Below, one piece after another: positions 1 through 42,855 of a DNA stretch of 42,855 nt. Below the pieces are notes generated by a model that did not search any database, was not told where the DNA came from, and was given only the letters and a program-made list of their open reading frames with translations. How positions within the stretch are numbered: the stretch's first letter is position 1; every line of letters starts with the position of its first letter. A program made the position numbers and the translations under genes. The stretch is from Phycisphaerae bacterium (GTDB lineage Bacteria; Planctomycetota; Phycisphaerae; UBA1845; Fen-1342): positions 1-42,855 of the forward strand of contig JASFQK010000048.1 in NCBI GenBank assembly GCA_050115495.1, written 5' to 3'.

Positions 1-127
1 TCGCGTCGTTACTCTCGTGCATCGGCGTACTCCTCTGCCCAGCGTGGGCGGCTCGGAACCAATCTTGATCCCGAGAGTACGCCGCCTTTTTTCATCCCGC
101 CATCAACGAAATTCGGTTATAGCTCCG
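1..127 (-). mobile_element. Probable IS left end (copy 1), reading outward; transposase lies outside the window
   Basis: Exact reverse complement of 42729-42855. Outward it reads GGAGCTATAACCGAATT..., then a GGCGTACTC/GAGTACGCC hairpin over a GAGGAG RBS, then ATG CAC GAG AGT (MHESNDA...). IS family not assignable from 127 bp. Confidence 0.6.
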
Positions 128-292
128 TCTCAGGCAAGTCAGACAGGTCAGGCAAATCCGACAAGTCGTATTTGCAATGTGAGGAGAGTTTCGCTCTATA
201 TGTCTTTTCTTCATCTTCCTTGAAACCAGAAAACAGCCATCCCCATTGCGACCGAAGGTCGCTCTTATCCGTCCCTACTCTCTCACTGTTGA

Positions 293-670
293 CTATCTCT
301 TCCGTGGGCTTGCTATATAGAGTACTTGTGTACCATACCCCCCCCTGCAACGATACGAGTTGGCGAGATCTGAGACCCAACTCCCCTTGGCGAGAATGCT
401 TATCAGCCCGCATGATGCCAGTCGCTTCACCCACTTATGAACAGTCTTGAGGTTGAGACCGACAGCGTAAGCGATCTTCCTCAGCGCCACGTAGAAGCGG
501 TTGCTGTACCAGCGCGCCAGGTCGTCGAGATATCTCGCCACCCGATGTAGATTGTCACGAGCGAGCACTCGGTTGTGGTCGTTGAGATCACTCAAGATGA
601 GACGTTCCTGTAGCGGTGACAGGAGTTCTGTCTCGGGCGTCAAATTGGAATGTATAATCGTGGTGATCAC
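293..670 (-). CDS. Hypothetical helix-turn-helix protein (replication/regulator-like, mobile-element type)
   Basis: ORF with wHTH-like segment VALRKIAYAVGLNLKTVHKWVKRLASCGLI. Start uncertain; may be a fragment. Confidence 0.5.
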   Translation of the reverse strand: MITTIIHSNLTPETELLSPLQERLILSDLNDHNRVLARDNLHRVARYLDDLARWYSNRFYVALRKIAYAVGLNLKTVHKWVKRLASCGLISILAKGSWVSDLANSYRCRGGYGTQVLYIASPRKR

Positions 671-1053
671 GATGCTTCACACTTTGGATCAGGGCGGTCC
701 CCGATGGATCGCCCTTTTCTATTGGCATCTCTTCACAGTCAACGCCATGAACAAAAAATGCCGCAGTCGATGCGGCGACTGCGGCGGCGTCTGTGGAGAC
801 ATCTGAAAAAGAAATCTGTTTTGCATCTCCACAAACGGCGGCTCCGCATTGCCGCTTGCTATACCTATATACTTCTGCGTCGGCGACGAAAATCCTTCCC
901 CAAAATGGAAAAGTTTTTTCGTGGTTAGTGTCGTCAGTGGGGATCGTCGGGGTCGTGGTTGTCGTATTCGTCACTATATTATACAAGGTCCGTGGCGAAA
1001 CTGACGCAAAAATCTGCCGTGGGCACAGAAATCGGGGCGTGATGCCGCTAAAC

Positions 1054-1434
1054 CTATTTGACCGCCCGCATCAGGGTCGTGCGGGCGATCTCACGGTCAG
1101 CGGCCCGCAGGGCAGCGACGAAATCGTCTAGGGTAGGGGCGAGCACCTTGGTATGGCTGCCCGCCTCGAAGCGGACGAAGATCGTCTCGCCACCGAGTTC
1201 ACGATGGACCACGGCGATGCGTGCTCCATCGGGGCGACGGAGTTTGTGGTCGTTGCAAACGATCTCTTTCCAAACGAGACGGCATCGTTGGCGAGCGTCG
1301 GCGGGGGTGATCAGGCGTGACAGATAAGCCCGCAGGCGGCGGACTTGTTCGGGGGTGACGGCGAAGCGGTCACCGTCGTCGATGGTGATCTGCCACCCGT
1401 CGGTAGTCTCGTTGCTCGTTATCCGCTTCGCCAT
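1054..1434 (-). CDS. Hypothetical protein
   Basis: 126-aa ATG ORF with globular composition; no family recognised. Confidence 0.5.
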   Translation of the reverse strand: MAKRITSNETTDGWQITIDDGDRFAVTPEQVRRLRAYLSRLITPADARQRCRLVWKEIVCNDHKLRRPDGARIAVVHRELGGETIFVRFEAGSHTKVLAPTLDDFVAALRAADREIARTTLMRAVK

Positions 1435-1541
1435 GCGATGAGGATAGCGGCGGGCGTCTGGAGCGCCCAGCGCTCTTGACGCCTGCGGCTGCGAGGGCGA
1501 AGGTCTTGTAGTGGCGAAACCTGATCAGCGGAGATGCCGAG

Positions 1542-1673
1542 ATGCAAGACTTTGAATTGGAGTTGCTCAAGCGCTTGAAGAAATTCAGCGATTCGGCAGA
1601 TGAAGGCGCGCTCAGACAGGCACATCAGAAGATTGTCGAAGAATCGGCGCAATGGACCACGGATCAGAAGTGA
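1542..1673 (+). CDS. Small hypothetical protein (43 aa, MQDFELELLKRLKKF...)
   Basis: GGAG upstream of ATG and an amphipathic helical sequence; below the ORF-track length cutoff. Confidence 0.3.
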   Translation: MQDFELELLKRLKKFSDSADEGALRQAHQKIVEESAQWTTDQK

Positions 1674-1952
1674 CTGTTTCTTTTGCAGGTTGATGCGATG
1701 CTGATCCCTGTCGGAAACGTATCGACGCTTCCCCCGCTTAGGGACGTGGTGAAGCACGCCATCACCTTCACGGGCGACCCCAACCGCCCCTTGCCAACGT
1801 GATCCGTGGCAGGCGTGACGGACTGGCGGCAATGCTACCACGACCGCGCCAACGCTGCCAGAACCGCCCCTGACGCCCATCCCCATGCGGACCCACCGCC
1901 CGACCACGCCACGTCCGGCAGAAGCGATCTATGCCGTCCTGGCGTGGACCGC

Positions 1953-1981
1953 TTGCCGACCTACCAGGGTTGGGGTATGCT
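1953..1981 (+). promoter_or_regulatory. Sigma70-like promoter upstream of tRNA-Gly
   Basis: TTGCCG-17 nt-TATGCT, about 90 nt upstream of the tRNA. Confidence 0.5.
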
Positions 1982-2069
1982 TCTATTGCCCTGATATCCC
2001 GCTTCGGTGAGGGAAAATATTAGGGAAAATATTCGCCAGACAAGTGACGTAAGTCCTTGTCAGATAAAG

Positions 2070-2141
<72 letters not shown>

Positions 2142-2161
2142 TTTGAATGGAAGTGCCTATC

Positions 2162-2191
2162 AGGCCTGGGCTTACGAGCCCGGGCCTTTTT
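2162..2191 (+). terminator. Intrinsic terminator after tRNA-Gly
   Basis: AGGCCTGGGCT-TACG-AGCCCGGGCCT hairpin followed by a T run. Confidence 0.75.
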
Positions 2192-2227
2192 GCTGGGAAG
2201 GGCCAAAAACGAATGCCAGCTTGCAGA

Positions 2228-2246
2228 GTTGGTCATTAGTTGGTCA
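2228..2246 (+). repeat. Tandem GTTGGTCA repeats, putative integrase arm-type sites (left)
   Basis: GTTGGTCA at 2228 and 2239; the same motif pair recurs at 39009/39021 and 39409-39457. Confidence 0.6.
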
Positions 2247-2683
2247 GTCCGACCCATTTTCAGTCTCCGTCGCCTCGTCGAGCGCCATCTCCAACGCCCG
2301 GCAGGCGCGCTGCATCAACTCCGGCTCCACCTGCACGTAGAACCGCCGCGTTGTGCGGATGTCGCTGTGCCCGGCGAGCTCTTGCACCACGTGCATCGGC
2401 ATCGCCCGGGACAGGTTCGTGCAGAAGCTCCGGCGGAGATCATGCATGCTGCACTTCGGCAGCCCCGCCTTGCGGCGGATGGCATTGAAGTCGCGCCAGA
2501 CGTTGTTGCGCTCCATCCGCTGACCGGCGTTCGGTCCCTTGCCGATCACGAACAAGTACACTCCACCCAACTGTGCGCCCGCTTCTTCGGCCATTGGCTC
2601 TTCGGCAGCGGCTTGCCCGAGCGATCTTTGGGAACTGGACCATAGTAGTTGCGGTAGATACCGACCTTTTCTATCGCCATCAT
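2244..2683 (-). pseudogene. Tyrosine recombinase/integrase remnant with large internal deletion
   Basis: C-terminal catalytic motifs HDLRRSF, LAGHSDIRTTRRFY in one frame. An N-terminal piece (MAIEKVGIYRNYYG...) abuts out of frame near 2560; the central domain is missing. Confidence 0.85.
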
Positions 2684-2734
2684 TGGGCCTCCGGACCCTG
2701 CCCGGGTCCATGGGCCACCAAATGACGACTGACC

Positions 2735-2959
2735 ATGGCGGCCAGTATATTCGTCTCGGTTCAGGGTTTCCGCGCCGAGGTCATCGAGCAATTCAACGGT
2801 CGAGGAGCCAACATCATCTTGATCGATGGGACCCACCTGATCCACGTGCTGGAGGGTCGGATGGACCTCCGGGAGATGCTCAAGCTCGTGATCGACAAGG
2901 CGGCACAAGAGGGCGTCGTATACTCGACGCCGTGGGCGACGAAAGGCGGGGCTCAATAG
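2735..2959 (+). pseudogene. Probable C-terminal fragment of an Mrr-like restriction endonuclease
   Basis: IFVSVQGF...NIILIDGTHLIHVLEGRMDL resembles the end of Mrr_cat domains; the catalytic N-terminal part is absent. Confidence 0.5.
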
Positions 2960-3357
2960 ATGCTATGGGATGCCGTCCTCGTTGATGACCTTCCAGTCAC
3001 CACCAACCTCCTCATACTTACACGCTTGTACGTCCGCCATTTTCCTGATTACCTCCGAGCTACACGCTCATGCGTCGGTTCGCTCACCTCGTCGGCGAAC
3101 CGACCAGACGGACTCAAAGTGCCCTTCGCACCCGGGCGGCGGGACAAGCCAGTTGAGCGGATCCCTCGATAAACGTTTAGGACCGGGCTTCAGCAAGGTC
3201 CGACCCGCCCATGGCGGGGAGACGTTTACGATCAGGGATCTGCGTGGTGTCCCGCCGCAATAACCGGATGCGCAGAGATCGTAGTTGAGACGAAGCAGCA
3301 ACGGGGTCTCGCAGACAGCCGAACGGTGTCGGCGAGGGCCCGTTGCATGTTGAGCGG

Positions 3358-3570
3358 CTAAAGCCACCGCTCAACTGACACACGAAACCGATCCATGAAC
3401 GTCTCCGCATCGGCAATCGCTGCCAGTTCTCGCTTCACTGCTTCTTGCTCATCGAGGGGCAGCAGCCTGTCCAATCCGTAGCAGATCAGCAATTCGTCGT
3501 GCGATCCGGAGATCCGCTTGATCTCTTCACGCAGGAACTCCGTGATCGCCTTGAGCTTGTACGGGTTCAT
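3358..3570 (-). CDS. Small hypothetical protein
   Basis: GGAGGT RBS 7 nt before ATG at 3570; 70-aa helical protein. Confidence 0.6.
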   Translation of the reverse strand: MNPYKLKAITEFLREEIKRISGSHDELLICYGLDRLLPLDEQEAVKRELAAIADAETFMDRFRVSVERWL

Positions 3571-4214
3571 TTTCATTACCTCCGGCCGAGGACCGTTCTA
3601 CGGCGGCTCGTCCACGCGAAGCGAGCCGCCGGGACGCCCGTCAGCGGAGGGCCACCAAGCGAACCTCTCGATAAAGCTTCCAGCGAAGGCCGAGCCGTCA
3701 GGCGGAAGATTTACGAAAGGAGGTTTGCGGGCCCGGAGCGGACCTTCCGCGGCGCAGGGGCGTCAGCCGATCCGAACAGAGGAGAAGATCCAAGAAGAGG
3801 CCTTCCGTCTCCCACTGGGAAGATCCGCAGCAGCGAGGCGCACCATCTCCCCCATATAGTCGCTTTTTCCGAGGCCGCGTAACTCCTTGTCGGATAGATG
3901 GTTGCGCGTGTCTGTGCGGTGCCTTTGTTGGACGTTTCGGATCGTCACCACTCGGATAAATGGACAGGTCGGCGCGGTTTCTTGAGCGATCGAAGCCGCT
4001 TTTGTGTATCTTTGAGTGTTTCGACGTCGCCGGCAGCCAAGGAGTCCGAGCCGCCACCCCCAAAGCCCTGCTGTGTTGGATGCAGGTCCATCCGAGCAGT
4101 GCTCATCGTGATGGTCACCTGCTGACTCGCTATCTTGGCGCCGGCGCAAGCACGCGTACAGTGCCTTGAATTGAGTCGTTCTTGTCCACGATGATCGCTG
4201 GAGGGGACAGAGGA

Positions 4215-7200
4215 ATGGCCGTAGCAACGCCTGCACATTGTCGCATATCGCTCGGGTTCGATGTCGGTTCGCGTCGGGTCTTTGCCCGTTCGGATACGGG
4301 CAGCGTGCACGAGGCGAGTCTCAGCTCAGAAACCGAAGCCGATATCCTGGACCGCCTGGTGCGCATCAGCCCGACGGGGTTGCGGCTCCGTGGAGCTCAT
4401 GGCGACCCCCCAAATGCGTCCGATGGCCAGTTCCCCGCCCGCAGCCCTAGGGCAAGCGACGTTGAATGGCTGGGTGGTGTGCTGGGCTCGCTCCTGTTCG
4501 GGGGGGAAATCGGGCGGGAGACTCTGGGACGACTGCACGACGCGCGCCAGCAGGGGCAGTACCTGTGCGTTCACATCGCGACCGATGACCCGTTCCTGCG
4601 GCTGCTGCCGTGGGAGACAGCGGTCCTCCCTGAGGGGGGAAACCCATCGATTCCGGTCTGCTGGTCTGAGGACGTCGCAATCGTCCGGTGTGACGCCCCG
4701 GTCACAGCTCGCAGCTTAACGCTCGCGGGGACGTTGCAGGCCTTGATGGTCATAGATGATCCGGGATACTTCGAGACGGATGCGTGGGGACTCCGGAGCT
4801 TCGTGCAATCCTCTGCCCGGAACGTCCACGTTGCGGAGCCGTTGGTGGCCCTTTCCTGGGCTGACGTCGCGGCGCGACTGACGAATCGCGAATCCAATTG
4901 GCACGTCCTCATCTATGCCGGCCACGTCGCAACGTTGGAGGGGCTGAGCTTTCGGGGTGATCTTGTGACCTGCGACGACTTCGTCGGTAGGGCCGTGAGC
5001 ACCAACTCGGATCTGCGGTGCGTGGTGCTGCTGGGGTGCTCCACATGGGAGGTGGTGGCACGGCGATTCCTCGAAACGGGCGTACCGGCTGTGCTCGGAA
5101 CCAATTTCTACCTGCCCACCGGGTTACCACGAATCGGCCTCGAGCCGTTCCTTTCGCGGCTGGCCGAATCTGGCCGGGTGGATGACGCCTTTCAGTTGCT
5201 GAAACGCTCTCTGCCTCGCGAGCACCAAGCGACGCCGATTCTGTGTACTGGCACGGAGAACATGCGCCTCTTCCGAATCGGCGAGCCAACGGCTTCACTC
5301 GGAGATTATGCGCGTGGCCTGCGTGACAAGCTCGATAGACTGGAACTGCTCGGTATCGGCAGCGAGGGATTGCGCGAGGACCTGTACCGACCACGGAAGC
5401 TGCTTGAACCGGATGCAGCGAAGCAACAGAAACCAGCAGAGGATGAGCATCAAAGCCTCAGCCCACCGAAATCTCAGAGGCAGCTTTTGACCGAGCTCTT
5501 GAGGCCGGCATCTGCTCAGAAGCTATGCGTAACAGGGGAAGCCGGGTCAGGAAAATCCACTTTGCTCGATCATCTTGCGTGGGAGCTCGCCCGACGGTTT
5601 CTCGATAACCCGGGTGTTCAGCCGCGGCGGATCCCTTTCCGCGTAAGTTTGTCGTCATGGAAAGGAGAACGACCGGAAACGCTCAAGGACATGATCTTGG
5701 CGAGCGTCGGCCAACTTGATGCCTCTATCATCACGGAGATCCTCGAAAGCGGTGAAGCGGTACTGCTGCTCGATGGGCTTGACGAAGTCGGTTTGACGCA
5801 GCGCACGTCTTTGATTGAGTGGACTGACACGCAACTTCAGGAAGAATCACTGCGCCACAATTCGGTCGTGCTAGCTAGCAGACCATGGGCCCTGACCCAC
5901 TCCGCACTACGCCGGTTCAGAACGAATCGACTGGCGCTCTTGGACCTTGGCAGGCGGGATATCGAGGGTTACATCCACAGCTACTATGGCGACCCAGATC
6001 AGGCTCACCGCATTGCCCGGCAGATTGCCAGTGCGGCAGCGACGTTTGAGTTGGCAAAGCGTCCCTTGTTCCTGATGCTGCTCTGCTTTGTTGGTGAGCA
6101 AGGCGACACGACGCTGCCAGCGACCGAAGGTCACTTGTTGGAGACTGCCCTGCGTCAGCTCCTGGAGAGGCGCGGCTTGCCCCGGGAAGCATCGCTTCGC
6201 CTGTTAGCGAGTTTGGCGTGGATTTCTTGGCACGGCGACCAGGCCGAAATAACGGAGCATCGGGCCCAGCAGTCCATCCTCGAGTCGATGCAGACTGACC
6301 AACTGGTGGCAACAGCAAACTGGGAACGACGTGATCCAGAGTTCCTCCTGGATGCGCTGACAGGGCACACAGGCATCGTCTCCCGCGACGGCATGACTTA
6401 CAGATTCGCGGAGGCAACGTACGCCGAGTATCTGGCGGGACGATGGCTGGCGAACCGTCCAGAGTCGGAAATCCGAGCGGTCTTCTGCGAACACGTCTGG
6501 GATCCTCGTTGGCTGCGTGTTCTCGTGTTCATGGTCAATCGTATCTGGATGGAGAATAGGAAACTCGCCCGCAGCTTGGTGGAATGGCTGCTTGCAGAAG
6601 CAGACCACGAGCATGATGACCTGTGGCGCCGGCTGACGCTCCTGGCGGCCCGATTGCTGGGGCAGGCGGACTCTCCTCGAAACGACGGGGAGCGCCGACT
6701 GACTGAAGACGTCGTTCGGCGAGCCATGGAGGCATGGCGTTTTGCGGTCACGCACCAAGCGATATGGTCGGTCGAACGGCAGGAATTTGCCCATCAGTCT
6801 CTCGCCGCGTTGGCGCCGGTGGCAGGCAGGTCCGTGACCGGGCCGTTGACGGCGGTTTTGCGCGATCCCGGGATCGCTCGCCACGCGGCGTTGACCCTGG
6901 ACCTGATCGCGAAGGACACTCCGCCGACGATCGCATACGACAGAGTCCGAGATGTGAAGATCGAAGAAGCATGTGCAAATGCGGCACACGTGTTCTGGAC
7001 CTTTGGACAGGATCCTGCTCAACAGAATCTCATTCGCAGCTTGGGCGACCAGAACAGACGCGTTCGGTGGCTCGCGGCTCGGGCCATCGGAATCGCAGGC
7101 GATTCGGCCACTGTTCCAGAGCTGCGGGGGCTGGCGATGGGAGACGATGAGGCCCACCGAGAGGATGCTATTCAGGCCCTCGCCGACATCGGCTCCAACG

Positions 7201-9350
7201 AAGCAGTTGATGCCCTGGCCAAGCTGCTGGGACACGAAGACAGAGCCGTGCGAGACGCGGCAGCACAATCGCTTGCTTTCATTGGTTCGGATCATGCAGT
7301 CGAGGCAATTAGGGGCTTCCTGATAACTCAAGAGTCACAAGAGAGCTTGGGGTTCGCTGCCTACGGCGAGGAACTTGCGAAGGACATGGGGGTCTTCGGC
7401 AAGGGCATGGCCGCTGAGTTGGTCGAGATGATGAGGTCCCATGGTATGTGGCGTGGCCATGCCGCAGTTGAAGCGCTTGGCAATATCCGCACGGAGCGCG
7501 CTACGTCCGTCCTTGCAAGCCTGGCAGGCGACGACACTCAGGGAAAAGAAGTGCGAACGGCCGCTATTAAGGCGTTGGCAGCCTCGGCGACGGTTGGTGC
7601 CGTCGATGCGCTGATCGGCCTCATGCACAACGACGATGCGCTCGGCGGAGAAGCAGCCTCGGCGTTGGGCAAGACTCGCTCACCGCGTGCGATTGCGCCA
7701 TTACTCGCGATCCTGCGCGACAAGCACTCGAGCATTCGCGGCGACGCGATTGAAGCCCTGGGTGAGACTGGCGCCGTCGAGGCGGTCGACGACATCGTGC
7801 AAGCTCTTGACGAAAGCCATGAGACGCTCACGGTTCCGTTCGCGGTCGCTATGTCGCTTGTGCAGCTTCTTGGCCGGGAGCATGCAGCGGACAAACTCAT
7901 CGCAGCGATGCAGAACCTCGGCGAGAAGGGCCGCATTGTTGTGGCCAACTTCTTCGTCCACCTTGGCAACAAAGAACTTGTCGAGAAGATAAAGAAGGAA
8001 GATGAAGACGCGGCTGCCTCGTTTGAGGCTTTTGGCGCGGTCGCGTCGAAGCGGGCAATCCCAGGGTTGATCGCCGCCCTCGCAGACGAAAACGAGAAGG
8101 TCCGGGGGGCCGCAGCAATGGCGCTCGGGAGCACGGTCGCGCAGGAGGCGGCTGATGATCTGGCGAAGTTGTTTGATGACCCCGATATCGAGGTACGAAT
8201 GGCTGCTGCCAAGGCGCTGGGCGACATTGGAGGCGACAAAGCCATTGACGCACTACTGCACGCCGTGGAAACAGGAGACCCATTAAGCCAGATGAACGCG
8301 ATCGATGCACTGGGTAGGCTGCGTTGTGCGCGGGCCGCACCCGCCATAGCGCAATTCCTCAGCCATCCCGTGCAAGTGCTCCGCATGGGTGCTGCGCACG
8401 CCTTGGGACAAATCCGCTCGCCAGATACGGGCGAGGCATTGCTCAGGACCGCGAAGGACGAAGAGGAAGGCGTCCGGGAATTCGTCGCCCAGGCTCTCAG
8501 TGCAATAAAGACGCCAGAGGCAGCTAACGCCCTCATCGAGTTGGCTCGCGATGAGAACGATGACGTGCGCATCGCGGCGCTCGATTCCCTTGCCGAGATC
8601 GGCTGCAGGGATGCTGAAGATGCCTTCATTGAGGCGCTCGAGAATGACAACCCGATGATTCGGCGCTCAGGGGGGCGCGGACTTGCTCGGGTTGGCACCG
8701 CCCGTGCGGTGCCTTCACTCATGAAGAAACTCGGGGATCGCGAGTGGAAAGTGCGAATGACCGCCGTGACGGCACTCTGGAAGATACGCGACGAGTCTAC
8801 GATTGAGGGGCTGGTCAATGGGCTCTCGGACGAGGTGGAGCATATTCGTGCTCTCGCGGCTGAGGGGCTGGGTGAAGACGGCTCAGACAGGGCAATTGAG
8901 GCACTTGTGGGCTGTGCTACCGACAAGGGCAAGCTCGTCCGCCTCAGAGCCGCAGAGACCTTCGCCAAGGACCCCACCGACCGTGTCATGCCGGCGCTTG
9001 TCAAGCTGGCGCTGGACAGTCAGGATGAGGTGAGCGAGGCTGCCTACGTTGGGCTGGTTCAACGATACGGTGATGAAGGAGTGCTGGAGCCTCTTCTGCC
9101 CATCCTGTCCGATCCCGACTCGGATCTGCAGGGCTCAGCGATTCGGCTGCTCTTGAAGAAGAACGTGCCTGAGCCCGTTCTGCGCAAGGCCATTGCGGCA
9201 ATCGGTGGTAGTCCGAGCCCGGCCTGGGTTGCCCTTGATGCTCATTGTCGTGATCGCGGCGTAACCGCCTTTGCCGATGGTCGGCTCGCCAAACCGAACG
9301 AAATCCAGCTTCACGCCGAGCTCTGGCCCGCATCCGCGCTTGGTGATTGA
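4215..9350 (+). CDS. CHAT (caspase-like) protease - NACHT NTPase - HEAT-repeat protein (NLR/STAND-like)
   Basis: CHAT motifs LRLLPWE, HVLIYAGH, VVLLGC; Walker A GEAGSGKST; Walker B LLLDGLDEV; long C-terminal HEAT repeats (VRxAAAxALG). ORF open from 4182; likely start 4215 after GAGGGG. Confidence 0.88.
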   Translation: MAVATPAHCRISLGFDVGSRRVFARSDTGSVHEASLSSETEADILDRLVRISPTGLRLRGAHGDPPNASDGQFPARSPRASDVEWLGGVLGSLLFGGEIGRETLGRLHDARQQGQYLCVHIATDDPFLRLLPWETAVLPEGGNPSIPVCWSEDVAIVRCDAPVTARSLTLAGTLQALMVIDDPGYFETDAWGLRSFVQSSARNVHVAEPLVALSWADVAARLTNRESNWHVLIYAGHVATLEGLSFRGDLVTCDDFVGRAVSTNSDLRCVVLLGCSTWEVVARRFLETGVPAVLGTNFYLPTGLPRIGLEPFLSRLAESGRVDDAFQLLKRSLPREHQATPILCTGTENMRLFRIGEPTASLGDYARGLRDKLDRLELLGIGSEGLREDLYRPRKLLEPDAAKQQKPAEDEHQSLSPPKSQRQLLTELLRPASAQKLCVTGEAGSGKSTLLDHLAWELARRFLDNPGVQPRRIPFRVSLSSWKGERPETLKDMILASVGQLDASIITEILESGEAVLLLDGLDEVGLTQRTSLIEWTDTQLQEESLRHNSVVLASRPWALTHSALRRFRTNRLALLDLGRRDIEGYIHSYYGDPDQAHRIARQIASAAATFELAKRPLFLMLLCFVGEQGDTTLPATEGHLLETALRQLLERRGLPREASLRLLASLAWISWHGDQAEITEHRAQQSILESMQTDQLVATANWERRDPEFLLDALTGHTGIVSRDGMTYRFAEATYAEYLAGRWLANRPESEIRAVFCEHVWDPRWLRVLVFMVNRIWMENRKLARSLVEWLLAEADHEHDDLWRRLTLLAARLLGQADSPRNDGERRLTEDVVRRAMEAWRFAVTHQAIWSVERQEFAHQSLAALAPVAGRSVTGPLTAVLRDPGIARHAALTLDLIAKDTPPTIAYDRVRDVKIEEACANAAHVFWTFGQDPAQQNLIRSLGDQNRRVRWLAARAIGIAGDSATVPELRGLAMGDDEAHREDAIQALADIGSNEAVDALAKLLGHEDRAVRDAAAQSLAFIGSDHAVEAIRGFLITQESQESLGFAAYGEELAKDMGVFGKGMAAELVEMMRSHGMWRGHAAVEALGNIRTERATSVLASLAGDDTQGKEVRTAAIKALAASATVGAVDALIGLMHNDDALGGEAASALGKTRSPRAIAPLLAILRDKHSSIRGDAIEALGETGAVEAVDDIVQALDESHETLTVPFAVAMSLVQLLGREHAADKLIAAMQNLGEKGRIVVANFFVHLGNKELVEKIKKEDEDAAASFEAFGAVASKRAIPGLIAALADENEKVRGAAAMALGSTVAQEAADDLAKLFDDPDIEVRMAAAKALGDIGGDKAIDALLHAVETGDPLSQMNAIDALGRLRCARAAPAIAQFLSHPVQVLRMGAAHALGQIRSPDTGEALLRTAKDEEEGVREFVAQALSAIKTPEAANALIELARDENDDVRIAALDSLAEIGCRDAEDAFIEALENDNPMIRRSGGRGLARVGTARAVPSLMKKLGDREWKVRMTAVTALWKIRDESTIEGLVNGLSDEVEHIRALAAEGLGEDGSDRAIEALVGCATDKGKLVRLRAAETFAKDPTDRVMPALVKLALDSQDEVSEAAYVGLVQRYGDEGVLEPLLPILSDPDSDLQGSAIRLLLKKNVPEPVLRKAIAAIGGSPSPAWVALDAHCRDRGVTAFADGRLAKPNEIQLHAELWPASALGD

Positions 9351-9660
9351 CGGGGGCACTGGCACGTGGCCGTGGATCTTGGAGGCTATGCAGGTAGCGT
9401 ACGAGCCGTCGCTCGCGTACTCAGCGGTGTCGCCTAAAGGCATCTGGGCCCTTTGGCTCTAGCCAATCCACTTCAGTTGCTCTCTGCCGCTACGACTGCC
9501 GGCCTGGAGAGCTGGGCGTCGTAAGTCCGTCCACTTGCAGCTGGTTCGTGATCGCGCGCAACTGATCTGCTACCGAGATCGCCGACACGCGATCCGAGCG
9601 AGTATTGCGGCGGGTGGCCGAGAGTGCCGCCGTGCCGGGGACCGCGGGCGCGTCACTGTG

Positions 9661-12600
9661 TCAGCCGACATCCACGTCCACGTTGTGCTCTTGACGGTCG
9701 TCGAGAAGTGGGATGGTTCTATCGGGGCGCTCCACGCCATCGAAGACGATCCGCGTCACGGTATTACCCCCGTTGTTGCGGATGCTGATGTGGTGGAACG
9801 TCTCGCGGTAGCGGTAGTGGATCTTGAGTGATTTCCACGCGCCCGGCAGGACAGGCTCCAGACGAAGGTGGTCTACTTCCAGCCGCAAGCCCAAGAGCGA
9901 CTCGGTGAGAAGACGGTACATCCAGCCGGCGCCGCCCGTATACCATGTCCAGCCCCCTCGGCCGACATGCTGGCGATTACTGTACACGTCGGCGGGTACG
10001 ACGTAAGGTTCGACCTTATAGCATTCGACCGCATCCAGAGTCTGGCTGTGGCTGATCGGGTTCATGAGTGACAGCAGCTCCCAGGCAAGGTCGCCGTCGC
10101 CGACGGCCGCAAACGCCATGGCAGTCCACACGGCGGCGTGTGTGTACTGGCCCCCGTTTTCCCGCACACCCGGTACGTAGCCCTTAATGTAGCCCGGATC
10201 CAGCGGAGATCGGTCGAAGGGTGGGTCCAGGAGCTGAACTAGGCCCGGATCGCGGCGGACTAGGCGGTGGTCGACGGCATCCAGCGCGGCTCGCGTGCGC
10301 GCCGGATCCCCGGCGCGAGAAAGGACCGACCAACTTTGCGGGAGCAGATCGATCTGACACTCTGGACTGGTAGCCGAACCCAACGGTTCGCCGCTGTCGA
10401 AATACGCACGCCGGTACCACTGTCCGTCCCAGGCGTGTTGCTCGATGCTCTGACGGAGCTTGGCAGCCCGCGTCTCGCAAGTCTCTGCGAAAGCGACGTC
10501 GCCGCGACGCCGCGCGATCTCTCTGAACTGCATCAAGACGTCGTAGAGGAAGAAGGCCAGCCACACGCTTTCTCCCTTACCCTGGCAACCGACCAGATTC
10601 ATCCCGTCATTCCAATCGCCGCACCCCATGAGCGGCAGGCCGTGCGCGCCTAACCTCAGCCCGTTGTTGATCGCACGGACGCAATGGTCGTAGAGGGTCG
10701 CGGATTCCTCTGAACGTACGGGCCGGTCGTAGTAGCTCTCCTCCTCCTTTCCCACGGGGCGACCTTCCAGAAAATGGACACGCTCGTCAAGCACACCGGT
10801 ATCGCCAACGCATGATACATACCGGCAGACGGCGTAGGGCAGCCACAGGTAGTCATCCGCGATTCGTGTGCGCACGCCCCGATCCAGCGGCGGGTGCCAC
10901 CAGTGTTGCACGTCTCCTTCGCGGAACTGGTGTGCCGCGCAGCGAAGCAGGTGCGCACGGAACAGGCGTGGTTCAGCGTGCACCAGGGCCATGACATCCT
11001 GGAGTTGGTCGCGGAAGCCGAACGCGCCGCCTGACTGGTAGAACCCACTGCGACCGTGTAAACGGCACGCCAGAGTCTGATAGAGCAGCCACCCGTTGAC
11101 CAGGAAGTCTACCGCCGCATCCGGGGTCTCAACGTGGACAGCACCGAGCGTGTGGTTCCAGTACTCCCACACGCTTTCCAAGGCCTGGCGCGCTCCGCCG
11201 ACATCGCAGAAACGGACAACGAGATTGCGCGCAGTGGGAGCATCGCGGGCGGCGCCCAGGACAAAAACCACCTCGAATGCGTGACCGTCATCAAGTTCGA
11301 ACACGGCTTGCATGGCCGCGCATGGATCGAGCGCCGGTCCGACCTTGCCTGACAGCGCGGCACGGCCCATGGCCGCAGGGTCGGCAGGGGTCCCGTTGCG
11401 ACCAAGGAATTCCGTGCGGTCCGCTGTGACGGTCCGCTGCGGCTCGCTGACGGCGAGAAACGCGACGCGCTGGGGAAACTCGCTGTTGTAGGGATTCCGT
11501 GCTAGAACTGCACCGGTCTGCGGATCCAGCTCCGTGACGATGTGTAGCGCGTTTTTCCACCGCTGCTCGCCCAGGACCCATTCGACGTAGCCTGTTACCG
11601 ACAGGCGGCGAGCACGGCCGGACGAGTTGCGGATCTTCAGCCGACAGAGTTTCACGGGGGCGTCGATGGCGACATAGGTCCACAGCTCAGATGAAAGGCC
11701 GCTTTCCGCGTATTCGAAGACGGTGTAGCCAAACCCGTGGCGTGTGGTGTAAGGCCTGGCCCCGCGTGCCGGGAGCGGCGCTGGCGACCAGAAGTGACCG
11801 GTTTCATCGTCGCGGATGTAGAACGCTTCGCCGCTGACGTCGCTGACGGGATCGTTGTACCACGGTGTCAGGCGAAACTCGTGGGCGTTTTCGGCCCAGG
11901 TGTAGGCCCCCCCGCTTTCGCTCACGACGGTGCCAAACTCCGGGTTGGCCAGCACGTTCACCCACGGCGCGGGCGTCACGTTTTCGGCTGTCGTCGTGAT
12001 GACGTATTCGTGACCGTCGCGTGTGAATCCGCCCAAACCGTTGAAGAACGCCAGATCCGGCTCGGACGGTTCTGTGCTATGCGGCACTTCGGAGCGGCGC
12101 GCACGCGTTGGGATGAACTTCGCAGCGGCGGTTGCCGCGGGATCGCGACGCTCAACCTGTTCCATAAGCGTGCCGGCTGTATCGGTAATGATCACGCGCG
12201 CCACAGCCTCTACCAGAATCTTGTCTTCGTCAGAGATTTGCTCGCTGCGGCGAACGAAAATGCCACCCGGGCGATCCACTGGATGGGCTTCGGTTCCAGC
12301 CGCGATCAGGCCCGTGATTTGATCTTGAAGGGCCTGGCGGTACCCCGATTGATCCTCGTTCAGAATAACCAAGTCAACGGTAAGACCCTTCGCCCGCCAA
12401 TACGCATGGGCTTGAGCGAGCTGTCGCACGAGCTCGATATTCGCCTGGTCGCTGATGCGGAGGAGCAAGATCGGCAGGTCGCCGGAGATTCCATAGCCCC
12501 ACAGGCCGGACTGTCCGCGCCGGTTGCGGGAAATGAGGCCGCGCGGAGCGCGGCGGCGCGGATCGGCAAAGAGAACGGCCCCGGCCAGCCGTCCATACAG

Positions 12601-15600
12601 TTGGGCGTCTACCTCGGTCGCGCCGAGCTGTCGCAGAACGAGCCGACTATGCGTCCATGCGAGATCGAAGACACGGTCCGCCATCCGCCCGTCCTGGTAC
12701 TTATCGATCAGTGCCATCACGGCGTCACGGGTATCCGCCACGCCCGTGACGAAGTCGATTCGGATCGTCTCGTCGGGGCTGACGGTAACGGCGCGCCGAA
12801 TCGCGAGGATGGGATCGAGCACGGAACCCTCCCGATTGGACAGTTCCGCCACGTGCATCGCCGCTGGGTCTGCGAGGCTGCGACCGCGCCCGACGAATTC
12901 GCAGCGATCGGTCTCGTACGAGGTCTCTCCCAGCGCTGCGCCGTCGACCACGGCCAGATAGAACATCCAGGGCGGGTGCTCGGCGCTCGAGCACGGGCGA
13001 CGTGTGCAGAGCACAGCTTGGCGTTGCGGCAAGATCTCCGTCTGGACAAACAGCTTGCTGAAGGCCGGGTGGGTTGCATCCGAGGCCGCGTCGGCCAGGA
13101 CAGGCTCAGCGTAGCTGGTCAGCTCGATGATGCGTTTCTTGACTCCCCGGTTCGTGATGCTGATGCGGCGCAGCTCAATGTCGTCTTCGGGTGAGACAGT
13201 GATTTCGGTGTGTGTTTCAACGTCCCCGTCGCGTCGGCGGAACTCGGCCTGAGCCTGAGAGAATACGGCTTCGTACGCCGCGCTCTGTTTGAGCGTGGGC
13301 TGACGGGCCGCAGACCAGAACTCTCCCCGCTCCACATCGCGAAGGTAGCAGAATGCCCCCCAGCAGTCCCGCGTGGGATCCTCCTGCCAGCGCGTGACGG
13401 CGAGGCCCTTCCAGCGGGTGTACCCCCCGCCTGCGGCGGTCACCATGACGTGATACCGTCCGTTCGACAGGAGATGGACCTCCGGCGCTGCGTTCTGGGG
13501 ATTGGTGACGACGCGGAGCGTCGCTTCGGCGCCGCCGGGACGCGGCCCGGATTCCGTGGCCTCGCCCCGGTGCGGGTAGAACGGGGCCGCCTTGGGGACG
13601 CGTTCCTGAAGCAACAGCTCCGTGGCCCGAAACAGAGGATCGGACTGGAAGCGACGCTGCATGGGATGATTGAGCAGGGCATAGGCCAGTGACAGTAGGC
13701 TCATCCCCTGGTGGTGAGCCATGAACGAACGAACGACTGCGCTGCGTTGGCCGCGTGGCACGCGCGCGGGCGTGAAATCGACAGCTTCGTAGAAGCCGTG
13801 TGCCCCGAGCAGTCCGTCCTTTGCCAAGCGTCGCAGATTGGCACAGGCTCGCCGGGGCGCGATCATCAGCCCCAGGGCGGTGGCGTACGGCGCGACGACC
13901 AAATCGTCTGCTAATCCACGTTTGAGCCCGAGTCCCGGCACGCCGAAGGTGCGGTACTGGTAGATAAGGTGAACGTCGGTGGCGTTGTACCCGGATTCGG
14001 ACAGCCCCCAGGGGACTCCGCGCTCCCGGCCGTACTCGATCTGACGTTCGACGATTGCACGATACGTTCGGTCCAGCAGGGTATGTTCAAACGTCGGCAT
14101 GATCAGGAGCGGCATGAGATACTCGAACATCGAGCCGCTCCAGGAAAGCAGTGGGTATTGACCGCCGGCGGCCGTTACGAGTCGCCCAAGGCTGAACCAG
14201 TGCTCCTGGGGCAACTTGCCCTGAGCGATGGCTACGAAGCTGCCGAGCCGTGCCTCTGAGGCCAGGAGGTCGTAGAAGCCGGTATCCACGCGATGGTGAG
14301 CGACGTTGTAACCGATCGAAAGGAGGTGGCGTGACTTGTCGTACAGGAAGTCGTAGCTGAAGTCGGCGAGCTCCCGGCATCGTAAGGCGAGGGTTTCGAG
14401 CTCTGTCAATCGCTCGCTGGCGTACCGGCTGGCCTCGGCGACCGCGTGCCGCAGGTCTACAAGCCACGCCTGCTCCGCCGGAGGTATGGTGGGGCCCGGC
14501 TCGTGCCCGTCGGCGAGGATTTCGTCAATCGACCGCAGCAGCGTGGGGTCAAGCCCTGCGACATCGCGCAGCGTCGGGATTTCATCTAATCGCCGCAGTC
14601 CGTGTCGAAGGTCGGTCAGACGCTGGACCTGCTCGACCGATCCGCGTTGCCACGTCAGTTCGTTTGGCCTGGGGAGCTCGCACCAGGGAGCCAAGTGAAG
14701 CAAGTCGTCCAGGAAGTCGTGGCATTGGCGCTCGATGGCCTGCGCCCAGTGCTTCAGCTCGCCGTCTTGACTGGATCCCACTGCTCCTGCCGAATCCCGG
14801 GCGGCCGATGCCAAGCTCTCCAGAAGCTGCCGTGCAGCAGCCAGCGTTCGTGGCGGAGCCTGCAATTCACTCTGCAGCCGCTCCAGTCGAAGCGCAATCT
14901 CCGGCGAAAGCTCGGCGGAGGGCAGTGTTTCGGAGAGAGACGACTGACCGCGAGCCACATCCAGGAAGACACCCACGGTGTCCTTGAGCCCGGCAAAGCT
15001 CTGCCGTGGAAAAATCTCGCGATCGGCCAGCTGCAGCAGTCCTGGACGCAGCGTGAGCAGATGGCCGGCGAGATTGCCGCTGTCCACGGCTGACACATAC
15101 CGCGGGGGGAGGGGCTCAAGCGTGCGCGTGTCATACCAGTTGTAGAAATGCCCGCGGTAGCGCTCGAGTTCGCTCATCGTCGCAAACGTCTTCGACGTGC
15201 GGTCAATCAACTCCTTGGCGGATACGTATCCGAAGTCGTACGCAGCAAGATTGGTCAGCAACGACAAACCGATGTTGGTGGGGGATGTGCGATGGGCGAC
15301 CGCCGCTGTGGGGTGCTCCTGGTAGTTGTCCGGTGGAAGGAAGTGGTCCGCTGGACCCACGAAGGTCTCGAAGAAACGCCACGTACGGCGTGCGACCTTC
15401 CGGAGGAACACTTGATCTTCGGTCCGCAGTTGTGGCTTGCGAGACTGGGTTGGTCGGCTCAACCACCACGCCACGGTGGGGGAAAGAATCCAAAGGCCCA
15501 GGACAGGCCCGGCCGTGTACAGGGCCACAGGCCGTGCCGCCGCGACCATCACCGCGGCGACGAGCGCAATGGTTGGCCCAATCCACATCGACCGGTAGAA

Positions 15601-18576
15601 TCCCAGCAGAACCGTGTGCGCGTTCTGCCCGGCGTCGTGCGCGGTTTGCCATTCCAGGAGTCTCCGGTGCGTGAAGAGCACGCGCACGGCGGTGCGGGCG
15701 ATTGCGTCGAGACTGAGGAATGCGTCGTAAGGCACACAGAGGAGGGCCACCGCCGCCTGGGCCAACTGTCTTCTCGCTGAGATACCGACTTCTCGCACGT
15801 GCAGACTGGTCGGGAGGTCCGGCGCTTTGCGCAGCAGTTCGACGGTTGCTGTGAATACCACCGGGCTGGCGATGATCCCGATGACAATGAGGGTGTAGAA
15901 GAGCGGTGGACCCGGCAGAAACCAGCCGAGCAGCAGTAACGCCGCCAGCCCGATCGGGACGAGACTACGGCGCAGGTTATCGGAGATTTTCCAACGCGAG
16001 AGGACGGAGATGCCATTGACAATGCTGCGCGCATTGGGGCCGGGAACGCGCGGGAGCATCCACGGTGCGATTTGCCAGTCGCCGCGGATCCATCGATGGC
16101 GGCGGCCGGCGTCGGTGGTGAAACTCGCGGGATGCTCTTCGAGCAGCACCACGTCGCTAACCAAGCCAGCTCTTGCATGGGAACCCTCCAGCAGGTCGTG
16201 ACTGAGGATGCGGTTCTCGGGGAAGCGCGCGCCGACGGACTGCTCAAATGCATCGACATCATAGATTCCCTTGCCGATGTACGAGCCCTCTCCAAAGAGG
16301 TCCTGATACACATTCGAGACCGCTCGGGTGTAGGGATCGATGCCCGGCTCGGCGGCGAAAAGCCGCGCGAACCGCGACCGGCCGGCACTGGGCAAGCTGA
16401 GGCCCACGCGCGGCTGGAGAATTCCGTAGCCCTCGACGACCCGCCCGACCTTCGGATCGAAACGCGGACGATTGAGCGGATGAGCCAGCGTGCCGACCAG
16501 TTGATGTGCCGCATCGCGCGGTAACTGGGTATCGGTGTCAAGTGTAATGACAAACTTGATGTTGGGCAGGATCTCCATCTGTCCGATCACGACGCTAAAG
16601 CGGTCGCGCGCCTCACCGCGTAATAGCGCATTGAACTCGGCGATCTTGCCGCGCTTGCGTTCCCAGCCCATCCATACGCCCTCCTGCTCATTCCACCGCC
16701 GTGGGCGATGAAAAAGAAAAAAGGCGTCGTCGCGCTCAGCTGAGTATTTCTGATTCAGGGCCTCGATGCCATCCGCCGCCAGACCCACGAGCTCTTCGTC
16801 GTTGGCCATTGCCTCCTGGGGCGCGTCGCAGAAATCGGTAAGCAGCGCAAAGTGAAGATGGGCGTCGCGGTTGGCCAAGAACTGCAGCTCAAGTGAGTCC
16901 AGCAAATCCCGGACGCCCGCGGCACTTGTGAGCATGGTTGGCACAATCACCATAGTGCGGAAGTCCGGCGGAATTCCATTTGAGAATTCCATCCTTGGCA
17001 GCGTCCGCGGTGGGACGAGCAGGGTTGCCAGCCAGTTCGTCGCCGACACGCTCAGATGACTGGCGCATAGGAGCAACGGTATGCCCAGGAACAGGAGACC
17101 CCATGCGCCGAGGCCGAACCCATGAGCTGTCACCAAGACTGCCGCCATCAGTATTACTGTCAAGGCGAGGATGGCTCCGCCATAGAGCATCAGCGGGCAG
17201 CGACGGCCGATGCGTCTGAGGATGATCTTGGCCGAGGGACGAAGGCCAACCGTATGCTCAAGAAGAGATCGGCCCTTACTAGTAAGGTAAAACCCGACGT
17301 GGGTCGTACGATCGTCGCCATCGCTATGAGCAATCCCGTCGCGGGCGAACTGGATGGCTCTCTGGGCAACTCCGTCTTCCGAGAGGGAACTCCGTTTGGC
17401 GATCTCTTCCACGACATGGCGATAGCGGTCGCGGGTGGCGAAGTCCATGTTGTTGTACACGTCAGCCGGGTCGCTGCGGAGGACACGCTCGACGACGCTC
17501 ATGGTCTCGACGAATTCGCGCCAATCCACCGCCGATAGAAACCGGAGGCTGCCGATGCTATTGCTCATGGAGACCTGGTCAGCCGCCTGGTTCTGGCTTT
17601 CCAACTGAATGAGTTGTTCGGGGGTCTGGCCCGTCTCGGCCAGCCGTTGCTCAAGCCAGTTCATGGGCAAGGTCGAGGTCGGATTCTGGCCATGCAGCCG
17701 ACGAGTGAATTCCGCGACGAACACGTTCGTAAGCGGCGGGTCCTCGCGGACCAGGTCGGCCAGGGCAAGCACCAGTGTCCTCGGCGCCTTCTCGGTGATC
17801 TCCAGCATGCGGTCCGCCCAGAGGTTCGCAGCTTCGCGATCCCACCGGCACGCGGCGATCCGGATGGCAATGCGGCGCAGGTTTTCGAGCAGGGCCAGGC
17901 GCAGCATGGTCGGAATGGCCCACAATTCGCCGAGCTTCAGGGTCGTCATTGTCTGGTAGGAGGCGACGAAGCCGCTGAGGTTCTCGGCGTCCACGCGCCC
18001 GTCCCCGTGCGAAATCAGTTCCAAGGCAATGGCGTAAACCCGGGGATAGCCAGCCAACGGGCCGCTCGCCAGTCGCGGGAGTTCGCCGCTGTACGTGCGG
18101 GGAAGGTGCCGCCGCGCGGTCCTGATCTGCTCCTCGATGAGGTGGAAGTTGTCCAGCAACCAGTCGGCCGCGGGCGCAATTCGCACGCCCTGCTTCACCG
18201 CGTCCGAGACCGCTTCGTAAGCACCAAGGAGTGCAACTTCGTTTTCGGCCAAACGCGGCAATAGCTGGTCGGGCCCGAAGCGTTTGTCGATCTCGTGCGA
18301 ACTGGCGATGGTGCGCGCGTGCTGTCTGAGTTGATCGACGCTGAGTAGCTCAGACCGTAGTGGCTGCTCAGCGCGCAGTTCCCTATCGCGGCCACGGGGG
18401 GCTCCGAAAATACGGCGGCGGATCAGATCCGTAAAGGTCCAATTGAATGCCAATCCTGTCTCCTCCGATCTGCCGGTCGCCAGCCCAGCCATCTCATACC
18501 CTGAATCCTGCGTTCGCGACAGCAACCGTGGAAAACGGGTCGTGTCGTAGCGCCCGTCAGACCCATTACTCCCCAA
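9661..18576 (-). CDS. ndvB: Cyclic beta-1,2-glucan synthase-like protein (GT84 + glycoamylase-like central domain + GH94 phosphorylase)
   Basis: 2971-aa ORF with GT motifs TLDTDT, SHDLLEG, RRHRWIRGDWQ and TM helices; central YDLLASEARL/SWSGSMFEYLMP; GH94 motifs GFRDQLQD, GDWNDGMN, ENGGQYTH. Probable start is TTG at 18453 (GGAGGAG RBS). Confidence 0.9.
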   Translation of the reverse strand: MGSNGSDGRYDTTRFPRLLSRTQDSGYEMAGLATGRSEETGLAFNWTFTDLIRRRIFGAPRGRDRELRAEQPLRSELLSVDQLRQHARTIASSHEIDKRFGPDQLLPRLAENEVALLGAYEAVSDAVKQGVRIAPAADWLLDNFHLIEEQIRTARRHLPRTYSGELPRLASGPLAGYPRVYAIALELISHGDGRVDAENLSGFVASYQTMTTLKLGELWAIPTMLRLALLENLRRIAIRIAACRWDREAANLWADRMLEITEKAPRTLVLALADLVREDPPLTNVFVAEFTRRLHGQNPTSTLPMNWLEQRLAETGQTPEQLIQLESQNQAADQVSMSNSIGSLRFLSAVDWREFVETMSVVERVLRSDPADVYNNMDFATRDRYRHVVEEIAKRSSLSEDGVAQRAIQFARDGIAHSDGDDRTTHVGFYLTSKGRSLLEHTVGLRPSAKIILRRIGRRCPLMLYGGAILALTVILMAAVLVTAHGFGLGAWGLLFLGIPLLLCASHLSVSATNWLATLLVPPRTLPRMEFSNGIPPDFRTMVIVPTMLTSAAGVRDLLDSLELQFLANRDAHLHFALLTDFCDAPQEAMANDEELVGLAADGIEALNQKYSAERDDAFFLFHRPRRWNEQEGVWMGWERKRGKIAEFNALLRGEARDRFSVVIGQMEILPNIKFVITLDTDTQLPRDAAHQLVGTLAHPLNRPRFDPKVGRVVEGYGILQPRVGLSLPSAGRSRFARLFAAEPGIDPYTRAVSNVYQDLFGEGSYIGKGIYDVDAFEQSVGARFPENRILSHDLLEGSHARAGLVSDVVLLEEHPASFTTDAGRRHRWIRGDWQIAPWMLPRVPGPNARSIVNGISVLSRWKISDNLRRSLVPIGLAALLLLGWFLPGPPLFYTLIVIGIIASPVVFTATVELLRKAPDLPTSLHVREVGISARRQLAQAAVALLCVPYDAFLSLDAIARTAVRVLFTHRRLLEWQTAHDAGQNAHTVLLGFYRSMWIGPTIALVAAVMVAAARPVALYTAGPVLGLWILSPTVAWWLSRPTQSRKPQLRTEDQVFLRKVARRTWRFFETFVGPADHFLPPDNYQEHPTAAVAHRTSPTNIGLSLLTNLAAYDFGYVSAKELIDRTSKTFATMSELERYRGHFYNWYDTRTLEPLPPRYVSAVDSGNLAGHLLTLRPGLLQLADREIFPRQSFAGLKDTVGVFLDVARGQSSLSETLPSAELSPEIALRLERLQSELQAPPRTLAAARQLLESLASAARDSAGAVGSSQDGELKHWAQAIERQCHDFLDDLLHLAPWCELPRPNELTWQRGSVEQVQRLTDLRHGLRRLDEIPTLRDVAGLDPTLLRSIDEILADGHEPGPTIPPAEQAWLVDLRHAVAEASRYASERLTELETLALRCRELADFSYDFLYDKSRHLLSIGYNVAHHRVDTGFYDLLASEARLGSFVAIAQGKLPQEHWFSLGRLVTAAGGQYPLLSWSGSMFEYLMPLLIMPTFEHTLLDRTYRAIVERQIEYGRERGVPWGLSESGYNATDVHLIYQYRTFGVPGLGLKRGLADDLVVAPYATALGLMIAPRRACANLRRLAKDGLLGAHGFYEAVDFTPARVPRGQRSAVVRSFMAHHQGMSLLSLAYALLNHPMQRRFQSDPLFRATELLLQERVPKAAPFYPHRGEATESGPRPGGAEATLRVVTNPQNAAPEVHLLSNGRYHVMVTAAGGGYTRWKGLAVTRWQEDPTRDCWGAFCYLRDVERGEFWSAARQPTLKQSAAYEAVFSQAQAEFRRRDGDVETHTEITVSPEDDIELRRISITNRGVKKRIIELTSYAEPVLADAASDATHPAFSKLFVQTEILPQRQAVLCTRRPCSSAEHPPWMFYLAVVDGAALGETSYETDRCEFVGRGRSLADPAAMHVAELSNREGSVLDPILAIRRAVTVSPDETIRIDFVTGVADTRDAVMALIDKYQDGRMADRVFDLAWTHSRLVLRQLGATEVDAQLYGRLAGAVLFADPRRRAPRGLISRNRRGQSGLWGYGISGDLPILLLRISDQANIELVRQLAQAHAYWRAKGLTVDLVILNEDQSGYRQALQDQITGLIAAGTEAHPVDRPGGIFVRRSEQISDEDKILVEAVARVIITDTAGTLMEQVERRDPAATAAAKFIPTRARRSEVPHSTEPSEPDLAFFNGLGGFTRDGHEYVITTTAENVTPAPWVNVLANPEFGTVVSESGGAYTWAENAHEFRLTPWYNDPVSDVSGEAFYIRDDETGHFWSPAPLPARGARPYTTRHGFGYTVFEYAESGLSSELWTYVAIDAPVKLCRLKIRNSSGRARRLSVTGYVEWVLGEQRWKNALHIVTELDPQTGAVLARNPYNSEFPQRVAFLAVSEPQRTVTADRTEFLGRNGTPADPAAMGRAALSGKVGPALDPCAAMQAVFELDDGHAFEVVFVLGAARDAPTARNLVVRFCDVGGARQALESVWEYWNHTLGAVHVETPDAAVDFLVNGWLLYQTLACRLHGRSGFYQSGGAFGFRDQLQDVMALVHAEPRLFRAHLLRCAAHQFREGDVQHWWHPPLDRGVRTRIADDYLWLPYAVCRYVSCVGDTGVLDERVHFLEGRPVGKEEESYYDRPVRSEESATLYDHCVRAINNGLRLGAHGLPLMGCGDWNDGMNLVGCQGKGESVWLAFFLYDVLMQFREIARRRGDVAFAETCETRAAKLRQSIEQHAWDGQWYRRAYFDSGEPLGSATSPECQIDLLPQSWSVLSRAGDPARTRAALDAVDHRLVRRDPGLVQLLDPPFDRSPLDPGYIKGYVPGVRENGGQYTHAAVWTAMAFAAVGDGDLAWELLSLMNPISHSQTLDAVECYKVEPYVVPADVYSNRQHVGRGGWTWYTGGAGWMYRLLTESLLGLRLEVDHLRLEPVLPGAWKSLKIHYRYRETFHHISIRNNGGNTVTRIVFDGVERPDRTIPLLDDRQEHNVDVDVG

Positions 18577-18623
18577 GGTTGGCCACAGATGCCGCTCTCA
18601 CCTCCGACTCAATTCGCTTCGCT

Positions 18624-20096
18624 CTACAACGCTGACGCGACGCGTCGGAAGTGGTATCCGATGATCGCGAGCGTCATCGCCTCCGGGAATGCGCGGCGGT
18701 GGAAGAGCAGTGCCTTCGTGAGGAACTTCCAGTACTGGCGTCGGCCGCGGCTCAGGATACCCATGACCCACAGCGATTTGATGAACGCCTTCACGTCGCG
18801 CCAGGACAGGTGAATGCCTTGCCCCTGCGGACGATACTCACGCAGGAACGTGAGGATGCGCCGATAGTACATCCTCGGCGTGTAGAGGCGCTTGACAAGC
18901 GAGCGGTAGCCCTCGACCAATATTTCGCGATCGAGCTTGGGGACGAAATTCAGGTTGGCCTCGACGTTGTTTCCGCTCGCGTCGTGGAGGATGCGGCCCT
19001 CCTGTTTGAGCCGTGAGAAAAGCCGCGTGCCCGGCAGCGCCTGGAGCAGACCCACCATGGCCGTCACCACGCCGGCCTCCTGGATAAACCTGATCTGCCG
19101 CTCGAAGATGTTGGGCTTGTCGCTGTCGAACCCGACGATGAAGCCACCCATCACCTCGAGACCCGATTTTTGGATCGTCTTTACGGCGCTGAGCATGTCG
19201 CGCTTCGCATTCTGGACCTTTGCGCACTCGAGCAGGCTTTCCTCCTGCGGCGTCTCGATCCCGACGAAGACCTTCTTGAAGCCCGCGCGGACCATCAGTT
19301 CCAACAACTCCCCATCGTCCGCCAAGTTCAACGAGGCCTCGGTCGTAAACTGTAAACGGACATCGCGACGCCGCTCCCACGCGATGAGCTCGCGAAGAAA
19401 CTCCTTTACCTTGGCTCTGTTTCCAATGAAGTTGTCGTCTACGATGAATATCGGCCCCGTCCAGCCCGCGTCCACGAGGCTTTCCAGCTCGCCGATCATC
19501 TGCTCGTTGGTCTTCAGACGCGGAACTCGGCCGTTCATCACGATGATGTCGCAGAACTCGCAATTGAATGGGCAACCGCGCGAAAACTGGAGCGGCATCG
19601 TGGCATAGTGCTTGAACTTAATCAGATCCCACCGCGGTACCGGCGTCTGCCGTATGTCGGGCCGCTTCTCGCGACGGTAGAACTCCTTGAGGTCGCCAGA
19701 CACCATGTCGGCCACGAGCTCGGGCATGATGTCCTCCGCCTCGCCGAGGACGAAGTGTTTCACTTCGGGGAAGCCCGCGTGGCCGGTGGTAAACAGGGGC
19801 CCGCCCGCGACGACGGTCTTGCCCAGCTGGCTGCATCGGGCGATGACCTCGCGCGCGGAATCCACCTGCGCGAGCATGGCCGAGATGAAAACGCAATCCG
19901 CCCACGCGAGTTGCGCGCCGGTGAGCGATGTGACATTGAGATCGACGAGCTTGAGGTCCCAGCGCTTCGGGAGCATCGCCGCCACGGTCAACAGGCCCAA
20001 CGGCGGAAAACACGCCTTCTTGGAGATGAACGACAGGACGTGCTTGTAGCTCCAGAAGGTGTCCGGCGTAGCAGCGGAAACCAGCAACACTCTCAT
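18624..20096 (-). CDS. B12-binding domain radical SAM protein (DUF4070-type)
   Basis: N-terminal PPLGLLTVAAML B12-binding region, CPFNCEFC motif, IVDDNFIG; GAGGTG RBS before ATG 20096. Confidence 0.92.
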   Translation of the reverse strand: MRVLLVSAATPDTFWSYKHVLSFISKKACFPPLGLLTVAAMLPKRWDLKLVDLNVTSLTGAQLAWADCVFISAMLAQVDSAREVIARCSQLGKTVVAGGPLFTTGHAGFPEVKHFVLGEAEDIMPELVADMVSGDLKEFYRREKRPDIRQTPVPRWDLIKFKHYATMPLQFSRGCPFNCEFCDIIVMNGRVPRLKTNEQMIGELESLVDAGWTGPIFIVDDNFIGNRAKVKEFLRELIAWERRRDVRLQFTTEASLNLADDGELLELMVRAGFKKVFVGIETPQEESLLECAKVQNAKRDMLSAVKTIQKSGLEVMGGFIVGFDSDKPNIFERQIRFIQEAGVVTAMVGLLQALPGTRLFSRLKQEGRILHDASGNNVEANLNFVPKLDREILVEGYRSLVKRLYTPRMYYRRILTFLREYRPQGQGIHLSWRDVKAFIKSLWVMGILSRGRRQYWKFLTKALLFHRRAFPEAMTLAIIGYHFRRVASAL

Positions 20097-20272
20097 CGCA
20101 CAACACCTCACGCGCAGGGGACCCAGCGGACGCAGCGTGTCCGCCAATCCGGTTCAGACTTCCATCCGTCGCCGCAACCACCGATCGGGAACGCCCGTCC
20201 TGGGCGGGGCAGGTGCAGGCGGAACTCGACTTTTCCGTTTTGTGTTTTCGTCAATGCCATCCGGCCTTTCTC

Positions 20273-20707
20273 TTAGTCGCGTTTCACCAGGTCGCGGACC
20301 ATCGGATGGTCCGCCAACTGACCAGCCTCAAGCCGCATTAGATTGCCCTCGAGTCCTTGAAGGAGTCCGTTTGACAATCTGGGGCGGAATCTGCGCAGCA
20401 CTCCGAGCATTCGTGGTGTGGCGAGTATCACCAAGCGACCAATCTTGTGCGTGTCGACTCGCTTCTTTAGCCAACCCACGATCTGTCCGGCAAAACGTCG
20501 CTCTTTCTCCTCGACGTCATGTGTCATTCCGTCCCCGGTCTGCGGCCGCAGGTGCTCACTGTCGGGGAACGTGTTCTCGAGCGCGTCATACTCGTCAACG
20601 TGTTGCGTACCTTGCTCAGTTAAGCGGCAGCACAAGAGCCGGCAATGCTCGGCGTCCGCCAGGGCAAACCACGCGTGGTTTCGTCGTTCGACCTTCGTCT
20701 TACCCAT
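20273..20707 (-). CDS. Host attachment family protein (baeRF12-like release-factor-related fold)
   Basis: Pattern WFALADAEHCRL...RRFAGQIVGWL...RLVILATPRMLGVLR is typical of the family; GGAG RBS. Confidence 0.75.
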   Translation of the reverse strand: MGKTKVERRNHAWFALADAEHCRLLCCRLTEQGTQHVDEYDALENTFPDSEHLRPQTGDGMTHDVEEKERRFAGQIVGWLKKRVDTHKIGRLVILATPRMLGVLRRFRPRLSNGLLQGLEGNLMRLEAGQLADHPMVRDLVKRD

Positions 20708-20725
20708 CGGTGTTCTCCTTGCAAC

Positions 20726-20926
20726 TCAACCTGCATCCGGTCTGCCACCGGCGCAAGTCCATTCCCACACTACCCAACGACGGACATGGAAATCGTCACC
20801 GGCCTCCAAGTCCAGCTTGCCGGTCCCGTCACGAACCTCGAGCACCGTATTCTCGATAACGCGCTCGACGCCGTTGGCGCGTCCGACAACCGCGGATTCG
20901 CGGTTCCTGCTCGCCAAGACCAACGT
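20726..20926 (-). CDS. csrA: CsrA-like carbon storage regulator, divergent, with ACG (or TTG at 20923) in place of ATG; possibly a pseudogene
   Basis: (M)LVLASRNRESAVVG...NTVLEVRDGTGKLDLEAGDDFHVRRWVVWE follows the CsrA pattern MLVLSR..ES.VIG...ITVLEV....VKLG.EA...V.VHR.EV; GAGG RBS; 66 aa. Confidence 0.65.
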   Translation of the reverse strand, partial: TLVLASRNRESAVVGRANGVERVIENTVLEVRDGTGKLDLEAGDDFHVRRWVVWEWTCAGGRPDAG

Positions 20927-20942
20927 GGCAGAACCTCTATTT

Positions 20943-21362
20943 CTATGATTGCTCGCCCGGTTTACTCCCGCTCCAGGTGTCCGCAGGTACGCTATGGGCG
21001 AGCTGGTACACCTGTACTGTGTTGCCGGTCGTGAAGACTCCCACCACGGTGCCGGTAGTCGGCTCGACTTCCGCGGTGGCCTCACGAACCTCCACGCCGG
21101 TGATCCGCTTGATCTCCTGCCGCAACGACTCGGAGGCGTTGGCGAACAACTGTCGGTGAAAGTCCTGTATCTGCGCGGCACCCTCGGGGCTTTTCGCCAC
21201 CGCCCGCTCGGCCTCCGACAAGGCCCCGTGCAGCGTGATCACCAGCGTGGTGTCGCTCAGCACCACGGTCACGGACTTGGGCGTGTTACCCGTCCGTTGC
21301 TGCTCGAAAAGACAGGCCGCCTGTGCAATCTGGCGCGCCATCTCTGAATTGGGCTTGTCCAT
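20943..21362 (-). CDS. DUF2294/MpsC-family protein, type B copy 1
   Basis: FEQQRTGNTPKSVTVVLSDTTLVITLHGALSEAE...EIKRITGVEV; AAGGAG RBS; paralog of 29153-29563. Confidence 0.85.
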   Translation of the reverse strand: MDKPNSEMARQIAQAACLFEQQRTGNTPKSVTVVLSDTTLVITLHGALSEAERAVAKSPEGAAQIQDFHRQLFANASESLRQEIKRITGVEVREATAEVEPTTGTVVGVFTTGNTVQVYQLAHSVPADTWSGSKPGEQS

Positions 21363-21403
21363 GGCGTTTCTCCTTGGACGCGGCGGCCGTCCACGACTGC
21401 CGC

Positions 21404-21555
21404 AAACAAAAAAGCCGACATGGTTAAAGATCCTCAGGGGCTCAACCACGTCGGCTTGCTGTTCAACGAGCCTCCCGGCCGGGCCGGGTTGCTCTTCGCT
21501 TGGCCATCCGACTCGAATCGTGATCGGAGCCGAATCCAACATCGCCCGCGGCTCC
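21404..21555 (-). ncRNA. Conserved structured 5' leader/attenuator, copy 1
   Basis: GGAGCC..GGCTCCGATC hairpin; TCGGATG; GAGC-AA-CCCGG-N5-CCGGG-AG-GCTC hairpin; TGA-7 nt-GCCGACGTGGTT...AACCATGTCGGC-T6 terminator. Confidence 0.85.
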
Positions 21556-21605
21556 GTACATCTTCTGCTGGCCGCATGAATGCCGACCAGCATCTACAGC
21601 GCAGG

Positions 21606-21929
21606 TTACGAGCGGATACGCTCCCTCGGAACAGAAGGCGTGACCGCCCGCTGGGCCACCTGGCCCAGTTCCGCCAACCCGTGTTTTCCTTCTTCCGCTC
21701 GGCGTCGTCCGTTTCCGTCCGTCAGCGGCAAGACGCCGGCCATCTCTCCGATCACATTGACCAGTTCACAGCCTGACGGCACGACGATTTTGGCATTGTG
21801 GCTCAGTGCATTCTCGAGAGCCTCCAGCTTCCTCAGAAGCTGCGCGTTCCCGACAATCCTGATGCCCGAGAAAAAGATCAGTACCGGAACGACAACTACG
21901 AAGATCACTGCATACACGATCGGATCCAT
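21606..21929 (-). pseudogene. SPFH/band-7 family gene with in-frame internal deletion
   Basis: N-terminal TM plus SGIRIV is fused directly to an SPFH-like C-terminus (GNAQLLRKLEALENAL..NAKIVVPSG.ELVNVIGEMAGVLPL); the band-7 core is absent. Confidence 0.6.
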
Positions 21930-21961
21930 AAGACGGTCCTTTCACATCAGTGTCGTGAAGT

Positions 21962-22228
21962 TCATGCGTGCGAGGCCGAGCGTCGGATGGCATGCCAGAC
22001 TACCAGGAATACCACCGCCCCGACCACCGCGACCAGGAGGCTCCAGAGATTGAAGCCCGTCGCGCCGTTCGCTCCGGCCGCGTTGAAGATCCAGCCGCCA
22101 ATCACCGCACCGACGATGCCGAGCAGAATGTCAAACGCGAGTCCCTCGCCGCGCTTGTTCACCAGCGTGCTGGCGATGTAGCCGGCGATAAGCCCCAACA
22201 CGATCCAGCCGATTACGCCCATGACCAT
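21962..22228 (-). CDS. GlsB/YeaQ/YmgE family (transglycosylase-associated) stress membrane protein
   Basis: IGWIVLGLIAGYIAS...DILLGIVGAVIGGWIF...SLLVAVVGAVVFL; GAGGAG RBS immediately after the leader terminator. Confidence 0.92.
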   Translation of the reverse strand: MVMGVIGWIVLGLIAGYIASTLVNKRGEGLAFDILLGIVGAVIGGWIFNAAGANGATGFNLWSLLVAVVGAVVFLVVWHAIRRSASHA

Positions 22229-22241
22229 GGCTTGACTCCTC

Positions 22242-22390
22242 AAAAAAAAAGCCGACGCAACAGAGCACCGTAGAGTGCTCGATCACGTCGGCATACTTTT
22301 CATCGGGCCGCCCGGAAAACCCGGAGTGCCCTTTATTCAGTCATCCGATTTACGTGCCGATCGGAGCCGCCTCGCAGTTCGGGTGGCTCC
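22242..22390 (-). ncRNA. Conserved structured 5' leader/attenuator, copy 2
   Basis: Same architecture: GGAGCC..GGCTCCGATC; TCGGATG; GGGC-AC-TCCGG-N5-CCGGG-CG-GCCC; TGA-7 nt-GCCGACG...CGTCGGC-T9. Confidence 0.85.
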
Positions 22391-22403
22391 ACTCAGCGAC
22401 CGG

Positions 22404-22431
22404 AGTATAACACGCCGGGGAAGGAAAGCAA
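22404..22431 (-). promoter_or_regulatory. Sigma70-like promoter for leader copy 2
   Basis: TTGCTT-16 nt-TATACT with a TG extended -10, just upstream of the leader's first hairpin. Confidence 0.6.
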
Positions 22432-22588
22432 CTGGATTCCCGGACCGGTCCTGATACGATGCCTCTCAGGCCACCCGGAAGGCAAGGCCGCCGGGTGCGT
22501 GCTCAGCGGGTCTGGCGGACCAGGAACCGCGTTTTCAGGCCAGAATCGCCGGTCGTCTGTCCGCCCCTTTTGCAGTTGGTGAGGCCTC

Positions 22589-22969
22589 ATGAAAACCCAA
22601 GGCGAAATCGAAGCCGCCATTTCCCAGGGGATCGGTCGCTTTGAACAGGAATTCATGGGCCGGGGCCCCAAGAACATTCAAACCCATCTGATCGGTGATC
22701 TGCTCGTGGTCCGCCTCCAGGGTGTATTGACCGCGGCCGAACAGCACCTGGTCAAGTCGCTTCCAGGTGAAAAGGGCCGGGACCTGCTCAAACAGGTCAG
22801 GACCCAGTTGATCGAAACGGCGCGGCCGATGATCGAGGCGATGGTCCAGGAGATCACCGGGGTCCGCGTAGCGAGCCTCCACCACGACGTCAGCACCGCC
22901 AGCGGCGAAGAGGTCGTGATCTTGAGCCTGACCGATTCGCCTCTTACACGCGCAACAAAGAGACAATAG
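22589..22969 (+). CDS. DUF2294/MpsC-family protein, type A copy 1
   Basis: MKTQGEIEAAIS...MGRGPKNI...LLVVRLQGVLTAAEQHL...SLHHDVSTASGEEVV. Confidence 0.92.
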   Translation: MKTQGEIEAAISQGIGRFEQEFMGRGPKNIQTHLIGDLLVVRLQGVLTAAEQHLVKSLPGEKGRDLLKQVRTQLIETARPMIEAMVQEITGVRVASLHHDVSTASGEEVVILSLTDSPLTRATKRQ

Positions 22970-23174
22970 CCTCCTCGACAGAGCGTGCGGATCGTGTCAG
23001 CCTCAGGACGTTCACAGGCAGCCATGACGCTGCACGACCTGCGCGGAAGTCGCGCTTGCGCAGGGCGCGCTGCCAGTGGAAGGATGACAGCATGAGCCAT
23101 CTCTTGTTACACACGACTTGGCCAGCCGATTCCCTTGATGAATCAGCGGCCGGGTCTACAGAAGGAGTCTGAAC

Positions 23175-23768
23175 ATGAAGCTGGTCATCAGGATGTTTCT
23201 CACCGGGCTGGCCGCCGTTCTGCCGGTCATGGTGACGCTGTATGTGCTGTATTGGCTGGGCAGCACGGCGGAGGCGTTTCTGGGCGGGGGACTGAAGATG
23301 CTGATCCCGGACAGCCTGTACTGGCCGGGGATGGGCGTCGCGGCCGGGCTGGCCTTGGTCTTCGTGATCGGCGCCCTGATGAAGGCATGGCTCTTTCGAA
23401 AGGTGTTTCGCTGGGGCGAGCGGCTGGTAGGGCGAATTCCCCTGGTGAAGGCGCTGTATGGGGCCGTGCGCGACCTGATGGGCTTCTTCTCGGGCTCCGA
23501 CACAAAGGCGATGCGCAGGGCCGTCATGGTGACCGTTGGCAACACTCCCCTACGCCTCATCGGCTTCATCACGCGCGAGGACTTCGGCGACCTGCCGGCC
23601 GGGATCGGCGGCGACGACACCGTGGCGGTCTATCTGCCCATGAGCTACCAGATTGGTGGTTTTACGGCGATGGTCCCGCGCTCGGCGATCCAACCTGTCG
23701 ACATGTCCATCGAGCAGGCGATGCGGTTCGCCGTCACTGCGGGGATGGGCGAGGTGAAGGAAGGATAG
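23175..23768 (+). CDS. DUF502 family membrane protein
   Basis: FLTGLAAVLPVMVT, RIPLVKALYGAVRDL, VAVYLPMS, MSIEQAMRFAVTAG; AAGGAG RBS. Confidence 0.9.
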   Translation: MKLVIRMFLTGLAAVLPVMVTLYVLYWLGSTAEAFLGGGLKMLIPDSLYWPGMGVAAGLALVFVIGALMKAWLFRKVFRWGERLVGRIPLVKALYGAVRDLMGFFSGSDTKAMRRAVMVTVGNTPLRLIGFITREDFGDLPAGIGGDDTVAVYLPMSYQIGGFTAMVPRSAIQPVDMSIEQAMRFAVTAGMGEVKEG

Positions 23769-23846
23769 GCAGGGCAGTATGCACGGTTCTACCGCGCTAC
23801 GGCGCGGGCCAAGGGTCACTTGCGGCCCGAGTCGTTCGTGTTCCTC

Positions 23847-24974
23847 TCAGGTTCCATGGGCCTCGCCCGGCCGGGTGTCGATTTCGCCCATCTTCTTGTG
23901 GATTCGTTCGATACCCACGCGGACCTTCTCAAGGAAGCGATCGATTTGCTGTTCCGCGCCCGGCGGCGGAACACTCCATTCCGCCAGCACGTCGGCGAGT
24001 TCGAGCACGAACTCTGCCAGCCAATCCTCCTCATGAAGCCGAACCTCCTCCAGCACTTGCAGGTACACCTTTTCGGCGCGGCGAAACTCCGCGCTTGTTT
24101 CCGGCACCGTACAGACGATGCGATGGAAGTCGTCTACCGCAGCGGCCAGCCGCTTCATCTTGGCCGCAACCGCGCGTTCGCGCTCGATCAGCCTGCGGGT
24201 CACCAGACCATCTTCGTGCCCCTCATTGGCACCGACGATGTCCCGGCGGATCTTCTCTAGCCCGGGCTCATCGAGCAAACGCGGGTGGGCTACATGGATG
24301 GCGGAAAGCCGGCGCAACAACTTGGCCGCAGCCTCCGCATCTCCGCGCCGTGCCGCTGCGAGGGCGTCCCGCGCCATCGTGCCGATCTGGCCGCGGAACT
24401 CCTCCAGTCGCGCTCGCAGCTTCTCGATTCGTTGTTCGTACCGCTCCAGGTCGGAGGCGGAGATGATCCTGCCAGTCTTCTCGCGCAGCGTCCGCATTTG
24501 CTCCAACGTGGCACGCGCTGCATCCTCGTCGCCGCCCTTTAGGGCTTCGCCAAGGTCCTCAACCAACTGGCGGTATGCCACCTGATCCGGGTCAGGTGGT
24601 GGCGGAGTAGGATCTGGCGGGACCCGCCGCGCTTCGGGTCGGTACTCCGGATCGGCGTCGGGACTCGTTCGCCAGCCGGGTTCGTCAGGCCGGGATGCCG
24701 AAGGGCGATATTTCGAGGGCGGCCTCGACGACGGCTGGGCTCGTTGTTCACTCTGCTGCTCGCGCTGAAGTTCGGCCCGGCGCCGCTCCAACTCGGCTTG
24801 GACCATGCTCAGCAACTGCGCATCAGCCCGTACATCCCGGTCCTGTAGCGCCCGCGCAGTAATCCGCTCCAGTGAAGACAGATCCCGGCATTCGCGCATG
24901 ATCAAGGACCGCCATTTTTGCAGGGCGGCGTCGCGTTGTTTCGCGGTCAGGTCCTCAGACATCGGGGCTTCCAT
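23847..24974 (-). CDS. Hypothetical alpha-helical/coiled-coil protein with Pro-rich linker
   Basis: Long ORF with coding-like composition directly downstream of enzyme I; start at 24974 or 24962. Confidence 0.75.
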   Translation of the reverse strand: MEAPMSEDLTAKQRDAALQKWRSLIMRECRDLSSLERITARALQDRDVRADAQLLSMVQAELERRRAELQREQQSEQRAQPSSRPPSKYRPSASRPDEPGWRTSPDADPEYRPEARRVPPDPTPPPPDPDQVAYRQLVEDLGEALKGGDEDAARATLEQMRTLREKTGRIISASDLERYEQRIEKLRARLEEFRGQIGTMARDALAAARRGDAEAAAKLLRRLSAIHVAHPRLLDEPGLEKIRRDIVGANEGHEDGLVTRRLIERERAVAAKMKRLAAAVDDFHRIVCTVPETSAEFRRAEKVYLQVLEEVRLHEEDWLAEFVLELADVLAEWSVPPPGAEQQIDRFLEKVRVGIERIHKKMGEIDTRPGEAHGT

Positions 24975-25011
24975 TCCAGTCGAGCCGCCGGCGCGGGCAC
25001 GGAAGTGACCC

Positions 25012-26724
25012 TCAACATCCGTCCGAAATACTGCCACAAAAAGGCGCCAGAAGCCGCCGCGCCTCGCCGGGCGTGCTGCAGCGTAGCGATTGGATCGCGA
25101 CTTCTTCCGTCTCGCGGGAGCTTATGCCGCGGAGCATCTTGCGGACGCCGTCGCCTCGAGTGGGGCTCATGCTCAATTCGCGCACGCCCAGGCCGACCAG
25201 CAGGCAGGCGAAAGCCGGGTCCGCAGCATCCTCGCCGCAGACGGAGACCGGGCGACCGCGCGCCTGGGCCGCGGCCACAATCTGCTTGATGGCCCTCAGC
25301 ACGGACGGATGATGGACCGTGTATTCGCTGGCCAGGTCGGGGGCATCCCGGTGGACGGCGAGCATGTAGTGGGTCAGGTCGTTTGTACCAATGGCCACGA
25401 AGTCGGCCAACTCGAGAATCTCCTCCAGCGCAAACAGCGCCGCCGGGGTCTCAACCATCGCGCCCACCTGCGGCCTCTGCTTGCCGCCCACCTGCGCGAC
25501 CGCGACGGTCAGTGCCTCGCAAGCACGCCTCAGGTCGTCGCCGCCGACCACCATGGGAAAGAGCACGCGGACGTCTCTGCCCTGGGCTGCGTGGGCGATG
25601 GCCTGCAACTGCGTGTCGAGGAGGTCTCGTTCAGTCAACGAGAACTGCAGGCCTCGGAGCCCCCAGGTGACGGCCTTCTTGTGTTCAGCCGCCAGGAACA
25701 AGGGGACTTTCTCGTCGCCGAAATCGAAGGTCCGGATGACCAATGGCCGGCCGTTCAGCGCATCGGCCACCTGCTCATAGATTTCCACCTGAGCCGCATA
25801 GCTCGGCCGTTGCGGCGCTTCGAGGAAAAGGAACTCCGTCCTGAACAATCCCACACCCTCGAAATGATGCACGCAAGCCTGTTTCACCTCTTCCGGTCGT
25901 TCGATATTCGCGAGCAGCGTAACCTTGATCCCGTCTCGCGTGACGCACGGCTGCGCCCCGAGGTCAGCCACGGTTGTCTGCACACGATCGTGCTGGTGTT
26001 TCCGCTCGCGGAAGTGCTGCATCTCCGCTTTCGTGGGAGCGAGGGTCACCTCACCCGAAACCCCATCGACGAGCAGGTGCATCCCGGGCCGGATGTGGGC
26101 GGTGACCTCTGAGATGCCCACCACCGCCGGAATCCCGAGAGAACGAGCGACGATCGCGGTATGGCTGGTGTCGCTTCCAAGCTCGGTGACGATTCCAGCC
26201 AGGCCGCTGTGCGCGAATTCCAGGGCTTCCGATGGGAGCAATTCACGTGCGGCGACGATGGAGCCGGGCGGCAAGGGCGCGGCAGCCCGGGACCGGTCCC
26301 CCGCGAGATGCCCAAGCATCCGCCGTCCCACGTCGCGGACGTCCTGCTCTCGCTCACGAAAATAGGCATTTTCGAGTCCGCCGAGTCGCTGGGCCAGCTC
26401 CTTAACTACCTCATCGACGGCCTGCTCGACGTTGACCTCTTCCCGCGAAACGTACTCTCGTACTCGAGATGCGATCTCCTGGACCAGCCGGGCGTGAAGC
26501 TGAGAGATGTCGGAGGCGTCGCGGGGGGCGGCCTCTCCCGCCCGCTCCAGTTCAGTGCGGGAGCGCTCGACCGCCTCCTCCAACCGCTTATGCTGGTCGT
26601 CGATCTCCGCTTGCGGGATCGCATACCGTGGGATTTCGAGCCTGGGGTGGACCTCGTAGTCGTAAACGACTGCGGTGCCCTCGACGTATCCGGGCGAAAC
26701 GGGTTTACCCTTGAGGACGGACAT
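25012..26724 (-). CDS. ptsI: Phosphoenolpyruvate-protein phosphotransferase (PTS enzyme I)
   Basis: Phospho-His motif TSHTAIVARSLGIP, GVGLFRTEFLF, AIGTNDLTHY, VSVCGE; no N-terminal GAF domain; GAGGTG RBS. Confidence 0.92.
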   Translation of the reverse strand: MSVLKGKPVSPGYVEGTAVVYDYEVHPRLEIPRYAIPQAEIDDQHKRLEEAVERSRTELERAGEAAPRDASDISQLHARLVQEIASRVREYVSREEVNVEQAVDEVVKELAQRLGGLENAYFREREQDVRDVGRRMLGHLAGDRSRAAAPLPPGSIVAARELLPSEALEFAHSGLAGIVTELGSDTSHTAIVARSLGIPAVVGISEVTAHIRPGMHLLVDGVSGEVTLAPTKAEMQHFRERKHQHDRVQTTVADLGAQPCVTRDGIKVTLLANIERPEEVKQACVHHFEGVGLFRTEFLFLEAPQRPSYAAQVEIYEQVADALNGRPLVIRTFDFGDEKVPLFLAAEHKKAVTWGLRGLQFSLTERDLLDTQLQAIAHAAQGRDVRVLFPMVVGGDDLRRACEALTVAVAQVGGKQRPQVGAMVETPAALFALEEILELADFVAIGTNDLTHYMLAVHRDAPDLASEYTVHHPSVLRAIKQIVAAAQARGRPVSVCGEDAADPAFACLLVGLGVRELSMSPTRGDGVRKMLRGISSRETEEVAIQSLRCSTPGEARRLLAPFCGSISDGC

Positions 26725-26840
26725 AGAGCACCTCGTCCAACGGTCATTGAAGACGCGCGGCAGCGCCAACTCAAGGGGGATGAAGTCGCTCCGCGTGCGC
26801 CAGACCTCCCGGCCGGGTGAGGCCTGTCAAGCCACAGAAG

Positions 26841-27671
26841 TCATCCCGCATCCGCATGGTACGCGGCAACGGCTGCCCCGACCTTCGCGATGAGATCGGC
26901 GTCCTTGTAGGGCTTTGCCAGAAACTCCACCGGCCCAATCCCGGCAAAGCGCTCCATGACGTGCTCTTCATTGTACCCGCTGAGAACGACGACCGACACC
27001 GCGGGCCGGATGCCCCGCATTTCTCGGTGCACCTCCTCCCCGCCCAGATCGGGCATTGTCAGGTCGAGCAGCACAGCGTCGATCTGTTCATGGTGTTCAC
27101 GGAACGTATCGAGCGCCGCGCGGCCACCATCGGCGGTCAGGACATCGAATCCGGCGCGCTCCAATATCTGCTGAGCCACCAAACGGACGAGATCTTCGTC
27201 GTCCACCACAAGCACCGTGCCGGTCCTGTACGGCATCGCCGACGTCGGCTCCTCGGCGATAAGGCGCACCAGAGGCTGCTTCGACGCCGGAAACAAGACC
27301 CGGAAACACGTTCCCTGTCCGGGCACGTTGCGCACTTGGAAAGCCCCGCGATGTCCGCGGACGATCCCCTGGGCCGCGGCCAGCCCCAAGCCCCGGCCGG
27401 TGAACTTCGTCGTAAAAAACGGGTCAAACATCTTCGCCTGGGTCTCGGTATCCATGCCGCAGCCGGTGTCCGCAACCTCGACGAACACGTAGAGCCCCTC
27501 GGGCACGTCTTCCTCGTGCGGCATCTCGGCCAGGAGAGCACTATCCGCGTCGATAACTCCGATGCGAACGGTCACCGAGCCCCCCGTGTCGCCGATCGCT
27601 TCCGCCGCATTCATGACCAGATTCATGACCAGTTGCCGGAGCTGGGTGGCGTGCGCTATTGCCATCTGCAT
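26841..27671 (-). pseudogene. 5'-truncated hybrid histidine kinase (HATPase_c + receiver only)
   Basis: N box QLVMNLVMNA, G1 DTGCGM, F box FDPFFTTK, G2 GRGLGL, then REC (VLVVDDE, LLDLTMP, FLAKP). No H-box/HisKA or sensor upstream. Confidence 0.8.
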
Positions 27672-27733
27672 TGCGAAGCGTTGAGGAGGCGGCGGACACG
27701 GAGAACACAGGCACGGCTGAGGTTGCGCAGGCC

Positions 27734-28120
27734 ATGATGACCGACGAGAAAGCCCAGTTACTCGCGCTGCCTGAGCATCGCGGAACGTGGTGTCGTGATG
27801 CCGAAGCACGCGATGCCAGCGGCAACGCGGTGACCTACGACGACGCTATGGCGGTTGCGTGGGATATCACCGGCGCGATCTGCCGACTGTTCGGTTGGCA
27901 GCGGGCGAGCGTGCTCTTCGGGCAGGTGAAACGGCACCTCATGGACAAGCGAAGGTCCGTTGGCTGGCCCCCGCGTGACACCGGCATGGAAGCGGTGATA
28001 ACGCTACAGGATTTCAACGACCGAGCCGACACCACGTTCGACCGGCTGCAAGAGCGCCTTGAGGCGATGCCAGTGTGGAGCAGCGGGAGTCGCACGAGTA
28101 AGTCAGCCGCGGAGGCATGA
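27734..28120 (+). CDS. Hypothetical protein
   Basis: 128-aa ORF with globular composition and GAGG upstream; no family recognised. Confidence 0.65.
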   Translation: MMTDEKAQLLALPEHRGTWCRDAEARDASGNAVTYDDAMAVAWDITGAICRLFGWQRASVLFGQVKRHLMDKRRSVGWPPRDTGMEAVITLQDFNDRADTTFDRLQERLEAMPVWSSGSRTSKSAAEA

Positions 28121-28213
28121 GCTGCCGGCCCGTGGTCACTGTGCGTGCCGGGACGAGCTTAGCTTCCTTGGATATCGACGTGTTGCGATCGAACCACCAC
28201 TAACGGAGTCAGA

Positions 28214-28450
28214 ATGGCGAAGACACGACCATTTGTTCAGAAGCGGCAGCGTGAAATAGACAAGGCAGCGAAGGCGGCGCAGAAACGGGAACGCCGCCAG
28301 AACGCACGGAGGACGGTGATTCACCGCCGACCGACGGTGGGAGTGGGCCGAAATCCAGAAGCAGCGGCGCCGACGAGTAGTACGATGCGCGCTTCCCCCA
28401 GTGGGCGCATTATTACTTGGACTTCTTGTCGCGGAAGACGGGCGAGGTAG
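28214..28450 (+). CDS. Small basic protein (KRQRE..K..K..KRERR type)
   Basis: GGAG RBS; Lys/Arg-rich helical N-terminus; 3' end overlaps the convergent gene. Confidence 0.55.
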   Translation: MAKTRPFVQKRQREIDKAAKAAQKRERRQNARRTVIHRRPTVGVGRNPEAAAPTSSTMRASPSGRIITWTSCRGRRAR

Positions 28451-28805
28451 CCAGGGTAAAGAGCACAACCTCTTCGCCGGTCTGGGTGCTGATGTCGTGG
28501 TGCAGGCTGACGATTTTCACGCCGGTAACCTCCTCGACCATCGTTTCCAGCACCGGCCGGGCGGTTTCGATGAGTTGCGTTCGCACCTGCTTGAGCAGCT
28601 CGCGTCCTTTCTCTGCCGGGAGTGATCCGACCAGTTGCTGCTCAGCCGCGGTCAGGACGCCGTGGAGCCGGACCACGAGCAAGTCGTCGATAAGGTGGGT
28701 GTGGATGTCCTTCGGGCCTCGGCCCATGTAGTCCTGCTCGAAGCGGCGGACGCCGTCGCAGATTCCGGCTTCGATTTCGCCCTGAGTTTTCACCGTCGCA
28801 TCCAT
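28413..28805 (-). CDS. DUF2294/MpsC-family protein, type A copy 2
   Basis: KTQGEIEAGIC...MGRGPKDI...SLHHDISTQTGEEVV; close paralog of 22589-22969. Confidence 0.92.
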   Translation of the reverse strand: MDATVKTQGEIEAGICDGVRRFEQDYMGRGPKDIHTHLIDDLLVVRLHGVLTAAEQQLVGSLPAEKGRELLKQVRTQLIETARPVLETMVEEVTGVKIVSLHHDISTQTGEEVVLFTLATSPVFRDKKSK

Positions 28806-28909
28806 CTATCCAAAAACGCCGGCCAAACGTCCCTGTGGGATACCGTGCGCATGTGCGCCTCATCATCCGCTGGCTGGCAGGCGGCCACGGCTCAACCGCG
28901 GAAACCCAC

Positions 28910-28937
28910 TTGCTATCCATGGCCTAGCCGGTATGAT
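28910..28937 (+). promoter_or_regulatory. Sigma70-like promoter for leader copy 3
   Basis: TTGCTA-16 nt-TATGAT; shares TTGCTwTCCwT with the promoter at 22404-22431. Confidence 0.6.
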
Positions 28938-28947
28938 AATTGGCATT

Positions 28948-29105
28948 GGAGCCAGCGCGAAGCCCGCGTCTGGATCCGATCGCGCTTGGACGCGAATACG
29001 TCGGATGGCGATTTGAAGGGCAGCCCGGCCGCCCCGGGAGGCCCGTTGACGAGTAAGCCGATGTGGTCGAGTACCTCTGTGTGCTCGGCCACATCGGCTT
29101 TTTTT
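28948..29105 (+). ncRNA. Conserved structured 5' leader/attenuator, copy 3
   Basis: GGAGCC..GGATCCGATC; TCGGATG; GGGC-AG-CCCGG-N5-CCGGG-AG-GCCC; TGA-7 nt-GCCGATGTGGTCGAGTAC...GTGCTCGGCCACATCGGC-T7. Confidence 0.85.
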
Positions 29106-29152
29106 GTGCCACCAACAACAAGGACGGCAGCGGCCGGCGAGGATGGATTCCA

Positions 29153-29563
29153 TTGAACCAGCCCAAGTCGAACAAGGCGGAGCAGATTGCTGCGGCGGCC
29201 AAGTCGTTCGAACAGGAGCGCACCGGCCACCGGCCCAAGTCGGTGACCGTGGTTCTGAGCGACGACGCGTTGGTCATCACGCTGCATGGCGCCTTGTCGG
29301 AGGCCGAGAAGGCCCTGGCCAAGGACCCCAACGGCGCTGCCAAGGTGCAGGAGTTTCACCAGCAACTCTTCGCGAGCGCCGCGGGGAGCCTCCGGACGGA
29401 GATCGAACGGATCACCGGCGTAAAGGTGCGCGAGGCGACAGCAGAGATCGAGCCGAGCACCGGGACCGTAGTCAGGGCCTTCGCGAGCGGCACCGTGGTG
29501 CAGGTGTTCCTGCTCGCGGGCAATGTCGAGACGGACGTGTGGAGCAATGACCGGCCCACCTGA
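29153..29563 (+). CDS. DUF2294/MpsC-family protein, type B copy 2 (TTG start)
   Basis: FEQERTGHRPKSVTVVLSDDALVITLHGALSEAE...; start inferred by alignment with 20943-21362 and a GAGGA RBS. Confidence 0.85.
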   Translation: MNQPKSNKAEQIAAAAKSFEQERTGHRPKSVTVVLSDDALVITLHGALSEAEKALAKDPNGAAKVQEFHQQLFASAAGSLRTEIERITGVKVREATAEIEPSTGTVVRAFASGTVVQVFLLAGNVETDVWSNDRPT

Positions 29564-29692
29564 ACCGTATAGGCCGGAAAGTGATGCTCTCTGGAGGGAG
29601 AGATGCCTGGGATTGCGGTCGGGGTGCGCGTTGCCCGTTCGGGACGCTCGCTCGGCCGCGGTGGACACACGAAGTCGAAAGGATGGTGGCAG

Positions 29693-29977
29693 ATGTTGTC
29701 TGTGACGAAGCCCGCGCTCAAACGGCTGTCCCGTAGGCTGGTCCGCAAGGGCGCTGCCGACGGAATGGCGCTGCGATTCAAACGTCGAGAGGGCGGCTGG
29801 ACGCTGCGTGTGGAACACGAATCTCCCGGCGATACCGCGTTCAGCCACGATGGTCGGACGGTGCTCTTGCTGGATGCGGAAGTATCGAAAGCGATGGCGG
29901 ACATGACGCTGTACGCGCGAAAGGTCGGCCAGCGTTCGCAACTCAAGCTGCGCCGCACCGAGCGCCGCGGAGACTAG
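29693..29977 (+). CDS. HesB/IscA-like fold small protein lacking cysteines
   Basis: MLSVTKPALKRL...ALRF...PGDTAFSHDGRTVLLLD pattern; AAGGA RBS. Confidence 0.6.
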   Translation: MLSVTKPALKRLSRRLVRKGAADGMALRFKRREGGWTLRVEHESPGDTAFSHDGRTVLLLDAEVSKAMADMTLYARKVGQRSQLKLRRTERRGD

Positions 29978-29980
29978 ACG

Positions 29981-31927
29981 GTGGAGCTACCGCGACGATC
30001 CCGCGACGATGTTTACCTGCCGGACGGGGAATTCCGGCGGCGTGTCCGCGCGCTACAGCAACTGAAGCATGCGCACGATCTGCGGATCGGCCTGGTTTAT
30101 GCGTTCGATTTCCGTACGCGCATGCTGCCGTTCTGGTACGCTGACAAACGCATGGCGCCGTGCTCGGTTCGTCTGCTGGCGGATGTGCTGCACGAGGCCG
30201 GCTTCACCAATCTCCGCATCGTCTTGCAGCAATGGTCACCGAGGGTCCTGCCCAGCCGGATGCGACTGAACGGCAAGCCGCTCGATATCCTGCTGGTCTC
30301 CTCCATGCAGGTGCATGCGAAGCCTGCGTACGAATTAGTGCGCGACGCGCATCAAATGGGCGATGGCCGTCCGTTGATCCTGGCCGGCGGCCCCAAGGCC
30401 GTTTATGAGCCGACCGACTTCTTCGAGATCGGTCCAGGGCCGGGGGGCGGCGCCGATTGCGTCGTCACCGGCGAGGCTTTCGTACTCCTGGACCTGCTGC
30501 ACACAATCCTTGCTGACCAGCATCCTCGTCGGACCGCACGCGACGCATTCGAGCAGGCCCGGTTGACGGGCAGGCTCAGTAGCGTTGCGGGGCTGGTCTA
30601 CTTATCGCCGGACGCGACTACCTGCGAGCCGATCGCCGTCAATACCGGTGTTCAGCGGCTGCTGCGCGACCTCGATGAATACTCGCTACCCGATGCCGGC
30701 TATCGCATGCTCGAGCCGCCACACCGCCGGCGGACGCTTGCCGCACGGCCGTGCGCGCCGCGACGCGTCGGGAGGCTCTCGCCCATTGCCTCGGTAATCG
30801 CGACACAGGGTTGCCGCTTCAACTGCCCATACTGTCCGATTCCCGCGGTCAATCAGCGAACCTGGCGGCACAAGAGTCCGCAGCGCCTCGCAGCTGAGAT
30901 CAAGCATATCTACGAGGACTTCGGCATACGCGAGTTCTTCGGGACCGATGACAACTTCTTCAACAATCGCGACTCGGTTGAGTCGTTGATGTGCGAGCTT
31001 GGCCGGACCACCACGGGCGGCGTTCCGCTCGGTAAGCGGATCAAGTTCTACACGGAGGGCACACAGGCGGATGTCTTCAAGAACCGGGATCTGCTGCCCA
31101 TGTGTCGCAACGCCGGCCTGCGCGGCATCTGGTTCGGGATCGAGGACCTCACCGGCAAACTCGTGAAGAAAGGCCAGAGCGCCGACCGCACGGAGCAGCT
31201 CTTCGCGCTAATGCACCGGCTCGGCATACAGCCGCACGTCATGATGATCCACAGCGACTCCCAGCCGTTGCGCTCACCGCCGGGTGACCTCTCCGGTCTC
31301 TTAAACCAAGCGCGTTACGTGTTCGACCAGGGCGCGGTCAGTTACCAGTGCACCTACCTGGGGCCGGCGATTGGCACGCGGAACCTGGAGCCGGCGCTGA
31401 CTTCCGGTGGCGTCTATCGGCAAGTGGGCGGGAAGCCCGTGCCAAACGCCTTCCAGGATGGCAACCACGTCGTCGCATCGCACCACCCGCGTCCCTGGCA
31501 GCAGCAGTTGAACCTGCTGCGCGCCTACGTCAGCTTCTACAACCCGATCAATACCGTCCGCGCCCTGCTGGGCATTCGCAAGGACTCGGTTTCTCCGAAA
31601 CGATTCGTACATCAGTTCATCGGGCAGATCGGTTTATTCCTGACGATACCGAGAATGCTGGCATGGGCTTGGCGACTCAGGCGTGGCCCGATCAAGCCAT
31701 ACCGCGGCCTGGCCGAGGCCCGCATCCCCATGGTGGACGCCGCCAACGGGCGGGAGATCAACTGGGCAATCGAGCACCTTGCGTCCCCGGCGTTGGCATC
31801 AACACAGCCCAGTGCCGCGACCGGTCTGGCTGCGCCGTACGAACCCACACCAGAACTGACATTTCGGCAAGTGGGGCTCCATCGTGGCGCGGATTCGCGC
31901 CTGGTGACATCGAAGGGGAGCCGCTGA
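29981..31927 (+). CDS. B12-binding domain radical SAM protein
   Basis: LILAGGPKA, VVTGEA, TQGCRFNCPYC, FGTDDNFF, IWFGIE. Confidence 0.9.
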   Translation: MELPRRSRDDVYLPDGEFRRRVRALQQLKHAHDLRIGLVYAFDFRTRMLPFWYADKRMAPCSVRLLADVLHEAGFTNLRIVLQQWSPRVLPSRMRLNGKPLDILLVSSMQVHAKPAYELVRDAHQMGDGRPLILAGGPKAVYEPTDFFEIGPGPGGGADCVVTGEAFVLLDLLHTILADQHPRRTARDAFEQARLTGRLSSVAGLVYLSPDATTCEPIAVNTGVQRLLRDLDEYSLPDAGYRMLEPPHRRRTLAARPCAPRRVGRLSPIASVIATQGCRFNCPYCPIPAVNQRTWRHKSPQRLAAEIKHIYEDFGIREFFGTDDNFFNNRDSVESLMCELGRTTTGGVPLGKRIKFYTEGTQADVFKNRDLLPMCRNAGLRGIWFGIEDLTGKLVKKGQSADRTEQLFALMHRLGIQPHVMMIHSDSQPLRSPPGDLSGLLNQARYVFDQGAVSYQCTYLGPAIGTRNLEPALTSGGVYRQVGGKPVPNAFQDGNHVVASHHPRPWQQQLNLLRAYVSFYNPINTVRALLGIRKDSVSPKRFVHQFIGQIGLFLTIPRMLAWAWRLRRGPIKPYRGLAEARIPMVDAANGREINWAIEHLASPALASTQPSAATGLAAPYEPTPELTFRQVGLHRGADSRLVTSKGSR

Positions 31928-32415
31928 TGGACAATCCGGAACCCACGGCCTACGACCGCGCCGAATCCGAAGAGATCGCCACACAGATTCAGATCGAACT
32001 GAGGCTATTGCTGAGTATTGAGCGGTCGCTACGAACCACGCTCCAGTGGATGACACGTGAACGCGGTAACACCCGCAAACTCTCGACCCTTCGCTCCGTA
32101 GCCCGTTCGTTCGAGCGGCAGCTCAGCCGCACACGGGTGCTCGCCGACCAGCCGGGCTACCTGCATCTGATCACCGCCGCGACGCCGGAACTGACGAGTG
32201 AAGTTCAGGAATTGCGAAGAGCCCGCGAAACGCTGAAAGCCGGCTTTGAGGGCATCGTTCTCCGGCTGGAGTACGTCTCGCCGGATAACGCCGATGCGCT
32301 CCAGCGAGTCTGTGCCGAGCTTGAGCGCTATCTTGACGATTTGAACGCCCACGGCCGGAAGGAACTGAAGCTGCTGCGACGCTCACGCAGCCGGGAGACA
32401 GACGCACCCGGATGA
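31927..32415 (+). CDS. Helical-bundle protein, degenerate hemerythrin-like
   Basis: TGATG coupling to the upstream gene; four-helix pattern ending LNAHGRKELKLL; most metal-ligand His residues appear substituted. Confidence 0.6.
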   Translation: MDNPEPTAYDRAESEEIATQIQIELRLLLSIERSLRTTLQWMTRERGNTRKLSTLRSVARSFERQLSRTRVLADQPGYLHLITAATPELTSEVQELRRARETLKAGFEGIVLRLEYVSPDNADALQRVCAELERYLDDLNAHGRKELKLLRRSRSRETDAPG

Positions 32416-32425
32416 ACGCGTCTAC

Positions 32426-33958
32426 ATGGGAACCATCGATCTTCCAAGCTGCCGATACAGAAATCCACGCAGCCCAAGCTCGATTCACTCGGTGCACGTG
32501 CATAGCGAAAGGACTACGACCATTCGCATATACCTGATAAACCCCCGCAACCCTCTGGCGGGTCTGACCGATCTGAAGGGTAGCCGCTGGAATCGCTACC
32601 GCGTCTGGAAGCCTCTGGGTCTTCTTACTCTCGCGGCCCTGACTCCTGCGGAATGGCAGATCACGATCTTCGACGAGAACATTCGCATGCCGGAGTACGA
32701 GAAGCTGCCGCGCCCGGACTTGGTCGGCGTGACCGCGTTCACGTCGCAGGCAAACCGCGCGTACGAACTCGCCGCCGAGTTTCGCGAACGCGGCGTTCCG
32801 GTCGTCATGGGTGGTATTCACGCCACGATGTGCCCGGACGAAGCCGCGGCCCGCGTTGATTCGATTGTGACGGGCGAGGCTGAGCAGGTCTGGGGCCAGG
32901 TCCTCGACGATGCCAGACATGGTGCCTTGCAGCCCCTTTATGAGGGTACGCACGCGACAATGGACGCGATGCCGCCGGCCCGCCACGATCTGCTCGCCGG
33001 CGACTACGCGTTTGGGTCGATCCAGACAACGCGCGGTTGCCCACTCAATTGCAGTTTCTGCAGCGTGACGTCCTTTAACGGATTCCGCTATCGCCAGCGG
33101 CCCATCGCCGACGTTGTTCGGGAGTTTGGCCTGATTCGCGAGAAGCTGGTGTTGGTCGTCGACGACAACCTGATCGGCACGAGCCAAGCGCACATCGCCC
33201 GCAGCAAGGAGCTGTTGCGTGCCATGATCCAGGCCAAGCTGCACAAGCGCTGGATCGCGCAGGTCACGATCAACATGGCCGACGACGATGAGCTGCTGGC
33301 GCTCGCCGCCCGCGCCGGATGCGCTGGTGTGTTCATCGGCTTCGAGTCGCCGACGGTCGCGGGCCTCAAGGAGGTCGGCAAGAAATTCAATCTGCTCAAT
33401 GGCCGGGACCTGGCGGCGTCCGTGCGTCGCATCCAACGTCACAAGATCCTGGTCGTCGGTTCGTTCATCATGGGACTGGATACCGACGAGCCGGGCATTG
33501 GCGCTCGAATCGCCGCTACGGCGACCCGCTACGGCGTGGACATCATGAACACGCTCTTTCTCACGCCGCTACCGGGCACGCGGTTGTGGGACGACCTGGA
33601 ATCGCAGGGCCGCATCGCCACCGACGGGTTTCCGGAAGATTGGCGGTATTACACGCTCACGTTCCCGGTCGCCCGCTATCGGCAGTTCACGCGTGCCGAC
33701 CTGGCCCACGAGATGGAAACGTGTGACGGGACGTTCTATTCCTTGCGGAACATCCTTCGCCGCGCCTGGGACAGCCTGTGGCACCGTCGCCGACCGGTGA
33801 TCTCGATCGTGGCCAACCTCTCTTACCGCAAGAACCTCCGCCAGAGTCAGAGGAGCTGCCGCGACTTCCTGGCGACGCGGCGTGCAACAAGCGTGGGACG
33901 GGCGTCCCCGCCCGTCGATCCCCGTGTGCCACTGCTTTCAAGCAGTGCGTCGGGCTGA
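32426..33958 (+). CDS. B12-binding domain radical SAM protein
   Basis: KPLGLLTLAALTP, VVMGGIHAT, TRGCPLNCSFC, VVDDNLIG. Homology begins at IRIYLINP (ATT at 32522 after AAGGA), so the true start is uncertain. Confidence 0.9.
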   Translation: MGTIDLPSCRYRNPRSPSSIHSVHVHSERTTTIRIYLINPRNPLAGLTDLKGSRWNRYRVWKPLGLLTLAALTPAEWQITIFDENIRMPEYEKLPRPDLVGVTAFTSQANRAYELAAEFRERGVPVVMGGIHATMCPDEAAARVDSIVTGEAEQVWGQVLDDARHGALQPLYEGTHATMDAMPPARHDLLAGDYAFGSIQTTRGCPLNCSFCSVTSFNGFRYRQRPIADVVREFGLIREKLVLVVDDNLIGTSQAHIARSKELLRAMIQAKLHKRWIAQVTINMADDDELLALAARAGCAGVFIGFESPTVAGLKEVGKKFNLLNGRDLAASVRRIQRHKILVVGSFIMGLDTDEPGIGARIAATATRYGVDIMNTLFLTPLPGTRLWDDLESQGRIATDGFPEDWRYYTLTFPVARYRQFTRADLAHEMETCDGTFYSLRNILRRAWDSLWHRRRPVISIVANLSYRKNLRQSQRSCRDFLATRRATSVGRASPPVDPRVPLLSSSASG

Positions 33959-34002
33959 CCCCATTGTGAAAACGCACTGCTCAAGAGCAGTGGCACACCG
34001 TC
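33888..34002. repeat. Composite REP-like palindromic element, copy A
   Basis: GTGGGACGGGCGTCCCCGCCCGTC plus GTGCCACTGCTTTCAAGCAGTG...CACTGCTCAAGAGCAGTGGCAC; similar copy at 42303-42425. Confidence 0.75.
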
Positions 34003-34019
34003 AGTGCTACCCGCCCCCT

Positions 34020-35444
34020 TCAGTTCTGTATGGCGTCCAATCGCCCGTTGACGAAGTATAGGTATGTGCCCAAGCCGTATACCCACTGCTCGCGTCTCCC
34101 CTCCGCGGTGGTGGTCCGATGGACGTCTTTGGGATCACCCCAGCTTAAGCGAGCCTGCTCGGGTGTCATGCCAATGAAGACGCTGCCTTTTTGAATCGCG
34201 GACCATGTTCTTTCGTCGTACGGGAAGAGCCGACGCGGGTCTTCGAGGAAAAAGTGCTCGGCGAACTCCCACTCCCGTCGAAGTATCTCTGACACATTGG
34301 TTCCGCTCAATTGACAGTCCAGGAAGCCTCGCTCACCAGAGGCAAGCTCCAGAATGAACCGGACTGGCTGGTGGTTGTACCAACCCGGCACAACGTCTAT
34401 CACCCTTACATGCGCGTACCGAGAGTCTGCGACCGTCCCGAACGTCTCGGTCCGCGGATCATATGTGACCAGCTCATTGCGGCTGGTCCAAAGACTCTTG
34501 CCCTTCCAAATCGCACGGGCCTTCTCGATGTCTGCAAGCGGCGCTACGGAGTCAATGCTCTCTCCGTAGGCAGTAGCTTCATAGACCTGGCCATTGTCGT
34601 CCATTCGTAGCGAGATTGTGTAAAGGACAACGCCATCGTAGGCGACGTCAACGACGGTTCCGATCCGTCCGACCGTTTCGGCGTAAGTCGGCTGTCCGAA
34701 CTCGCCTTGGCCCCCCTTGAAGCCATGATAGCCAAAGCGCTGCAAGCTCGCCGAGCTCTCTAGGAACTGCATCTTCTGTCCCTTCCAGTCGGCGATGGGG
34801 ACGTAGGGAAATTGGCCCATAAGCGCAGCCATCGCCTCGGAATGACGTTCACGCAAAGCCTCGGGGTCTGACGCGATCCGAGCTTCCTCCGCTTCGCGCT
34901 CGGCGCGTTCGGCTTCGTCCCGCCGTCTCTGGGCTTCTGCCGCAAGCCGGGCCTTCTCGCGCTCTTGTCGGGCCCGCTCCGCTTCCTGTTGGCGCTTCTC
35001 CTCGGCGAGTGCCCGGGCTTGATCCGCCGGGCTGACAAGCTTCCCGCCGATCGCCTTCCAACCGGCGCGCATTTTCCTGCGAAACTCGGTTTCTTGGTCG
35101 GACACCGCCCGGCGGACAGCTTCAATGTCGGCATTCAGCTTATCGTACGTCGCGACATCCGCGAACGGTGACTTGTTCACCTCGTCCGCCAAGTCTCGCA
35201 GAATTGCATTGGCACCATCGAAGTCAAACGCTTCGGCTTTGGTATTGGCCACTCGAAGCTGTTCAGCTACGTGCTGCGCAAGCTCCTGGCGCCCCGCCTC
35301 CTTTTTCTTGCTGTCGGTGCAGCCGACGGGTAGCGACGCGATTAGCCAGAGGATTAGGAGGAACAAGGCTTGCCGTGAGGCGTGAAGTGCATCCAGGCAG
35401 CGGAACCGCTGTTTCAGTGGTGATTGTTGCGAGCCCGAGACCAT
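34020..35444 (-). CDS. Hypothetical exported/membrane-anchored protein with coiled coil and C-terminal SmpA/BamE-like motif
   Basis: Hydrophobic segment ending LPVGC (lipobox-like), E/R/A-rich coil, C-terminal IGMTPEQARLSWGDP...EQWVY...YLYFVNGRL. Confidence 0.75.
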   Translation of the reverse strand: MVSGSQQSPLKQRFRCLDALHASRQALFLLILWLIASLPVGCTDSKKKEAGRQELAQHVAEQLRVANTKAEAFDFDGANAILRDLADEVNKSPFADVATYDKLNADIEAVRRAVSDQETEFRRKMRAGWKAIGGKLVSPADQARALAEEKRQQEAERARQEREKARLAAEAQRRRDEAERAEREAEEARIASDPEALRERHSEAMAALMGQFPYVPIADWKGQKMQFLESSASLQRFGYHGFKGGQGEFGQPTYAETVGRIGTVVDVAYDGVVLYTISLRMDDNGQVYEATAYGESIDSVAPLADIEKARAIWKGKSLWTSRNELVTYDPRTETFGTVADSRYAHVRVIDVVPGWYNHQPVRFILELASGERGFLDCQLSGTNVSEILRREWEFAEHFFLEDPRRLFPYDERTWSAIQKGSVFIGMTPEQARLSWGDPKDVHRTTTAEGRREQWVYGLGTYLYFVNGRLDAIQN

Positions 35445-35474
35445 TTCGTTTCATTCCCACCAAACGCCACTGCG

Positions 35475-35804
35475 CTACGCTCCCACGGTCGCGCTTGCCG
35501 TCTCGCTCCACGGTCCCTTCTGGCCGGTCGTGCTGACCCAACGGAGCATGTAATGGGCCGTCTTGCCCGCGTCGGCGCCGTCGAAATCCGTCGTATACGG
35601 CGTGCGCGTATCGACCGCCAGGAACGTCAACTCCTTCGGGTCCGCGGGCAGCGGGTTTTGATCAAAGCCGCGACCGTGAGCGAGCGGTCGACCCCGCATG
35701 GCAAGGTTGTTCACGTATCGCTCTGACCGCTTACTTACGTGCGCGGCTCTGATTGCTTCGGCGCCCATCACGCCGTCCGGCCCCGGCATGTAGTCGTTCG
35801 GCAT
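35475..35804 (-). pseudogene. Remnant of a fibronectin-III-like conserved hypothetical gene (internal deletion plus REP insertion)
   Basis: MPNDYMPGPD is joined to GVMGAE...ELTFLAVDTRTPY...HYMLRWVSTTGQKGPWSETASATVGA, the two ends of a normally longer family as I recall it. Confidence 0.55.
35661..35753. repeat. REP doublet (REPIN-like) inserted in frame
   Basis: ATCAAAGCCGCGACCGTGAGCGAGCGGTC and its imperfect inverted copy GACCGCTTACTTACGTGCGCGGCTCTGAT; 93 bp. Confidence 0.65.
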
Positions 35805-35944
35805 AAGCACACCCTGCTGTCAGAAGATTGGATTCAGACGCATCTATTGTCGGAACCTGTTCGGGGCTGTCAAGCGGGCGGACGCCCGAATCGGCGGCGG
35901 CATTATCGTGTCGGTCGGGCCGGCGCGGTCCGGAAAGCGACAAA

Positions 35945-36154
35945 CGCTGGGGCTCCGGCGGCCGCCCACGGCGTCCCAGGGAGTCTTCGCGGGCTTTCGC
36001 GAGTCTTCGCCGGGGCTCCGGGGATCTTCGCCGGGCGTCCGGGGATAAACCGCTGGCCTCCGGCGAGCGTCGGCGGGTTTCGGGGGACCGTCGCCGGGCT
36101 TCCGGCGAAAGTCCGCTGGGTCCCGAGAATCGTCCGCGGCCGGCGGCGAAAATG
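35945..36154. repeat. Degenerate ~21-bp tandem repeat (about 9-10 units)
   Basis: Units start at 35967, 35988, 36008, 36029, 36050, 36071, 36092, 36113, e.g. CGCCGGGGCTCCGGGGATCTT / CGCCGGGCGTCCGGGGATAAA / CGCCGGGCTTCCGGCGAAAGT. Confidence 0.65.
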
Positions 36155-36357
36155 GCTCCTGTACATCCTGCCGATCCCCGATATAATAGGGACGGTCGGA
36201 TTCACGAACGAGGCCGAGACCCGGCGTTGTGCCGCAAGTTTCGCAACTTACCGCCCAGATCGTACTCCCTCCTTCCTGGCCGGAACCACGGTCACTTTCA
36301 AGTGCAACCCTGAAAGTAAAGCAACGGGTTACGCATTCCATCGATAGGAGATATACG

Positions 36358-36669
36358 ATGGGTAGGAAATTGTATGTTGGAAACTTGGGCTATGGCGTGA
36401 GCAGTTCTGACTTGGAGCAGATGTTCGCGGCCCACGGCACGGTCGACAGTGCGCAGGTCATCGAAGACCGCTCAACGGGTCAGAGCAAGGGCTTCGGATT
36501 CGTCGAGATGGGCTCCGACTCCGAGGCGCAGGCCGCGATCACCTCGCTGAACGGACAAGAACACGGCGGGCGCACCCTCACGGTCAACGAGGCCAAGCCG
36601 CGGGAGCCGCGCAGCGGTGGCGGCTACGGCGGCGGCGGGAGTCGCGGGGGTTACGGCCGAGGCCGCTAG
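36358..36669 (+). CDS. RRM (RNP-1) RNA-binding protein with Gly-rich tail
   Basis: RNP2 LYVGNL, RNP1 KGFGFVEM, LTVNEAKPR, GGGYGGGG tail; AGGAG RBS. Confidence 0.96.
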   Translation: MGRKLYVGNLGYGVSSSDLEQMFAAHGTVDSAQVIEDRSTGQSKGFGFVEMGSDSEAQAAITSLNGQEHGGRTLTVNEAKPREPRSGGGYGGGGSRGGYGRGR

Positions 36670-36904
36670 GTTCCCCTCAACATCGAAACTGAACGGGAAG
36701 GCTGCGCAGCGCGGCCTTCCCCCTCCCTACGCAGGGGCGCTGGCATGCGCCAACCGCGCGGCGTGCGCGCCGCGAGCGGACGCGTGCTCCCGGGCCGGCC
36801 AGCATGGCACAGGCTGCGCGGAGCGCGCGGCGACCCCGATTCGATTAACACGATTTGAAAGACCGACAGACGGCCGTGGCCTAGCCCGGCCCATGGAGTA
36901 ATGA

Positions 36905-38341
36905 GTGACACAATCAGTATGTGCATTGGAACAAGCACACGCGTCGCCCAACGAGCGACACTCAACACGAGAGCTTACAGGAAGGCGCCGCCGTGGGGCG
37001 CGGCCCAAACGACGGACCAACAACATCACATCCCGGCAAACGACGACAGAGACGCACCCGCTTACGGGTGGCTTCGCTGAGCTGGGGCTTTCCCGCCCGC
37101 TACTCACGGCAGTGGAACGGGTCGGATTCCAGGAGCCGACCGACATTCAGCGCGAACTGATCCCGCCGGCGTTGGCGGGGCGCGACTGCCTCGGGCAAGC
37201 CCGCACGGGCACCGGCAAGACCGCCGCCTTCGCGTTGCCTATCTTGCAGCGTGTGCAACCCGGCCACGGAATCCAGGCGCTGGTGCTGGTACCCACCCGC
37301 GAGCTCGCGGCGCAGATCGGCGAGCAAGTGCAGCTACTGAGCCCCGCCCAGCCTCCTCGAACCCTGATCGTCTTCGGCGGCACGGGTATCGGGGCCAATC
37401 TGCGCGAGTTGAAGCGAGGCGTCGACATCGTCGTCGGCACGCCGGGACGCATCCTCGACCTGATTCAGCGCGGAGCGCTTGATCTGCGCGGCGTGAAGCT
37501 CGCCGTGCTCGACGAAGTCGATCGAATGCTCGACATCGGCTTCCGCGACGACATCCGCCGCATCATGTCGAACGTTGCCCGTGATCGTCAGACAATCTTC
37601 GTCTCCGCCACGATGACCGAGGACATCCACCGATTGGCACATGGCCTCATGCGCGATCCGGTCGAGATCAATGTGTCGGCCGATTGCCTGACCGTCGATC
37701 AGGTCAGGCAGGACTACATGACCGTCGAGGCCCGCGACAAACTCGGGACGCTACGGGAGTTCCTCAAGCGAACTGCCCCACGCCTCGCCATTGTCTTCAC
37801 GCGGACGAAACGCGGCGCGACCAGGGTCGCGAGACAACTGACGCGGGCCAAGGTCGCCTGTGCCGAGATCCACGGCGGTCTCGCCCAGGGACGCCGCACC
37901 CGCGTGCTCAACGACCTGCGTGCCGGCCGGCTCAAGGTCCTCGTGGCGACCGATCTGGCCTCTCGCGGACTCGACGTGACCGGCGTGTCGCATATCGTGA
38001 ACTATGACATCCCGGCGGACCCGGCCGTCTACGTCCACCGAATCGGCCGCACCGCTCGCATGGGCAACAGCGGCCATGCGCTCACGTTGGTGACACCCGA
38101 GCAGGGCCGCGAGCTGACCGATATCGAGATTCTAATCGATCGACAATTGGACCGCGTCGACACGCCTGCGTCTTCGCGTACGAGCACTGAGTCGGTTCGC
38201 AAATCGGCCGGAGTTGTCGAACGATCGGTTGTCGCAACCACCAGGGAGATCGCACCACGTTCCGAACTGCCGACCGCTGACTCCGCAAGCCGGCGCCCGC
38301 GCCGAACTCTCGGGAGCCGTTTCCCACGCCGCCGGCGCTGA
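36905..38341 (+). CDS. DEAD-box RNA helicase
   Basis: Q motif GFQEPTDIQ, ARTGTGKT, PTRELA, TPGR, DEVD, SAT, SRGLD, HRIGRTAR. Confidence 0.95.
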   Translation: MTQSVCALEQAHASPNERHSTRELTGRRRRGARPKRRTNNITSRQTTTETHPLTGGFAELGLSRPLLTAVERVGFQEPTDIQRELIPPALAGRDCLGQARTGTGKTAAFALPILQRVQPGHGIQALVLVPTRELAAQIGEQVQLLSPAQPPRTLIVFGGTGIGANLRELKRGVDIVVGTPGRILDLIQRGALDLRGVKLAVLDEVDRMLDIGFRDDIRRIMSNVARDRQTIFVSATMTEDIHRLAHGLMRDPVEINVSADCLTVDQVRQDYMTVEARDKLGTLREFLKRTAPRLAIVFTRTKRGATRVARQLTRAKVACAEIHGGLAQGRRTRVLNDLRAGRLKVLVATDLASRGLDVTGVSHIVNYDIPADPAVYVHRIGRTARMGNSGHALTLVTPEQGRELTDIEILIDRQLDRVDTPASSRTSTESVRKSAGVVERSVVATTREIAPRSELPTADSASRRPRRTLGSRFPRRRR

Positions 38342-38600
38342 GGGCGGCGGTGCGGCGAGAGCCTGGGCCCTCCTCTGCTGAGTGACGCGATCATCGGGAG
38401 TAACTGGACAAGGTAGCTATTTTTGCGATTGGCCTTGATCGCATCGATACGCGCGCGATGCCAGCTGACTTGATTTGCAGCTAAAACCGCGCTTAATATG
38501 TCCGGCATGCACGACATGCCGACGTGTTACGGTGTCCCTAAGTTATTGGGTTTGCCGTAACTTGTGGGTTTGGAAGAACTTCGGGGAAGTGGGTCGGATT

Positions 38601-38643
38601 GGCTCATAACCCGGAGGTAGCGACCGAGTTGCTCTACCCCGCG
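38601..38643. pseudogene. Rearranged initiator tRNA-Met relic
   Basis: Plus strand 38601-38618 GGCTCATAACCCGGAGGT (anticodon arm, CAT) abuts minus strand 38643-38619 CGCGGGGTAGAGCAACTCGGTCGCT (5' acceptor and D arm). Confidence 0.65.
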
Positions 38644-39008
38644 CGCTCAGTCGATCTCTTCGCGCCGTTTCGGCCAACGCTCGATATCGTGCCAACCGTA
38701 GTAGCACGACCTGGAGCGTGTTCGCTTCGGATACCCGTCACAATCTCGGCAACGCGCGCGATCGCACTCGCAGCCCCGCACTCACCAACAGCATGGCCAC
38801 TCGGATCATCGCGCGTCCCCGGCAGCGACGGGAATTCCAGGAGGACATCGGGATTGCCATCAAGGCGAGAAGACTGCCGGCTCGGTAGTTTGGACGTCGT
38901 GGCCTCCGGCGGTCACTTGGCGTGGTGTTCGCCAGATGTTCGTAGTCCGCGGTCCGCTCGGACCGGGTGCCAATTAGGGGTGTGTTTGGGTTCTGGTCGC
39001 TTCCGAGT

Positions 39009-39028
39009 GTTGGTCACCGAGTTGGTCA
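39009..39028 (+). repeat. Tandem GTTGGTCA repeats, putative integrase arm-type sites (right)
   Basis: GTTGGTCA at 39009 and 39021, about 130 bp inside the right att core. Confidence 0.6.
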
Positions 39029-39155
39029 GTCGTCACTTGGTGGTGACTTGTTATCGAGTTCTCAGTGACTTGCGAGTCAGTTGTAATCCTCGTTTTCGGG
39101 CGACAAACGCGATGTAAGTGTTTGCGGTGGAAGCGTTTGCGTGCCGAGCACCGAA

Positions 39156-39197
39156 TTCCCAAGCTGGACGTCGTGGGTTCGAATCCCATCGCCCGCT
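39156..39197 (+). repeat. att core, right copy (3' half of tRNA-Gly)
   Basis: TTCCCAAGCTGGACGTCGTGGGTTCGAATCCCATCGCCCGCT; no tRNA 5' half upstream. Confidence 0.9.
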
Positions 39198-39571
39198 ATT
39201 TTCTTATCTCGCAATAGCTTACATCAATTCGCCCGGGAGTGGTTCCGGCGGGGCCGGATTTCAGAATCGCCGTTCCCGGCTCAGAAACGGCGATTCTTGA
39301 AGTCCATACCGGAAGCTGGGCTTCGTCTCGCCGCCCAGTTTGACGCATATGCGTAACCCTCGCCAAACGTTGGCTTTACGTTCGAATTCGACATCGGCCC
39401 CTGCACCAGTTGGTCATTTCTTGGTCATTCGTTCCACCAACGGGTCAGAGTTGGTCACCCTCATGCCCAACACACCGTTCGACGGTAAGCTGGAGTGGTT
39501 GTCGCTGCCAATGTGTTCGGCGCGCTGAGCCGGCGACCCGGATCCTGGCGCGCTGCGGATCGATGTAGGGT

Positions 39572-40204
39572 ATGCGTGACAGAAAGGCAGCAGATACGGT
39601 GCCAGCGGGCCGTCAAAACGCGCCGGGTGAAGGTACGGCCGAGTCCACGCTGACGGCAAGCGCCACTCGACAACGGCTGCGCAGTGCGTTGGCGAGGCGC
39701 ACCAAGGCCGAGTTGATTGATGTTCTGGCAGACCTCGCCGGAGACAATCGCGCCGTTCTTCGACAACTCGCGGAGCGCTTCGATGTACAGCCTCCGCCCG
39801 ACGAACTCGTGGCGATGACACGCCAGGCTATTGCCGACGCTACCGTCTTCGATGAGCGGGACATCAATCGCAACTTCAGCTACGACGACGAAGCCTATCG
39901 TCAGGTACAGCAGAACCTATGCCGCCTGATCGACTTGGGGAAGCTGCGGCTGGCAATGGAGCTGTCGCTGGAGTTGATGGCCGCGGGTAGCCACCAGGTC
40001 GAGATGAGTGACGAGGGCCTGATGACGGACAACATCGAGGCGTGTTTCGATCCGGTCTTGGAAGCGCTCCGGGACTCTGGTTTGCCTGCGGCCGAGATAG
40101 CGGGCTGGTGTGCGGAGATAATCCGCAGTGATCGCACTGGGTTCATCTGTGCAGAAAAACTCCGGGCGCCGCGACGACGATTCGCCACGTCGGAGTCACC
40201 CTGA
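39572..40204 (+). CDS. Hypothetical protein
   Basis: Helical ORF (TRQAIADATVFDERDINRNFSYD...GSHQVEMSDEGLMT); start uncertain. Confidence 0.75.
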   Translation: MRDRKAADTVPAGRQNAPGEGTAESTLTASATRQRLRSALARRTKAELIDVLADLAGDNRAVLRQLAERFDVQPPPDELVAMTRQAIADATVFDERDINRNFSYDDEAYRQVQQNLCRLIDLGKLRLAMELSLELMAAGSHQVEMSDEGLMTDNIEACFDPVLEALRDSGLPAAEIAGWCAEIIRSDRTGFICAEKLRAPRRRFATSESP

Positions 40205-40272
40205 TCAACTATCGTTGCCTCAGCGGAACGCCGACGCGTCTGGGGAGTACGATCTCTCGGAAAACGGCGCGA

Positions 40273-41439
40273 TTACCCAACAAGCCCGGCGTCGCGAAGC
40301 CGGCGCAGGAAAGTCGGTTTGCCCGCGTGGCAACGGCTGAGTTCGTCGAGCCGCCGGTCGAACTTCTCCTCGCAATCCGCGAGGGCGGCGGCGTCCTTCA
40401 GGTCTACAAGCAGCTTGACAGCTTGGTCGTATCCCTTCGGCGTTCGCTTGGCGATCCAAGCAGAGGCCTCTTTCCAGACCGCCGCGGCGCGCGACGCGAT
40501 GTTCTCCAGGTGCTTCTTCCGGGCCTGGGCTTCTGCCAGCGCCCGGCGCTCGCGCAGCTTCGCGGCCCTTTCGGCCAAGCGGCGGTGCTTGGCATTGAGT
40601 CGCTGCCGCCAAATCAGTGAGATCTCCGCAACCGTTCTGCCCCGTGGGTGATCATCATCACTGGGCAGCGTGTTACGATCAGGCGTCGCCTCCCTGAAAC
40701 GCCGCAGTAGGCTTCGGCGGGCGTATGGTTCGTCTCCCCGGGCGATTCTCAGCAGCCACTCGTTTTTCTCGGTGGCGGCGAGGGAACGAATCCAATCCTT
40801 CATCTCACTGGCGGACGGCTCGGTGGCGGCATGCGGCCCGCTCCGTTCGGCCGCGACCTCGATGAGTTCAGTATCAATACCGAGAAACTCAACAAACGCC
40901 TGAAGCGGCGCCGTAAGTTCTTTCAGCCCCGGGGGCACCGGGGGCTCCTTGGCTTTGTCGGGCAGGCTCTCTGTCTCGATTCCAACGAGCCACGCAAGAT
41001 AGAGGCATCGCCAGTCGCCGTCGAGCAGGTCGTCACGCAGCCGTATCAGCGACGCCATCCATGCCGAACCGTCCTCCCAACCATCCCATTCACCGGGCTC
41101 TTCGTCACGGTGTAGGTCGATCAGGACACAGCCTTTCTTGTCCTGCAATGACGTGCCGTATCGGTGGCAGTACTGTCCGGCGTGCGCAGCGTCGAACGCC
41201 CCGTGCGGCAGACGGAACATGAATTGTCGTGATCCCCAGTTCGCGACGTACACGAACGCATCGAAGCACCGTTCCATGAGCTTGATCGGGTTTCCCCGGA
41301 AGTCGCCCCAGTGGTATTCATTAATGAAGCTCGTCGTCGTGATCTGGGCGCGCGTGGAAAGCCCGCGGAGCCAGCGCATGTCCTCCTCGGACAATGGCCG
41401 GTCAATCGCCTGGAACTCATAGTACTGATACTCGCTCAC
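40273..41439 (-). CDS. Conserved hypothetical protein (MSEYQYYEF..IDRPL family)
   Basis: Characteristic N-terminus and GDWRCLYLAWL...EPPVPPGL motif; GTG start with AAGGAAGG RBS. Confidence 0.85.
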   Translation of the reverse strand: MSEYQYYEFQAIDRPLSEEDMRWLRGLSTRAQITTTSFINEYHWGDFRGNPIKLMERCFDAFVYVANWGSRQFMFRLPHGAFDAAHAGQYCHRYGTSLQDKKGCVLIDLHRDEEPGEWDGWEDGSAWMASLIRLRDDLLDGDWRCLYLAWLVGIETESLPDKAKEPPVPPGLKELTAPLQAFVEFLGIDTELIEVAAERSGPHAATEPSASEMKDWIRSLAATEKNEWLLRIARGDEPYARRSLLRRFREATPDRNTLPSDDDHPRGRTVAEISLIWRQRLNAKHRRLAERAAKLRERRALAEAQARKKHLENIASRAAAVWKEASAWIAKRTPKGYDQAVKLLVDLKDAAALADCEEKFDRRLDELSRCHAGKPTFLRRLRDAGLVG

Positions 41440-41451
41440 GATTCCCTTCCT

Positions 41452-41796
41452 TCACTCGCTGGCAGACCAATGGTGGTATGCCTCGATCCACTCCGCGCCT
41501 GCCGGTGGCGGCGATGGCAGGGGCAGATCGCAAAGCGGGATCCGCTGGCGCTCCTTGCCGTGCATACAAACGGCAACAATCTCCTCCCGCCGCGTCAACT
41601 CGACACGCGCTACCTCGACGTCAACACCCAGGACGGCGGTGGCGAAGGGAACTACCAGGTGATCCTCGATCATCGTGTAGAAGCCGCAAACCGCTTCTGA
41701 TTCGTTGTAGCAGTCTAAGGTCGCTTCCTCGACGAGCGCGGCAAGCTGCTTCTTGCTCAGCGAGGGCCGGTTCCCTGTCTTGGGTTTACCGCGCAT
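41452..41796 (-). CDS. CcbP-like (calcium-binding family) hypothetical protein
   Basis: EEATLDCYNESE...GFYTMIEDHLVVPF...IPLCDL...WIEAYHHW; GAGGAG RBS 7 nt before ATG 41796. Confidence 0.7.
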   Translation of the reverse strand: MRGKPKTGNRPSLSKKQLAALVEEATLDCYNESEAVCGFYTMIEDHLVVPFATAVLGVDVEVARVELTRREEIVAVCMHGKERQRIPLCDLPLPSPPPAGAEWIEAYHHWSASE

Positions 41797-41853
41797 CCGC
41801 ATTCTCCTCGCCCTGCGCTACCCAACCGTTCGCCGAGCGGCGCGCCGTGGTCA

Positions 41854-42121
41854 TCAGGGGTTCCGCCGGTGCGCCATCGCCCGCAGAATCGCGTCCATTA
41901 CCGCGTCAAGCCGCTTGCCCACATCCTCGGCCAGGAACCGGAGCACGAGATAGCCGTTCTCCTGCACGAGGAGGTCCTTGCGTCGATCTCGGCGGTAGGC
42001 CTCAGCGTCATCCAGATGTTGGCCGCCGTCAAGCTCGATCGCGATGCTCTACTCCTCGCAGAGCAAATCGACTTCCATTCGTCCCCATCCGTCAAAGGCA
42101 ATGGGAAGCGCGGCGTTGAGG
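41854..42121 (-). pseudogene. DUF559 (Vsr-like endonuclease) domain fragment with in-frame stop
   Basis: MEVDLLCEE*SIAIELDGGQH....YRRDRRKDLLVQENGYLVLRFLAEDV; TAG at 42049-42051; 5' part missing. Confidence 0.8.
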
Positions 42122-42302
42122 GTAGCGTGGGCGTCTCGCCCGCGAAGGGTCGCCGGCGCGGACGCGCAGCACCGACTGCTCATCGCCGGGCGTCGGCCGC
42201 GGACCGGGCTGTGCGAGATCGGAGGACATCCCGCCGATCGTAACCGACACCGCCCGGGGCGGCTATTTCGCTCCCCCAACGGGGCGGCGGCGCGGCGTAC
42301 AG

Positions 42303-42425
42303 CAAGGGTGGGACGGGCGTCCGCGCCCGTCAATTGGCAAACCCGCGCGTGCCACTGCCTTCAGGCAGTGCGCCTGCCTGCCTCGCTGCGGAAAAGCACT
42401 GCTCAAGAGGAGTGGCACACCCTCA
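42303..42425. repeat. Composite REP-like palindromic element, copy B
   Basis: GTGGGACGGGCGTCCGCGCCCGTC plus GTGCCACTGCCTTCAGGCAGTG...CACTGCTCAAGAGGAGTGGCAC. Confidence 0.75.
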
Positions 42426-42728
42426 CGGTCCGCTGCGTTTTGCTTGTTTATGGCACCGCGCCTCAAATTCCCGTTTTGAACGGAAGATCGAATCCACAAG
42501 CCTCGTGCATCCAGACGTAACGCGGGCAAGTACTCTCAACTGCTCCTTGCACGCGATGCTCTTCGTCGGCTTTGGATAATCCACCGTGTGCGATACCTCG
42601 CCCCAAAGCTCGTCCGCAAGAGTGCGCACTTGCAGCTCACAGCGCACCCGGCTCTCGGTGTTGAGCTCAATCACGTAATGCACACTTGCATACATCGTCT
42701 CGCGCATTTCGGTCTTCATTCCGAGCTT
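42423..42728 (-). pseudogene. C-terminal part of a RelA/SpoT-domain (small alarmone synthetase-like) gene cut by the terminal repeat element
   Basis: YASVHYVI and CELQVRTLADELWGEVSHTVDYP match synthetase motifs Y.S.H and E.Q.RT....W....H...Y; homology stops at 42729. Confidence 0.8.
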
Positions 42729-42855
42729 CGGAGCTATAACCGAATTTCGTTGATGGCGGGATGAAAAAAGGCGGCGTACTCTCGGGATCAAGATTGGTTC
42801 CGAGCCGCCCACGCTGGGCAGAGGAGTACGCCGATGCACGAGAGTAACGACGCGA
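42729..42855 (+). mobile_element. Probable IS left end (copy 2), reading outward
   Basis: Exact inverted copy of 1-127; interrupts a CDS; hairpin-sequestered GAGGAG RBS followed by ATG at 42834. Confidence 0.62.

Follow-up and report, generated by a model that had tools for sequence, protein, structure and literature searches.

In the antitermination systems of BglG, SacY, LicT and GlcT, an irregular hairpin, the RAT element, shares sequence with the 5' arm of an intrinsic terminator, and expression is OFF by default. The gene for the regulator is often found immediately before the RAT element, and the BglG/SacY antiterminators combine a CAT RNA-binding domain with PRDs. ANTAR, GlpP and HutP are likewise small RNA-binding antiterminators, with ANTAR acting on multi-copy leaders genome-wide, and in transcriptional ON riboswitches a P1 helix competes with the terminator. 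The Rhodopirellula-1 motif, described in Planctomycetes and Proteobacteria as multi-copy and possibly cis-regulatory (PMC2864571), has no Rfam entry. The DUF2294/MpsC proteins (PF10057) that concern us here owe their name to staphylococcal mpsC; this gene is described as dispensable for MpsAB (PMC6689103), so the Pfam name gives no function.

The window, a 42,855-nucleotide stretch of DNA from a Phycisphaerae bacterium (Planctomycetota), contains three leaders, L1 to L3 (Table 1), each a conserved rod hairpin with a strong intrinsic terminator overlapping its base. The overlap with the terminator 5' arm and the predicted default OFF state recall BglG/SacY, and the competition of a P1-like helix with the terminator recalls ON riboswitches. 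Unlike RAT elements, the window hairpins are long (about 65 nt) and have a conserved loop of their own; unlike the twin hairpins of ANTAR systems, the RNA is a single rod; and unlike riboswitches, the leader lacks an Rfam match and is tightly linked to an ungated protein gene. No Rfam family matched at the gathering score in the window or at ten other loci, and none matched the L1/L2 region even at E ≤ 10. Rhodopirellula-1, as judged by eye from seven rows and the drawing in PMC2864571, differs in its AAC start and CGUU end and lacks the basal loop and overlapping terminator.

Table 1. Coordinates of the genes, leaders and associated elements in the window
Feature	Position	Strand	Context	Evidence
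DUF2294/MpsC type A1	22589..22969	+	divergent from L2	PF10057, 122.5 bits
DUF2294/MpsC type A2	28413..28805	-	divergent from L3	PF10057, 128.2 bits
DUF2294/MpsC type B1	20943..21362	-	first gene past L1 terminator	PF10057, 75.4 bits
DUF2294/MpsC type B2	29153..29563	+	first gene past L3 terminator; TTG start	PF10057, 83.1 bits
Leader L1	21406..21518	-	before B1	hairpin z -3.3, terminator z -6.0
Leader L2	22243..22353	-	before GlsB/YeaQ-type gene, faces A1	hairpin z -2.2, terminator z -6.6
Leader L3	28995..29106	+	before B2, faces A2	hairpin z -2.5, terminator z -9.7
L3 terminator stem	29055-29100	+
Sigma-70-like promoter candidate of L2	22404..22431	-		TTGCTT, 16 nt, TATACT, read from sequence
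Sigma-70-like promoter candidate of L3	28910..28937	+		TTGCTA, 16 nt, TATGAT
GlsB/YeaQ-type (Transgly_assoc) gene	21962..22243	-	first gene past L2	PF04226
107-aa ORF	21606..21929	-	between L2 and L1	no Pfam or NCBIfam match
Host_attach/baeRF12 gene	20273..20707	-	downstream of B1	Pfam
B12-binding radical SAM protein with DUF4070	18624..20147	-	probable target, module 1	Pfam
Giant protein with GH94/glucoamylase domains	9661..18576	-	possible distal target	Pfam
Small ORF	29603..29977	+	after B2	no Pfam or NCBIfam match
Radical SAM protein	29981..31927	+	probable target, module 2	Pfam
B12-binding radical SAM protein	32426..33958	+		Pfam
Probable integrated island	2069..39200		encloses all copies	tRNA-Gly left end, integrase fragment 2244-2711, tRNA 3'-half copy 39156-39200

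As the initial annotation proposed, the window encodes four DUF2294/MpsC proteins of two subtypes. All four reading frames are open and score above the curated PF10057 cut-off of 23 bits (75-128 bits), and they are the only four tblastn matches in the organism's own 5.97-Mb assembly. The proteins share their Pfam family with staphylococcal MpsC and with a Bacillus subtilis protein that served as a control. PF10057 was the only domain matched in each of them: neither the CAT or PRD domains of BglG/SacY nor the Pfam domains of ANTAR, GlpP or HutP were found, and neither was a DNA-binding Pfam domain. The absence of mpsA/mpsB-like genes, also remarked on earlier, was borne out by a Pfam scan of 41 ORFs or ORF pieces in the window for NuoL-like and DabA proteins; in a further difference from Staphylococcus, DabA (PF10070) was not found in the organism's 92%-complete genome, a search in which 2 of 14 controls were positive. 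A1 and A2 are 70% identical and B1 and B2 65%, against 29-34% between the types. A and B form separate clades (SH-aLRT 100 and 98) in a quick tree of 20 of 80 A rows and 20 of 87 B rows, which carries no order for the deep forks. Neither A1 and A2 nor B1 and B2 are sisters in that tree, the two modules are only about 73% identical in nucleotide sequence, and a second genome carries both modules on one contig, about 20 kb apart and in the same orientation (L032 and L059). Judged by these comparisons, the modules are old paralogous cassettes, rather than a recent inverted duplication. The simple arrangement of A, leader and B also holds for module 2 only; in module 1, A1 faces L2, which leads to the GlsB/YeaQ-type gene and the 107-aa ORF, whereas B1 sits behind the separate leader L1, making three leaders instead of two.

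Computed folding suggests how the leaders may work. The basal helix of the hairpin shares bases with the terminator 5' arm; the nascent RNA is predicted to form the hairpin, and the full RNA favours the terminator by about 10 kcal/mol, which implies that the default state is OFF. Among full leaders, the nascent hairpin is predicted in 110 of 116 and the terminator in 114. Covariation backs both folds, with two-sided changes at 30 of 35 and 32 of 37 pairs, a level reached in none of 500 shuffles; the switching helix itself is almost invariant, with just 1-3 two-sided changes per pair. The basal loop, GGNNGAY opposite RUANRCC, is kept while the length of the RNA varies, and many purine-purine positions in the internal loops are conserved. 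L1 scores 91 bits with the RNA model R1, of which it is itself a training member. A promoter-like site was computed 50-80 nt upstream of the rod hairpin. The L3 candidate is weak when taken alone, as one site was found against 2.8 expected by chance; over 147 leaders, TTGCT hexamers are enriched at the distance of the promoter candidates.

The position of the protein genes relative to the RNA is nearly fixed. Of 95 A genes in related loci, 87 face a leader and none lies behind one; of 90 B genes, 79 begin no more than 150 nt from a terminator, and B is the first gene past 82 of 160 leaders. In the window itself, both A genes diverge from a leader and both B genes come first past a terminator, as initially described. 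The co-occurrence check suggested at that stage was run and largely passed. Clade A occurs in 17 class genomes, every one of which has the leader (16 of them gave training sequences); the 9 genomes carrying only a distant DUF2294 clade lack it, and all 12 class genomes with at least two leaders have A, these counts including related genomes that are not independent of one another. The exceptions are five genomes, 89-99% complete, with one leader each and no DUF2294 match; three further genomes gave weak leader matches and no PF10057. Apart from the five lone leaders, the presumed regulator gene accompanies the element and stands outside its gating.

It might be argued that the genes and the leader are merely co-transferred on stress islands, without a functional link. 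All copies in the organism's genome do lie within one probable island, the distribution of the leader is patchy (24 of 149 class and 5 of 149 phylum genomes), and because the system travels on islands, part of the co-occurrence reflects linkage. Spacing and orientation stay constant, however, while the other neighbouring genes change, and the pairing recurs in Bacillota and in metagenomes with another RNA, another arrangement and other targets, which makes mere co-transfer extremely improbable. A divergent layout of regulator and promoter is typical of DNA-binding regulators, so that the 87 divergent cases could also mean that type A controls the promoter and another factor works the RNA switch. 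Against this, the DUF2294 gene elsewhere stands in tandem with the RNA, which starts as little as 6-13 nt past the stop codon; the most enriched upstream hexamers, in a search confined to hexamer length, are promoter-like; and, as noted, only PF10057 was matched. We consider such a role for A very improbable.

The recurrence in other lineages involves a second RNA that is shorter but shares the basal loop and core, and that follows the distant DUF2294 clade in 11 of 14 loci. As in BglG/SacY, the presumed regulator gene is here directly upstream of the element, and most of these loci carry a single A-like gene. A short-RNA model trained on genomes not in the class sample found four strong matches in 149 genomes, each directly after a distant-clade DUF2294 gene. 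At the level of sequence, the pairing of two RNA subtypes with two DUF2294 clades is a double dissociation. The same core follows DUF2294 in Anoxybacillus and Acetoanaerobium (Bacillota), and in 29 of 57 metagenome loci, where shuffled sequences gave 0-1; the regex descriptor used is a rough one (L1 and L3 escape it, and it has 16 chance sites in the organism's own genome) and was absent from the other 28 metagenome loci and from 3 of 14 distant-clade loci, several being near misses. A representative-sequence search returned 216 proteins at E ≤ 1e-30; viral contigs yielded no relative. For one locus (L069), the NCBI label 'Bacillota' was set aside, its phylum sample consisting of the same contigs as the window's phylum. 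In a staphylococcal plasmid locus, mpsA is preceded by a terminator-like hairpin that shows no clear core, a point against the pairing. The fixed positions of gene and RNA, together with their recurrence in distant bacteria, make the DUF2294 protein the probable switch factor of a gene-control system not described before.

The main competitor to this interpretation is a leader that works without protein, as an ON riboswitch or a sensor of ions or pH (bicarbonate, CO2, Na+, alkaline pH), with DUF2294 linked through shared physiology. The conserved purine-purine positions and the five lone leaders would fit it, as would the inorganic-carbon theme of the short-RNA targets, which often include SbtA, DabBA, PurK, PEPC and PEPCK, and the mpsA transcripts reported to be 1.7-2.5-fold lower in 5% CO2 (PMC6689103). 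But in neither arrangement is the A-like gene part of the gated transcript, the two RNA subtypes match two protein clades, hairpins of 33-64 nt have only the small basal loop in common, and multi-copy leaders occur in the class sample only together with A. On balance, a protein-free switch seems unlikely.

The initial annotation had cast A as the active protein and B as its partner, and residue conservation backs an active A and a degenerate B. The family's invariant basic residues R25, R42, K68, R71 and R79 are kept in A and lost in B; A1 retains them along with D100, S102 and E107. Second DUF2294 copies past a terminator recur in other lineages, and R25 is absent from three of these as well. 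This recurrence, the position of B as first gene past so many leaders, and conserved residues of its own (H71, R72, R83 and R88 in A1 numbering) could be taken to mean that B alone, or an obligate A-B heteromer, is the active RNA binder, acting by positive feedback or repression. Yet three class genomes (G049, G108 and G143) have A and leaders without a B match, and the single gene of most short-RNA loci is A-like, so that we hold this to be very unlikely. Overall, the proteins lack a basic character, with a median pI of 6.4 for A. A1 was modelled with an AlphaFold2 pLDDT of 92; Foldseek gave no match at E ≤ 0.001, no sequence relative was found in the PDB, and an ESM Atlas search returned MpsC clusters only. 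A fold search over 48,161 chains reached a best Z of 6.5 for A and 6.9 for B, an unclear match that is not proof of a new fold, and in the comparison with type II KH-like domains A gave Z 5.4 with RbfA (rmsd 4.0, 88 aligned), which unrelated rows equal, and B Z 5.1.

We favour, as moderately likely, a reading in which antitermination results from the binding of A to the hairpin, and in which B, a degenerate modulator, is expressed only once the terminator has been read through. The system would be a protein-dependent antitermination switch with default OFF. Type A, made from outside the gated transcript, would bind the basal loop through its conserved basic residues and hold the hairpin, so that transcription could pass the terminator of each leader copy genome-wide; the genes so gated would be mostly general-stress, envelope and signalling genes in Planctomycetota, and often genes of bicarbonate/CO2 handling with the shorter RNA. 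Type B, lacking the basic residues, might be a non-RNA-binding partner that damps A; the chances of this, as opposed to a co-activator or other role, are about even. A degenerate paralogue within the gated transcript is a feature that sets the system apart from BglG/SacY. The unaffected growth of an S. aureus mpsC deletion (PMC6689103) counts against antitermination. Inorganic carbon or pH is our leading guess for the input signal. PF10057 family members have DabBA and SbtA as neighbours. Distinctly more speculative, and rather doubtful, is the wider proposal that DUF2294/MpsC proteins are cross-phylum RNA-binding antiterminators that sense inorganic carbon (bicarbonate/CO2) or pH directly and gate the carbon genes listed above, and that Planctomycetota recruited them to control, by antitermination, a general-stress regulon of several leaders, in which a paralogue that has lost binding is expressed from the gated transcript and serves as a feedback decoy; the design may have arisen more than once.

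Literature searches joining DUF2294/MpsC with antiterminators, RNA motifs or riboswitches returned nothing on such a system in titles or abstract openings, and the supplements of later motif surveys might hold the RNA under another name; nor did the searches return a paper that joins DabA or SbtA and CO2 with a riboswitch or leader RNA. If correct, the antitermination reading would assign a role to a widespread orphan family whose name wrongly suggests a transporter part, and would bring to light a new protein-RNA antitermination pair and a planctomycetal stress regulon switched at terminators. It would also allow a direct test of how heterotrophic bacteria control their genes for bicarbonate uptake and carboxylation, and its parts are small: a 126-aa protein and a 65-nt hairpin.

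The probable island, recognized from its tRNA and integrase remnants, has a GC content of 62.5% against 66.7% for the genome, its flanks also being low. What RNA runs contained of the stretch was limited to small shares, in contigs of relatives, and was uninformative on transcript ends or expression. Both modules had been said to run into B12 radical SAM genes; these do lie on the same strand, behind other genes, and the first one of module 2 has no B12-binding match at E ≤ 0.001. Among 80 related B loci, only 20 have such genes, and the link is incidental. The DUF4070 gene is a probable target of module 1, a homologue lying directly past a leader in another locus (L130), and the first radical SAM gene of module 2 is likewise a probable target, with a homologue after a partial leader (L134). 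The giant protein, which has the architecture of a cyclic beta-1,2-glucan synthase, is a possible distal target if co-transcribed. Homologues of the small ORF after B2 occur in 17 of 80 B loci and those of the 107-aa ORF in 7 of 80 loci. The GlsB/YeaQ-type gene follows leaders in 6 loci; in the window it probably starts at an ATG downstream of the annotated start.

The four DUF2294/MpsC genes proposed in the initial annotation are open at the positions listed in the table, and all four match PF10057; their division into two subtypes is borne out by identities of 70% between A1 and A2 (type A), 65% between B1 and B2 (type B) and 29–34% between A and B. No other DUF2294 match was found in a search of the whole assembly, and a search of the genome with the leader profile returned three copies, every one inside the window; DabA was not found in this genome. 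Since leader L1 precedes B1 and leader L2 faces A1, module 1 (A1, B1 and their surroundings) has two leaders, and the two modules, described at first as an inverted duplication, are related but are not simple duplicates. The nucleotide identity between module 1 and module 2 (A2 and B2) is ~73%, a quick tree does not place them as sisters, and another genome carries both on one contig in the same orientation; sequence comparison indicates that they are old paralogues. The nearest named relatives are Phycisphaerae.

Positions of the genes, leaders and neighbouring features
Feature	Position	Strand	Context or basis
Leader L1	21406..21518	-	before B1; leader profile
Leader L2	22243..22353	-	before GlsB/YeaQ-type gene, facing A1; leader profile
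Leader L3	28995..29106	+	between A2 (facing) and B2 (downstream); leader profile
A1	22589..22969	+	type A
A2	28413..28805	-	type A
B1	20943..21362	-	type B
B2	29153..29563	+	type B
127-nt sequence	1-127, 42729-42855		contig ends
tRNA-Gly	2069-2142		probable island boundary
Integrase fragment	2244-2711		probable island boundary
Copy of tRNA-Gly 3' half	39156-39200		probable island boundary
NACHT + HEAT-repeat protein	4182-9350		within island
PTS enzyme I-like gene	25012-26769		between modules 1 and 2
Kinase/receiver ORF	26841-27809		between modules 1 and 2
Palindromic repeat	33871-34003, 42286-42425		first copy at end of last radical SAM gene
RRM protein	36229-36669		near island right end
DEAD-box helicase	36905-38341		near island right end
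Interrupted type A gene, locus L149	G281:C58:14812-15042		another genome
Terminator-like hairpin, locus L163	3453-3490		staphylococcal plasmid

An iterated profile run on the window together with 109 loci picked by way of DUF2294 (110 sequences in all) recovered 143 leaders in 95 of them, and 119 of the 139 near-complete leaders were taken into the alignment. The 5' part of the leader is a rod of ~65 nt with symmetric internal loops, whose basal helix shares bases with the 5' arm of the terminator. Two-sided changes are present in 30 of 35 pairs under the hairpin fold and in 32 of 37 under the terminator fold, counts matched by none of 500 shuffles, and in slid controls the paired share drops from 90% to 30–49%; the switching helix is almost invariant, and its own support comes mostly from wobble-compatible changes. 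In computed folding, the nascent RNA forms the switching helix in 110 of 116 leaders and the full-length RNA forms the terminator in 114, with a median preference of 9.75 kcal/mol. A -10-like hexamer lies upstream of 87 of 147 leaders (51 ± 6 in shuffles), mostly 50–80 nt ahead of the core, with TTGCT farther upstream. On sequence evidence, we regard an RNA switch tied to DUF2294 as real, and it is apparently undescribed so far. Rfam gave no match to the leader in the window or in the L1/L2 region, and the Rhodopirellula-1 motif, which lacks an Rfam entry, looks unlike it in the alignment rows compared (PMC2864571). A literature search found no paper describing a DUF2294-linked RNA switch; no relevant passage was found in PMC7857571, and ybcI, mpsC, terminator, leader and riboswitch are absent from the main text of a 2026 preprint on a B. 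subtilis transporter (10.64898/2026.09.08.750065).

Related loci agree with the proposal that type A is divergent from a leader and type B first after a terminator. Of 95 type A hits, A1 and A2 included and four genes represented twice because their hits are split, 87 have a leader facing them at a distance of up to 600 nt, and none follows one; of the 90 type B genes whose upstream DNA is long enough, 79 begin no more than 150 nt behind a terminator, in most cases at 40–50 nt. In the class sample, 24 of 149 genomes have a leader match (21 strong), among them all 17 clade-A genomes, a direction of co-occurrence that is partly by construction because 16 of the 17 gave training sequences. Type A is present in all 12 class genomes with at least two strong leaders, and the window-type leader in none of the nine with only distant DUF2294, a clade outside A and B. 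In the phylum sample the leader occurs in 5 of 149 genomes: two have an intact A, a third has B together with an interrupted A, a fourth has only a distant DUF2294 elsewhere, and the fifth has none. The suggested co-occurrence holds for clade-A and multi-leader genomes but not for five others, four from the class sample and one from the phylum sample, which have a single leader and no DUF2294 match; one of these five leaders is at a contig end, and one of the genomes is 99% complete. The type A gene at L149 is broken by an in-frame stop, and its neighbours are a weak leader and a B that is intact; this is possibly a decaying cassette.

The first gene after the leader is DUF2294 for 82 of 160 leaders. 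Target families were drawn from 110 of the 136 remaining candidates for the first ORF and from 69 of the 113 ORF candidates behind B, many of them spurious and without a hit. They comprise ferritin, Hsp20, GroEL, Transgly_assoc, BON, YflT, CsbD, DUF883, DUF1328, DUF3309, KaiC, CsrA, sigma-70, sensor kinases, receivers, fatty-acid desaturase, squalene-hopene cyclase, glycosyltransferases and radical SAM enzymes, which we take to be general-stress and envelope genes. The window's radical SAM genes have homologues in only 20 of 80 B loci, which makes them one target among many, with no special link.

A second, shorter hairpin with a terminator and the same basal loop (the core) lies in tandem after distant DUF2294 in 11 of 14 loci examined (17 were fetched, three being cut by contig ends), followed by PEPCK, DUF4914, argininosuccinate synthase and other genes. 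In L151, L152, L154, L156 and L216, DUF4914 occupies the position of PEPCK after DUF2294 and is of similar length, and may therefore be a PEPCK-like enzyme. A short-RNA model derived from five loci that do not belong to the class sample returned four strong hits among the 149 class genomes, each directly 3' of distant DUF2294, and two marginal ones, and missed five genomes that carry distant DUF2294. The same core follows DUF2294 before SbtA in Anoxybacillus and before an MFS transporter in Acetoanaerobium. A crude regular-expression descriptor, fixed on these two cores beforehand and applied up to 400 nt downstream of DUF2294, matched 29 of 57 distinct metagenome loci against 0–1 in 20 shuffles, or 27 of 55 once two near-copies of the seed are set aside; many of these loci are related to one another. 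Folding is better than in shuffles for 33 of the 35 distinct short cores, with a median z of -3.6. At one pair of the core, U-A occurs in 18, C-G in 11, U-G in five and a mismatch in one. Downstream genes include SbtA, NuoL-like + DabA, PurK, archaeal-type PEP carboxylase, long NuoL-like proteins, DedA, P-type ATPases and monocarboxylate MFS carriers; some SbtA and PurK loci are only near misses of the descriptor. On a staphylococcal plasmid (L163), mpsA is immediately preceded by a terminator-like hairpin that has a U run, the shared core not being recognised in it. In a core-less DUF2294 group (L230, L232, L234, L238, L239, L262), a different conserved intergenic sequence comes next, and then purC, a gamma carbonic anhydrase-like or a carboxyltransferase-like gene. 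The genes behind DUF2294 in L229, L254 and L265 are CO dehydrogenase beta-like and pyruvate:ferredoxin oxidoreductase genes, which once more represent a step of CO2 fixation.

The fold of A is predicted with high confidence as a helix, two strands, two helices and two strands, and that of B with lower confidence; structure searches with both models gave no outstanding match, type II KH-like RbfA lying near Z 5 along with many other entries. Ten residues (R25, G26, R42, K68, R71, E76, R79, D100, S102, E107) are common to A and to the single DUF2294s found ahead of the short RNA, and are replaced in B; R25 is also absent from three further second copies that sit behind a terminator. In the simplest account, A would bind the basal loop of the leader and block the terminator, as suggested by the gene never being gated by the RNA, by two RNA subtypes following two protein clades, and by little but the basal loop being conserved among hairpins that differ greatly in length. 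B lacks the basic residues and would be made only once read-through has occurred, which would fit a modulator. Such a system would work like BglG/RAT, ANTAR or GlpP antitermination, but by domain search the DUF2294 proteins of the window are not members of these families. We consider protein-dependent antitermination by DUF2294 moderately probable; against it stand the lone leaders without DUF2294, the many DUF2294 loci without a descriptor match, and the normal growth of an S. aureus mpsC deletion, reported in PMC6689103 and restated in PMC8552792. The former also reports that S. aureus mpsA transcripts drop in 5% CO2.

The whole system probably lies inside an island of ~37 kb, bounded by tRNA-Gly with an integrase fragment and by a copy of the tRNA 3' half, which is 93% identical with compensated T-arm changes; a further copy is on contig C85. 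The identical, inverted 127-nt sequence of the contig ends recurs at the ends of >20 other contigs and so probably represents one end of an insertion element present in many copies. The NACHT + HEAT-repeat protein (1722 aa) is possibly involved in defence or signalling. The kinase/receiver ORF appears truncated in its 5' part; in locus L067 a B gene is flanked by close homologues of this ORF and of the PTS enzyme I-like gene. The palindromic repeat of ~130 nt is present in two copies, and the RRM protein gene adjoins that of the DEAD-box helicase.
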